Part shown: positions 1 to 24,489 of the stretch, one piece after another
Layout: each line of letters begins with the position of its first letter
Position numbering within the stretch: the stretch's first letter is position 1
DNA from: a virus
Taxonomy: Duplodnaviria; Heunggongvirae; Uroviricota; Caudoviricetes
Direction: 5' to 3' (one strand)
IMG/VR virus record: IMGVR_UViG_2778261570_000027
DNA: 24,489 nt
Notes under the pieces: generated by a model
Seen by the model: the letters and a program-made list of their open reading frames with translations, nothing else
Database searches by the model: none
What the model was told of the DNA's origin: nothing
Program-made: the position numbers and the translations under genes

Positions 1-1053
1 TTACGGGGTAATGCCAACCGCTGCCGCCACTTTGTCGCCACTTGGCAGCGTTGCCAGAGGATTGAAACGGAGCGCCGTTTCTAGATGATCCGGTGCCAGA
101 TGTGCGTAACGCATAGTCATTTTTATATCGTGGTGTCCGAGAATTTTTTGTAAGGCCAGAATGTTTCCACCCGACATCATGAAGTGCGCCGCAAACGTAT
201 GGCGCAGAACGTGTGTGAGTTGACCGCGAGGGAGCACGATAGACGTTTTTTCCATCACGGATAAAAATTGAAAATAGCAGTCTGTGAAGAAATTGAACCC
301 ATCAAGCGCCATGATCTCTTCGTAAAGCTCTTTACTGATAGGGATGCTTCTGTTTTTCTTCCCCTTCGTTCTGACAAAGGTAATTCGGTATTTGGTCACC
401 TGTGAGCGGGTAAGATTTACGGCTTCACGCCAGCGTGCGCCTGTGCTTAAGCATATCTTAACTACCAGTGCCAGAATTGGGTCCTGACGTTTGCAATCAG
501 CCAGCAATTCAACAATCTGCTCATGGGTAAGCCATGCCATCTCTTTTTCTGCGATGGTGAATTTTCGCATGTTCTCCAGTGGGTTCGGATACGACCATTC
601 GCCCAGACGGGATAGTTCGCTAAAAACACTACTTAGATAGCTTTGCTCCAGGTTAATGGTGACCGGGCTTGCTCCTTTCTTCCATTTCTCGCTGAAGTAG
701 ATCTCGCCTGTCAGGCGTTTATCTCGATAGTGGGCAAACATTTTAGAGGTGAGATCGGTTGCAAGAGGATTGCCCAGAGCGTCAACCATCAACAGCAATT
801 TGTCATAGACATGCTGCCCAGCTGTCAGAGATTTACCATGTAGTTTGAACCATAGCTCAACCACGTCTTTCAGTGTTCGACGATCCACTGATTCACCCAG
901 CCAGGGCTTTGCTTCGGTTTCTTCCATCGTGTGGCGCTCAAAAGCCAGTGCTTCGCCTTTGGTGGCGAATTGTTTACGCACACGACGCCCACTTCGTCCG
1001 GCGGGGTAACATTCGCAAAGCCATTTCCCTGTGGTTAGTTTTCGTACTGCCAT
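1..1053 (-). CDS. int: P2/186-family tyrosine integrase (complete, 350 aa; stop codon is the first 3 nt of the window)
   Basis: Full ORF with tyrosine-recombinase catalytic signature in order (GARWREA ... HVLRHTFA ... MRYAHL = R, H-x-x-R, Y). Sits at the prophage end next to the repressor module, as in P2/186. Confidence 0.9.
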   Translation of the reverse strand: MAVRKLTTGKWLCECYPAGRSGRRVRKQFATKGEALAFERHTMEETEAKPWLGESVDRRTLKDVVELWFKLHGKSLTAGQHVYDKLLLMVDALGNPLATDLTSKMFAHYRDKRLTGEIYFSEKWKKGASPVTINLEQSYLSSVFSELSRLGEWSYPNPLENMRKFTIAEKEMAWLTHEQIVELLADCKRQDPILALVVKICLSTGARWREAVNLTRSQVTKYRITFVRTKGKKNRSIPISKELYEEIMALDGFNFFTDCYFQFLSVMEKTSIVLPRGQLTHVLRHTFAAHFMMSGGNILALQKILGHHDIKMTMRYAHLAPDHLETALRFNPLATLPSGDKVAAAVGITP

Positions 1054-1135
1054 AAAAAGCCCTCATATCAGAGGACTAAATTTAACTGTATATGTAACCA
1101 GTAATCAATGTGTGATTACTATGAAACATACATTG

Positions 1136-2812
1136 CTAAGCAACATGTAGTTCATCGTTGGCGGAAGTGGCTGCTTTGCGCTCCTGCTCAATAGCTAGAG
1201 ACTCTCTATATTCTTTCGCCTCTGCAAACATTGTCCAGTGGGCGTTGATGTTCATGTCTTCAATAACTGATTTGATTTCTTTTAAATTTACGTTAAAAAA
1301 CTCTTTTCGTGAGTTAATTTTATTGACCTGCTTTTCGTTGAAAACTTTATGCAGATGGTTTTCTAATGATGGTGCATCATCACTATAAATCATCGCATGA
1401 ACATCGAACGAAAAAGGAACACTAGCATCTCCGAGTTCACGAACACGATCAAGTGGTTCAAGGCGGCGTGTCATTCCAATTTTATATACATCTTCGCCAA
1501 ATGAACCAATATTACTAATGATATAGACGTGGCCTGATCTGGTTTGTTGAGCCATAGAAATAGCTCGTTGATTTTTAGCTTCAGCTTCTTCATATTTTAA
1601 CTGTAGTTCAGCTATTTTTTGCTCTAAAGCTAAGCGTTGTTCTTCATTTGCAAGCATAAGTTCTTTCGTTGCTTTATTTATAGCTTGCTGAATAGCTTTT
1701 TCTTCTTTTTCAGCTTCTTTTATCGCTTTTTCATATTCTCTACGAGCTCTTTCCTCTTCACGAAGCTGTTCTTTAATCCTTCTTTGCTCTTCTTTTTCTT
1801 CGAGCATAATTTCATTAACTGCTACACCCCATTTTAGCTCGTTGAGTCTTGCCTGAAGATAGATGTCACTTATTTTTGCGGACCTAAAGGCAGAGCCATT
1901 GTAATTTACTAGTTGAAATGCATCTTTTATTTCTTGGGAAAGTTTTCCAAAATTGTTGTGTTTGACTTTTGATAAAATACTGTCAACTCTTCCATTGAAG
2001 GCATCCAAAACAAAGTTTATGGCAGTATTACGCCTGTTTTGCTCAACATAATCACACGAAGCAGCTTTATTAGTTTTTATTAATGATTTGGTTAACTCTC
2101 TGGCTTTTTGTAATTCCTTGCCTGCATCTGTAAATTCATAATTTTCTGCCAGCTCATCAAGTACACTACGGTTAGGGATGATCCATTCATCACCATAACC
2201 TTCAATTTTATTTTTCATTGATTTTGCAACTGCTTCATATTTTTCTGCAAACTCTTTAGCTTCATATGCTGAACCAGCAATCTCCTTTGCTCTTTCTTCT
2301 GCATCAGAAATAATTTTTACTGCATTGTCATTAGCATTTGAGATTAGCTCATTTGCTTTATTATTAGCATTATCAAGACGTTCTTTGGCTTTCAGGCGTG
2401 CATCGCGAGCGTCTTTGGTGATTGCTATAGCTTCGCTATTAGCGTTGCTTATTGTCATCTGAGCTTGATAATTTGCTTCGTTTACTGTTTTAGCCGCCTT
2501 AATTTGGGCTTCATCTATTTTTTGCTTGGCTATTGAGTCCGCATTTTTTATCTTATTCTCTGCATCCATTACTGCGCTGTGCAATTCTTCGTATTGCCAC
2601 AATGGTGCTGCTCGCCCTTCAAGCTCTGATAATTCTCGTACGGTCTGTGCTAGTTTTTCTTGATTTTCAATCAGTTGGTTAGAAAGGGCTATGTTGTTAG
2701 CTGTCAGGTTATCTATAGCCGCTTTGTGTTTTTTACTTTGTTTAAATAATATTACAGCTAGAACAGGGGCGAGAAATGCTAATAAGAGTATAACGATGGC
2801 AAATGAATTCAT
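1136..2812 (-). CDS. Cargo protein (558 aa): N-terminal TM helix, long coiled-coil, DUF4041-like middle region, C-terminal T5orf172/Mug113 (GIY-YIG-like) domain; candidate anti-phage defence protein
   Basis: Long ORF with an SD-like AAGGA upstream of the ATG (minus strand) and only 20 nt after the cI stop. Markedly AT-rich versus flanking int and cI. Hydrophobic aa 4-23 (SFAIVILLLAFLAPVLAVILF), then an Ala/Lys/Glu-rich heptad-like region. The C-terminal ~95 aa (GHVYIISNIGSFGEDVYKIGMTRRLEPLDRVRELGDASVPFSFDVHAMIYS..., plus-strand nt ~1250-1534) resemble the T5orf172 fold as I remember it. Confidence 0.7.
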   Translation of the reverse strand: MNSFAIVILLLAFLAPVLAVILFKQSKKHKAAIDNLTANNIALSNQLIENQEKLAQTVRELSELEGRAAPLWQYEELHSAVMDAENKIKNADSIAKQKIDEAQIKAAKTVNEANYQAQMTISNANSEAIAITKDARDARLKAKERLDNANNKANELISNANDNAVKIISDAEERAKEIAGSAYEAKEFAEKYEAVAKSMKNKIEGYGDEWIIPNRSVLDELAENYEFTDAGKELQKARELTKSLIKTNKAASCDYVEQNRRNTAINFVLDAFNGRVDSILSKVKHNNFGKLSQEIKDAFQLVNYNGSAFRSAKISDIYLQARLNELKWGVAVNEIMLEEKEEQRRIKEQLREEERARREYEKAIKEAEKEEKAIQQAINKATKELMLANEEQRLALEQKIAELQLKYEEAEAKNQRAISMAQQTRSGHVYIISNIGSFGEDVYKIGMTRRLEPLDRVRELGDASVPFSFDVHAMIYSDDAPSLENHLHKVFNEKQVNKINSRKEFFNVNLKEIKSVIEDMNINAHWTMFAEAKEYRESLAIEQERKAATSANDELHVA

Positions 2813-2832
2813 TTTAAAATCCTTTTACTATA

Positions 2833-3429
2833 TTAATTCGAGACTATTGTACTTCTTATACAAGCAACCACTTCAATATCAGAAAATGCACATTCAAAGC
2901 TATTCTCTGCTGTTGTAATTTTAATCATTCCTTTAGGAAGCCTTGTGATTTTTCGAATGGAATAGGTTCCGTCGATATTGATTAACCAGTTTCCATCAAG
3001 TACTTCAGAAAATTTTTGATCACAAATGTATGTGACGAGTCCATCCTGAACAACAATTGGTGATGAAAGGTTTGCAGGAAGAAATGATGAATCGAAGACA
3101 TATGAACCGTCTTCAATCATTTTGCCTGCGGCAAGGCGAAACTTAACAAGCTCTTCTGTAGCTGCTGTCAGCGAGCTTTGCTTAAGGCCTTGTCCGGTAG
3201 TTAACCATTTGAGGGAGGTTCCTGTTTCAAGAGCACATTGGATTATCCAGTCAGCAGGAAATGTATCCCGCAAATACCTGTTCGCTAGTGTGCTTTTTGA
3301 TACTTCCAAGTGATCAGCTAAAGCCTGTCGTGTCGTAAAGCCATAGGCTTCGACTAATCGCTCAATCGCAGCCTTACCACCTTTATTGGGATTTATTTTG
3401 ATCTCACTTGGGTACTTTGATGTTGACAT
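2833..3429 (-). CDS. cI: 186 CI-like immunity repressor (198 aa)
   Basis: Divergent from apl/cII across a short switch region. Size matches 186 CI (~192 aa) rather than P2 C (99 aa). N-terminal DNA-binding-like region (GFTTRQALADHLEVSKSTLANR). Confidence 0.75.
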   Translation of the reverse strand: MSTSKYPSEIKINPNKGGKAAIERLVEAYGFTTRQALADHLEVSKSTLANRYLRDTFPADWIIQCALETGTSLKWLTTGQGLKQSSLTAATEELVKFRLAAGKMIEDGSYVFDSSFLPANLSSPIVVQDGLVTYICDQKFSEVLDGNWLINIDGTYSIRKITRLPKGMIKITTAENSFECAFSDIEVVACIRSTIVSN

Positions 3430-3474
3430 ATCTCTTTTGCGATCCTAGTATCAGTTTTGTACCCAATTGGGTAC
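3423..3474 (+). promoter_or_regulatory. Putative rightward lytic promoter (pR-like): -35 TTGACA 3423-3428, 17-bp spacer, -10 TAGTAT 3446-3451, followed by a perfect 16-bp palindrome GTACCCAATTGGGTAC (3459-3474) as candidate operator
   Basis: Hexamers and palindrome read directly from the sequence. The half-site TTGGGTAC recurs at 3408-3415 inside the cI start region. Lies in the cI/apl intergenic region where the 186/P2 switch is. Confidence 0.45.
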
Positions 3475-3524
3475 TTGTCACGATTACTACAGGCTCACCA
3501 CAAGCCAATAGGAGATGTTGCATC

Positions 3525-3746
3525 ATGACCCCTAACATTTCAATAACTCTGAATACGCCACACGTCACAATCGAGCGTTATAGCGAACTTACTGGTCTTT
3601 CAATCGACACAATCAACGATATGTTGGCGGATGGTCGCATTCCTCGGCATCGTCTTCGTAAAGACAAGAAAAGAGAAAAGGTAATGATCAACCTTGCTGC
3701 TCTTACCGTTGATGCACTTACTGATTGCAATGTTGTATTCAACTAG
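3525..3746 (+). CDS. apl: Apl/Cox-like excisionase and switch regulator (73 aa)
   Basis: First gene of the rightward operon immediately after the switch region. AGGAG-like SD (GGAGATG 3511-3517) 8 nt before ATG 3525. Small basic protein typical of Cox/Apl. The ORF-track start at 3408 would overlap cI and is rejected. Confidence 0.65.
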
Positions 3747-3778
3747 TTCCATTTTGGGATACATCAGAGGTGTCGACC

Positions 3779-4288
3779 ATGTTTGATTACCAAGTTTCCA
3801 AACATCCACATTTTGATGAAGCCTGTCGTGCATTCGCACTGCGCCACAATCTGGTGCAACTGGCAGAACGTGCGGGCATGAATGTGCAGATTCTGCGGAA
3901 CAAGCTGAACCCAGCTCAACCTCATTTATTAACCGCACCAGAAATCTGGCTGCTTACCGATCTGACTGAAGATTCAACGTTGGTAGATGGTTTTCTGGCA
4001 CAGATTCATTGTCTGCCATGTGTACCGATTAATGAGGTAGCAAAAGAGAAACTGCCGCATTACGTCATGAGCGCAACTGCAGAGATCGGGCGTGTTGCAG
4101 CAGGTGCGGTATCTGGTGATGTAAAAACTAGTGCCGGTCGTCGTGATGCTATCAGCAGCATTAACTCTGTAACACGACTGATGGCTCTGGCTGCTGTTTC
4201 ATTGCAAGCCCGTTTACAGGCTAATCCTGCGATGGCGAGTGCAGTTGATACCATGACTGGCCTTGGTGCTTCATTCGGTTTGCTGTGA
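3779..4288 (+). CDS. cII: 186 CII-like lysogeny-establishment regulator (169 aa)
   Basis: ATG 3779 preceded by AGAGG. Length is exactly that of 186 CII (169 aa) and it sits directly after apl. The N-terminal region looks HTH-like. Confidence 0.7.
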
Positions 4289-4295
4289 GGTGTTT

Positions 4296-4592
4296 ATGCT
4301 GACGAAAGAACCATCATTTGCATCGCTGCTGGTAAAACAAAGCCCGGCAATGCACTACGGTCACGGCTGGATCACGGGTGAGGATGGAAAACGCTGGCAT
4401 CCATGTCATTCACAAGATGAATTGCTGTCTGAATTGACCACGAGGAAACGGAGAAAGTCCAAATGTATGCGGCAGAAAGTGAAGTGGTTTATCAGTTTCG
4501 TTACAGAGGGGAGAGTTATTCAGTACCTGAAGATGATTTGCTCTGTTGCTATCCGTCATTGTCGGGCGATGGCAGTTACTTTTTCACGTTAA
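4296..4592 (+). CDS. Hypothetical early-operon protein (98 aa) at the position of 186 fil; identity uncertain
   Basis: ATG 4296 with GAGG 6 nt upstream, in the same operon as cII. Overlaps the next ORF out of frame by 130 nt, so one of the two may be shorter or spurious. Confidence 0.4.
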   Translation: MLTKEPSFASLLVKQSPAMHYGHGWITGEDGKRWHPCHSQDELLSELTTRKRRKSKCMRQKVKWFISFVTEGRVIQYLKMICSVAIRHCRAMAVTFSR

Positions 4593-4687
4593 AGGATGGG
4601 ACGTTTTTACGGGGAGAGCAGGTTAAAGAGACGATACGAAAAAATGTATCTCCTCTTGAGCGTTACCGTAAGAACAAAGAACGATAG
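4463..4687 (+). CDS. Hypothetical small early protein (74 aa)
   Basis: ATG 4463 with a good SD (GGAGAAAG 4449-4456). Confidence 0.45.
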   Translation: MYAAESEVVYQFRYRGESYSVPEDDLLCCYPSLSGDGSYFFTLKDGTFLRGEQVKETIRKNVSPLERYRKNKER

Positions 4688-4709
4688 CTGCGTTTGGGGG
4701 ATATGAAGT

Positions 4710-5051
4710 ATGGCAATTAATGGCGCTGCAGCAACTGTTCCATTAAGCCCCGGTGAACGCCTGAATGGACTTAATCACATTGCGGAGTTAAGGGCGAAAG
4801 TTTTTGGCCTGAATATTGAGTCAGAGCTTGAGCGGTTTATTAAAGATATGCGTGATCCACGGGATATCAATAATGAACAAAATAAACGGGCACTGGCTGC
4901 CATATTCTTTATGGCAAAAATTCCAGCTGAACGTCATAGCATCAGCATTAATGAGCTGACCACTGACGAAAAGCGGGAGCTGATTAAAGCAATGAATCAT
5001 TTTCGTGCAGTGGTGAGCTTATTTCCCAGACGGCTAACCATGCCGAATTAA
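4710..5051 (+). CDS. Hypothetical early protein (113 aa)
   Basis: ORF in the rightward early operon; ATG 4710 preceded by a G-rich stretch. No domain recognised. Confidence 0.5.
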   Translation: MAINGAAATVPLSPGERLNGLNHIAELRAKVFGLNIESELERFIKDMRDPRDINNEQNKRALAAIFFMAKIPAERHSISINELTTDEKRELIKAMNHFRAVVSLFPRRLTMPN

Positions 5052-5118
5052 CCAACTAATGAAATTAATGGCGTAAACCCGCCGGGCATCCCTTTATCTA
5101 AATTCAGGAGAATTGATT

Positions 5119-5352
5119 ATGCGTAATATTGAAACCCTCACGACTAAAACCGGACCGGATGACGCAGGGCTTAATATTTTACTGACAGAGGCTCGTCTGG
5201 AAGAACGCCGGGCAAGGGCTGAAGCAATGGCTGCTCGCCTTGATAGCCTGGCGTGTCATATCTCATCCCGCCAGCTAAACCACGTGGAAGCGGCAGAACT
5301 GCTGCGCGTGACTGCTGAAGCAATCCAGAACGAAGCGCAGGAGATCCACTAA
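5119..5352 (+). CDS. Hypothetical small early protein (77 aa, Ala/Glu-rich helical)
   Basis: ATG 5119 with AGGAG (5105-5109) upstream. Stop TAA overlaps the next start (TAATG at 5350-5354). Confidence 0.5.
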   Translation: MRNIETLTTKTGPDDAGLNILLTEARLEERRARAEAMAARLDSLACHISSRQLNHVEAAELLRVTAEAIQNEAQEIH

Positions 5353-5579
5353 TGGCTGATGCAATGGATCTCGTACAGCAGCGCGTTGAAGAAGAACGCC
5401 AGCGCCATATCCGTGCAGCCCGTGCCAAATCACCGGGCGTGTCACGCGTACTTTGCATTGAATGTGAAGCGCCAATTCCGCCAGCACGACGCCGCGCCAT
5501 TCCGGGAGTGCAGCTTTGCATTACCTGTCAGGAAATCGCAGAACTGAAAGGCAAACATTACAACGGAGGTGCTGTATGA
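5352..5579 (+). CDS. TraR/DksA-family C4 zinc-finger protein (75 aa)
   Basis: CxxC ... CxxC motif (CIECEAPIPPARRRAIPGVQLCITC) in a ~75-aa protein, typical of phage TraR/DksA-like proteins. Translationally coupled to neighbours. Confidence 0.7.
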   Translation: MADAMDLVQQRVEEERQRHIRAARAKSPGVSRVLCIECEAPIPPARRRAIPGVQLCITCQEIAELKGKHYNGGAV

Positions 5580-6433
5580 GCACCATCCTGAAATGGGCGG
5601 GAAATAAAACCGCCATTATGCCAGAACTGAAAAAATACCTTCCTGCTGGCCCGCGACTGGTTGAACCTTTCGCGGGTTCCTGTGCTGTGATGATGGAAAC
5701 GGATTATCCCAGCTATCTGGTTGCGGATATTAATCCTGATTTAATCAACCTCTATAAAAAGGTTGCCGCTGATTGTGAATCGTTTATATCTCGCGCCAGA
5801 GTTTTATTTGAGATCGCAAACAGGGAGGTGGCTTATTACAACATAAGGCAGGAGTTTAACTGCTCAACTGAAATTACTGATTTCATGAAAGCGGTATATT
5901 TCCTGTATCTCAATCGTCACGGTTACCGTGGTTTATGTCGCTATAACAAGAGCGGGCATTTCAACATTCCCTACGGTAATTATAAAAATCCGTATTTCCC
6001 TGAAAAAGAACTTCGCACATTTGCAGAAAAAGCCCAGCGAGCAACGTTTATCTGCGCCAGCTTTGATGAAACGCTGGCGATGTTGAAGGCGGGAGATGTG
6101 GTGTATTGCGATCCGCCATATGACGGTACGTTTTCCGGCTATCACACTGATGGTTTCACTGAAGATGACCAGTATCACCTGGCATCCGTTCTTGAACATC
6201 GGTCATCAGAAGGACATCCGGTCATTGTTTCTAACAGTGACACATCCCTGATCCGTTCGCTGTATCGCAATTTTACTCACCACTATATCAAGGTAAAACG
6301 CAGCATCGGTGTGGCAGCTGGCGAGGGTAAATCAGCAACAGAAATCATTGCTGTTTCCGGGCCGCGCTGCTGGATGGGATTTGATTATTCGCGTGGCGTG
6401 GATAGTTCTGCCGTGTACGGAGTACGTGCATGA
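5576..6433 (+). CDS. dam: Dam-family DNA N6-adenine methyltransferase (285 aa), orphan (no cognate nuclease seen)
   Basis: Strong resemblance to E. coli Dam as I recall it: [42 protein letters not shown] and the DPPY catalytic motif ([10 protein letters not shown]). ATGA overlaps with both neighbours. Confidence 0.88.
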
Positions 6434-8844
6434 GTCATGCCGATATGAACAACTGCTGCGGCTTTAACGAGGCTGCCGCAGCATTCTCATGGAACAGCCC
6501 GAAAAAGGCCATTAACCCTTATCTGGACCCGGCGGAAGTTGCGCCGGTTTCTACGCTTTCAAACCTGATCACTCTGTACGCTGCCGATAACGAGCAGGAA
6601 CAGTTGCGCCGCGAGGCACTGAGTGATCAGGTCTGGGAGCGTTATTTCTTTAATGAATCACGTGATCCTGTCCAGCGCGAAATGGAGCAGGATAAGCTCA
6701 TTAGCCGGGCAAAGCTGGCGCATGAGCAGCAGCGTTTTAATTCAGACATGGTCATTCTGGCGGACGTCAACGCCCAGCCTTCCCATATCAGCAAGCCGCT
6801 GATGCAACGTATTGAATACTTCAGCAGCCTGGGCAGGCCAAAGGCTTATTCCCGCTATTTACGTGAGACGATTAAGCCATGTCTGGAACGACTGGAGCAT
6901 GTACGCGACAGTCAGCTATCTGCATCTTTTCGCTTTATGGCAAGCCATGAAGGGCTGGACGGCCTGCTGATCCTGCCTGAAATGAGTCAGGATCAGGTGA
7001 AACGCCTGTCCACCCTGGTAGCTGCGCATATGAGTATGTGCCTTGATGCAGCTTGTGGTGATTTGTATGCCACCGATGACGTTAAGCCAGAAGAAATCCG
7101 CAAGACATGGGAAAAGGTGGCAGCGGAAACCCTGCGTCTGGATGTCATCCCACCTGCGTTTGAGCAACTCCGTCGGAAAAGAAACCGCCGTAAACCCGTG
7201 CCGTATGAACTCATTCCGGGTTCGCTGGCGCGTATGTTGTGCGCCGACTGGTGGTATCGGAAATTATGGAAGATGCGTTGCGAATGGCGGGAAGAGCAGT
7301 TGCGCGCTGTTTGCCTGGTCAGCAAAAAAGCATCTCCTTATGTCAGCTATGAAGCCGTGATGCATAAACGTGAGCAGCGCCGTAAGTCGCTGGAGTTTTT
7401 CCGTTCTCATGAACTGGTGAACGAAGACGGCGACACGCTGGACATGGAGGATGTGGTAAACGCCAGCAGCAGCAACCCTGCGCATCGCCGCAATGAGATG
7501 ATGGCCTGTGTTAAAGGTCTGGAGCTTATCGCGGAAATGCGCGGTGACTGCGCCGTTTTCTACACTATCACCTGTCCGTCGCGTTTCCATTCCACGCTAA
7601 ATAACGGCAGACCAAACCCGACCTGGACAAACGCGACGGTAAGACAAAGCAGCGATTATCTGGTCGGCATGTTTGCTGCATTTCGTAAGGCGATGCACAA
7701 AGCCGGGTTGCGCTGGTATGGCGTGCGGGTGGCTGAGCCGCATCATGATGGCACAGTTCACTGGCACCTGTTGTGTTTCATGCGCAAAAAAGACCGCCGT
7801 GCCATCACTGCATTACTGCGTAAGTTTGCCATCCGTGAAGACCGCGAGGAGCTGGGCAATAACACTGGGCCGCGCTTTAAGTCTGAGTTGATTAACCCGC
7901 GCAAAGGAACGCCGACAAGCTACATCGCGAAATATATCAGTAAGAACATTGACGGTCGTGGTCTGGCTGGCGAGATCAGCAAGGAAACGGGTAAATCTCT
8001 GCGTGATAACGCTGAATACGTGAATGCCTGGGCGTCTCTGCATCGTGTTCAGCAATTCCGCTTCTTTGGTATTCCGGGGCGTCAGGCTTACCGTGAACTT
8101 CGCTTGCTGGCTGGTCAGGCGGCAAGGCAACAGGGTGACAAAAAAGCAGGTGCGCCGGTACTGGATAACCCGCGTCTTGATGCCATTCTGGCTGCTGCTG
8201 ATGCTGGTTGTTTTGCCACCTACATCATGAAGCAGGGCGGCGTACTGGTTCCCCGTAAATATCACCTCATCAGAACCGCTTATGAAATCAACGAAGAGCC
8301 GACCGCCTATGGCGATCACGGCATTCGTATTTATGGCATCTGGTCACCCATTGCAGAGGGCAAGATCTGCACTCATGCAGTGAAGTGGAAAATGGTTCGT
8401 AAAGCCGTTGACGTTCAGGAGGCGGCAGCCGACCAGGGCGCTTGCGCCCCTTGGACTCGTGGCAATAACTGTCCCCTTGCTGAAAATTTGTACCAACAAG
8501 GGAAAGACAAATCAGCTGATGGGGATACCAGAACGGATATCACCCGCATGGATGACAAGGAATTGCACGATTACCTGCACAGTATGAACAAAAAAGAGCG
8601 TCGGGAACTGGCTGCAAGGTTACGCCTGGTGAAACCGAAACGGCGTAGAGACTACAAACAGCGAATTACAGATCATCAGCGACAGCAGCTCGTCTATGAA
8701 CTGAAGTCCAGAGGATTTGATGGCAGCGAGAAAGAGGTCGATTTACTCCTTCGCGGCGGCAGCATTCCGTCAGGAGCAGGCCTGCGTATTTTCTATCGGA
8801 ACCAGCGTTTGCAGGAAGATGATAAGTGGCGGAACCTGTATTAA
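6430..8844 (+). CDS. A: P2/186 gpA-type rolling-circle replication initiation endonuclease (804 aa)
   Basis: Very large last gene of the early operon, in the position and size range of P2 gene A (761 aa). ATG overlaps the dam stop (ATGA). Contains a region reminiscent of the RCR metal-binding motif (HWHLLCF). Confidence 0.8.
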
Positions 8845-8936
8845 TTACGCGGGTTAACAATTCGTGCTCTTAATAATACCAGGTATATCAGGCTGATGAA
8901 CGTAAAAAAACGTTTTACATCAGTAAGATTATTATA

Positions 8937-8956
8937 TACTGTAAATATAAACAGTG
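8937..8956 (+). promoter_or_regulatory. LexA (SOS) box TACTGTAAATATAAACAGTG
   Basis: CTGT-N8-ACAG core at 8939-8954 with an AT-rich spacer, matching the consensus TACTGTATATATATACAGTA. Located ~45 nt upstream of the next gene in an AT-rich promoter-like region. Confidence 0.6.
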
Positions 8957-8997
8957 CTTATATATACAGTATTGCTTGTGGTGTCATAGGAGGAAAG

Positions 8998-9186
8998 ATG
9001 CAGGACTATTTTTTGGAGTCTTTGAAGCTCCAGCGCATTGATTTTTTTCTTAAGCTTGTAGCGGCTAGTGAGTGTAGTGATGAAGAGAAGGGGCTGGCCC
9101 TGCAGTGGGTTTCTGAACTGACAGATGAACTCATGGCAAAAATCAGAACCCACGAATACAACCGCTCAATGGATGTCATCAGCTGA
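8998..9186 (+). CDS. Small SOS-operon protein (62 aa); possibly the N-terminal part of a Tum-like antirepressor
   Basis: ATG 8998 with a strong SD (GGAGGAAAG) directly upstream and downstream of the LexA box. The longer ORF-track start (8896) would run through the LexA box and lacks an SD. Confidence 0.45.
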   Translation: MQDYFLESLKLQRIDFFLKLVAASECSDEEKGLALQWVSELTDELMAKIRTHEYNRSMDVIS

Positions 9187-9196
9187 GGTGACTTTT

Positions 9197-9430
9197 ATGC
9201 GCATTGAAATAATGATCGATAAAGAGCAGAAGATTAGCCAGTCTACCCTGGACGCCCTTGAATCCGAGCTTTACCGCAATCTGCGCCCCCTGTATCCCAA
9301 AACGGTAATTCGCATTCGCAAAGGTAGCTCTAACGGTGTGGAACTGACCGGACTGCAACTGGACGAAGAAAGGAAGCAAGTGATGAAAATTATGCAGAAG
9401 GTGTGGGAAGACGACAGCTGGCTGCATTAA
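9197..9430 (+). CDS. DinI-family protein (77 aa)
   Basis: MRIEIMIDKEQ... aligns by eye with E. coli DinI (MRIEVTIAKT...), including a Trp-containing acidic motif (WEDDSW) near the C-terminus. ATG 9197 lies 10 nt after the previous stop and is under the LexA box. Confidence 0.7.
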   Translation: MRIEIMIDKEQKISQSTLDALESELYRNLRPLYPKTVIRIRKGSSNGVELTGLQLDEERKQVMKIMQKVWEDDSWLH

Positions 9431-9717
9431 GAAACGTTGCCCCCAAGAGGATTCATTCTGATGGGGGACTATTTTGGGCAACGAGTGAAACGAGGCGTTA
9501 GGTGGACGGCCATTTTGATAAGTGATCGTCCGCTTTTTGTTCTGAGTTCAAGCGATGGATTTAACACACTGGTTGAAGCAGAAGTATCTAAGTTCAATTT
9601 ATATTATTTGAAGGGCACTGGTCTGATGTAGTACGATTTTTGCCGGAGATGGCATGTTCTATATTGATCTCATCCATATAATGATTGGTATTATTAGCTT
9701 AGTTTAAAGAGGATTGA

Positions 9718-11295
9718 ATGGATATCAACTATGTTGTTTCAAAAATGGGGTTCGTAGATGATCTTATTAATGCAGGTTCATTTGATTCTGCCTATAAAAA
9801 TGTAAAGGATATTCTTAACGGTACCGATGAGATAAATACAATCAAAGAAAATAGAATAATTATATTATCTAATTTGGCCGGAAATCTTATTGATATCGGA
9901 AGTTTTAGTAATGTAAAAAATATAGCGGAGGAAGGCTTAAATATCTTTATAAACAATAAAAATGAATTTCTGACTATAATGAAAGAATCCTTATATTACT
10001 ATAACTTGGCAAATGGAATGAGCGCAGTTCTTGATTTTAATCCTAATGACAATGCAGATATTGATAGTTTCATTAAGCTGAATGATGTAAAAAATAATTA
10101 CTGGAAAGCGTTTAAACTTTCACAAGAAGATGGATGGGTGCCCCCTGATTTAATAGTTAATCTAGCTAATGTATTAAAAAAACAATATCGTATATCTGAA
10201 TCAATGGATTATTATGAACAAGCAATATCTATTGATAACTCAATTCCTCAGGCGTGGGTAAACAGATCTGAGGCATTAGAATTGCTTAATGAATTATCTA
10301 CAACATATACATATAAAATGATTAAAGAAGTTATTCGAGGTTATGAGTGTGCAATAAAGTCAGGGAAATGTTTTCCTTCATGGAAGGTTGCTCTTCAAAG
10401 AAAAATAAAGTACAACGAAAGTATATTGAGTGAATCATGTGTATATGGCATAGAGGATATAAGTACAGATGAAAGGCTCACGCAGGAGGAGTATGATACT
10501 TTATCAAACTACCAGAGGTTTTGTATAGATAATAATCTAATGTTGTCTGATCATTCGCTATATTGCAATTGTTATGCGTCATCTAAAGATAATATAACTA
10601 TTGCTACCACCGAGGAAGGTGTGTTTGGTGATTTTATAGTGCCAATGGAAATGGTGTTAAATAGACTTAAAGCTGAGTATTCCTTAGCACGAAAAATGTT
10701 TTTTGAATATAAGGTTGATAGTGAGTTTTTTGATGAGGATTCGGAGGTATGTTATTCTGAATTGTATAATGGAGAAATATTGTATGAAAATGTTGAGAAG
10801 TTAAGGGTTGCATTTAGAGCTTGCTTTGGTATCTTGGATAAAATAGCAGTTGCTCTGTGTCAATTATTTGATTTAAAACCAGATAGAGGACATATATACT
10901 TTCATAACTTCTGGCGGATTAGTGATGAAAAAAGAAAGCTTAAAATAAACAAAATAAATAATAAAGGATTGCTGGGTTTGTTTAGTATTGCTATGGATTT
11001 GAATGATAAAAATGGTGAGCTTGCTTTTTTTAAAGAATGGAGGAATGATTTAGAACATAAACTGTTAGTTATTCACGAGAAAGACATGTTAGTTGATTTA
11101 TATAATTCTTATGGGTTTTTTGATGAGGTGAGGTTTATTGAGAAAGAAAAGTTTGAGAAACAGCTCTTACAACTCATGAAAATTGTGAGATCAGCCGTTA
11201 TTCTTTTTGTGTTTACCATACGTATAGAGGGGAAAAAAAGTATTCCTAAAGATATGTTGACCATTAAAAATACCATCGAGAGAAAAGTATTGTAG
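9718..11295 (+). CDS. Cargo protein (525 aa) with TPR-like N-terminal region and C-terminal Rx4H HEPN-type motif; candidate abortive-infection or defence RNase
   Basis: Uninterrupted 1.58-kb ORF with SD AAAGAGGA (9706-9713) and a perfect TATAAT at 9677-9682. Strikingly AT-rich versus the flanking phage genes. R-N-D-L-E-H at aa 442-447 (nt 11041-11058) fits the HEPN Rx4-6H motif. Sits between gene A/SOS operon and cos, the P2 tin/old position. Confidence 0.7.
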   Translation: MDINYVVSKMGFVDDLINAGSFDSAYKNVKDILNGTDEINTIKENRIIILSNLAGNLIDIGSFSNVKNIAEEGLNIFINNKNEFLTIMKESLYYYNLANGMSAVLDFNPNDNADIDSFIKLNDVKNNYWKAFKLSQEDGWVPPDLIVNLANVLKKQYRISESMDYYEQAISIDNSIPQAWVNRSEALELLNELSTTYTYKMIKEVIRGYECAIKSGKCFPSWKVALQRKIKYNESILSESCVYGIEDISTDERLTQEEYDTLSNYQRFCIDNNLMLSDHSLYCNCYASSKDNITIATTEEGVFGDFIVPMEMVLNRLKAEYSLARKMFFEYKVDSEFFDEDSEVCYSELYNGEILYENVEKLRVAFRACFGILDKIAVALCQLFDLKPDRGHIYFHNFWRISDEKRKLKINKINNKGLLGLFSIAMDLNDKNGELAFFKEWRNDLEHKLLVIHEKDMLVDLYNSYGFFDEVRFIEKEKFEKQLLQLMKIVRSAVILFVFTIRIEGKKSIPKDMLTIKNTIERKVL

Positions 11296-11302
11296 TATAT
11301 TT

Positions 11303-11335
11303 TCATCGAGCGATGAAACGGTCTGTTTTTCTTTA
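11303..11335 (+). terminator. Weak candidate terminator after the 525-aa gene (short hairpin TTCATC-gagc-GATGAA followed by a T-rich tract)
   Basis: Seen by eye only: AT-rich 6-bp stem, then GTCTGTTTTTCTTT. Confidence 0.3.
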
Positions 11336-11617
11336 TAGTTTTGTCATAAAAAAGAGATTTCCTGCTTAAAATTTGGCTATTACAGAGCAACTATGTATGT
11401 TCCTCGCTCACAGTAGAGCTTCATCTTTGTAAGTCTGTATGTTTCGTTTTTCAAGTGGTCATTCAGATACGGACTTTCACTTCTCTTAGACAGTGCATGA
11501 CTATGCTGCATGAAATCGCATGATCGTTTAAGGATCGTTTTTGCTAAGGCTCGCCAGAACTAGCGGGCTTTTACGTAGAACATGCAGGTGCATGAAAACC
11601 ACTACATAAAGCGGGCA

Positions 11618-11636
11618 GGCGTGGCGGGGATACGAG
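11618..11636. other. Candidate cos cohesive-end core (GGCGTGGCGGGGATACGAG)
   Basis: The G-rich 13-mer GGCGTGGCGGGGA matches my recollection of the P2/186 cohesive-end start (GGCG[A/T]GGCGGGGAAAGCA...). It lies in the only long non-coding stretch, between the accessory region and portal gene Q, where cos is expected. Confidence 0.45.
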
Positions 11637-11815
11637 CGCGCGTAACGGGGCGAAAAAGTAATAATCCCGCGTATTGGAGAGATTGATTTGAAGTTTTCGG
11701 GATCGTGTTGCAATATATTGGCACACATTAAATGATGTTGATTTCATTGACTTAATGTGGAAATGGAACTGTGAAACAACATACGTCAGCGATGTTACTT
11801 TCAAAAGGATAGACA

Positions 11816-12109
11816 ATGAAAACCATATACAACTATGACTTTCAATACTTACGTAAAGGGGATACGCGACCTCTTGATGATGGAGAGATTGTAAGATGTT
11901 CTTCGGAAGACAATCCACTCCTGATGCTTCCGAATGTTGGGGATTATGTCGACATTACCAACAATAAAGACCGTGAGTCGTTTGGTGGGAAAGTGAAATC
12001 AAGGTTATTCAGATATACTCGAGTAAGTGAAGACCATGTTATTTGCAACATCAATATTGTTGTTGAAGAGGTTGAAGACTCGGTATGGGGCACACTTGTT
12101 AAAGAGTAA
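11816..12109 (+). CDS. Hypothetical 97-aa moron protein between cos and Q
   Basis: ATG 11816 with SD AAAGGA 5-6 nt upstream, followed immediately by a strong hairpin terminator. Lower GC than the late genes. No domain recognised. Confidence 0.5.
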   Translation: MKTIYNYDFQYLRKGDTRPLDDGEIVRCSSEDNPLLMLPNVGDYVDITNNKDRESFGGKVKSRLFRYTRVSEDHVICNINIVVEEVEDSVWGTLVKE

Positions 12110-12111
12110 AC

Positions 12112-12137
12112 AAAGCGCCTGCAGTAGCAGGCGCTTT
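12112..12137. terminator. Bidirectional rho-independent terminator (AAAGCGCCTGC-agta-GCAGGCGCTTT)
   Basis: Perfect 11-bp inverted repeat with a 4-nt loop and T-rich flanks on both strands. Lies between the convergent 97-aa ORF (+) and Q (-). Confidence 0.7.
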
Positions 12138-12154
12138 CTGAGCCTAATCTATAT

Positions 12155-13183
12155 CTAATACATATAAGGTTCGAAGCGAATTATTTCTTCGCCCAGCCAG
12201 TCGTTAAGCTCCTGCAGTCGCTTCTGTAACGGCATCAGTTCGTTGCGGACAAAGACGCGGCTGGCTTTTTCAACATCACCAAATCCCCCAACATTACTCG
12301 GCATGATTCCCATCATTTGTGGCGGTACACGGTGCGCAGCCATCATGTCATCGCGGCTGACATTTTTGATATTCAGAAACTCATCCTTCGCCGCGACTTC
12401 TGACAACGGGATGATCTGAAGCCCGTCCTTTTTGCCGTTAGGCGAGTACATGAACAGATTGCGGAAGTTACCTGGTCCTTTGGCACTTTTCATCGCATTG
12501 CGAAGGTTGTTCACGTCCTCCTGGTTCTGCGCGGCATCGGTCATGTACATGATGAAGCCTGCATGACTGCCGTTAATGTAATACTTACGGCGGAACAGCG
12601 TGGCGGACTCGTTGAGCAGGGCTGACGGAATGGCAGAAAGATAACCTGGCAGGCCGTAGATCTCCTGGTTGATGTCCGGTTCCATCAGATGAAAAATGCT
12701 GCCTTTCGTGAACTGATACGGCTGGGTTGTCATACCGTATTGCACAAACCAGTAGGTATCCAGGTCTAACCCGCGTCGGGTGTATTTTGCCAGAGCAGGC
12801 TCAAGGGCGATAACTTCACCGAAACGGTTCGTGCGTTTCTCCAGGTAGGCGTTACCAAAAACCAGATAGTCCTGTACAAAACGCGAAAAAGCCTGCTGGC
12901 TGAGCAGCGGGTGAGGGATGTAGGTGCTGGTCAGAATGTTGCACTTCACTGCAATCGGTGAGCTGTGATGCACGGCGGCGCGGAAAGTTCGCGCCAGTCC
13001 GTCGAAACTCACAGGCGGCTCATACCAACGATCCATCTGTACGCATTCCACATAGTCCAGCAGTTCGCGGCGGTCCAGAACAGGAACGGGATCACCGAAG
13101 CTGAATGCTTCGGCTGAAGTCTGGCCTTTATGCTGGATCTGTTTCGTCGACGCAGCGCGGTTCTTCTTACTCTTTCCCATCAA
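12155..13183 (-). CDS. Q: Portal protein, P2 gpQ homologue (342 aa)
   Basis: Size and position (last gene of the leftward P-Q operon, next to cos) match P2 Q (344 aa). Start overlaps the P stop. Confidence 0.85.
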   Translation of the reverse strand: MMGKSKKNRAASTKQIQHKGQTSAEAFSFGDPVPVLDRRELLDYVECVQMDRWYEPPVSFDGLARTFRAAVHHSSPIAVKCNILTSTYIPHPLLSQQAFSRFVQDYLVFGNAYLEKRTNRFGEVIALEPALAKYTRRGLDLDTYWFVQYGMTTQPYQFTKGSIFHLMEPDINQEIYGLPGYLSAIPSALLNESATLFRRKYYINGSHAGFIMYMTDAAQNQEDVNNLRNAMKSAKGPGNFRNLFMYSPNGKKDGLQIIPLSEVAAKDEFLNIKNVSRDDMMAAHRVPPQMMGIMPSNVGGFGDVEKASRVFVRNELMPLQKRLQELNDWLGEEIIRFEPYMY

Positions 13184-14946
13184 AAAATCTCCACAATATT
13201 GCTGGTATTGGCGGACTCGCCCTGCAGTGGTTCGTTAAACAGTGCGTGCATTGTTGCCCAGGCCAGATCGGCATGGCTGGCTTCTTCGCTGCGGCTGGCT
13301 TCATAGGTCGGGCGGTTGCCACTGGCAGTGGTAGCGCGACGGATTGCCATAAATGACTGCGCAATGTCGGTGTGCCCGGCGTCAAACTCCAGACGGCGGT
13401 GGCTGATAATGTCGTAGGCCTTGAGTACCAGGGCGTTTTTAACGTTGGGGTTGTAGACAAACTCCCGGACGGCAGGAAAGAACGCTTTCACGTTCTCGTA
13501 AACCCCGTGACCAACGCCGGTTGAGTCGATTCCGATATAAGTCACGTTGTACTGTTCGGTAAGTTTTTTGATGGCGTCAGCCTGGGCGCGGAAGTCCATC
13601 CCGCGCCACTGGTGACGCTCAAGAATGCGGAACTTACCACCCGGCACGGCTGGCGGTGCCACCACTACGCATCCGGCGCTGTCGCCGTTTTGCGTACCTT
13701 TTGCCGGGTCATAACCGATCCACACTTCGCGCCAGCCAAACGGGCGCAGCGCCAGTGCATGAAAGTCGGTCCAGACTTCCCAACTGTCCACCATGCACGC
13801 CTGCAGCTCGCTGAGCGGAAACACGGACGCGAGATCGTCCACAAACTCGCACATCAGCAGGTTCTGGTATTCGTCTGGGCTGTACTCCATGCGTAGCTGG
13901 TCGAGGTCGAACAGGTTACAGCCGCCGCGCACCGCATCTTCCACGGTGACTATCTGGCGGTATTGCCCGTCTGCGCACAGCAGGCCGGGGGCCAGATTGC
14001 TGTGGGACAGGTCGATGTCCACCTTATCGGTTTTGTTGCGCCCACGGTTAAACAGCGCACCGGACCAGAACGGATAAGCACTGTGTGTCAGGCTGGATGG
14101 CGTGGAAAAATAGGTTTGTCGCCATTTTTTGTGAATAGCCATACCGGAAGCCACCTTGCGCAGCTCCTGGAATTTCGGTATCCAGAAATATTCATCCAGA
14201 TACAGGTTGCCGTGGTAACTCTGGGCCGTGCGGGCATTGGTGCCGAGGAAGTAAAGCGTGGCCCCGTTGGGAAGCACCATCGGATCGCCTTTCAGCTCCA
14301 CCTCCACTTCTTTGGCGAAGTCGATGATGTACTGTTTAAAGACGTGGGCCTGTGCCTTACTGGCGGAAAGGAAAATCTGGTTACGTCCGGTAAGCAGGGC
14401 GTCAATCAGGGCTTCACGGGCAAAGTAAAAGGTCGCGCCGATCTGGCGTGACTTCAGCAGGTTGCGGATGCGGTTGGTTTTTCCGGCTTCCCACCAGTGG
14501 CGCTGGTAGTTGAACATGGAGGAATGGAAGATTTCTTCCAGCTTCTCAATCTGTTCATCGGTGAAAACGTTCTTTTCCGGCTGACGACGCGGGCCTTTGT
14601 TGCGGTTGGCGACGTTAGGGTTTAAGTCGGCTTCGTTGCCGCCATTGTTAAACTTGCCGATCCGCGCGTGGCGCTCCGACTGGCGCGCCAGCAGGTCAAT
14701 CTCTTTGAAATCTTTCCCTTCTTTGTGCTCCTTCATAATGAGCTGGCAGTAGCGTGCGGCGGTGGTGAGCTGCATCTGATCCAGCGGCCCATAGTCACCC
14801 CACTTGTCGCGTTTTTTCCAGCTGTGAACGGTTGCAACTTTCTCGCCCAGCATTTCAGCAATGCGGGCTACGCGGTATCCCTGAAAGTACAGCAGCATGG
14901 CCTGCCGACGGGGATCGAGATCTGCGGGTGTCAGTGTGGTGTTCAT
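13180..14946 (-). CDS. P: Terminase large (ATPase) subunit, P2 gpP homologue (588 aa)
   Basis: Size matches P2 P (590 aa). Divergent from O across a short late-promoter region, as in P2. Confidence 0.85.
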   Translation of the reverse strand: MNTTLTPADLDPRRQAMLLYFQGYRVARIAEMLGEKVATVHSWKKRDKWGDYGPLDQMQLTTAARYCQLIMKEHKEGKDFKEIDLLARQSERHARIGKFNNGGNEADLNPNVANRNKGPRRQPEKNVFTDEQIEKLEEIFHSSMFNYQRHWWEAGKTNRIRNLLKSRQIGATFYFAREALIDALLTGRNQIFLSASKAQAHVFKQYIIDFAKEVEVELKGDPMVLPNGATLYFLGTNARTAQSYHGNLYLDEYFWIPKFQELRKVASGMAIHKKWRQTYFSTPSSLTHSAYPFWSGALFNRGRNKTDKVDIDLSHSNLAPGLLCADGQYRQIVTVEDAVRGGCNLFDLDQLRMEYSPDEYQNLLMCEFVDDLASVFPLSELQACMVDSWEVWTDFHALALRPFGWREVWIGYDPAKGTQNGDSAGCVVVAPPAVPGGKFRILERHQWRGMDFRAQADAIKKLTEQYNVTYIGIDSTGVGHGVYENVKAFFPAVREFVYNPNVKNALVLKAYDIISHRRLEFDAGHTDIAQSFMAIRRATTASGNRPTYEASRSEEASHADLAWATMHALFNEPLQGESANTSNIVEIF

Positions 14947-14992
14947 GGAACAAACCTACAGCCTTGAATGAAGGCTTTCCCCGCCTGCGGTT

Positions 14993-15010
14993 TGTGTGGT
15001 TGTCGGTACA
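14993..15010. promoter_or_regulatory. P2-type late-promoter activator site TGT-N12-ACA (TGTGTGGTTGTCGGTACA) in the P/O divergent region
   Basis: Exact TGT-N12-ACA spacing, about 80 nt upstream of the O start codon. This is the conserved Ogr/B/Delta-dependent element of P2/186/P4 late promoters, which is centred near -55. Confidence 0.5.
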
Positions 15011-15088
15011 AATACCGCTCATTGTTTCACTGCCCCCATCACCGCAACCATAAGGCTCCAGTAAGTTTTTTCTAACGGAGCACGGCTC

Positions 15089-15922
15089 ATGACAGTGAAA
15101 GCAAAGCGTTTTCGCATCGGGGTGGAAGGTGCCACCACCGACGGACGCGAAATCCAGCGTGAATGGCTGGAACAGATGGCAGCCAGCTACAACCCGGCGG
15201 TGTATACCGCGCTGATTAACCTTGAGCACATCAAGTCTTATCTGCCGGACAGCACCTTTAACCGCTACGGCAAGGTGACGGCGCTGTTTGCTGAAGAAAT
15301 CACGGAAGGTCCGCTGGCAGGCAAGATGGCGCTGTATGCCGACGTTGAGCCAACGGAGTCCCTGGTGGAACTGGTGAAAAAAGGCCAGAAATTATTCACC
15401 TCTATGGAAGTCAGCCCGAAGTTCGCTGATACGGGCAAAGCCTACCTGGTCGGTCTGGCTGCCACTGATGACCCTGCCAGTCTGGGTACGGAAATGCTGA
15501 CATTCAGCGCCAGTGCAGCCCATAACCCGCTGGCAAACCGCAAGCAGAATCCTGCCAATCTCTTTACCGCTGCAGAGGAAACGGTGATCGAACTGGAAGA
15601 AATCCAGGACGACAAACCGTCCCTGTTTGCCCGCGTCACGGCGCTGTTTACCAAAAAAGAGCAGTCCGATGACGCCCGGTTCTCTGATGTGCATAAGGCC
15701 GTGGAGCTGGTCGCCACTGAGCAGCAGAACCTGAGCGCACACACCGAAAAATCCCTGTCTGAGCAGGAAGAACGTCTGTCTGAGCTGGAGACTGCCCTGC
15801 AGGCACAGCAGACCGCCTTTAACGAACTGGTGGACAAGCTGAGTCATGAAGACAGCCGCCAGGACTACCGCCAGCGTGCAACAGGCGGTAACGCCCCCGC
15901 TGACACTCTGACCAATTGCTGA
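15089..15922 (+). CDS. O: Capsid scaffolding protein, P2 gpO homologue (277 aa)
   Basis: N-terminus FRIGVEGATTDGREIQ... and the C-terminal SDDAR..DVH and ATGG...TNC motifs match my recollection of P2 O. First gene of the rightward late operon, with GGAG SD. Confidence 0.85.
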   Translation: MTVKAKRFRIGVEGATTDGREIQREWLEQMAASYNPAVYTALINLEHIKSYLPDSTFNRYGKVTALFAEEITEGPLAGKMALYADVEPTESLVELVKKGQKLFTSMEVSPKFADTGKAYLVGLAATDDPASLGTEMLTFSASAAHNPLANRKQNPANLFTAAEETVIELEEIQDDKPSLFARVTALFTKKEQSDDARFSDVHKAVELVATEQQNLSAHTEKSLSEQEERLSELETALQAQQTAFNELVDKLSHEDSRQDYRQRATGGNAPADTLTNC

Positions 15923-15938
15923 TGGAGCACAAAACCCG

Positions 15939-16997
15939 ATGAAGAAGAATACCCGCTTTGCTTTTAACGCTTACCTGCAGCAGCTGGCGCGTCTGAATGG
16001 TGTGGCAGTTGAAGAACTGTCCAGCAAATTCACTGTGGAGCCGTCTGTGCAGCAGACGCTGGAAGACCAGATCCAGCAGTCCGCCGCTTTCCTGACGCTG
16101 ATTAACGTCACGCCAGTGACTGAGCAGTCCGGTCAGCTGCTGGGGCTGGGTGTTGGCAGCACCATTGCCGGAACCACTGACACCACTGCGAAAGAGCGTG
16201 AACCTGTCGATCCGACGCTGATGGTCGATGTGGAATATAAATGCGAGCAGACCAACTTTGACACGGTGCTGACCTACGCGAAGCTGGACCTGTGGGCGAA
16301 GTTTCAGGATTTCCAGGTGCGTATCCGTGACGCCATCGTGAAACGTCAGGCACTGGACCGCATCATGATCGGCTTTAACGGCGTGAAGCGTGCGAAAACC
16401 TCCAACCGTAGTGAAAACCCGCTGCTGCAGGATGTGAACAAAGGCTGGCTGCAGAAAATCCGTGAGGATGCACCGGATCACGTCATGGGCAGCACCACCA
16501 CGGGCGGCGAAACCACACCGGGTGCGGTGAAAGTCGGGAAAGGTGGCGAATATGCCAACCTGGACGCTGTGGTGATGGATGCGGTCAATGAGCTTATCGA
16601 CGTGGTCTACCAGGACGACGACGATCTGGTGGTGATTTGCGGTCGTGAACTGCTGTCTGACAAGTATTTCCCGCTGGTCAACAAAGAGCAGGAAAACAGT
16701 GAAAAACTGGCAGCCGATATGATTATCAGTCAGAAACGCATGGGCGGTCTGCAGGCCGTGCGTGCGCCGTTCTTCCCGCCGAATGCGCTGCTGATCACCC
16801 GTCTGGATAACTTGTCCATCTACTGGCAGGAAGACACCCGCCGCCGTTCAGTTATCGACAACCCGAAACGTGACCGGATTGAAAACTTTGAATCTGTTAA
16901 CGAAGCCTATGTGGTTGAGGACTACCGCTGCGCTGCACTGGTGGAAAACATCCAGATTGGCGATTTCAGCGCCGCCGCAGCAGAAGCCGGAGCGTAA
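15939..16997 (+). CDS. N: Major capsid protein, P2 gpN homologue (352 aa)
   Basis: Size (P2 N is 357 aa) and position between O and M. Confidence 0.85.
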   Translation: MKKNTRFAFNAYLQQLARLNGVAVEELSSKFTVEPSVQQTLEDQIQQSAAFLTLINVTPVTEQSGQLLGLGVGSTIAGTTDTTAKEREPVDPTLMVDVEYKCEQTNFDTVLTYAKLDLWAKFQDFQVRIRDAIVKRQALDRIMIGFNGVKRAKTSNRSENPLLQDVNKGWLQKIREDAPDHVMGSTTTGGETTPGAVKVGKGGEYANLDAVVMDAVNELIDVVYQDDDDLVVICGRELLSDKYFPLVNKEQENSEKLAADMIISQKRMGGLQAVRAPFFPPNALLITRLDNLSIYWQEDTRRRSVIDNPKRDRIENFESVNEAYVVEDYRCAALVENIQIGDFSAAAAEAGA

Positions 16998-17000
16998 CCC

Positions 17001-17651
17001 ATGAGCCTGAGTCCCGCACGGCAGCATCGCCTGCGCGTTCAGGCTGAACAGGCCGCCCGTGAGGGCGGCAGCGTTCGCCACGCGTCGGGCTATGACCTGA
17101 TGCTGCTGCAACTGGCGGAAGACCGCCGCCGTCTCAAGGGCGTTCAGTCCACGGTCAAAAAAGCGGAAATCAAGGTGGAACTGCTGCCGAAATACGCCGC
17201 CTGGGCAGAGGGGGTCCTGGCTGGCGGAGGCGCGCAACAGGATGACGTGCTGATGTACGTGATGCTGTGGCGCATTGATGCCGGAGATTATGCCGGGGCG
17301 CTGGAGATCGGGCGTCACGCCCTGCGTCATGGCTGGGTGATGCCGTTGGGTAACCGCAACGTGCAGACCGTGCTGGCAGAGGAAATGGCAGACGCGGCGC
17401 AGAGCGCAATGCTTGCCGCCACCGGCTTTGATGCTGATCTGTTGCTGCAGACGCTGGAGCTGACAGACGGTCTGGATATGCCGGACCAGTCACGGGCACG
17501 TCTGCATAAAGCGATTGGCGCTGTCCTGAGTGAAAGCAATCCGGCTTCCGCCCTTAATCATCTCAACCATGCGTTACAGCTCGATCCCCGCTGTGGCGTG
17601 AAAAAAGACAAACAGCAGCTGGAGCGCAGACTGCGCAATGACAGCCGCTGA
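17001..17651 (+). CDS. M: Terminase small (endonuclease) subunit, P2 gpM homologue (216 aa)
   Basis: Position after N in conserved P2 order O-N-M-L; starts 4 nt after the N stop. Confidence 0.75.
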   Translation: MSLSPARQHRLRVQAEQAAREGGSVRHASGYDLMLLQLAEDRRRLKGVQSTVKKAEIKVELLPKYAAWAEGVLAGGGAQQDDVLMYVMLWRIDAGDYAGALEIGRHALRHGWVMPLGNRNVQTVLAEEMADAAQSAMLAATGFDADLLLQTLELTDGLDMPDQSRARLHKAIGAVLSESNPASALNHLNHALQLDPRCGVKKDKQQLERRLRNDSR

Positions 17652-17746
17652 CAGAACGTGCCCCCGCGCACGGGCGGCACGGGGTGGCGAAAGGCACTGC
17701 CACATCAAAACCCCGTCCACCGCCCTTTATTTCAGGAGAAAGCAGC

Positions 17747-18211
17747 ATGAAGTTTGTTGCGCCAGAACAGGCACCGGAACAGGCGGAAATCATCAGAAAT
17801 ACGCCGTTCTGGCCTGATGTGGACCTGTCGGAGTTTCGCAGCGTGATGCGCACTGACGGCACGGTGACGCAGCCGCGTTTAAAGCAGGTTGCGCTGTCGG
17901 CAATTTCGGAGGTCAACGCAGAGCTGTATGAGTTTCGCAGACGCCAGCAGATGCTGGGGTATGCCTCGCTGGCAGAGGTTCCGGCGGAACAGCTGGACGG
18001 CAAAAGTGAGCGCATTCAGCACTATTTCAACGCGGTTTACTGCTGGGCACGCGCCATGCTCAACGAACGTTACCAGGACTATGACGCCACGGCGTCCGGT
18101 GTGAAGCGGGGCGAGGAACTGGCGGAAGCAAGCGGTGATTTGTGGCGTGACGCCCGCTGGGCCATCAGCCGGGTGCAGGATGCGCCGCACTGCACAGTGG
18201 AGCTTATCTGA
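17747..18211 (+). CDS. L: Head completion/stabilisation protein, P2 gpL homologue (154 aa)
   Basis: ATG 17747 with SD AGGAGA (17734-17739). The upstream in-frame ATG at 17684 lacks an SD. Position matches P2 L. Confidence 0.7.
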   Translation: MKFVAPEQAPEQAEIIRNTPFWPDVDLSEFRSVMRTDGTVTQPRLKQVALSAISEVNAELYEFRRRQQMLGYASLAEVPAEQLDGKSERIQHYFNAVYCWARAMLNERYQDYDATASGVKRGEELAEASGDLWRDARWAISRVQDAPHCTVELI

Positions 18212-18414
18212 TGAAAGTGCGTGCGCATCAGTATGACACGGTGGACGCGCTTTGCTGGCGTCATTACGGGCGCACGCAGGGTGTCACGGAGCAGGTACTG
18301 AAGGCAAATCCGGGGCTTGCCGAATACGGCCCCTTTTTACCTCACGGGCTGCAGGTGGAGTTGCCGGACATTCCGACCACCACCACCGTGCAGACCGTCC
18401 AGCTATGGGACTGA
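18211..18414 (+). CDS. X: Tail protein X, P2 gpX homologue (67 aa)
   Basis: 67 aa, exactly the size of P2 X. Start overlaps the L stop. Confidence 0.75.
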   Translation: MKVRAHQYDTVDALCWRHYGRTQGVTEQVLKANPGLAEYGPFLPHGLQVELPDIPTTTTVQTVQLWD

Positions 18415-18417
18415 ATT

Positions 18418-18633
18418 ATGACGCTTGAGCGAATCAGCGCCTTTATCACGTATTGCATCGCCGTCGTGCTGGCCTGGCTGGGCGATTTGTCCATCAAGGA
18501 TGCCTCAACGCTGGGCGGCCTGATGATTGGTGTGCTGATGCTGGCTATCAACTGGTACTACAAACACAAAGCCTACCAGCTTCTGCGCGACGGGCAGATC
18601 TCGCGGGAGGACTATGAATCCATCAATCGTTAA
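18418..18633 (+). CDS. Holin (71 aa, two predicted TM helices, charged C-terminus)
   Basis: Two hydrophobic segments (FITYCIAVVLAWL and LGGLMIGVLMLAI) and a basic/acidic tail. Sits directly before the endolysin, at the position of P2 Y. Confidence 0.6.
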   Translation: MTLERISAFITYCIAVVLAWLGDLSIKDASTLGGLMIGVLMLAINWYYKHKAYQLLRDGQISREDYESINR

Positions 18634-19126
18634 ACGCTGCCTTGTCGGGGCCGTGCTGGCTATTGCTGCCACGCTGCCGGGTTTTCAGCAGCTTCACACC
18701 TCCGTGGAAGGGCTGAAACTGATTGCTGATTACGAAGGTTGTCGTCTGCAGCCGTATCAGTGCAGCGCGGGTGTCTGGACCGACGGCATTGGTAATACGT
18801 CGGGCGTCATTCCCGGCAAAACCATTACGGAGCGACAGGCAGCAGAAGGGCTGATCTCCAACGTGCTGCGTGTGGAGCGGGCGCTGGAAAGGTGTGTGAA
18901 GCAACAGCCGCCGCAGAAGGTGTATGACGCTGCGGTGTCGTTTGCCTTCAACGTGGGTACGGGCAATGCCTGCAGTTCCACGCTGGTGAAATTGCTCAAT
19001 CAGCGGCGCTGGGCGGATGCGTGCCGACAGTTGCCGCGCTGGGTTTATGTAAAAGGTGTGTTTAATCAGGGGCTGGATAACCGCCGTGCGCGGGAGATGG
19101 CCTGGTGTTTACAGGGAGCAAACTGA
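18614..19126 (+). CDS. K: Endolysin, lysozyme family with N-terminal signal-anchor-release (SAR)-like segment (170 aa)
   Basis: Hydrophobic N-terminus (LVGAVLAIAATLPGF) followed by a lysozyme catalytic E...D...T spacing (ADYEG ... AGVWTDGIGNT). SD GGGAGGA before ATG 18614. Position of P2 K. Confidence 0.8.
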   Translation: MNPSIVKRCLVGAVLAIAATLPGFQQLHTSVEGLKLIADYEGCRLQPYQCSAGVWTDGIGNTSGVIPGKTITERQAAEGLISNVLRVERALERCVKQQPPQKVYDAAVSFAFNVGTGNACSSTLVKLLNQRRWADACRQLPRWVYVKGVFNQGLDNRRAREMAWCLQGAN

Positions 19127-19127
19127 A

Positions 19128-19505
19128 ATGAAAAAGAAATTAATCAGCGGACTGTTTCTGATGTTATGGATGGCGCTGTTAATCGCAGCAATGGTGTATC
19201 CGCAGGGGATTTTTCCGGTACTGGCAGCGTCCGGCGTTTGGGTAGCCTGTTTGCTGACATGGGCGGTAATTCCGGTAGCACTGGCTGCGTTAATTAAGAA
19301 TGGCCCGCTCTGGCAGGAGTTAAGGGCATCTTTGCTGAAGACAATTACCCGAAAAGAAAACGTATTTATCAGTTGGGTGATGCGATTGCTGATTATCGTA
19401 AGTCTCGCCTGGACGGGGTGGGCCATTACCCTGGTCTTTTATCTGCTGACCGTTATTGCCTTCTGGATCACCCGTAATCAGATGGCGCAACAGGTAGCAG
19501 CATGA
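19128..19505 (+). CDS. lysA: LysA-like membrane protein (125 aa, about 4 TM helices)
   Basis: ATG 19128 with GGGAG SD. Almost entirely hydrophobic helices. Position of P2 lysA. Confidence 0.6.
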   Translation: MKKKLISGLFLMLWMALLIAAMVYPQGIFPVLAASGVWVACLLTWAVIPVALAALIKNGPLWQELRASLLKTITRKENVFISWVMRLLIIVSLAWTGWAITLVFYLLTVIAFWITRNQMAQQVAA

Positions 19506-19930
19506 ACCGGTTGCTGCTGGTTGTGCTGGCGTTATTACTGGCGTCGCTGGGCTGGCAGACGTGGCGGCTGGCTGATGCCAGCCAGACCATCAGCACGCAG
19601 GCAGACGAGCTGCGGAGCAAAAGTCAGGCACTGGCAAAGAGCAACAGCCAGCTTATCAGCCTGTCCATTCTGACTGAAACCAATAACCGGGAGCAGGCGC
19701 GGCTCTATGCCGAAGCAGAACAGACCAGCGCGCTGCTGAGACAACGACAACATCGGATTGAGGAACTGAAACGTGAGAACGAGGATTTACGCCGCTGGGC
19801 TAATACTCCTTTGCCTGCTGACATTATCCGGCTGCGGGAACGTCCGGCACTCACCGGAGGTGCAGCTTACCGTCAGTGGTTGTCCGCGAGTGACGCCGTG
19901 TCAGCTGGATCAGGCAGCGCCACACAATAA
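19502..19930 (+). CDS. lysB: LysB, Rz-like inner-membrane spanin (142 aa)
   Basis: N-terminal TM helix (LLLVVLALLLASLGW) followed by a charged coiled-coil region. ATGA overlap with lysA. Confidence 0.7.
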   Translation: MNRLLLVVLALLLASLGWQTWRLADASQTISTQADELRSKSQALAKSNSQLISLSILTETNNREQARLYAEAEQTSALLRQRQHRIEELKRENEDLRRWANTPLPADIIRLRERPALTGGAAYRQWLSASDAVSAGSGSATQ

Positions 19931-20063
19931 CGGTGATCTGAACGCATTGCTGGATGAAACGGAGGCCGCCTGGGCGGTCTGTGCAGACAAAGTGGACATG
20001 ATTATTGCGTGTCAGGAGCGAAACAGTGAACAAACCACAATCCCTGCGCCACGCCCTCAATAA
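19773..20063 (+). CDS. lysC: LysC, Rz1-like outer-membrane lipoprotein spanin, overlapping the 3' end of lysB in another frame (96 aa, GTG start)
   Basis: Lipobox LTLSGC after a signal peptide. GTG 19773 with GAGGA SD 8 nt upstream. The overlapped arrangement is the one known for P2 lysB/lysC. Confidence 0.65.
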   Translation: MRTRIYAAGLILLCLLTLSGCGNVRHSPEVQLTVSGCPRVTPCQLDQAAPHNNGDLNALLDETEAAWAVCADKVDMIIACQERNSEQTTIPAPRPQ

Positions 20064-20457
20064 AGCAGTGCCTTATGTCCGCAATAACCCGGACAAACTG
20101 CATCTGTTTGTGGATAACGGTTCGCTGGTTGCCACGGGGGCCAGCTCCATGTCATGGGAGTACCGCTACACCCTGAACGTGGTGATAGAGGATTTCAGCG
20201 GCGACCAGAATCTGCTGATGGCCCCGGTTTTGCTGTGGCTGCGTGATAACCAGCCCGATGCCATCAATAACCCGGCGTTACGGGAAAAACTATTCACCTT
20301 TGAGGTGGATATTTTGCGCAACGATGTCTGTGATATCAGCCTTAACCTGCAACTGACGGAGCGTGTGCTGGTCAGTACTGACGGCAGTGTGTCGAGTGTT
20401 GAAGCTGTAGCGGAACCCGATGAACCTGAAGAAATGTGGACGGTGAAACGTGGCTGA
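20026..20457 (+). CDS. R: Tail completion protein, P2 gpR homologue (143 aa; GTG start preferred over upstream TTG)
   Basis: AGGAG SD (20014-20018) 7 nt before GTG 20026. Position after the lysis genes as in P2. Confidence 0.7.
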   Translation: MNKPQSLRHALNKAVPYVRNNPDKLHLFVDNGSLVATGASSMSWEYRYTLNVVIEDFSGDQNLLMAPVLLWLRDNQPDAINNPALREKLFTFEVDILRNDVCDISLNLQLTERVLVSTDGSVSSVEAVAEPDEPEEMWTVKRG

Positions 20458-20896
20458 ACTGCAGAAGGTGGACGACTGGCTGAGTGCTTTGCTGGCGAAT
20501 CTGGAACCAGCCGCAAGAAGCCGCATGATGCGGCAGCTGGCGCAGGAACTGCGCCGGACACAGCAGCAGAATATCAGAATGCAGCGCAATCCAGATGGCA
20601 GCAGTTATGAACCGCGCAGGGTAACAGCACGCAGCAAAAAGGGGCGCATCAAACGTCAGATGTTTACAAAGCTGCGCACCACAAAATACCTGAAAACTGC
20701 CGCCAGCGCCGACTCTGCCAGCGTGCAGTTTGAAGGCAAGGTACAGCGCATTGCCCGTGTTCATCACTACGGCTTACGTGATCGCGTCAGCCGCAAAGGA
20801 CCGGAGGTCCGTTACGCAGAGCGTCGTCTTCTGGGTGTAAATGATGATGTTGAGGCAATGACCCGCGACATGATTCTGAAATGGCTGGCGGGGTGA
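20450..20896 (+). CDS. S: Tail completion protein, P2 gpS homologue (148 aa; start codon uncertain)
   Basis: Size matches P2 S (150 aa); last gene of the O operon. The GTG start overlaps the R stop. Confidence 0.7.
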   Translation: MAELQKVDDWLSALLANLEPAARSRMMRQLAQELRRTQQQNIRMQRNPDGSSYEPRRVTARSKKGRIKRQMFTKLRTTKYLKTAASADSASVQFEGKVQRIARVHHYGLRDRVSRKGPEVRYAERRLLGVNDDVEAMTRDMILKWLAG

Positions 20897-20900
20897 TCTT

Positions 20901-20918
20901 TGTATCAGCACTGATACA
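20901..20918. promoter_or_regulatory. P2-type late-promoter activator site TGT-N12-ACA (TGTATCAGCACTGATACA, near-perfect palindrome) upstream of V
   Basis: Exact TGT-N12-ACA with an internally symmetric spacer in the S/V intergenic region, the expected location of the P2 V-operon promoter. Confidence 0.5.
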
Positions 20919-20964
20919 AGTTGCAGCACTGCCGCCTTTCTTCCCCTGATGGCAACCTTTCCCT

Positions 20965-21543
20965 ATGAACGCACAATTAACCGAAATCATGCGCCTTATC
21001 ACCAACCTGATCCGCACAGGGGTAGTCACCGAAGTGGACAGGGAAAACTGGCTTTGCCGGGTGAAAACGGGCGAGCTTGAAACCAACTGGATCAGCTGGC
21101 TGACGCTGCGTGCCGGGAATGCCCGCACATGGTGGCGACCATCGGAAGGTGAGCAGGTGGTGCTGCTGAGTCTGGGCGGCAATCTGGAAACCGCCTTTGC
21201 GTTACCCGCCATCTATTCGAATCAGTTCGCGCCACCATCGACGTCGGCGGAAGCCTGCGTGACAGAACATCCTGACGGTGGCTGGTTTGAATACGAACCA
21301 GCCACCGGGCGCTGGTATGTCAGGGGCATCAAATCAATGGTCATTGAGGCCGCTGACAACATCACCATGAAAACCAGTGAGTTTGTACTGGAGGCTGACC
21401 GCACGCGCATTAACAGCGAAGTGGTGATCAATGGTGGCGTTACCCAGGGCGGCGGAGCGATGAGTTCTAACGGGATCGTGGTTGATGCGCATCAGCATAC
21501 TGGCGTCCTGAAAGGCGGCGACACAACCGGAGGCCCGGTATGA
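20965..21543 (+). CDS. V: Baseplate spike protein, P2 gpV homologue (192 aa)
   Basis: N-terminus MNAQLTEIMRLITNLIRTGVVTEV resembles the P2 V N-terminus (…IRTGIIVET…). C-terminal HTG/GG..TTG.P also resembles P2 V. Confidence 0.85.
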   Translation: MNAQLTEIMRLITNLIRTGVVTEVDRENWLCRVKTGELETNWISWLTLRAGNARTWWRPSEGEQVVLLSLGGNLETAFALPAIYSNQFAPPSTSAEACVTEHPDGGWFEYEPATGRWYVRGIKSMVIEAADNITMKTSEFVLEADRTRINSEVVINGGVTQGGGAMSSNGIVVDAHQHTGVLKGGDTTGGPV

Positions 21544-21899
21544 CGCTTTATAGCGGGATGAACAATACCAGCGGCAAAGTCATTACTGATATTGACCATC
21601 TGCGCCAGTCGGTGCGGGACATTCTGCTGACGCCACAGGGTAGCCGCATTGCCCGTCGGGAATATGGTTCCCTGCTGTCGGCACTGATAGATCAGCCACA
21701 AAATCCGGCGTTACGCCTGCAGGTCATGTCGGCAGTGTATGTGGCGCTGAGTCGCTGGGAGCCACGGCTGACGCTGGATTCCATCACCATTAACGGCAAT
21801 TTTGACGGTTCAATGGTGGTGGAGCTGACCGGGCGGCGTAATAACGGTGTGCCTGTTTCCCTTTCCGTATCAACAGGAGTAGAGAATGGCAGTGATTGA
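21540..21899 (+). CDS. W: Baseplate protein, P2 gpW homologue (gp25-like, 119 aa)
   Basis: Size and position; ATGA overlap with V. Confidence 0.8.
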   Translation: MTLYSGMNNTSGKVITDIDHLRQSVRDILLTPQGSRIARREYGSLLSALIDQPQNPALRLQVMSAVYVALSRWEPRLTLDSITINGNFDGSMVVELTGRRNNGVPVSLSVSTGVENGSD

Positions 21900-22794
21900 C
21901 CTTTCGCAGTTGCCTGCACCGCAGATTATGGATGTGCCGGACTTTGAGATGCTGCTTGCCGAACGCAAGGCAGAATTTGTGGCGCTTCATCCGAAAGATG
22001 AGCAGGAAGCAGTGATCCGCACGCTGGAACTGGAATCTGAACCCGTCACCAAATTGTTGCAGGAGAACGCTTACCGTGAGTTGCTTCTGCGTCAGCGCAT
22101 TAACGAAGCCGCGCAGGCGGTAATGGTGGCTTACGCGATGGGCGGCGATCTTGACCAGATCGCTGCCAACTACAACGTGAAACGCCTGACGGTGACGCCT
22201 GCTGATAATGACGCTGTGCCGCCCGTTGCAGCAGTGATGGAAAGCGATGAAGCGTTACGCCTGCGTGTGCCTGCAGCCTTTGAGGGGCTTTCAGTTGCGG
22301 GACCAACAGCCGCTTATGAATTTCATGCCCGAAGCGCCGACGGTCGGGTGGCGGATGCCAGTGCAACCAGTCCGGCACCTGCAGAGGTGGTGCTGACAGT
22401 CCTTAGCCGCGAAGGCGACGGAACAGCAGAAAAAGACCTGCTGGATGTGGTGGAGAAAGCACTGAACAGTGAGAATGTCCGCCCGGTGGCTGACCGTCTG
22501 ACGGTTCGCAGCGCGGAAATCATCCCGTACCGCGTGGAAGCCACCATTTTTCTCTATCCGGGACCGGAAGCAGAGCCGGTAATGGCAGCGGCAAAAGCCA
22601 GCCTGCAGAGGTACATTGCCAGTCAGACGCGGCTTGGTCGGGATATTCGCCGTAGCGCCATTTTTGCCGCGCTGCATGTTGAGGGTGTTCAGCGTGTGGA
22701 ACTGGCTTCCCCGCAGGCGGACGTGGTCCTGAACAAAACGCAGGCGGCATCATGTACGCAGTGGAGCGTGACCAACGGGGGAACGGATGAATAG
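21886..22794 (+). CDS. J: Baseplate protein J homologue (302 aa)
   Basis: Size (P2 J is 302 aa) and position; AGGAG SD before ATG 21886. Confidence 0.8.
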   Translation: MAVIDLSQLPAPQIMDVPDFEMLLAERKAEFVALHPKDEQEAVIRTLELESEPVTKLLQENAYRELLLRQRINEAAQAVMVAYAMGGDLDQIAANYNVKRLTVTPADNDAVPPVAAVMESDEALRLRVPAAFEGLSVAGPTAAYEFHARSADGRVADASATSPAPAEVVLTVLSREGDGTAEKDLLDVVEKALNSENVRPVADRLTVRSAEIIPYRVEATIFLYPGPEAEPVMAAAKASLQRYIASQTRLGRDIRRSAIFAALHVEGVQRVELASPQADVVLNKTQAASCTQWSVTNGGTDE

Positions 22795-23392
22795 TCTGCT
22801 GCCACCGGGTTCAACGCCACTGGAGCGCCGACTGGCGCAAACCTGCAGCGGGATTTCTGATCTGCAGGTGTCACTGCGTGACTTGTGGAATCCGGCAACC
22901 TGTCCGGTCAGTTTCCTGCCTTATCTCGCCTGGGCGTTCTCTGTGGATCGCTGGGACGAGGGCTGGGCAGAAAGCGTCAAACGCCAGGTGGTGAAGGATG
23001 CTTTTTATATTCATCAGCACAAAGGAACCACCAGTGCCGTACGGCGGGTGGTGGAGCCGTTCGGCTTCCTGATCCGCATTATTGAGTGGTGGCAGACCGG
23101 AGAAACACCGGGCACGTTTCGCCTGGACATTGGTGTGCAGGACCAGGGCATCACTGAAGATACCTATCTGGAACTTGAGCGACTGATAAGCGATGCCAAA
23201 CCATGTAGCCGTCACATGATCGGCATGTCCATCAATCTGCAGACCAGCGGCCCGCATTGGGTGGGAGCCGCCAGTTATCTTGGCGAAGAAATCACGATCT
23301 ATCCGTATATCAACGAAACAATTATTTCCGGCGGCACCGCGCATGAAGGCGGGGCGGTCCATGTTATTGACACAATGAGAGTGAATCCATGA
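22787..23392 (+). CDS. I: Baseplate/tail protein I homologue (201 aa)
   Basis: Position between J and H; start overlaps the J stop. Confidence 0.75.
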   Translation: MNSLLPPGSTPLERRLAQTCSGISDLQVSLRDLWNPATCPVSFLPYLAWAFSVDRWDEGWAESVKRQVVKDAFYIHQHKGTTSAVRRVVEPFGFLIRIIEWWQTGETPGTFRLDIGVQDQGITEDTYLELERLISDAKPCSRHMIGMSINLQTSGPHWVGAASYLGEEITIYPYINETIISGGTAHEGGAVHVIDTMRVNP

Positions 23393-24489
23393 GCACAAAA
23401 TTTTATACCCTGCTGACGGATATTGGCGCGGCGAAACTTGCCAGCGCCGCCGCGCTCGGTGTGCCGCTAAAAATTACCCATATGGCGGTGGGCGATGGCG
23501 GCGGAGTATTGCCAACGCCGGACGCAAAGCAGACGGCACTGGTAAATGAGAAACGCCGGGCTGCGCTGAATATGCTTTATATCGACCCGCAGAATAGCAG
23601 CCAGATTATTGCTGAACAGGTGATCCCTGAAAACGAGGGCGGTTGGTGGATACGTGAAGTGGGCCTGTTTGATGAGTCCGGGGCATTGATTGCCGTGGGC
23701 AACTGCCCGGAAAGCTATAAGCCGCAACTGGCTGAAGGCAGCGGGCGCACCCAGACCGTGCGCATGGTGCTGATTACCAGCAGTACGGGCAATATCACCC
23801 TGAAAATCGACCCTGCTGTAGTGCTGGCAACCCGCAAGTATGTGGATGACAAGGTACTGGAGCTGAAGGTGTACGTGGATGACCTGATGGCAAAACATCT
23901 TGCTGCACAGGACCCACATTCACAGTACGCGCCAAAAGCCAGCCCGACATTTACCGGAACCCCCAAAGCGCCAACGCCAGCGGCGGGGAATAATACCACG
24001 CAGGTTGCGACCACTGCGTTTGTACAGGCGGCACTGACGGCCCTTATTAATGGTGCGCCAGCCACGCTGGACACGCTGAAAGAAATAGCCGCAGCCATTA
24101 ACAATGATCCGAATTTCAGTACCACCATTAACAATGCGCTGGCACTAAAAGCACCGTTGTCGAGTCCGGCACTCACCGGAACGCCAACAGCCCCCACGGC
24201 GGCGCAGTCGGTCAACAATACACAGATTGCCACTACGGCTTTTGTGAAATCGGCGATTGCGGCAATGGTGGGTTCTGCACCTGCGGCACTGGATACACTG
24301 AACGAACTGGCGGCGGCGCTGGGGAATGATCCGAACTTTGCCACGACAATGCTTAATGCGCTGGTAGGTAAACAACCGCTGGACAATACGCTGACTAATT
24401 TGAGTGGAAAGGATGTAGCTGGTCTTCTCGCATACCTTGGTTTGGGAGAAGGCTCTGCATTACCTGTTGGTGTGCCTGTTCCGTGGCCT
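23389..24489 (+). CDS. H: Tail-fibre protein H, 5' part only (367 aa in window; gene continues beyond the window end)
   Basis: Strong resemblance to P2 H as I recall it, including MAVGDGGG, IAVGNCPESYKPQLAEGSGR, LNSPALTGTPT.P.A and LNELAAALGNDPNFATTM. No stop codon before the window edge. Confidence 0.85.
   Translation, partial: MSTKFYTLLTDIGAAKLASAAALGVPLKITHMAVGDGGGVLPTPDAKQTALVNEKRRAALNMLYIDPQNSSQIIAEQVIPENEGGWWIREVGLFDESGALIAVGNCPESYKPQLAEGSGRTQTVRMVLITSSTGNITLKIDPAVVLATRKYVDDKVLELKVYVDDLMAKHLAAQDPHSQYAPKASPTFTGTPKAPTPAAGNNTTQVATTAFVQAALTALINGAPATLDTLKEIAAAINNDPNFSTTINNALALKAPLSSPALTGTPTAPTAAQSVNNTQIATTAFVKSAIAAMVGSAPAALDTLNELAAALGNDPNFATTMLNALVGKQPLDNTLTNLSGKDVAGLLAYLGLGEGSALPVGVPVPWP
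23941..24381 (+). repeat. Tandem ~73-74-aa duplication inside tail-fibre gene H (two units, nt 23941-24159 and 24160-24381)
   Basis: Two consecutive units share the pattern SP.LTGTP.APT.A...N.TQ.ATTAFV.......G.APA.LDTL.E.AAA...DPNF.TT..NAL..K.PL, visible at both protein and DNA level. Confidence 0.6.

Follow-up and report, generated by a model that had tools for sequence, protein, structure and literature searches.

The AT-rich gene lying between the cI repressor and integrase genes of the analysed window (the whole 24,489-nucleotide stretch of DNA) very probably belongs to SNIPE (PD-λ-1), a family of anti-phage systems that each consist of one protein. The gene is an ATG-start open reading frame on the minus strand (1136..2812), and its 558-aa product is identical in sequence to RefSeq WP_021574262.1, whose RefSeq product name is "SNIPE associated domain-containing protein". 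This system has been named, characterised, and annotated before, and is detectable with standard defence-finder models. The suggestion of the initial annotation that the system may be an uncharacterised one was overturned by this RefSeq label and by the PADLOC PD-Lambda-1 match described below. The gene therefore has little discovery value, its mechanism having been published in Nature in 2026 and the exact protein being already labelled in RefSeq. As a naturally occurring, very widespread form of SNIPE that differs in its N-terminal adapter and its DUF4041 surface, it is of use for comparisons aimed at how the specificity of SNIPE is encoded.

Assignment to the SNIPE family

The PADLOC PD-Lambda-1 profile PDLC03976 matched the protein with E=2.4e-120, aligning residues 106-550 with positions 36-481 of the 491-position profile, as did the PADLOC profile PDLC03977 (E=7.9e-117) and PHROG 1847 (E=6.6e-133). 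In a BLASTP comparison with the reference SNIPE, 293 aa spanning DUF4041 through the C-terminus aligned at 50% identity (E=4e-77). The nuclease domains of the two proteins were 74% identical, and E414 of the reference corresponded to E484. DUF4041 and T5orf172/MUG113 were arranged in the same order as in the prototype, each offset by exactly +70 relative to PD-λ-1. The reference comparator was checked against the SNIPE paper, in which all nine named residues matched (9/9), and was identical at 499 of 500 positions to the 'PD-lambda-1' CDS of phage ΦR26.1. The SNIPE paper analysed 474 homologues (PMC13190303), and WP_021574262 was not found in the accessible part of its supplementary data. PD-Lambda-1 is also mentioned in the Goldfinder paper (PMC12409351), where it concerns Vibrio and has no bearing on the present gene.

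It is extremely unlikely that the gene serves something other than defence, whether as a selfish homing-type GIY-YIG nuclease driving the spread of the cI-cargo cassette or as a structural coiled-coil protein. T5orf172/GIY-YIG domains do occur in homing endonucleases, and two phage records (813R9 and KP12) carry the GenBank label 'chromosome segregation ATPase', alongside weak matches of the protein to SMC, DivIVA, and LmuB. However, no ATPase domain was found, and Pfam gave no SMC_N or AAA match. The NCBIfam match to SMC (E=0.0026; 15.5 bits vs a cut-off of 729) and the PADLOC match to Lamassu LmuB (E=0.0012, far weaker than PD-Lambda-1) covered the coiled coil only and fell far under curated cut-offs. 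NCBIfam yielded no specific family and only sub-threshold coiled-coil matches to DivIVA/Wag31, ATP synthase b/E, and SMC. The transmembrane (TM) anchor and DUF4041 are not homing-endonuclease features, no DNA-binding domains of homing endonucleases were found, and the overwhelming whole-length match is to an experimentally validated defence family. A further PADLOC candidate, PDC-S57, matched the nuclease domain only (E=4.5e-20), far more weakly than PD-Lambda-1.

Domain architecture and predicted topology

The sole hydrophobic segment of the protein, residues 5-23 (AIVILLLAFLAPVLAVILF; 2744..2800, minus strand), reached a KD19 maximum of 3.16 and is predicted to form one TM helix, in agreement with the N-terminal membrane anchor proposed initially. 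The helix is preceded by an uncharged 4-residue stub and followed by KQSKKHK, with four K/R in the next 15 aa. Hydropathy and the positive-inside rule predict an N-out/C-in topology, a layout also found in the reference SNIPE; for the prototype, N-out was shown by PhoA-LacZα fusions (PMC13190303). A comparable hydrophobic segment was present in 105 of 135 diverse relatives. Membrane targeting in the family relies on an N-out TM helix lying in about the first 70 aa, and 59% of SNIPE homologues have one TM (PMC13190303).

To describe the remaining architecture, we used an AF2 model built from an alignment of 100 diverse homologues (pLDDT 85.6). It replaced an earlier run based on a 26-sequence alignment of at least 82% identity, in which only secondary structure was usable because the pLDDT was 52. 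The model is elongated, with one helix spanning residues 2-204, a compact helical DUF4041 module at 217-306 (pLDDT about 86-95), and a second long helix at 316-422. The coiled-coil of about 380 aa described in the initial annotation was thus borne out as regards the long helices, but not as regards their continuity. The N-terminal helical stalk (residues 24-204; 2201..2743, minus strand) is rich in Ala, Lys, Glu, and Asn and weakly matched DivIVA/Wag31 and ATP-synthase-b. Our alignment of relatives identified the N-terminal region as the most variable part of the family, consistent with the SNIPE paper, which describes the N-terminus as hypervariable and proposes it as a specificity adapter (PMC13190303).

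The DUF4041 module ('SNIPE' in Pfam, PF13250) was delimited by Pfam and AF2 at residues 217-322 (1847..2164, minus strand). The Pfam match itself, at 267-322 (E=3.1e-12; 46.6 bits vs a cut-off of 27), substantiates the DUF4041-like region noted before, and precomputed Pfam annotation assigned the label 'PF13250:SNIPE' to 85%-identical orthologues. At alignment columns of the DUF4041 region that hold K/R in at least 60% of relatives, the present protein has K/R at seven of eight (R238, K242, K246, K282, K284, R322, and K327). Judged by these columns, a putative basic DNA-binding patch in and around DUF4041 appears to be kept. The following Glu/Lys/Arg-rich linker helix (residues 323-424; 1541..1846, minus strand) was modelled as helices 316-387 and 390-422 and was 47% identical to that of the reference.

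The C-terminal domain (residues 427-520; 1253..1534, minus strand) was assigned to the GIY-YIG-type nucleases by Pfam, alignment, and Foldseek, as the initial annotation had surmised for a T5orf172/Mug113 branch. Pfam detected T5orf172 at 427-520 (E=3.2e-17) and MUG113 at 443-520 (E=3.7e-20), and the best Foldseek matches of the model in the PDB were to the GIY-YIG nuclease Slx1 (probability 0.97 and 0.92). A search of solved structures by sequence gave no match at E ≤ 0.01. All residues invariant in 100 diverse homologues were retained, namely, Y430, G436, G439, G446, T448, R449, R450, E459, P466, F467, F469, E484, and N497. These include the catalytic Glu E484 (nt 1361-1363, minus strand), which aligns with SNIPE E414.

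Genomic context and the cI-int cargo slot

The GC content of the gene was 0.370, vs 0.500 for the window and 0.489 for int, confirming the AT-rich 1.68-kb same-strand gene of the initial annotation. Upstream lies a gene for a 198-aa 186-type cI repressor (2833..3429, minus strand; Pfam Phage_CI_repr and Phage_CI_C), which is strictly linked to the SNIPE cargo. The cI stop codon (2835-2833) and the cargo ATG (2812-2810) are separated by exactly 20 nt (2813..2832, minus strand), as had been counted previously, and this spacer holds the Shine-Dalgarno (SD) sequence AAGGA at 2824-2820, 7 nt 5' of the ATG. The 20-nt spacing was identical in the Klebsiella and Citrobacter copies. A simple consensus scan between cI and the cargo gene detected neither a sigma70-like promoter nor anything resembling a terminator. 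Together, the spacing and the scan suggest that the cargo gene is co-transcribed with cI, in line with what the initial annotation considered most likely.

Downstream, the slot ends at a conserved element (1054..1135, minus strand) that precedes the gene for a 350-aa P2/186-type tyrosine integrase (1..1053, minus strand; Pfam Int_N and Phage_integrase). This element, recognised by its sequence and a terminator-like match, forms the fixed right-hand edge of the slot; about 75 nt of it were conserved regardless of cargo, and it includes a hairpin with a T-run (1077..1058), within which the SD of int lies. The cargo has no partner gene, and its flanks are cI and int. In E. coli, the prophage adjoins rcdA/ybjJ.

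The gene is accessory and prophage-borne. It was found in 164 of 5,426 complete E. coli genomes (3%), these being the genomes that covered at least 80% of an int-cargo-cI-cII query, and was always linked to one cI type; cI was full-length in 163 genomes and the cargo in 163. Prophages of Klebsiella and Citrobacter, inserted elsewhere in the chromosome, carried the same module, and homologues were present in temperate phages of many phyla. The 558-aa lineage was the commonest SNIPE form in prophages of Klebsiella, Citrobacter, Salmonella, and Enterobacter. This prophage distribution, with the homology to SNIPE, supports the earlier reading of the gene as prophage-borne anti-phage cargo.

Comparison of the int-cI junction across related prophages, which had been proposed as a check, showed that its contents vary. 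Among the related prophages of E. coli and Klebsiella, the slot was occupied by SNIPE, by other defence-like cargo such as a KAP NTPase (PDC-S20) or an OLD-like protein of the ATPase-TOPRIM type, or by unknown genes, including those for 329-aa and 349-aa proteins without a PADLOC hit, and the cI type switched along with the cargo. The position of the gene between cI and int therefore stood, but the description of a gene wedged between otherwise adjacent neighbours did not, since the slot was nearly always occupied and the cI type changes too; even the smallest related junction, in BL21(DE3), still carried a 63-aa ORF. Defence hotspots of P2-like phages have been described at old/tin and Z/fun, and in K139-like Vibrio phages between cI and int (Rousset et al. 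2022, PMC9122126). The present slot resembles the P2-related hotspots in holding variable cargo at a fixed prophage position, here between cI and int. Unlike the Vibrionaceae cI-int hotspot, enterobacterial 186-like prophages change the cI type with the cargo. The enterobacterial 186-like cI-int slot is thus a cargo hotspot, and new defence genes may reasonably be sought among its unannotated occupants.

Proposed mode of action and comparison with known systems

The SNIPE prototype (RCP76574.1, 500 aa), from E. coli ECOR26 and phage ΦR26.1 (Vassallo et al. 2022, PMC9519451; Saxton et al., Nature 2026, PMC13190303), is an inner-membrane GIY-YIG nuclease that cuts siphovirus DNA during injection (PMC13190303). 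It binds the tape measure protein and provides direct, non-abortive defence (PMC13190303). By analogy with this prototype, we infer nuclease activity, cleavage at the injection stage, siphovirus specificity, and tape-measure-protein binding for the present protein. It would be made in the lysogen, most likely from the cI transcript, with about four residues in the periplasm and the rest in the cytoplasm, and the membrane tether would hold the C-terminal GIY-YIG nuclease off the chromosome. Upon injection by a phage (a siphovirus in the case of the prototype), DUF4041 would engage the tape-measure-protein/DNA conduit at the membrane, and the nuclease would cut the entering phage DNA. The initial annotation had likewise envisaged action on incoming phage DNA at the inner membrane, and such action, proved experimentally for the family prototype (PMC13190303), is probable here by the same analogy. 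The infected cell would survive, and the system would accordingly be a direct defence rather than abortive infection.

An abortive-infection toxin would act in the opposite way, with infection freeing or activating the nuclease so that the host chromosome is degraded and the infected cell dies. Deprived of its TM helix, the prototype is toxic and cleaves the DNA of the host (PMC13190303), and the nuclease is therefore not intrinsically specific for phage DNA. Cells carrying the intact prototype, however, survive infection and grow at high MOI, the injected DNA is fragmented, and an induced prophage is unaffected (PMC13190303). As the same TM anchor and architecture are kept in the present protein, we regard the toxin model as very unlikely and favour direct defence at the membrane.

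Zorya and Kiwa resemble direct defence of this kind by analogy only, in acting at the membrane while the genome is being injected (SNIPE paper discussion, PMC13190303); unlike the present system, they are multi-gene systems of unrelated proteins, and neither had a PADLOC match here. Distant PD-Lambda-1 homologues of S. thermophilus protect against siphoviruses without fitness cost (PMC12322248). They belong to the same PADLOC/DefenseFinder family but differ in their Gram-positive host and in being chromosomal rather than located in the cI-int slot. Two of them that are 98.5% identical have completely different activity (PMC12322248), indicating that homology is no guarantee of activity.

In comparison with the prototype, the N-terminal 264 aa of the present protein lacked significant similarity by BLASTP, the region before DUF4041 was about 70 aa longer (558 vs 500 aa overall), and DUF4041 was about 25% identical, with W257 replaced by K327 and E223 by S292. 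Because of the unrelated N-terminus and the low DUF4041 identity, neither the target range of the prototype nor its dependence on ManYZ is transferable; association with ManYZ, for which the N-terminus was modelled as the contact, is a property of the prototype and does not define the family (PMC13190303). These differences could be taken to mean that the protein has a materially different specificity, directed at another inner-membrane entry route or another class of tail protein than λ/ManYZ, and possibly extending to phages other than λ-like siphoviruses. The proposed adapter role of the N-terminus points in this direction, as does K327, since W257R at the equivalent position of the prototype strengthened defence against Bas14 (PMC13190303). 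Nevertheless, SNIPE homologues with the N-terminal class seen here, a TM followed by a coiled coil resembling ATP-synthase-b/DivIVA, have already been catalogued, and the known diversity of the family accommodates an unrelated, longer N-terminus. We consider such a divergence improbable; because the class of mechanism would be unchanged, it would refine the SNIPE assignment and not compete with it. A broader proposal can be offered only tentatively, namely, that the 558-aa lineage may constitute a distinct specificity class that travels as a fixed cassette of cI immunity type and defence gene in the enterobacterial 186-like cI-int hotspot, which would hold further uncharacterised candidates.

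With respect to the SNIPE assignment itself, the two proteins agree in their basic plan. Each is encoded by a single gene and comprises an N-out TM (predicted in the present case), a stalk, DUF4041, a linker helix, the GIY-YIG/T5orf172 domain, and a C-terminal helix, with the catalytic Glu and all family-invariant residues in place. Both are carried by temperate phages, the prototype by a lambdoid phage, in its ren/nin region, and the present gene by a P2/186-like myovirus prophage, in its cI-int slot.

The cargo gene and its family

The 558-aa ORF at 1136..2812 (minus strand) lies between genes for a 186-type cI repressor (2833..3429; Pfam Phage_CI_repr and Phage_CI_C) and a P2/186-type tyrosine integrase (1..1053; identified by Pfam), both on the same strand. 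Its GC content is 37.0%, lower than that of the window (50.0%) and of int (48.9%). The cI stop codon (2835-2833) and the cargo ATG (2812-2810) are separated by 20 nt, with AAGGA located 7 nt upstream of the cargo start, and a consensus scan between cI and the cargo gene found neither a σ70-like promoter nor a terminator-like site. The features read directly from the sequence in the initial annotation (ORF, AT-richness, flanking genes, 20-nt gap, and Shine–Dalgarno sequence) were all borne out. The low-GC tract extended into the C-terminal half of cI (2833..3179; 37.5% GC versus 44% in the N-terminal HTH half, 3180..3429), and homology to other cI alleles broke inside cI in some genomes, where only query positions ~389-597 matched; these two observations suggest that the cI C-terminal domain and the cargo gene were gained jointly.

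Pfam searches of the cargo protein identified DUF4041 (residues 267-322; E=3.1e-12), T5orf172 (427-520; E=3.2e-17), and MUG113 (443-520; E=3.7e-20). Both PADLOC PD-Lambda-1 models matched residues ~106-551 (E=2.4e-120 and 7.9e-117), and PHROG 1847 matched at E=6.6e-133. The DUF4041 plus T5orf172/GIY-YIG architecture proposed initially was thus recovered by profile searches, and assignment to the SNIPE/PD-λ-1 family has all the certainty that sequence analysis can provide. PD-λ-1 (ECOR26 RCP76574.1; 500 aa; DUF4041 at 197-252, T5orf172 at 357-448) was discovered by functional screening (Vassallo et al. 2022, PMC9519451) and was renamed SNIPE upon characterization (Saxton et al., Nature 2026, PMC13190303). 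The suggestion that the system may be uncharacterized must therefore be withdrawn: SNIPE is already named, its mechanism is described, and standard tools detect it. RefSeq labels this exact gene (WP_021574262.1) a "DUF4041 domain-containing protein", and newer records use "SNIPE associated domain-containing protein". Two other labels, "chromosome segregation ATPase" in phage genomes (GenBank ON470620.1 and OM835953.1) and the JGI name "vacuolar-type H+-ATPase subunit H" for orthologues, appear to be coiled-coil artefacts, because no ATPase domain is present.

When 1.84 billion cluster representatives were searched exhaustively, 3,368 clusters passed E ≤ 1e-3, and 1,409 passed E ≤ 1e-30. Alignments of diverse relatives (31-57% identity) revealed 13 invariant columns, all retained in the cargo protein (Y430, G436, G439, G446, T448, R449, R450, E459, P466, F467, F469, E484, and N497). 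Eight columns in and around DUF4041 hold K/R in 60% or more of the relatives, and the cargo protein has K/R in seven of them (R238, K242, K246, K282, K284, R322, and K327). A strongly hydrophobic segment within the first 90 aa was found in 105 of 135 relatives. The median length of the region preceding DUF4041 was 225 aa (IQR 170-268); at 266 aa, the stalk of the cargo protein is longer than that of the prototype (197) and falls inside this range, and is therefore of normal length for the family. Weak DivIVA and ATP-synthase-b matches (Pfam/NCBIfam) in its N-terminal region were consistent with the DivIVA-like and ATP-synthase-b-like N-termini catalogued among TM-containing SNIPE homologues (Supplementary Table 3 of PMC13190303).

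Variation at the cI-int junction

The window represents a Peduoviridae (P2/186-like) prophage whose int-cII region is 99.9% identical to that of Escherichia phage vB_EcoM-813R9; in E. coli, the prophage adjoins rcdA/ybjJ. Among 5,426 complete E. coli genomes, 164 had the cargo gene, in each case as a single chromosomal copy, whereas related int or cII flanks were present in ~1,270. Other strains carry alternative cargo at the same site with the same integrase family: a 63-aa ORF in BL21(DE3), a 329-aa unknown protein in MS6193, a KAP NTPase (PADLOC candidate PDC-S20; E=2.6e-171) plus a 60-aa ORF in PM4-5, a 660-aa OLD-like AAA_15 and TOPRIM protein in CE12-1, and a 349-aa unknown protein in Klebsiella phage 4LV2017. 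Within the comparison loci, these occupants lie at L003 1851-2900, L004 1440-1631, L005 1341-2330, L006 1334-2665, and L007 5733-7715. The junction is variable and defence-enriched across related 186-like prophages of E. coli and Klebsiella, as opposed to carrying one gene throughout, which had been named beforehand as part of an outcome that would contradict a cargo role. A cI-int hotspot was known earlier in P2-related K139-like Vibrio phages (Rousset et al. 2022, PMC9122126). The 329-aa and 349-aa proteins had no PADLOC match; the former showed only sub-threshold membrane-protein/coiled-coil Pfam matches and the latter no Pfam match, and both are possible new defence genes.

The 198-aa cI was full-length in 163 genomes, with the same distribution as the cargo gene, and the cI type switches with the cargo. 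Moreover, Klebsiella and Citrobacter prophages integrated elsewhere in the chromosome share the identical cI(198)-cargo(558)-int module, in which the spacers are again 20 nt and 82 nt. The exchanged unit is therefore "immunity type plus defence gene" rather than an insert between two fixed genes. Alternative cI alleles of 311-313 aa (versus ~190-198 aa), each with two Phage_CI_repr HTH matches (L003 2903-3844, L005 2341-3279, and L007 7735-8670), look like tandem-HTH repressors tied to particular cargo.

The ~75 nt upstream of int were kept regardless of cargo, marking a fixed edge of the slot. Within this pre-int element (1054..1135), a terminator-like hairpin with a T-run after it (AGTCCTC-tgatat-GAGGGCT; 1058..1077, minus strand) ends right at the int ATG. 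The 3' arm of the hairpin holds the int Shine–Dalgarno sequence, stem changes preserve pairing, and SNIPE-less variants carry a near-consensus TTGACA-16-TAAAAT just upstream; together, these features suggest that int is under separate control through attenuation, Shine–Dalgarno sequestration, or its own promoter.

Elsewhere in the prophage, replication gene A (6430..8844) and portal gene Q (12155..13183) flank the classic P2 defence hotspot, which is occupied here by a 525-aa ORF (9718..11295, plus strand) and in phage 813R9 by a different gene. The 525-aa product contains an LA2681-like HEPN domain (PF18733; residues 309-504; E=1.8e-38). Apart from a faint TPR hit, it matched no PADLOC system, and it is a candidate HEPN-RNase defence cargo outside PADLOC v2. 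The Z/fun-type hotspot, flanked by gpS (20450..20896) and gpV (20965..), is empty in this prophage and occupied in 813R9. An orphan Dam-type D12 N6-adenine methyltransferase (5516..6433, plus strand; PADLOC oMTase, E=1.6e-110) and a DinI-like protein (9125..9430, plus strand) were also encoded.

Predicted topology and comparison with SNIPE

The sole hydrophobic segment of the cargo protein spans residues 5-23 (KD19 = 3.16). Because the four residues before it carry no charge and KQSKKHK comes after it, an N-out/C-in orientation is predicted by the positive-inside rule, the same orientation that experiments established for the prototype. With a shallow alignment, AF2 gave a poor first model (pLDDT 52); a second, built on 100 diverse homologues (pLDDT 85.6), showed one helix running from the TM segment to approximately residue 204, a DUF4041 module folded as a compact helical unit (217-306), another long helix (316-422), and a β/α nuclease domain (427-519) followed by a C-terminal helix.

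Prototype SNIPE is a single-pass inner-membrane protein with a periplasmic N-terminus and a cytoplasmic remainder; DUF4041 binds both DNA and the tape measure proteins of siphoviruses, and the GIY-YIG nuclease (catalytic E414) breaks phage DNA into fragments as it is being injected (PMC13190303). Infected cells survive, induced prophages are unaffected, and a ΔTM form attacks the chromosome (PMC13190303). PD-Lambda-1 homologues of S. thermophilus are likewise validated in defence (PMC12322248). By analogy, the cargo protein is most likely seated in the lysogen inner membrane and most likely cuts incoming phage DNA at the injection site (that of siphoviruses in the prototype), so that the lysogen would be protected without being killed and the resident myovirus-type prophage would be unaffected. 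Inner-membrane action on incoming DNA, as first conjectured, agrees with the prototype. The activity of the 558-aa variant should be viewed with caution, since two 98.5%-identical S. thermophilus homologues differ completely in activity (PMC12322248).

As the SNIPE reference, we used the 500-aa DUF4041 protein encoded by a lambdoid prophage in E. coli 118UI, which is valid because all nine residues named in the Nature paper occur at the stated positions (E223, N250, L253, W257, E264, K305, I308, T319, and E414) and 499 of 500 residues are identical to the "PD-lambda-1" CDS of phage ΦR26.1 of ECOR26. BLASTP aligned residues 265-555 of the cargo protein with 196-487 of the reference (50% identity over 293 aa; E=4e-77), whereas the first 264 residues had no significant similarity. 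Identity was 74% in the nuclease domain, 47% in the linker helix, about 25% in DUF4041, and 20-28% in the N-terminal stalk. Each domain is shifted by exactly +70 in the cargo protein. Catalytic E414 aligns with E484, whereas W257 and E223, positions at which substitutions raised anti-Bas14 defence in the prototype (PMC13190303), are replaced by K327 and S292.

Follow-up and report, generated by a model that had tools for sequence, protein, structure and literature searches.

Layout and composition of the prophage

The window analysed here, the whole stretch of 24,489 nucleotides (IMGVR_UViG_2778261570_000027), is a P2-family (Peduoviridae) prophage of an E. coli host with a 186-type lysogeny/SOS switch (Table 1). 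Its backbone is 96-99.5% identical to E. coli/Klebsiella Peduoviridae, e.g. vB_EcoM-813R9 and 4LV2017, and about 67-73% identical, in patches, to phage 186; across 21.3 kb the window is 100% identical to one related locus, L025. The sequence-only reading of this DNA had called it a 186-like prophage, and judging from these alignments the term fits the lysogeny/SOS switch but not the overall relatedness.

Table 1. Features of the locus and the evidence for each (positions in the window)
Feature	Position	Strand	Evidence
Integrase	1..1053	-	Pfam Int_N + Phage_integrase; left flank of hotspot 1
Block 1, SNIPE / PD-lambda-1 homologue, 558 aa	1136..2812	-	PADLOC, Pfam, hydropathy, motifs
186-type CI repressor	2833..3429	-	Pfam Phage_CI_repr + Phage_CI_C
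Perfect LexA box (CTGTAAATATAAACAG)	8939..8954	+	Pattern search and comparison with 186 annotation
tum / DinI-like antirepressor	9197..9430	+	Pfam DinI, E=1.3e-22; left flank of slot A
Block 2 cassette, self-contained mobile unit	9637..11423	+	85.5% nt identity to Yersinia islands
Conserved cos island	11492..11646	.	Sole conserved tum-portal stretch in L001, L002, L004, L005
Block 3 cassette (slot B)	11647..12224	+	Homology breaks; PHROG match
GC-rich hairpin	12112..12137	.	Terminator scan, 11-bp stem; between convergent ORF97 and portal genes
Portal protein (gpQ / 186 W homologue)	12155..13183	-	Pfam Phage_portal; relatives' annotation; right flank of slot B
Empty fourth hotspot, gpS-gpV	20897..20964	.	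BLAST gap vs L001

In the sliding-window GC profile and the per-gene values, a backbone of GC 0.55, whose late genes lie at GC 0.52-0.62 and GC3 0.58-0.75, is interrupted by three low-GC blocks, namely the SNIPE-like gene of block 1 (GC 0.370, GC3 0.27), the TPR-HEPN gene of block 2 (9718-11295; GC 0.309, GC3 0.27) and ORF97 of block 3 (11816-12109; GC 0.395, GC3 0.38). Against backbone windows of the same length their GC gives z=-5.1 and z=-6.8 for blocks 1 and 2, with 0 windows equally low in either case, and z=-2.9 for block 3, the weakest deviation of the three, where 0.9% of windows are equally low. The three AT-rich blocks reported from the sequence are therefore real, in GC as in GC3. 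The alternation of GC-rich modules with AT-rich blocks that was described along with them holds for the blocks but not for the rest, as cI is AT-rich too (GC3 0.32) and the early genes lie generally at GC3 about 0.39-0.49; composition is a gradient with blocks and no clean alternation. One further GC dip, at 8701-9150, coincides with the SOS promoter region only.

The blocks occupy the int/cI, tum (SOS operon)/cos and cos/portal junctions, as had been claimed, cos being placed here by alignment with the annotated 186 cos. Alignment to 186 and to the relatives defines sharp boundaries, and the coordinates first given to the blocks turn out to be ORF limits rather than insertion limits: homology breaks at 1116/1136..3176/3421 for block 1, at 9429-9504..11491-11494 for block 2 and at 11643-11647..12218-12224 for block 3. 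In phage 186, where all three blocks are absent, cI abuts int and another gene (orf97) follows tum, and in relatives with 96-99.5% identical backbones these junctions are either empty or filled with different cargo, so that the blocks are cargo and none of them is core. Neither of the outcomes named beforehand as refuting, a flat composition profile or presence of the genes in all 186-like phages, was observed.

Block 1 and the cI allele

The block 1 protein, named 'SNIPE associated domain-containing protein' in RefSeq, matches the PADLOC model PD-Lambda-1 (PDLC03976) with E=2.4e-120 (protein 106-550, profile 36-481 of 491). A membrane anchor is predicted as a TM helix at residues 4-23 (FAIVILLLAFLAPVLAVILF; mean Kyte-Doolittle 3.16 over 19 aa), followed by KQSKKHK. 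DUF4041 (PF13250) is found at residues 267-322 (E=3.1e-12, over the gathering score), a region whose newer Pfam name, seen for the identical protein in L025, is 'SNIPE', and a C-terminal GIY-YIG-type nuclease domain lies at 427-520 (T5orf172 E=3e-17, MUG113 E=4e-20). In the reference PD-lambda-1 the two domains stand at 197-252 and 357-448; both are shifted here by exactly +70, and from this domain offset, rather than a pairwise alignment with the reference, E484 in 'SLENHLH' would be the putative catalytic Glu, counterpart of the reference E414.

The gene sits inside the cI-int lysogenic operon, since its start lies 20 nt past the cI stop. On the integrase side the conserved stretch upstream of int, in which a hairpin lies at 1058-1077, reaches to about 1115-1135 (homology ends at 1135 in L002 and at 1115 in L004), and compared with 4LV2017 the unique part is 1136-3421. 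The cI allele is counted in 165 E. coli genomes vs 163 for the SNIPE block. By these comparisons block 1 is no isolated insertion; it is tied to the immunity (cI) allele, the two forming one co-inherited swap unit of about 1116-3421. Serratia relatives have PDC-M62 or PD-T4-2-like genes at the int-cI position.

The tum-cos interval and block 2

The LexA box belongs to an SOS promoter resembling 186 p95, which precedes a 62-aa ORF (8998-9186) and tum; relatives annotate tum as DinI-like or as 'SOS induction modulator'. Slot A, the interval between tum and cos, has its limits at 9441..11491. The homology to Yersinia islands spans exactly the block 2 cassette, which consists of a promoter-like TATAAT (9677-9682), a Shine-Dalgarno sequence, the gene itself and a 128-nt 3' tail.

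The encoded protein of 525 aa joins an N-terminal TPR superhelix to a C-terminal LA2681-type HEPN domain. HEPN_LA2681 (PF18733) is matched at residues 309-504 over profile positions 9-204/204 (E=1.8e-38, 132.4 bits vs a cut-off of 27). The RNxxEH motif, R442-N-D-L-E-H447, has the conserved Rx4-6H catalytic-type pattern, and R442, N443, E446 and H447 are invariant in 40/40 homologues, down to 38% identity. For the TPR part there are weak Pfam TPR matches and profile matches to TPR proteins, and the AF2 model (pLDDT 87.7) resembles TPR superhelices; no solved structure was found for an LA2681 member. With HEPN and RNDLEH in block 2 and T5orf172/MUG113 in block 1, the nuclease-type signatures previously noticed in two of the blocks are confirmed.

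The HEPN homologues are solitary genes with AbiE, Fic, HigBA-like, ArdA, Mrr and Cap4 as neighbours. Neighbours differ among the Cellvibrio, Vibrio, Yersinia and P2-like contexts, and no conserved partner gene was found among them. A two-gene toxin-antitoxin/Abi module was considered for block 2 and rejected, as the homology unit 9637-11423 holds one gene only and the neighbours vary. Apart from a generic TPR match, neither this gene nor ORF97 matches a PADLOC model.

The LA2681 family and its TPR fusion were noted by Anantharaman et al. 2013 (PMC3710099). An HEPN_LA2681 protein (WP_000354145) is listed for the P2 hotspot, with varying partners, in Rousset's Table S5A (PMC9122126), and an LA2681 HEPN was scored a 'predicted novel defense gene' by DefensePredictor; in the literature searched we found no report of an experimental test of any LA2681 member, be it as RNase or against phage. 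'HEPN-TPR' (P4) and 'Putative HEPN' (P2) of Rousset's work stand in its additional-tested table and not among the validated systems (PMC9122126); neither is an LA2681 member, the former by BLASTP and the latter by inspection of the listed sequence. Taken together, block 2 encodes a candidate TPR-HEPN ribonuclease, for which a role in defence is predicted from its sequence.

The cos island and block 3

Base-for-base alignment with the annotated 186 cos places the cohesive end at 11618-11636 (GGCGTGGCGGGGATACGAG), and GCATG motifs are repeated upstream of it. In the alignments this 155-bp island parts two variable slots. Slot B, between cos and the portal gene, includes in its variable part about 22 last codons of the portal gene, while in phage 186 there are 176 bp from cos to that gene. 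The hairpin is likely a bidirectional terminator; its positional counterpart in 186 is tW.

ORF97 (97 aa) belongs to phrog_12676, annotated as of unknown function, and its product is acidic and beta-rich. No fold or domain was recognised, the AF2 model (pLDDT 88) giving no fold match. One homologue carries a PilZ name in UniRef; PilZ profile and fold comparisons gave no support for that domain. The family is conserved and nearly always stand-alone. It is found in three slot-B types and in other prophages, unrelated ones among them, near AbiTii or DpnI/SNase genes, and in a Comamonas prophage the homologue is flanked by the terminase and portal genes at distances of 16 and 20 nt.

Hotspot content and independent assortment

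We surveyed 70 related loci in which the tum, cos and portal anchors are all conserved. Slot A has 20 content types, 18 of the loci being empty at 77-78 bp, and slot B has 48, the shortest of 240 bp. Because these types occur in 61 combinations over the 70 loci, the cargoes assort independently. Slot B cargo includes retron RTs, GmrSD, AIPR, TIR, Cap4, SieB, PIN (PIN_12), Ymh-HEPN, DprA and OLD-TOPRIM; conserved core flanks, hypervariable content and enrichment in known defence are thus all present, as in P2-like hotspots. Rousset's validated 3HP system fills slot A in relatives that carry ORF97. The 3HP clone was active without ORF97 (PMC9122126).

The HEPN cassette is paired with 3 different cos-portal contents and also occurs without SNIPE; on the tum-cos side ORF97 likewise has 3 different partners. 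SNIPE is found with or without block 2 or block 3, having other slot A/B contents in L001 and L005. Among 5,426 complete E. coli genomes block 1 has 163 hits, block 2 has 11 and block 3 has 10, with zero overlap between the genome lists of the last two. Whether the cargoes act independently or cooperate had been left open; at the comparative level the answer is independent assortment, and nothing in these comparisons suggests cooperation among the three. L001, the closest relative, has PARIS (AriA+AriB, by PADLOC) at the gpS-gpV hotspot.

Discussion

It is well supported, in our opinion, that the locus holds three accessory cassettes (the SNIPE homologue, the TPR-HEPN protein and the 97-aa protein), acquired horizontally and exchangeable independently of one another, in three known P2-family hotspots. 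Recombination would have produced this set at conserved flanks: upstream of int, at the end of tum, in the 155-bp cos island and at the 3' end of the portal gene. Anti-phage defence by the SNIPE family is experimentally established, and SNIPE leaves an induced resident prophage unaffected (PMC13190303). By homology, the protein of block 1 would be an inner-membrane-anchored GIY-YIG nuclease, constitutive in the lysogen, cutting superinfecting phage DNA, chiefly that of siphoviruses, during injection while resident DNA is spared. For block 2 the likeliest mechanism would be that the TPR superhelix responds to a signal of phage attack or stress and frees the HEPN RNase (RNxxEH), which may then stop translation and abort the infection. 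Slot B is almost always defence-filled in the clade; our best guess for ORF97, of low confidence, is a small factor that acts alone in exclusion, defence or counter-defence. The arrangement of the genes, together with promoter-like motifs, suggests that the cargoes are expressed in the lysogen; promoter-like sites are not enriched in comparison with shuffled sequence. Layered protection of the lysogen, as first proposed, thus stands as a combinatorial cargo repertoire, with a defence role experimentally established only for the block 1 family, and the 'layered' set does not appear to be a co-evolved system.

It might be argued that the blocks are not foreign at all, their low GC marking regulatory or early regions and their genes belonging to an ancestral core from which some relatives have lost them. 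The AT-richness of cI and the early genes (GC3 0.32-0.49) and the dip over the SOS promoter region agree with that, but the genes are absent from 186 and P2, flanks of 96-99.5% identity enclose unrelated genes or 77-78 bp at the same sharp junctions, the HEPN cassette is 85.5% identical to non-P2 Yersinia islands and ORF97 has relatives in unrelated prophages, which makes this explanation extremely improbable. A single cooperating system, with HEPN, for instance, as a back-up upon SNIPE failure and ORF97 as a regulator or antitoxin, is hardly more attractive and we regard it as quite improbable. Although the exact combination of blocks 1, 2 and 3 occurs in 15 assembled contigs, and ORF97 is small and acidic like some antitoxins and regulators, these contigs may represent one clone, given the identity of the window to L025, and such a system is at odds with the changing partners of each cargo, with the 0/5,426 complete genomes that have both block 2 and block 3 and with the solitary HEPN homologues elsewhere.

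More weight is due to the suggestion, still unlikely as we see it, that block 2, block 3 or both serve no defence, the TPR-HEPN protein acting as a toxin in addiction or stress, or else as an SOS-linked factor in prophage induction, and ORF97 being a virion, packaging or lysogenic-conversion protein. The HEPN gene stands in place of 186 orf97, a member of the LexA-controlled tum operon, 288 nt past a tum gene that itself follows the perfect LexA box, and from tum to the HEPN gene the scan gave no strong terminator; a HEPN protein with no partner might just as well act as a toxin in addiction or stress, and PADLOC recognises neither gene beyond the generic TPR match. In P2-like phages ORF97 always adjoins cos and the portal gene, and its tight placement in Comamonas might indicate a function in the virion or in packaging. 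Against this, recognised defence systems dominate both slots in the relatives, the HEPN cassette keeps its own upstream region outside P2-like phages, HEPN homologues lie in defence-island-like neighbourhoods, and both genes must be dispensable to the phage because most relatives lack them.

SNIPE was discovered by Vassallo 2022 in ECOR26 and described by Saxton et al., Nature 2026 (PMC13190303). The homologue shares with SNIPE / PD-lambda-1 the N-terminal TM helix, DUF4041, the C-terminal GIY-YIG-type nuclease and a Glu at the E414-equivalent position, but it has 558 aa where the characterised SNIPE has 500, with about 70 extra residues in the N-terminal coiled-coil region. As this region is the variable, specificity-determining part of SNIPE (PMC13190303), the homologue may have a target range of its own. 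Its placement in the cI-int operon and its linkage to one cI allele are added here.

Block 2 resembles the HEPN abortive-infection and defence RNases (AbiD/F/J/V, PrrC/RloC, Cas13/Csm6) in its conserved Rx4H motif, its occurrence in mobile elements and its defence neighbourhoods, and differs from them in having no partner gene, be it antitoxin, ATPase or R-M; the PF18733 match and the TPR fusion bring it to the LA2681 family of 2013 (PMC3710099). It occupies the same slot (tum/A-cos), a classical cargo site, as 186 orf97 and P2 tin/old, whose proteins are unrelated to it. P2 old and tin exclude other phages. According to the 186 annotation, orf97 (243 aa) follows tum within the SOS operon, and its expression from a plasmid prevents infection by 186. 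The 97-aa ORF of the window is not this orf97; it is found beyond cos, on the portal side.

The hotspot phenomenon itself is already known (Rousset 2022, Vassallo 2022, NAR 2026, SNIPE Nature 2026). In P2-like phages gpA-gpQ next to cos is the main hotspot and int-to-primase a minor one with 8% of systems, more being found in tail genes (PMC9122126, PMC9519451, PMC13586616), and our loci agree with these in position, conserved flanks, extreme diversity of content and enrichment in defence. A split of gpA-gpQ by cos was not found described in a limited search of the P2-like hotspot literature. Where published work treats gpA-gpQ as one, cos here makes of it two independently varying, sharp-edged slots, and the cos-portal slot, which has no cargo in either P2 or 186, shows the greater diversity in this clade (48 vs 20 types).

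Identity and backbone of the prophage

By gene calls and Pfam matches the window is a prophage of the P2 family: its early genes encode integrase, a 186-type CI repressor, cox/apl, cII, fil, a Dam methylase, the gpA replicase and a DinI-like tum, after which follow the late genes for portal, terminase, capsid, lysis and baseplate. Megablast against phage records found vB_EcoM-813R9 (813R9) from E. coli and Klebsiella phages including KP12 and 4LV2017, which cover 79-88% of the window with 96-97.5% identity; positions 1-9440 are 99.5% identical to 813R9, and one contig of the assembly GCA_002228995.1 is 100% identical to the window over 21.3 kb. Phage 186 itself aligns in patches only, of 67-73% nucleotide identity. 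Despite this low overall identity, a switch of the 186 type is clearly present, as CI has both 186-type Pfam domains and a perfect LexA box is followed by a conserved 62-aa ORF (phrog_698) and tum, an arrangement like the p95-type SOS operon of 186. The annotated cos of 186 and the cos junction of the window can be aligned base by base; the junction was located through the conserved island and this alignment, the P2/186 cos 19-mer having no match in the window at up to three mismatches.

A Dam-type (D12) adenine methyltransferase gene, conserved in the clade, stands before gpA, with GC falling to 0.40 at 5701-6000; 186 has at this position exonuclease-like, DUF5405 and PAPS-reductase-like genes, which is a further module-level difference. 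The conserved int-upstream region, outside the cargo, includes a terminator-like hairpin with a T-run overlapping the start codon of int. An Rfam search of 1-13000 gave chance-level matches only, far below gathering scores (one to a miRNA and, at the hairpin just named, a RyhB-like one); the slots contain neither a retron ncRNA nor any other known RNA. Promoter-like sites were no commoner in the window than in shuffled sequences, and what we say of expression is therefore drawn from gene arrangement only.

Composition and limits of the blocks

The sequence-only reading had described three AT-rich blocks as cargo inserted at module junctions, giving the lysogen layered protection. That the blocks are AT-rich is confirmed by GC and GC3 of the single genes and by comparison with backbone windows of the same length: GC of blocks 1 and 2 lies 5-7 SD under the backbone mean, with no backbone window as low, and that of block 3 has z=-2.9, with 0.9% of windows as low. 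The early region is overall lower in GC than the late region, cI is also AT-rich (GC3 0.32) and is swapped along with block 1, and a dip at the LexA/SOS promoter region is not cargo. The placement at int/cI, tum/cos and cos/portal was also seen rightly. The coordinates first proposed for the blocks are good as ORF ends and fail as limits of insertion, since the homology breaks against four relatives fall elsewhere. The last ~22 codons of the portal gene lie within the variable cos-portal interval, the junction of recombination being inside this ORF, so that the portal C-terminus varies with the cargo.

Features of the window, with base composition (slot edges and cos island from homology breaks against four relatives)
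Feature	Start or left edge	End or right edge	GC	GC3
Terminator-like hairpin (- strand)	1058	1077		
int-cI slot	1116-1136	3176-3421		
Block 1, SNIPE-like gene	1136	2812	0.370	0.27
Dam-type methyltransferase gene	5576	6433		
AT-rich dip	8700	9150		
LexA box	8939	8954		
62-aa ORF and tum	8998	9430		
Slot A (tum-cos interval)	9429-9504	11491-11494		
Long-loop hairpin, then T-run	~9436	~9483		
Small ORF downstream of tum (56-64 aa)	9437/9461	9631		
Yersinia homology unit	9637	11423		
TATAAT	9677	9682		
Block 2, TPR-HEPN gene	9718	11295	0.309	0.27
cos island, conserved (155 bp)	11492	11646		
Cohesive end	11618	11636		
Slot B (cos-portal interval)	11643-11647	12218-12224		
Block 3, ORF97	11816	12109	0.395	0.38
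Portal 3' end in slot B	12155	12224		
gpS-gpV gap (68 bp)	20897	20964		
Late genes			0.52-0.62	0.58-0.75

Exchange of cargo among relatives

The reading of the blocks as cargo and layered protection is supported. Among 5,426 complete genomes of E. coli, blocks 1, 2 and 3 occur in 163, 11 and 10, respectively, and among the genomes listed none has blocks 2 and 3 together.

Contents of the three slots in four relatives
Relative	int-cI	Slot A	Slot B
813R9	same SNIPE and cI	empty, 78 bp	Ymh-type HEPN gene
4LV2017	other gene and other CI		retron St85
E. coli DSM 103246	without SNIPE	HEPN cassette	IS2 and DUF262
E. coli G5	SNIPE	Rousset's 3HP system	ORF97

The gpS-gpV gap is an empty hotspot in the window; in its closest relative, 813R9, PADLOC finds there PARIS (AriA and AriB, 20713-22816 of that record). 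Three Serratia marcescens loci are degenerate 186-like remnants that keep cI to DUF5347, a cos-core remnant and an ORF97 homologue and have lost replication and structural genes; just downstream of cI, Serratia remnants have different defence genes: PDC-M62, or PD-T4-2-like and GmrSD/NsnA-like genes with a RiboL-PSP HEPN.

Through the portal protein we retrieved 80 IMG/VR loci, and the slots were surveyed in 70 loci, the window and the four relatives included, with anchors in tum, in the cos island and at the 3' end of portal. Slot A showed 20 content types and was empty (77-78 bp) in 18 of the 70; slot B, of minimum length 240 bp, had 48. Slot B, vacant in both P2 and 186, is thus the richer one in this clade. 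Among its proteins are retron reverse transcriptases, GmrSD, AIPR, TIR, Cap4 nuclease, SieB, PIN_12, DprA, Ymh, Schlafen-like and OLD-TOPRIM proteins, and its ORFs run from cos to portal in nearly all cases. Since the contents of the two slots vary separately across these loci, the published gpA-gpQ hotspot is, in this clade, two independently recombining slots with sharp edges, split by the cos island.

The same survey answers the question, left open by the sequence-only reading, of whether the cargo genes act independently or cooperate, as far as their inheritance is concerned. The slots pair in 61 distinct combinations; the HEPN cassette is found with three slot-B types and the ORF97 cassette with three slot-A types (HEPN, 3HP, and IS110 with three unknown genes). 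A cooperative three-part defence system is accordingly rejected, because the cassettes assort independently.

The SNIPE homologue

The block 1 protein (558 aa) matches PADLOC PD-Lambda-1 with E=2.4e-120, has DUF4041 at 267-322 and T5orf172/MUG113 at 427-520 in Pfam, and begins with a strongly hydrophobic helix (residues 4-23); its close copies in RefSeq are named 'SNIPE associated domain-containing protein'. PD-lambda-1 was renamed SNIPE, an inner-membrane-anchored GIY-YIG nuclease which cuts phage DNA during injection, associates with ManYZ and tape-measure proteins and protects from a diversity of siphoviruses, leaving an induced resident prophage unaffected (PMC13190303). In comparison with the ECOR26 reference the protein has 70 extra residues in the N-terminal region, which is the variable, specificity-determining part of SNIPE (PMC13190303). 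Both Pfam domains are offset by exactly +70, so that the reference catalytic E414 falls at position 484, and residue 484 is indeed Glu.

Between the cI stop and the start of the gene there are 20 nt, and between its end and the int start 82 nt. From this spacing it would lie inside the cI-int operon, which 186 transcribes from pL in lysogens. Of E. coli genomes, 165 have the window's cI allele and 163 the SNIPE block, in similar identity bands; block 1 and cI are thus inherited as a single unit. The window thus offers a natural lysogen context for a SNIPE homologue, which travels with the immunity allele, so that immunity and an injection-blocking defence would be inherited together.

The TPR-HEPN cassette

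The block 2 protein (525 aa) has a C-terminal LA2681-type HEPN domain (Pfam, E=1.8e-38) and weak TPR matches, and homologues of ~525 aa are found in many Proteobacteria. R442, N443, E446 and H447 (RNxxEH, an Rx4H motif) are invariant in 40 homologues, down to 38% identity. The AF2 model is all-helical (pLDDT 87.7), its N-terminal half matching TPR superhelices; Foldseek with the whole protein returned TPR proteins only, and a sequence search found no solved LA2681 structure. The homologues stand as single genes, and their neighbours change (AbiE, Fic, HigBA-like, ArdA, Mrr, Cap4). Islands of Yersinia enterocolitica share, at 85.5% nucleotide identity, exactly the stretch that begins 81 bp ahead of the gene, includes a TATAAT and ends 128 bp past the gene; this stretch thereby defines a self-contained cassette. 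A small ORF downstream of tum is rejected as an unlikely partner of HEPN, since its 5' part (to ~9559) is ~87% conserved in many HEPN-free prophages of E. coli and it lies mostly outside the Yersinia unit. The same region also has a long-loop hairpin with a T-run after it.

Of the papers found, only the 2013 HEPN survey names LA2681, with the entry 'Rx4-6H conserved; fused to TPR'. HEPN_LA2681 (WP_000354145) is listed in Rousset's Table S5A in the P2 hotspot with varying partners and is absent from the cloned systems of that study. The block 2 protein is neither the tested 'HEPN-TPR' from P4 (BLASTP against pFR83, E=2.1) nor the 'Putative HEPN' from P2, as the pFR103 sequence differs; in a DefensePredictor table an LA2681 HEPN is scored as a predicted novel defence gene. 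Judging from these features, the TPR part is proposed to sense a cue upon which the HEPN RNase would abort infection. LA2681 TPR-HEPN could be a novel single-gene abortive-infection RNase. Its gene lies downstream of the SOS operon, in place of 186 orf97, and read-through into it after SOS induction is thus possible.

The ORF97 family

ORF97, the 97-aa product of block 3, has a sole match, phrog_12676 of unknown function. Its family (90-100 aa) gave 89 matches in a homologue search and 214 representative clusters in a profile search of 1.84 billion representatives, and has three invariant motifs, LPNVGDYV, GKVKSRLFxY and CxINIVVEE, with no detectable similarity to known folds. Nearly all 214 clusters are stand-alone proteins of 90-100 aa and the longer ones have no informative domain; a single TetR_N match in one of these is possibly a mis-called fusion.

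The family occurs in three slot-B types, in two of them alone and in one followed by a 228-aa unknown protein. The latter type (L105 and L106 of the survey; L105:10061-11090) has a homologue 66% identical to ORF97, and the 228-aa protein gives no Pfam or PADLOC match; the pair is possibly a variant of the cassette with two genes. Elsewhere, members of the family neighbour a cos remnant in Serratia, and in Comamonas one stands between the terminase and portal genes of a prophage; Agrobacterium has one at the end of a prophage, and others are close to AbiTii/IS110 or DpnI/SNase genes.

As to the role of ORF97, its location argues for accessory exclusion, defence or counter-defence, and the family could represent a novel exclusion or counter-defence factor, phage-borne and stand-alone. 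A role in packaging or in the virion is left open by the Comamonas arrangement. The start codon of ORF97 is exactly where Rousset's validated 3HP clone stops, and the 3HP system thus works without ORF97.

Significance and comparison with known phages

Block 1 belongs to a family whose mechanism is solved, and the novelty that remains is modest: two candidates and a finer anatomy of the hotspot near cos. It is doubtful, and we put it forward as a tentative suggestion, that the ORF97 family and LA2681 TPR-HEPN are two novel immune or counter-immune functions beside SNIPE and that the cos-portal slot is a distinct, so far unremarked principal defence hotspot of the clade. If true, the prophage has, besides SNIPE, two uncharacterised functions of this kind. 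Both families are cheap-to-test candidates in slots whose occupants show a high validation rate, and the base-level junctions of the cos island can aid automated delimitation of cargo in P2-like prophages.

Exchangeable defence cargo has already been described for P2-like phages (PMC9122126, PMC9519451, PMC13586616), and since the stacking of exchangeable anti-phage genes at hotspots of P2-family prophages is established, the window is a worked example and not a new principle. What it carries differs from the classical phages at each junction: in 186, cI abuts int with no gene between, tum is followed by another gene, orf97 (243 aa), and cos and portal are 176 bp apart; P2 has ~190 bp between portal and cos and bears old/tin on the other side of cos.

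Follow-up and report, generated by a model that had tools for sequence, protein, structure and literature searches.

A tumA–tumB operon under predicted LexA control, probably the SOS-induction module of a Fels-2-type prophage, and its colicin-like double operator

The question raised by this locus is whether two small tandem genes that stand behind a LexA box, immediately 3' of the replication gene gpA, form the switch by which a prophage leaves lysogeny after DNA damage, and whether the two together correspond to the antirepressor Tum of phage 186, as the preliminary description of the sequence had proposed. The window, i.e., the whole analysed stretch of 24,489 nucleotides, covers the left-hand two-thirds of a prophage of the P2/186-like group (Peduoviridae) and of the Fels-2 type (Felsduovirus, 186-like); over its 24.5 kb, the identity to Escherichia phage vB_EcoM-813R9 and to a Klebsiella phage family is 96–97.5%. 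The integrase gene (1–1053, minus strand) is followed by a cargo gene of 558 aa (1136..2812, minus strand), the gene of a 198-aa CI repressor (2833–3429, minus strand; domains Phage_CI_repr and Phage_CI_C), the genes for CII, Fil, DUF5347, and a Dam methylase, and replication gene A (gpA; 6430–8844, plus strand; Pfam Phage_GPA, E 1.4e-127); then come the tum region, directly after gpA, an AT-rich cargo gene, and the portal, terminase, and capsid genes. This is the genomic position of tum in 186, as had been recognised from the outset; the operon stands directly 3' of gpA, in a prophage with a 186-type CI. Among the 35 related loci, 30 likewise have a gpA match that ends no more than about 520 nt upstream of the tumA homologue.

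We consider it very probable that the element is the SOS-induction operon of this Fels-2-type prophage, composed of a LexA-repressed promoter, the antirepressor gene tumA, and tumB. The support comes from sequence features, homologies, conservation across related loci, and an allele that is nearly identical and has been tested by experiment. The module itself is already known as the DNA-damage switch of Fels-2/186-type prophages, of an experimentally characterised kind; what is added here is modest, namely, a double operator of colicin type, a DinI partner that is dispensable, and a TumA whose conservation is decoupled from the divergence of CI.

Promoter and predicted LexA operator

The only CTGT-N8-ACAG of the 24.5-kb window is the 20-mer TACTGTAAATATAAACAGTG (8937–8956), which contains LexA box 1, the 16-mer CTGTAAATATAAACAG (8939..8954, plus strand). 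The box was judged by consensus mismatches with shuffled controls and by comparative conservation. It agrees with the 20-mer LexA consensus TACTGTATATATATACAGTA at 17 of 20 positions, and a match with at most three mismatches appears in none of 100 dinucleotide-preserving shuffles, in keeping with the near-consensus LexA box first noticed here. For the comparison, 35 species-level loci were retrieved with an alignment of six TumA-family sequences; in 32 of them CTG-N10-CAG stands 5' of the tumA homologue, and box 1 is kept across loci even though its internal spacer sequence and the downstream leader vary. Of the other three, L006 lies at a contig end, L033 differs by a single base, and L036 is decayed.

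The promoter of the operon, the putative equivalent of p95 in 186, has the −35 hexamer TTTACA (8914..8919, plus strand) and, after a spacer of 17 nt, the −10 hexamer TACTGT (8937..8942, plus strand), which makes up the first six bases of the LexA 20-mer. TACTGT is assigned as the −10 by analogy with the 186 record, where the −10 of p95 and the start of the LexA site coincide; the annotated p95 layout (TTCACA, 18 nt, TACTGT) is matched by that of the window, with the LexA box over the −10. TTTACA or a close variant is found 17–18 nt 5' of TACTGT in most of the 35 loci. At the sequence level the SOS box overlaps the promoter, and repression by LexA is predicted. A generic promoter scan did not call the tum promoter, since its −10 matches at only three of six positions.

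The −35 hexamer also falls within the 3' arm of an imperfect hairpin, which RNA folding places after the gpA stop codon (8892..8924, plus strand; −14 kcal/mol, z −4.2, none of 200 shuffles equally stable). This hairpin has no classical U-run and may serve to insulate or terminate the early transcript; similar palindromes precede the LexA boxes of Gifsy prophages (Lemire 2011, PMC3121763). An Rfam scan of 8700–9800 returned only chance matches to miRNA models, far under the gathering score.

A single LexA box had been described at first. That box is present, and a second LexA-like site, not noted in that description, lies directly downstream of it: box 2, GTGCTTATATATACAG (8954..8969, plus strand), has one base, G8954, in common with box 1. 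Its left half is weak (GTGC, not CTGT) and its right half, ATACAGT, perfect; of 34 related loci that have box 1, 24 keep this right half in the same register. Box 1 without box 2 is seen in 186, in PsP3, and in a Pantoea/Erwinia subgroup. With two 16-bp LexA sites that overlap by one base pair, directly 3' of the −35, the tum operator is, as far as its sequence tells, a double overlapping LexA box of the colicin type.

Searched against plasmids, the 101-bp promoter region matches 474 records, mostly small mobilizable Col-type plasmids; the matches cover positions 8931–8977 of the window at 82–88% identity and are gap-free over about 40–49 nt. The two plasmid matches that were inspected (operators at 1471–1519 of L039 and 1501–1537 of L040) sit directly 5' of genes for a colicin-like pore former and for a klebicin-type tRNase bacteriocin, and box 2 of Fels-2 is identical at 16 of 16 positions to box 2 of a Klebsiella plasmid that encodes a tRNase bacteriocin of klebicin type. 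Colicin and klebicin promoters share with the tum promoter the operator architecture of two 16-bp sites with one base in common, but the genes under their control encode toxins of Col plasmids and not a phage antirepressor; the likeness may stem either from common descent or from convergence on the LexA consensus. Colicin double operators are described as binding two LexA dimers, with very tight repression, in a passage of PMC2994835 that cites Lu and Chak (1996), and by analogy we infer that LexA occupies both boxes of the tum promoter. Our search of the searchable literature found no description of a double LexA operator at a tum promoter; earlier publication is possible.

The two cistrons and the Tum protein of 186

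The first gene, tumA (8998..9186, plus strand; ATG at 8998, TGA ending at 9186), encodes the 62-aa putative antirepressor and has a Shine-Dalgarno sequence, AGGAGG (8988..8993, plus strand), 4 nt before its ATG; AGGAGG or GGAGGG is conserved ahead of the ATG in related loci. The second, tumB (9197..9430, plus strand; ATG at 9197), encodes a 77-aa protein of the DinI family. Both genes stand where the preliminary description had placed two small tandem genes of these lengths.

TumA belongs to phrog_698 (E 3.6e-38), with no Pfam family and no PADLOC match, and BLASTP gives no alignment of it with either 186 Tum or PsP3 TumA; profiles were therefore needed. A phmmer search of 1.84 billion representative proteins yields 66 TumA-family clusters at E ≤ 0.001, most of them of about 50–90 aa, and a family HMM was built from 32 diverse members and the query. 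In hmmsearch this HMM matches residues 5–48 of 186 Tum with 35.9 bits (E 1.4e-9), against 8.4 bits for the best of 4000 shuffled Tum/TumA sequences used as a control, and hhalign pairs residues 3–45 of the TumA family with residues 3–45 of Tum (94.9% probability, E 4.6e-8). By these two matches ORF1 represents the N-terminal half of Tum, TumA being its homologue at the level of profile comparison. Membership of TumA in the family of PsP3 TumA is not supported by the same methods (HMM 4.6 bits, hhalign 8%); only the short motif C-x6-LAL-x-(L/W)(I/V) lines up. Among phage records, a TumA homologue is encoded in 66, and the fused N-terminal half of the 186 type in 38. The AlphaFold model of TumA is a two-helix hairpin (H2–23 and H28–61, pLDDT 87); Foldseek against the PDB retrieves generic helical hairpins, none at E ≤ 0.001, so that the fold says nothing about function.

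For TumB, the relation to 186 Tum is visible in pairwise comparison. It matches the Pfam family DinI (PF06183) over profile positions 1–63 of 63 (81.3 bits against a cut-off of 24.2, E 6.6e-23), in agreement with the DinI-like character initially ascribed to the second gene; it is 41% identical to residues 71–145 of 186 Tum (E 3e-24), and it aligns to positions 71–148 of phrog_189, a Tum-length profile of 151 positions. These alignments indicate homology to the C-terminal half of Tum. The Fels-2 orthologue of TumB is annotated as similar to PsP3 TumB. The alignment with 186 Tum that had been suggested as a check is, then, positive for ORF2, and for ORF1 negative in BLASTP and positive with profiles.

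The proposal of a split Tum holds in the sense that ORF1 resembles the N-terminal and ORF2 the C-terminal half of the 186 protein, whose length is indeed 146 aa. It is not a fresh possibility, because the arrangement is already annotated in PsP3 and tum is described as split in both Fels-2 and PsP3 (Lemire et al., 2011, PMC3121763).

Downstream of tumB, a stem-loop at 9502–9533 followed by TTTTTGTT (T-run, 9534–9541; whole element 9502..9541, plus strand) folds with −20.3 kcal/mol (z −2.5; 1 of 200 shuffles equally stable) and is likely the terminator of the tum operon ahead of a cargo gene of 29–32% GC. The terminator scan does not list it because its loop exceeds 8 nt.

Experimental evidence on function comes from the DuoHS prophage of E. 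coli HS. Over the promoter and both genes its DNA is about 97% identical to that of the window, with both LexA boxes kept; its 62-aa gene ECHS_RS04495 (“tum”), which adjoins the DinI-like ECHS_RS04500, encodes a protein identical to TumA at 61 of 62 residues. The “tum” deleted in frame in DuoHS is this very gene (PMC12055606 supplement), and the Δtum and lexA(Ind-) mutations each abolish mitomycin C-induced lysis and virion formation (PMC12055606). The predicted SOS inducibility has thus been demonstrated experimentally for a nearly identical allele.

These data bear on the possibility that TumB, not TumA, is the functional effector, or that the operon is a moron that modulates the SOS response of the host and plays no part in prophage induction. 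Of the two products TumB alone has a curated family assignment, the 186 tum gene as a whole carries the database label “RecA filament binding protein DinI”, and ORF1 is annotated as hypothetical nearly everywhere; against this, E. coli HS loses induction when just the 62-aa gene is deleted in frame, the antirepressor activity in PsP3 is attributed to the upstream gene (in a personal communication quoted in PMC3121763), and non-polar deletions of dinI in Gifsy prophages leave induction unaffected (PMC3121763). The distribution of the genes speaks in the same direction. A DinI match follows tumA in 19 of the 35 loci (in two of them partial) and is absent in the other 16, which keep tumA and the LexA box; the DinI partner is dispensable, and its absence from these loci fits TumA as the essential part. 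Both versions of this alternative are very unlikely. Together with the phenotype of the tumA deletion in E. coli HS, the loci lacking DinI argue for TumA as the essential inducer and TumB as an accessory.

Even less probable is that tumA and tumB are joined by programmed frameshifting or stop-codon readthrough into an active 186-like Tum of about 140 aa. The gene has been described in the literature as “split by a stop codon” (PMC3121763), 62 and 77 aa add up to nearly the length of Tum, and the TumB frame is open from at least position 9125, overlapping the end of tumA. TumB, however, has its own Shine-Dalgarno sequence (GAGGTG) and ATG, and it is missing altogether from many loci. Moreover, the spacer between the tumA stop codon and the tumB ATG measures 9, 10, 11, or 12 nt depending on the locus, so that all three frame relations occur, and a frame relation that is not conserved makes recoding unlikely. 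There is also no conserved slippery motif or structure at the junction: a terminator-like hairpin there (9175–9192) is stable only in the window, Fels-2, L004, and L014, and was dropped as a functional element for lack of conservation in relatives.

The least credible alternative, that the first gene is a 96-aa ORF from an ATG at 8896, transcribed from elsewhere and with the LexA box inside its coding region, has in its favour that 8896..9186 (plus strand) is the longest ORF in the ORF listing and that several database entries are of such length, but it is contradicted by an extension that starts, without a Shine-Dalgarno sequence, upstream of the conserved −35, −10, and LexA boxes, by an upstream leader that varies among loci in length and sequence, by diverse family members that begin at M-x-D-(F/L/Y), in line with residue 1 of the 62-aa form, and by the strong AGGAGG 4 nt before the ATG at 8998.

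The CI repressor and the proposed switch

The presumed target of TumA, the CI repressor of the window, consists of the 186 CI HTH and CI_C domains only and has no peptidase domain, which is consistent with induction by an antirepressor and not by repressor cleavage. In the lysogen, LexA bound to the double overlapping operator, with box 1 over the −10 and box 2 directly downstream, would keep the tumA–tumB operon off. Upon DNA damage, activated RecA would promote self-cleavage of LexA, and the TTTACA-17-TACTGT promoter would fire. TumA would then be made, bind the 186-type CI, which lacks a self-cleavage domain, and stop it from binding its operators; with CI blocked, the prophage would enter lytic growth. 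TumB would be co-transcribed and, judging from its family membership, most likely tunes RecA-filament and SOS activity, not being itself the inducer.

Biochemical data on CI binding exist for 186 Tum (Shearwin 1998, as cited in PMC3121763). TumA of the present phage presumably contacts its CI directly as well; the pairing is assumed, since the window CI is only 32% identical to 186 CI and only 55% identical to the CI of DuoHS. TumA itself is 98–100% identical in prophages (L004 and E. coli HS) whose CI has this 55% identity. Across 23 loci, TumA identity does not rise with CI identity, the Spearman correlations being −0.10 with the identity of the CI N-terminal domain and of −0.18 with that of the C-terminal domain; the mean CI identity over these loci is 63% for the N-terminal domain and 40% for the C-terminal domain. 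These comparisons suggest that TumA recognises the conserved N-terminal domain of CI and that it may act across immunity types.

One may go further and view TumA of the Fels-2 group as a broad-specificity antirepressor directed against the N-terminal DNA-binding domain of diverged CIs of the 186 type, a tentative reading that we regard as possible and somewhat doubtful. Were it true, SOS induction of one prophage could lead to cross-induction of heteroimmune relatives; the double LexA operator of colicin type, which 186 and PsP3 lack, would raise the damage threshold for this decision, and could reflect convergence or exchange with Col plasmids. The double SOS box and the decoupling of TumA from CI may also help in modelling induction thresholds and cross-talk between co-resident P2-like prophages.

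Known relatives, prevalence, and neighbouring genes

The locus is essentially the same as those of the Salmonella prophage Fels-2 and of DuoHS, which likewise have two overlapping LexA boxes and lie behind gpA. Promoter and both genes are 97.8% identical in DNA to the Fels-2 region STM2728/STM2726.1, and TumA is 98% identical to STM2728. As to differences, DuoHS has the diverged CI considered above, and Fels-2 has a downstream orf97-like gene where the window has a gene encoding TPR and HEPN_LA2681 domains.

The p95–tum region of 186 is similar in its position after gene A, in the LexA box over a TACTGT −10, and in the type of CI that is targeted, and the two halves of 186 Tum are homologous to TumA and TumB, respectively. 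It differs in that Tum is a single fused polypeptide, from whose gene internal starts also yield the DinI-like part alone, in the single LexA box, and in an N-terminal half whose similarity to TumA is seen only with profiles. PsP3 has the two-cistron arrangement, its tumA being annotated as the counterpart of the 5' part and its tumB as that of the 3' part of 186 tum; the tumA entry of its record reads “similar to 5' end 186 tum; UV induction of prophage”. Its TumA, however, is not significantly similar to that of the window, it has a single LexA box, and its CI gene is longer (861 nt, about 286 aa); the arrangement in the two phages is analogous. More distant are the dinI–antirepressor–irsA operons of Gifsy prophages (GfoA/GftA), which are also LexA-controlled and also combine a DinI homologue with a small antirepressor that acts on a non-cleavable repressor (PMC3121763); these prophages are lambdoid, dinI precedes the antirepressor gene, the reverse of the order seen here, and neither their antirepressors nor their repressors are related to those of the window.

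At least 80% of the segment 8845–9470 is found in 1078 of 5426 complete E. coli genomes, about a fifth, and prophages of this class are very common in E. coli, Salmonella, and Klebsiella. The element is of interest as what decides whether such a prophage wakes after DNA damage, e.g., upon treatment with quinolones or mitomycin. With the mechanism established for Fels-2, PsP3, 186, and the E. coli HS prophage, what the present analysis offers is correct annotation, in which a 62-aa “hypothetical protein” becomes tumA.

Existing annotation of the first gene is uneven. The longest ORF call has 96 aa, and many database entries have 84–101 aa, because gene callers choose an ATG farther upstream, ahead of promoter and LexA boxes; in some sources the 62-aa protein is called “levan regulatory protein”. 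The long entries as well as this name look like annotation artefacts.

The window also contains two cargo genes. Between the tum operon and portal gene Q lies a variable slot, which holds an orf97-like gene in Fels-2 and 186, and a P-loop NTPase or HNH endonuclease gene in other E. coli prophages. In the window it is filled by a gene (9718..11295, plus strand) for a 525-aa protein with TPR and LA2681-type HEPN domains (PF18733, E 1.8e-38), which sits in an island of 29–32% GC within a phage backbone of about 51% GC. PADLOC matches no system here, apart from a weak TPR match; the gene is probably defence cargo, set off from the SOS operon by the terminator-like hairpin between them. From this gene to portal gene Q (11300..12150) there are only short ORFs, e.g., one of 97 aa at 11816..12109, with no Pfam or PADLOC match. 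At the other end, the 558-aa gene between the integrase and cI genes (1136..2812, minus strand) encodes a PD-Lambda-1 anti-phage defence protein (PADLOC PDLC03976, E 2.4e-120) with the Pfam domains DUF4041 and T5orf172/MUG113.

Follow-up and report, generated by a model that had tools for sequence, protein, structure and literature searches.

The 525-aa protein encoded at positions 9718..11295 (+) of the window (the whole stretch of DNA that was analysed, 24,489 nucleotides) joins a TPR-like N-terminal half to a HEPN domain of the LA2681-like family, and it probably constitutes a one-polypeptide sensor-effector defence, in which an endoRNase triggered by phage would arrest translation. Its host element is a 186-type P2-family prophage, in which the gene is mobile cargo. 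The open reading frame is intact and starts with ATG, and its AT-richness, pointed out in an earlier note on this DNA, is evident from a GC fraction of 0.31, as compared with 0.48 for the upstream DinI-like gene and 0.52-0.60 for the structural genes. Its product matches cluster P0001, a group of 261 member sequences, with 100% identity, and the frame is unbroken in all of these members and in 11 of the 11 E. coli genomes having the gene.

The HEPN character of the C-terminal region, proposed earlier from a short motif, is borne out by a profile search and by the predicted structure. The Pfam profile of the LA2681-like HEPN family (PF18733, HEPN_LA2681) matches with E=1.8e-38 and 132.4 bits, the gathering score being 27, and residues 309-504 align to profile positions 9-204 of 204, namely the whole domain. 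The C-terminal half is predicted to fold as an all-alpha, up-down helical bundle of the HEPN type; the domain itself, aa 307-507 (10636..11238, +), is composed of long helices with a small beta-hairpin insert. The motif R442-N-D-L-E-H447 (residues 442-447; 11041..11058, +), which had been read as Rx4-6H, lies where it was reported and is the predicted catalytic Rx4H motif. R442, N443, E446, and H447 are invariant across 105 homologues with identity down to 36%, and are retained in 54-56 of the 58 genome loci; three of the loci without the Rx4H residues (L038, L062, and L080) are frameshifted pseudogenes. Over a range of 36-100% identity, the Rx4H residues and some 40 further positions do not vary, which points to purifying selection on an active site. 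The domain is predicted to be a metal-independent endoribonuclease. Decayed copies of the gene occur in Arsenophonus endosymbionts and in Enterobacter sp. EA-1.

Directly ahead of the HEPN core is a family-specific segment, aa 276-306 (10543..10635, +), which is outside the Pfam match (aa 309-504) and is modelled as an ordered coil with pLDDT of 81-95. Five of its residues (L276, Y282, C283, C285, and D291) are invariant and two (S277 and H279) almost so, with H279, C283, and C285 making up a conserved H-x3-C-x-C; these positions are invariant or at least 90% conserved in the 105 homologues and are kept in 53-54 of the 58 genome loci. The N-terminal part, aa 3-271 (9724..10530, +), is predicted to form a TPR-like alpha-solenoid of about 13 helices built from helix-turn-helix hairpins, and is presumed to be the sensor or regulatory domain. 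The single sequence reveals one repeat: sub-threshold Pfam matches to TPR_10, TPR_8, and TPR_2 (E 1e-3 to 7e-3) include none that reaches the curated threshold, the best being TPR_10 with 19.3 bits against 27.5, and the sole sequence-recognisable motif, below the gathering score, is at aa 145-178 (10150..10251, +). The family profile, when compared with consensus TPR and OGT TPR chains, matches at positions 127-197 with E down to 1.4e-22. Together with the predicted fold, this supports a solenoid of the TPR type, in agreement with the helical repeats suggested earlier for this half, among them YYEQAISIDNSIPQAWVNRSEALELL (residues 165-190). An N-terminal TPR fusion is typical of the LA2681-like family, and the 525-aa protein has it.

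The earlier note did not recognise the protein as any named system, but it belongs to the LA2681-like HEPN family and is also named in RefSeq. The TPR fusion of this family was tabulated in 2013 (Anantharaman et al., PMC3710099), and the exact accession of the protein has 14 entries in the P2-hotspot table of Rousset 2022 (Table S5, PMC9122126). It is absent from the eight additional P2-hotspot systems cloned by Rousset et al. (PMC9122126). The constructs called "HEPN-TPR" (pFR83) and "Putative HEPN" (pFR103) in that work were considered as the same protein and rejected, as BLASTP shows no similarity. Those two sequence-unrelated HEPN candidates of the P2/P4 hotspots gave no protection on the 8-phage panel of Rousset, so that a HEPN domain in this slot is no guarantee of a phenotype. 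The literature search found no published experiment on any LA2681 family member, and DefensePredictor rates one member as a predicted defence gene. Among the defence and candidate models of PADLOC-DB v2.0.0 there was no significant match, the only returns being a generic TPR model, weakly matched (E=5e-4), and Csx1/Csm6 (E=0.08), and NCBIfam and PHROGs gave nothing useful for this protein. An anti-phage or abortive-infection activity of the gene is an inference.

As to its context, the gene lies in the gpA-gpQ hotspot, the site of old and tin in P2 (PMC9122126). The gene order from gpA to cos confirms the equivalence of the slot that had been claimed: gpA (6430-8844), a 62-aa ORF, and the DinI-like gene (9197-9430) precede the TPR-HEPN gene, and a cos-like GGCGTGGCGGGG (about 11618) and the portal/terminase genes (12155-14946, minus strand) follow it. 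A perfect CTGTAAATATAAACAG at 8939-8954 is the LexA box controlling the orf62/DinI-like operon. Since this operon lies 288 nt upstream on the same strand, SOS readthrough into the TPR-HEPN gene is possible. A survey of relatives, which the earlier note had called for, showed a variable hotspot rather than an invariant position. The TPR-HEPN gene occupies the slot in 11 of the 1277 E. coli genomes matching it, and in an E. coli prophage that has an HNH-endonuclease gene in its place, the alignment with the window breaks off after 9440 and resumes at 11495, which delimits the variable segment to 9441..11494.

In a Yersinia enterocolitica island, the homology with the window DNA is 85.5% over 9637-11423, that is, over the gene, the non-coding region upstream (9637..9717, +), and a non-coding tail downstream (11296..11423, +). 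The upstream region contains a weak hairpin (9641-9654), a TATAAT -10 element (9677-9682), and a GAGG Shine-Dalgarno sequence (SD) at 9709-9712, 5 nt ahead of the ATG. Both the SD and the perfect TATAAT claimed for this gene are therefore present, but a full sigma-70 promoter is not supported: no acceptable -35 was found for this TATAAT, and a consensus promoter scan made no call at the site, with 11 promoter-like sites in the region as against 12.1 expected from shuffles. In DNA of 31% GC, a TATAAT alone is not significant; it is given weight here because CATATAATGAT and the SD are conserved in the 85%-identical copy at the unrelated Yersinia locus, and both are unchanged in a three-way alignment. 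In the downstream tail no sequence makes a convincing intrinsic terminator, and the structure is not out of the ordinary (z = -0.43); folding of the non-coding DNA on the two sides gave no structure above shuffled controls, and an Rfam search of the whole window returned zero RNA families. In these alignments, the gene behaves as a single-gene cassette that moves as a promoter-plus-gene unit.

In the mechanism that we infer for trigger, substrate, oligomeric state, and TPR autoinhibition, the TPR domain would hold the RNase inactive in the lysogen. A cue from the infection would then release or dimerise the HEPN domains and thereby compose an Rx4H active site; the likeliest cue is a phage protein or peptide that binds in the TPR groove. 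The activated enzyme would cut tRNA or other translation RNAs to leave 2′,3′-cyclic phosphate and 5′-OH ends, and the resulting halt of translation would make the infecting phage fail, in the manner of abortive infection or of a growth arrest. Host rtc may be able to reverse this arrest, because the cleaved ends are substrates of RtcB and a ligand of RtcR. If active, the gene would be a further prophage-borne defence, a compact sensor-RNase made by one gene, and would account for one of the many candidate entries in the P2-hotspot catalogue. Having a TPR sensor and a HEPN effector with no NTPase switch, it suits the study of nuclease gating by a repeat domain.

The relation to Rtc repair is open to more than one reading. 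In Moraxellaceae (Psychrobacter, Acinetobacter), homologues are embedded in rtcR-controlled rtcB-rtcA operons, and in a Chitinophagaceae/Bacteroidota genome one homologue adjoins rtcB; this recurrence ties a HEPN RNase to Rtc repair in a way that is concrete and can be tested. It is conceivable, though doubtful, that LA2681 TPR-HEPN proteins in general are widespread single-polypeptide immune sensors with an RNase output wired to Rtc repair, in which TPR recognition of phage would lead to cleavage of tRNA or other RNA, the fragments with their cyclic-phosphate ends would switch on RtcR, and later resealing of the RNA by RtcB would make the translational arrest reversible and non-suicidal. The link would be cis-encoded in Moraxellaceae and some Bacteroidota, and made in trans through rtcBA for the E. 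coli prophage copy. The same association could point to a housekeeping role in RNA damage rather than immunity. The enzyme would then be a stress RNase cutting damaged or surplus RNA in SOS or other stress together with RtcB/RtcA, and the prophage copy a solo version modulating host physiology or stabilising the prophage. The LexA-controlled operon upstream fits this idea, as does the finding in Salmonella that prophage-dependent cleavage of tRNA during SOS switches on rtc expression (PMC9879122). However, the window clade has no rtc neighbour and its copies are an AT-rich cargo that moves among prophages, ICEs, and islands; most characterised cargo of the gpA-gpQ slot is anti-phage; and fast evolution, as in the N-terminal repeat domain, is more characteristic of sensors under conflict. 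A mainly non-immune function is thus unlikely.

The position directly downstream of the early and SOS operons, in the same orientation and with only the weak hairpin in between, would also suit a lytic factor that is expressed by SOS-promoter readthrough after induction and degrades host or competitor RNA for the benefit of the prophage. Such a service to the phage is improbable, given a dispensable and variable slot that so rarely holds the gene, a conserved upstream region of its own that is kept in non-phage contexts, and homologues that sit in chromosomal, ICE, and rtc surroundings away from any phage. Many HEPN toxins require a partner, as HepT requires MntA, and the protein might accordingly be the toxin of a toxin-antitoxin or other two-gene system of which the second gene was missed. 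In the table of Rousset, the neighbours of the gene are AAA_15/21, KAP NTPase, or hypothetical genes, and in a sister clade (Citrobacter, Pantoea, Rahnella) a 1356-aa ORF lies 28-49 nt upstream on the same strand. Yet the window clade has no conserved partner gene, none is common to the clades examined, and the local candidates do not hold: a 56-aa ORF (9461-9631) was dropped as antitoxin because it is outside the unit shared with Yersinia, and the AAA ATPase gene that comes next in some E. coli genomes was dropped as partner because it is beyond cos and other genes replace it beside identical HEPN cassettes. Indeed, the genes after cos are an AAA ATPase in locus L001, a 97-aa ORF in the window, and another gene in L084, and the 97-aa ORF accompanies the HNH cassette as well. 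A missing partner is very unlikely on these grounds. The least probable reading has the protein as an inert passenger, or as a HEPN protein that binds RNA or protein but does not catalyse; there are HEPN families without catalytic activity (PMC3710099, Table 1), and the gene has decayed in Arsenophonus endosymbionts and in Enterobacter sp. EA-1, but the intact frames in the E. coli genomes and cluster members, and the invariance of the Rx4H and other positions noted above, speak for a functional enzyme.

Compared with known systems, the sensor-effector defence proposed here is a direct member of the LA2681-like HEPN family (PF18733), from which nothing structural sets it apart, and this family has been described computationally. 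With P2 old and tin and other gpA-gpQ cargo it shares the cos-proximal slot, AT-richness, variability, and expression signals of its own, whereas Old (an ATPase-Toprim nuclease) and Tin are unrelated to it in sequence and domains. It resembles the single-protein HEPN RNases of defence or abortive infection, namely ApeA, AbiD/AbiF/AbiJ, RnlA/LsoA, the anticodon nucleases PrrC/RloC, and the DS-11 CBS-HEPN protein, but its sensor module is made of a TPR solenoid where they have an ABC ATPase, CBS, or AbiJ-NTD, it has no significant match to these families in Pfam or PADLOC, and an antitoxin like RnlB or Dmd is absent from the locus. Unlike the HepT-MntA type VII toxin-antitoxin system, it is flanked by no MNT nucleotidyltransferase, either in the window or in any of 12 loci that were inspected, and it is four times larger than HepT and carries the TPR domain. 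It differs from the immune proteins with a TPR sensor (Avs/AVAST STAND NTPases and TPR-CHAT of type III-E CRISPR) in that no NTPase switch domain lies between its sensor and effector; its activation would therefore have to be direct. As to the rtcBA RNA-repair operon (Hughes et al. 2020, PMC7790460), distant homologues are its members or neighbours of rtcB and rtcA and the HEPN products match the RtcB substrates and the RtcR ligand, but for the window copy any coupling in E. coli would need to act in trans via the host operon.

The distribution of the gene, which has roughly 1,000 homologues, was followed further with tblastn, which detected no copy in 50,697 deposited phage genomes and, on plasmids, only distant copies (24-27% identity), on six plasmids. 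Among 146 flanking ORFs in 39 diverse genomes, known defence systems are not visibly dominant, and this survey, having no matched control, is unusable as an enrichment statistic for defence genes. Many of the homologue loci resemble ordinary chromosomal contexts.

The AT-rich gene in the gpA-to-cos interval (9718-11295, plus strand) encodes 525 aa from an ATG with GAGG 5 nt upstream, and its GC content is 0.31 against 0.48-0.60 in the surroundings. Its membership of the Pfam family HEPN_LA2681 (PF18733) is established by a match over residues 309-504 (E=1.8e-38, 132 bits vs a cut-off of 27), while Pfam TPR models match only residues 145-193, below threshold, and PADLOC v2, NCBIfam and PHROGs give no meaningful match. 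A database search yielded 189 homologues, nearly all of 510-550 aa with full-length coverage, at 70-85% identity in Enterobacter, Yersinia, Salmonella, Erwinia and Cronobacter and at about 40% in Vibrio, Pseudomonas, Cellvibrio, Polaromonas and others. When 1.84 billion representatives were scanned exhaustively, 1014 relatives reached E<=1e-3 and 121 reached E<=1e-30. Judged from these sequences, the family is modest in size but real, and its architecture is fixed.

Aligning 105 members, the most distant at 36% identity, leaves 42 invariant positions, including the catalytic motif R442, N443, E446 and H447 and the HEPN-helix residues E311, R316, E320, R325, E360, D374, R406 and D427. Both sets are kept in 53-56 of 58 loci sampled as one genome per species across Gamma- and Betaproteobacteria, Campylobacterota, Desulfobacterota, Bacteroidota, Ignavibacteria, Calditrichota, Acidobacteriota and others. 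Three of the copies without these residues (L038, L062 and L080, among the numbered loci compared with the window), from two Arsenophonus endosymbionts and one Enterobacter sp. EA-1, are frameshifted and carry 11-57 in-frame stops, and are therefore decaying pseudogenes. Outside the Pfam domain, just before the HEPN core, a family-specific segment (aa 276-306, window 10543-10635; L276, S277, H279, Y282, C283, C285, D291) matches the active site in conservation. Conservation of at least 90% at C345, C369 and C381 as well makes a metal site possible; the segment may alternatively be part of the substrate pocket.

An AlphaFold2 model built on the 105-sequence alignment is confident (mean pLDDT 88.7, pTM 0.90) and contains two folds: about 13 helices in hairpins (residues 3-271) and, after an ordered non-helical stretch (272-306), long helices with a small beta-hairpin (307-507). 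HEPN-type structures scored as follows: HepT 5yep (9.6), sacsin HEPN (9.2), 4nqf (9.1), 7ae2 (9.0), HI0074 (9.0), YutE (8.9), Csm6 and Csx1 (8.0), with LsoA (7.7), integron-cassette HEPN (7.3) and AbiA (7.1) lower; generic and designed four-helix bundles reach the same range, and the fold evidence therefore backs the profile evidence and cannot replace it. The earlier note had guessed at HEPN and TPR-like parts from sequence, and these structural guesses were good; its peptide strings are also exact, R442-H447 corresponding to nt 11041-11058 and the TPR-like string to residues 165-190. Divergence is greatest in the N-terminal 140 residues, with 28% identity vs 50% for the HEPN domain in distant members, a pattern that fits a recognition module.

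The window belongs to the P2 phage family and is of the 186 type; it is integrated beside a TetR-family gene and is 100% identical to contig NLMT01000030.1 of GCA_002228995.1 over the region compared. An integrase (1-1053, minus), an AT-rich 558-aa gene (1136-2812, minus) and a 186-type CI repressor (2833-3429, minus) are followed by CII, Fil, DUF2732 and TraR-like genes, a Dam-type methylase (5516-6433), the replication protein gpA (6430-8844), a 62-aa ORF and a DinI-like gene (9197-9430). Beyond the TPR-HEPN gene come the cos-like GGCGTGGCGGGG (~11618), a 97-aa ORF without family match (11816-12109, plus), portal (12155-13183, minus) and terminase (13180-14946, minus), and then the structural genes. 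The only perfect LexA-box match in the window (CTGTAAATATAAACAG, 8939-8954) lies directly upstream of the 62-aa ORF and DinI-like gene and points at the TPR-HEPN gene; these two genes resemble the antirepressor-type operon that is under SOS control in 186-like phages. Since that gene lies on the same strand, 288 nt downstream of this operon, SOS-driven readthrough is possible.

This gpA-gpQ, cos-proximal locus was defined as a hotspot by Rousset et al., with 1,650 arrangements among 18,150 loci; old and tin of P2 sit in it, and three new systems from it were validated (PMC9122126). Their locus table carries the protein WP_000354145 as HEPN_LA2681 in 14 entries with varying neighbours, and it is absent from their lists of cloned systems (PMC9122126). 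They cloned pFR83 'HEPN-TPR' (P4) and pFR103 (P2) and saw no activity (PMC9122126); the proteins of both have no similarity to the TPR-HEPN protein. An E. coli protein of the LA2681 family is among the novel defence genes predicted by DefensePredictor (log-odds 9.1), whose table of cloned systems has no LA2681 entry (PMC13092281). Full-text searches by family name, Pfam accession, protein accession and TPR-HEPN returned nothing further on the family. The protein, described earlier as not recognised as any named system, was thus already in public databases and supplementary tables as to family, architecture and hotspot presence.

Variability of the slot, which had been presumed from its position, is borne out: of 5426 complete E. 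coli genomes, 1277 have its flanks, and 11 of those 1277 have the TPR-HEPN gene. An E. coli prophage with an HNH endonuclease instead aligns to the window until 9440 and resumes at 11495, and the variable segment is therefore 9441-11494. Within it, the gene behaves as a cassette: an island of Yersinia enterocolitica, unconnected with any P2 prophage, has 9637-11423 in common with the window (85.5% identity), a stretch that takes in the gene with 81 bp before it and 128 bp after it. The TATAAT at 9677-9682, previously proposed as a promoter element, exists but lacks a usable -35 and is unreported by a consensus promoter scan, in which promoter-like sites are no more numerous than in shuffles of the region; its only real support is conservation, as CATATAATGAT and the ribosome-binding site are invariant inside the 81-bp part. 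After the stop codon, a non-coding block (GGCTATTACAGAGCAACTAT...GTTCCTCGCTCA, 11375-11412) is conserved between E. coli and Yersinia amid diverged surroundings; it has no Rfam match and no significant fold. A 56-aa ORF (9461-9631, plus, GC 0.43) between the DinI-like gene and the cassette recurs in gene-carrying E. coli prophage copies (L010, L011 and IMG/VR contigs L018-L020); it matches no family and lies outside the Yersinia-common unit.

Relatives are found on mobile or variable DNA of different types. One lies on a Cellvibrio ICE, where AbiEii/DUF6088, Fic-HTH, a HigBA-like pair and ArdA are its neighbours; others are in a Pseudomonas islet with PAAR-Ntox44 toxin, integrase and transposase, in a Vibrio locus that also has Mrr and a Cap4-type nuclease, in the Yersinia island with AbiEii, and on non-P2 prophage contigs near polyvalent MuF protein, Rha or baseplate genes. 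No partner is common to these loci, and the gene occurs in 0 of 50,697 deposited phage genomes. The TPR-HEPN gene product is best described as a putative sensor-fused HEPN RNase, of the kind carried as prophage defence cargo. In Citrobacter youngae, Moellerella, Pantoea, Rahnella, Phytobacter and one IMG/VR contig, a 1356-aa ORF without Pfam match lies 28-49 nt upstream on the same strand (L029, 3897-7970; L030, L032 and L035, 3882-7949; L066, 481-4548; L023, 2360-4663). These ORFs share 65-84% identity and may, with the HEPN homologue, form a two-gene variant of the system.

Distant members are linked to RNA repair. Among 146 flanking ORFs in 39 species-representative genomes, the commonest neighbour families are RtcA (RNA 3'-phosphate cyclase, 9 ORFs), RtcB (RNA ligase, 8), phage integrases (6) and RtcR (3). 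The order rtcB, TPR-HEPN, DUF6847 in some, and rtcA, all on one strand, is found in Psychrobacter (L043, L044, L046-L049, L053), two Acinetobacter species and one gammaproteobacterial MAG. Homologues embedded in these rtcR-controlled operons (L043-L050, L053, L069) match at ~8001-9600 in most. Gaps are short or none (9-114 nt where called neighbours abut the gene), and a divergent rtcR lies upstream wherever the contig extends that far. In an eighth Psychrobacter locus (L042), rtcB and rtcA were not detected, and DUF6847 and the downstream gene are kept. A Chitinophagaceae genome (Bacteroidota; L064, 591-3651) has the homologue followed by rtcB 13 nt later, differing in gene order and phylum from the Moraxellaceae arrangement. 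No catalytic residue is lost in any of the rtc-linked copies. In the window clade, neither rtc genes nor the 1356-aa ORF lie beside the gene, and a conserved partner is absent.

HEPN domains are metal-independent RNases (PMC3710099); such RNases make 2',3'-cyclic-phosphate ends resealable by RtcB, and RtcR is activated by tRNA halves with these ends (PMC7790460). The rtc linkage, together with this end chemistry, thus gives independent genomic support for RNA cutting by the family, and the damage could possibly be meant to be repairable. For the TPR-HEPN gene itself, phage-triggered RNase defence is moderately probable, and a role in stress or RNA damage takes most of the remaining probability. 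In phage-triggered defence, the TPR domain would hold the HEPN domain inactive until the TPR array binds a phage protein or peptide, which would either lift the inhibition or make the protein dimerise to form the composite active site usual for HEPN; cleavage of tRNA or other translation RNAs would then stop translation before phage completion. The rtcBA operon of an E. coli host could sense this damage and partly reverse it, and the rtc association offers a specific, testable hypothesis for the family.

Genes on the far side of cos were considered as partners and rejected, since they vary next to cassettes that are otherwise identical: L001 has a 671-aa AAA ATPase, L084 another small gene, and the window the 97-aa ORF, which also stands beside the unrelated HNH cassette. 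A second variable sub-slot seems to lie on the portal side of cos. Between integrase and CI repressor, the 558-aa gene (GC 0.35-0.39) has Pfam DUF4041 and T5orf172/MUG113 domains and matches PADLOC PD-Lambda-1 over nearly the whole profile (E=2.4e-120); a second prophage slot therefore holds a known defence gene.

Follow-up and report, generated by a model that had tools for sequence, protein, structure and literature searches.

A self-contained cassette for an uncharacterised 97-residue protein in the classical cos-to-portal slot of a 186/P2-like prophage

Organization of the Locus

The window, i.e., the whole stretch of 24,489 nucleotides that was analysed, comprises the left two-thirds of a 186/P2-like prophage. 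Its genes are arranged in the order integrase, DUF4041 protein, CI, CII, Fil, Dam, replication endonuclease A and a DinI-like gene; next come a cargo gene, cos and the reading frame orf97, after which the portal and terminase L genes are encoded on the minus strand, ahead of the capsid and tail genes. The features that are discussed in the following sections are listed below.

9718-11295, plus strand: 525-aa protein with TPR and an LA2681-type HEPN domain, a separate cargo (Pfam HEPN_LA2681, E 1.8e-38)
11618-11636, plus strand: cos cohesive-end core GGCGTGGCGGGGATACGAG, left border of the cargo slot
11646-12196, plus strand: exchangeable orf97 cargo module, delimited by blastn break points
11708-11736, plus strand: weak sigma-70-like promoter candidate, TTGCAA-17 nt-AATGAT, inferred by eye (8/12 matches)
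11805-11809, plus strand: Shine-Dalgarno sequence AAGGA, read from the sequence, 6 nt before the ATG
11816-12109, plus strand: orf97, 97 aa, ATG start and TAA stop (open reading frame list; PHROG 12676 match)
12112-12137, no strand assigned: perfect 11-bp hairpin with a 4-nt loop, between the convergent orf97 and portal genes
12155-13183, minus strand: portal gene, homologue of P2 Q and 186 W (open reading frame list), right border of the slot
13180-14946, minus strand: terminase L (open reading frame list)

The P2-type cohesive-end core GGCGTGGCGGGG occurs only once in the window, at position 11618, and GGCGNGGCGGGG likewise has one match, against ~0.01 expected by chance. The core matches the annotated 19-nt cos of phage 186 (GGCGTGGCGGGGAAAGCAT) as well as the cos of P2, and the surrounding block, 11501-11647, is conserved across 60 P2-like phage records. 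The portal protein on the other side shares 62-65% identity with the portals of P2 and 186 (tblastn) and is labelled “phage portal protein” in identical E. coli prophages; the 3′ end of its gene, 12155-12196, belongs to the swapped module described below. The reading frame at 11816-12109 is thereby situated between the cos core (11618-11636) and the portal stop codon at 12155. The GC content is 0.395 in orf97 (GC3 0.378) and 0.396 in the module, compared with 0.522 in the portal gene and 0.564 in terminase L, and this step from 0.396 to 0.52-0.56 is the compositional mark of a cargo slot. The original prediction had described a reading frame of lower GC content with its own Shine-Dalgarno sequence, located in the cos-portal interval, convergent with the portal gene and ending in a hairpin, and in all these respects it is confirmed.

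The start codon of orf97 can be regarded as fixed, because the N-terminus MKT.Y.YD(F/Y)QYL is conserved throughout the family. The signals further upstream are less distinct. The promoter candidate at 11708-11736, which is overlapped by a palindrome at 11705-11726, is missing from the output of the promoter scan because it scores below the threshold, and no sigma-70-like site on the plus strand upstream of orf97 passes that threshold. Both hexamers are retained in an allele of 87% identity (locus L042); the upstream regions of more distant alleles are unrelated to that of the window. The search for regulatory RNAs and Rfam elements around orf97 found none.

Borders of the Exchanged Module

Comparison of the window with E. 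coli ECCTRSRTH03 (L139) by blastn reveals 99.8% identity up to position 11645, none over 11646-12196, and 91.8% from 12197 onward. Two phages with an empty site (L019 and L074) align with the window up to 11671 and resume at 12164/12165. These break points place the exchanged unit at about 11646-12196. Besides the Shine-Dalgarno sequence, the reading frame and the hairpin, it contains ~170 bp of private AT-rich DNA upstream and the final ~14 portal codons. Recombination has put the cassette in the place of the native spacer of ~160 bp, including its tW/tQ terminator, between the portal gene and the conserved cos block; the original final ~14 codons of the portal gene were replaced as well. What occupies the classical cos-to-portal slot of this 186/P2-like prophage is a self-contained cargo cassette with a single gene.

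The Hairpin between orf97 and the Portal Gene

The hairpin begins three bases past the orf97 stop codon. Its arms, AAAGCGCCTGC at 12112-12122 and GCAGGCGCTTT at 12127-12137, enclose the loop agta and form the perfect 11-bp stem that had been predicted, with seven GC pairs. The folding energy amounts to -21.2 kcal/mol on the plus strand and -23.5 kcal/mol on the minus strand (z about -4.4 to -4.5), and none of 200 shuffles folds as stably, a stability in keeping with an intrinsic terminator. The terminator scan flags the hairpin on the minus strand only, where the stem is followed by the tail GTTTACTCTT. The tail after the stem on the plus strand is CTGAGCC, and the only T run there is formed by the three T of the stem arm. 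Hence, the strong bidirectional terminator that was originally proposed is partly borne out: the stable hairpin and a U-tract on the minus strand are present, while the plus strand offers just the TTT of the stem arm and is not flagged. Judged from these sequence features, the hairpin is predicted to act on the terL-portal transcript as a canonical intrinsic terminator and to be weaker in this capacity for orf97.

Annotated terminators, tQ in P2 and tW in 186, are located at the equivalent place. A related hairpin accompanies orf97 alleles down to 68% protein identity, and where retron Ec67 occupies the slot, both the hairpin and the portal 3′ end differ from these. The general design of the slot is thus cargo, then hairpin, then portal end. 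That cargo modules supply their own terminator for the portal operon is a point of practical use. In the present prophage the hairpin would stand in for tW and stop late terminase-portal transcription short of cos, and the orf97 transcript would probably be ended less efficiently.

The cos-Portal Slot as a Known Cargo Hotspot

In the records of P2 and 186, cos occupies positions 1-19, tQ/tW positions 160-187, and the portal stop codon lies at 187 (P2) or 196 (186), which leaves a cos-portal spacer of ~170-180 bp. Yersinia phage MLG42, a close relative of the window phage, also has an empty site, of 178 bp. The slot was surveyed in 80 IMG/VR contigs with a portal at least 94% identical to that of the window, and the cos core was located in 74 of them. 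Cargo of 0.5-3.5 kb lies between cos and the portal gene in 72 of the 74, the other two having a spacer of ~180 bp, and the reading frames in the 72 occupied relatives are all convergent with the portal gene. Cargo proteins in the slot of these relatives match 220 PADLOC models, including AbiU and the Ec67-type retron reverse transcriptase (RT-Toprim). The flanks of the interval are therefore conserved, its interior is variable, and empty forms exist (two relatives, MLG42, P2 and 186), as expected of a hotspot. The statement that P2-type genomes normally have only a short spacer at this place consequently applies to P2 and 186, but not to the close relatives of the window phage; the interval is clearly not identical across P2-like phages.

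E. coli ECCTRSRTH03 provides an instructive comparison. Its cos core, at locus position 5519, lies between an LA2681-HEPN gene that is 99.8% identical to that of the window and the reverse transcriptase of retron Ec67, which occupies the place of orf97 between cos and the portal gene. The position had already been named a hotspot by Dodd and Egan in 1996 and by Nakayama in 1999, as these works are cited in PMC5694545, and the slot has been known since 1996 to gather foreign, mostly anti-phage, genes. According to that citation of Dodd and Egan (Virology 219:115), the cos-tW/cos-Q site of 186-related prophages, which houses the retrons Ec67 and Ec86, is the same position: foreign DNA supplants the spacer from cos to the end of the portal gene, and the cargo is oriented toward the portal gene, from which a terminator separates it. 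The window differs in that its cargo is a 97-aa protein rather than a retron. A further difference concerns the extent of the replacement, since the title of Dodd and Egan has the retrons replacing the DNA from cos to the terminator, whereas the orf97 module also replaces the terminator and ~14 portal codons.

The “old/tin” hotspot of P2 has been defined as everything between gpA and gpQ (PMC9122126; PMC13586616; bioRxiv 10.1101/2024.10.15.618418), and under this definition the orf97 interval falls within it. Like other residents of that hotspot, orf97 is situated between gpA and gpQ, beside cos, in low-GC mosaic DNA, and the other occupants of its slot are known defence systems. In contrast, orf97 has its place on the portal side of cos, and P2 old and tin are found on the gpA side; these halves lie at either end of the linear virion DNA and assort independently; and orf97 has no match to any known defence model. 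The slot is the portal-side half of the known gpA-gpQ hotspot and not a new insertion point. The original prediction had counted it as a third insertion point of the prophage, a claim that gives way to an ordinary cos-Q cargo slot, occupied in 97% of close relatives and known since 1996. The position, a textbook cargo slot of 186/P2-like prophages, teaches nothing new; what is uncharacterised here is the protein alone. We consider this anatomy and the hotspot assignment very probably correct.

Residence in the hotspot is a weak guide to function, because only three of eight additional P2-hotspot systems cloned by Rousset et al. in 2022, whose data comprise roughly 18,000 gpA-gpQ loci, were active and the hotspot also houses genes with other functions (PMC9122126).

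Independent Assortment across cos

The interval between the DinI stop codon and cos, which holds the HEPN gene (GC 0.309) in the window, spans 0.9-3.5 kb in 40 of 56 relatives and is an empty site of ~208 bp in the remaining 16. One orf97 allele (at least 99% identical) is paired across cos with at least four different cargos. In the window this cargo is the HEPN protein; in E. coli G5 and L041 it is a three-gene cassette, in 2014C-3011 a P-loop NTPase, and in L040 a pair of 241 and 269 aa. In E. coli M9682-C1 the three-gene cassette has been disrupted by IS1 and orf97 is intact. An identical module is present in E. coli G5, 2014C-3011 and SMN152SH1. Among complete E. coli genomes, the HEPN cargo is found in 11 and an orf97-family gene in 12, with zero overlap. 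The family is rare in this species, these 12 genomes being drawn from 5426, of which 1280 match the portal or cos query. cos divides the gpA-gpQ hotspot into two independently assorting halves, both usually occupied in this lineage, and surveys that pool everything between gpA and gpQ as one “system” should be adjusted for this split.

Conservation and Structure of the Protein Family

A search of a collection of 5.8 billion proteins yielded 89 homologues of the orf97 protein at E ≤ 1e-3, of 91-122 aa, nearly all of them 91-102 aa long. The exhaustive profile search of 1.84 billion representatives extended the family to 216 clusters (50% identity), almost all stand-alone proteins of ~90-105 aa. 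Eleven alignment columns are invariant (P39, V41, G42, D43, G58, V60, L64, F65, C77, E84 and E85) and 18 further columns are at least 90% conserved. Among alleles on P2-like prophages dN/dS is 0.08-0.16, with synonymous sites near saturation. orf97 is under strong purifying selection, and the number of homologues and clusters together with the dN/dS values establishes it as a real gene. A length that varied among related elements would have spoken against the prediction; the length is kept.

The protein is acidic and soluble, with a pI of 4.85 (family median 4.74) and no transmembrane or hydrophobic segment. A confident model (pLDDT 90.6, pTM 0.81) was obtained with AlphaFold2 from the family alignment; it has a short helix at the C-terminus, preceded by four main beta strands, of which two make up a long hairpin. 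Fold searches with this model found no structural relative, and BFVD returned only weak matches, to small uncharacterised phage proteins. The sequence matches PHROG 12676 over its full length (residues 1-97 to profile positions 1-97 of 97, E 7.6e-49). The PHROG family carries no annotation, so that membership in it is uninformative on function. orf97 has no match in Pfam or NCBIfam and none among PADLOC-DB v2 families at E ≤ 0.01, Pfam gave nothing consistent on all 60 aligned members, and no mention of the family was found in literature and supplements searched by accession or PHROG number. The absence of a recognisable motif, noted from the sequence at the outset, thus holds across Pfam, NCBIfam and PADLOC, the unannotated PHROG 12676 being the only match. 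No match was obtained when the protein was compared by tblastn with 50,697 deposited phage genomes; members of the family come from prophages and IMG/VR contigs.

Several leads were pursued and rejected. One UniRef homologue is labelled PilZ; neither a PilZ profile match nor a PilZ-like barrel in the fold search was obtained. A profile-to-PDB sequence search pointed to a GD-box or cradle-loop barrel (AbrB/MazE swapped-hairpin, double-psi), which found no support in hhalign against AbrB or MazE or in the fold searches and was rejected. Domain fusions are no guide to function either: the longer family proteins look like miscalled starts or frameshift chimeras, and only one of them, a truncated copy, carries a Pfam domain (TetR_N).

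Genomic Contexts of the Homologues

Other P2-like contigs (L042-L049, L137/138) contain homologues of 55-87% identity in the same cos-portal interval, the ATG always lying 117-405 bp from the cos core; in some of these contigs an extra unrelated gene separates orf97 from the portal gene. A Halomonas P2-like prophage (L035) has its homologue between portal and cos in the opposite orientation. A decayed 186-like remnant in Serratia marcescens retains CI, CII, Fil, orf97 and a portal fragment. The homologue of Comamonas prophages lies between terminase L and portal, with gaps of 16-20 bp, and that of an Agrobacterium prophage is near the integrase end.

Other copies are found away from P2-like prophages. 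In Alishewanella, the homologue belongs to an array of co-oriented reading frames that includes TIR, AbiTii and DUF4917 genes. Repeats ending in GCGTTAG/GCGTTAT precede several of these frames, with one repeat before (7952-7978) and one after (8362-8389) the homologue; no integrase was found within the 16 kb examined. Recent transfer is indicated by proteins of 90% identity or more in Alishewanella, Idiomarinaceae, Halomonas and Photobacterium. In Kushneria the gene occupies the same chromosomal context in four species, and further copies are carried by P. syringae conjugative plasmids, where they sit in a run of small co-directional reading frames, and by a 32-kb linear element of Klebsiella. 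In 19 further loci the commonest neighbour family is phage integrase (five loci); a DUF4238 neighbour occurs twice, and portal, capsid, terminase, Zot and Ltp once each. DUF4238 is a validated anti-T7 protein (PMC9122126).

An unrelated co-directional gene is present just downstream in about half of the homologues. The all-against-all comparison of neighbours found no recurrent partner besides the P2 portal and terminase. A type II toxin-antitoxin pair was considered and rejected, there being no conserved adjacent partner and the downstream genes being unrelated. As a single gene, orf97 is mobile among Proteobacteria, where it is found in prophage hotspots, on plasmids, in chromosomes and in an integron-like cassette array. 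Its designation in the original prediction as an independent accessory gene, or “moron”, is supported.

Proposed Role of orf97 and Alternatives

The orf97 protein lacks an enzymatic motif as well as known fold relatives, and its gene has no partner. The best overall explanation, in which we place about even confidence, is that it is a stand-alone cassette protein with a putative conflict role. It may act alone by binding a conserved target and may serve phage-phage or phage-host conflict; the chances for and against some such role, suggested by association, appear equal. Conservation across proteobacterial classes suggests that the target or ligand is itself conserved. Downstream co-directional genes in about half of the homologues weigh against the stand-alone part of this explanation, as some lineages may have a two-part arrangement.

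As to the mode of action, the gene may be transcribed toward the portal from its own weak candidate promoter, independently of the late genes, and the protein would then be made in the lysogen. Tentatively, we favour exclusion or defence by binding, expressed in the lysogen, over counter-defence, because the usual company of orf97 is conflict genes. A benefit to the cell is also suggested by the gene being intact in degraded prophages (Serratia, E. coli M9682-C1) and in Kushneria chromosomes. DicB of the Qin prophage is a small soluble prophage protein that protects the lysogen by binding a host protein. orf97 resembles it in being small, cytoplasmic, prophage-borne and encoded by a single gene, with no enzymatic domain; we claim no sequence or structural relation, and a protective phenotype of orf97 is putative. 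Several observations are at odds with this proposal. The Comamonas homologue is apparently part of a late operon (terL-portal), which fits a role in the lytic cycle better; the plus-strand scan passes no promoter, and the upstream region is not conserved among distant alleles; and a defence reading has to contend with the lack of PADLOC, Pfam or NCBIfam homology and with the rarity of the gene (12/5426 E. coli).

With similar caution, orf97 may found a new class of single-protein immune or counter-immune modules of ~97 aa, which have a fold with no solved relative, bind a conserved phage or host target, and owe their distribution over Alpha-, Beta-, Gamma- and Deltaproteobacteria to prophage hotspots, plasmids and integron-like cassettes. 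The value of the locus lies in this cargo, a compact, strongly conserved, partner-less and unannotated family that recurs in conflict-associated hotspots. The family is a cheap candidate for phage-challenge or anti-defence screening, and a single gene of 300 bp would be a convenient minimal system if a phenotype were found.

The foremost alternative, which we regard as unlikely, is a counter-defence (anti-immunity) protein that binds and blocks a host system for the benefit of the phage or mobile element. Small, acidic, soluble and partner-less proteins are typical of anti-defence, and the gene is carried by several unrelated phage types. The Comamonas copy inside the late packaging operon, between terL and portal, the run of small co-directional reading frames around the copies on P. 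syringae conjugative plasmids, and the weak BFVD matches to small uncharacterised phage proteins are all consistent with it. However, a benefit to the phage only is hard to see where the gene is intact in decayed prophages or syntenic in Kushneria, and the integron-like cassette is placed among defence-type cassettes. The identity of 40-60% across proteobacterial classes is also above our own expectation for a fast-evolving inhibitor, and a 2026 survey found anti-defence genes in only 28 P2-like elements (PMC13586616).

Ranking after it, and likewise unlikely, is a small ligand-binding or regulatory protein that alters host physiology, perhaps through binding of a nucleotide or of a core protein of the host, as a form of lysogenic conversion without a part in phage conflict.

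It is improbable that orf97 is one half of two-gene systems, a sensor-, adaptor- or antitoxin-like component with a variable downstream effector, of which the window copy would be an orphan. Co-directional genes do follow at 16-122 bp in six loci (L045, 298 aa; L046, 233 aa; L047, 385 aa; L005, 246 aa; L015, 261 aa; L012, 162 aa), and orf97 together with a hydrophobic, probably membrane protein of ~230 aa is shared by L046 and L137/138 (73% and 52% identity). Against this, the downstream genes are mutually unrelated and lack Pfam domains, hairpins lie between orf97 and the gene that follows, and solo copies exist in the window, G5, L042-44, L049, Kushneria and Serratia. Co-orientation is expected anyway in stacked hotspot or integron cargo.

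An accessory role in packaging or head assembly is very improbable. It is prompted by the position of the gene, which adjoins the portal gene in P2-like prophages of E. coli, Salmonella, Serratia and Halomonas and lies between terL and portal in Comamonas. The L048 and L052 copies adjoin a run of large reading frames on the opposite strand, and matches of neighbours include a P22-type portal and an Sf6-type small terminase, which are not assigned to L048 or L052. Yet orf97 is absent from P2, 186 and 69 of the 74 close relatives, whose virions assemble without it, and the tblastn search of the 50,697 phage genomes gave no match. The family is also found in integron-like, plasmid and purely chromosomal contexts, and the lower GC content and mosaic borders of orf97 mark it as cargo. 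Lastly, a chance reading frame beside a hairpin that alone is functional, as the terminator of the portal operon, would be compatible with the promoter scan and the rarity of the gene in E. coli, but is effectively refuted by the length conserved across 89 or more homologues, the 216 clusters and the dN/dS of 0.08-0.16; the confident structure model and the full-length PHROG match also speak against it.

Two slots divided by cos

The gpA-gpQ hotspot of these prophages comprises two halves, which are divided by cos. Among the related IMG/VR loci (L059-L138), 72 of 74 carry cargo on the portal side, which in the window is occupied by the 97-aa gene orf97, and 40 of 56 carry cargo on the DinI side. 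A direct case of alternative occupants in one slot is provided by E. coli ECCTRSRTH03, which has the HEPN cargo in common with the window and carries the retron Ec67 RT between cos and portal (5519-7592 of locus L139), at the place of orf97. Pooling all gpA-gpQ content in surveys may fuse two independent cargos into one “system”. The window also holds these two genes:

9718-11295, + strand: TPR and LA2681-type HEPN protein, 525 aa, GC 0.31, on the gpA/DinI side of cos
1136-2812, - strand: DUF4041 protein between integrase and CI, PADLOC match to PD-Lambda-1 (E 6.6e-120)

The 525-aa gene is a cargo separate from orf97. It is present in 11 complete E. coli genomes among 5426 complete genomes; orf97 was found in none of these 11, and thus the pairing seen in the window is absent from the 5426. 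The DUF4041 match identifies an established defence system, PD-Lambda-1, at the integrase-CI hotspot.

Retention in decayed prophages

What is left of a decayed 186-like prophage in Serratia marcescens (4900-9050 in L002-L004) includes CI, CII, Fil and DUF5347 as well as a fragment of the portal gene, and its orf97 homologue is intact. The defence cargo beside CI, either GmrSD_N with HEPN or AAA_15, differs by strain. In E. coli M9682-C1 (456-4760 of L141), a cassette of three genes that lies on the DinI side of cos is interrupted by two IS1 copies, and the prophage has lost most of its late genes; orf97, portal and terminase L are still intact.

Other settings of orf97 homologues

In Comamonas testosteroni prophages (8001-8288; L009-L011, L053), the homologue lies between terminase L and portal with gaps of 16-20 bp, apparently inside the late operon. 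This is in contrast to P2-like prophages, where orf97 is convergent and self-terminated. Two loci (L046, 10001-11049; L137, 5058-6090) encode homologues 73% identical to each other, each followed 3' by a hydrophobic protein of ~230 aa (52% identical), probably a membrane protein, in which no Pfam domain was found. The two genes form a conserved arrangement of one sub-lineage.

Outside prophages, four Kushneria species (L033, L034, L036, L037) share the chromosomal neighbours of the homologue, with ABC transporter, QueF and nitroreductase genes upstream, which suggests that the gene is inherited vertically there and is not part of a recognisable mobile element. In Alishewanella (1100-13000; L006/L007), the homologue is found in a co-oriented ORF array that looks like an integron cassette array, includes TIR_2, DUF4917 and AbiTii genes, and has repeats ending GCGTTAG/GCGTTAT before several ORFs. 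An IS110-family transposase adjoins the homologue, as does a homologous transposase in Desulfuromonas (L005).

Leader repeats

Two repeats precede or overlap the start of orf97 in the window:

11705-11726: 12-nt palindrome overlapping a candidate -35 hexamer
11735-11752 / 11811-11828: imperfect 18-nt inverted repeat

Each is a possible regulatory element, and the inverted repeat could allow the 5' leader to pair with the SD and start codon.
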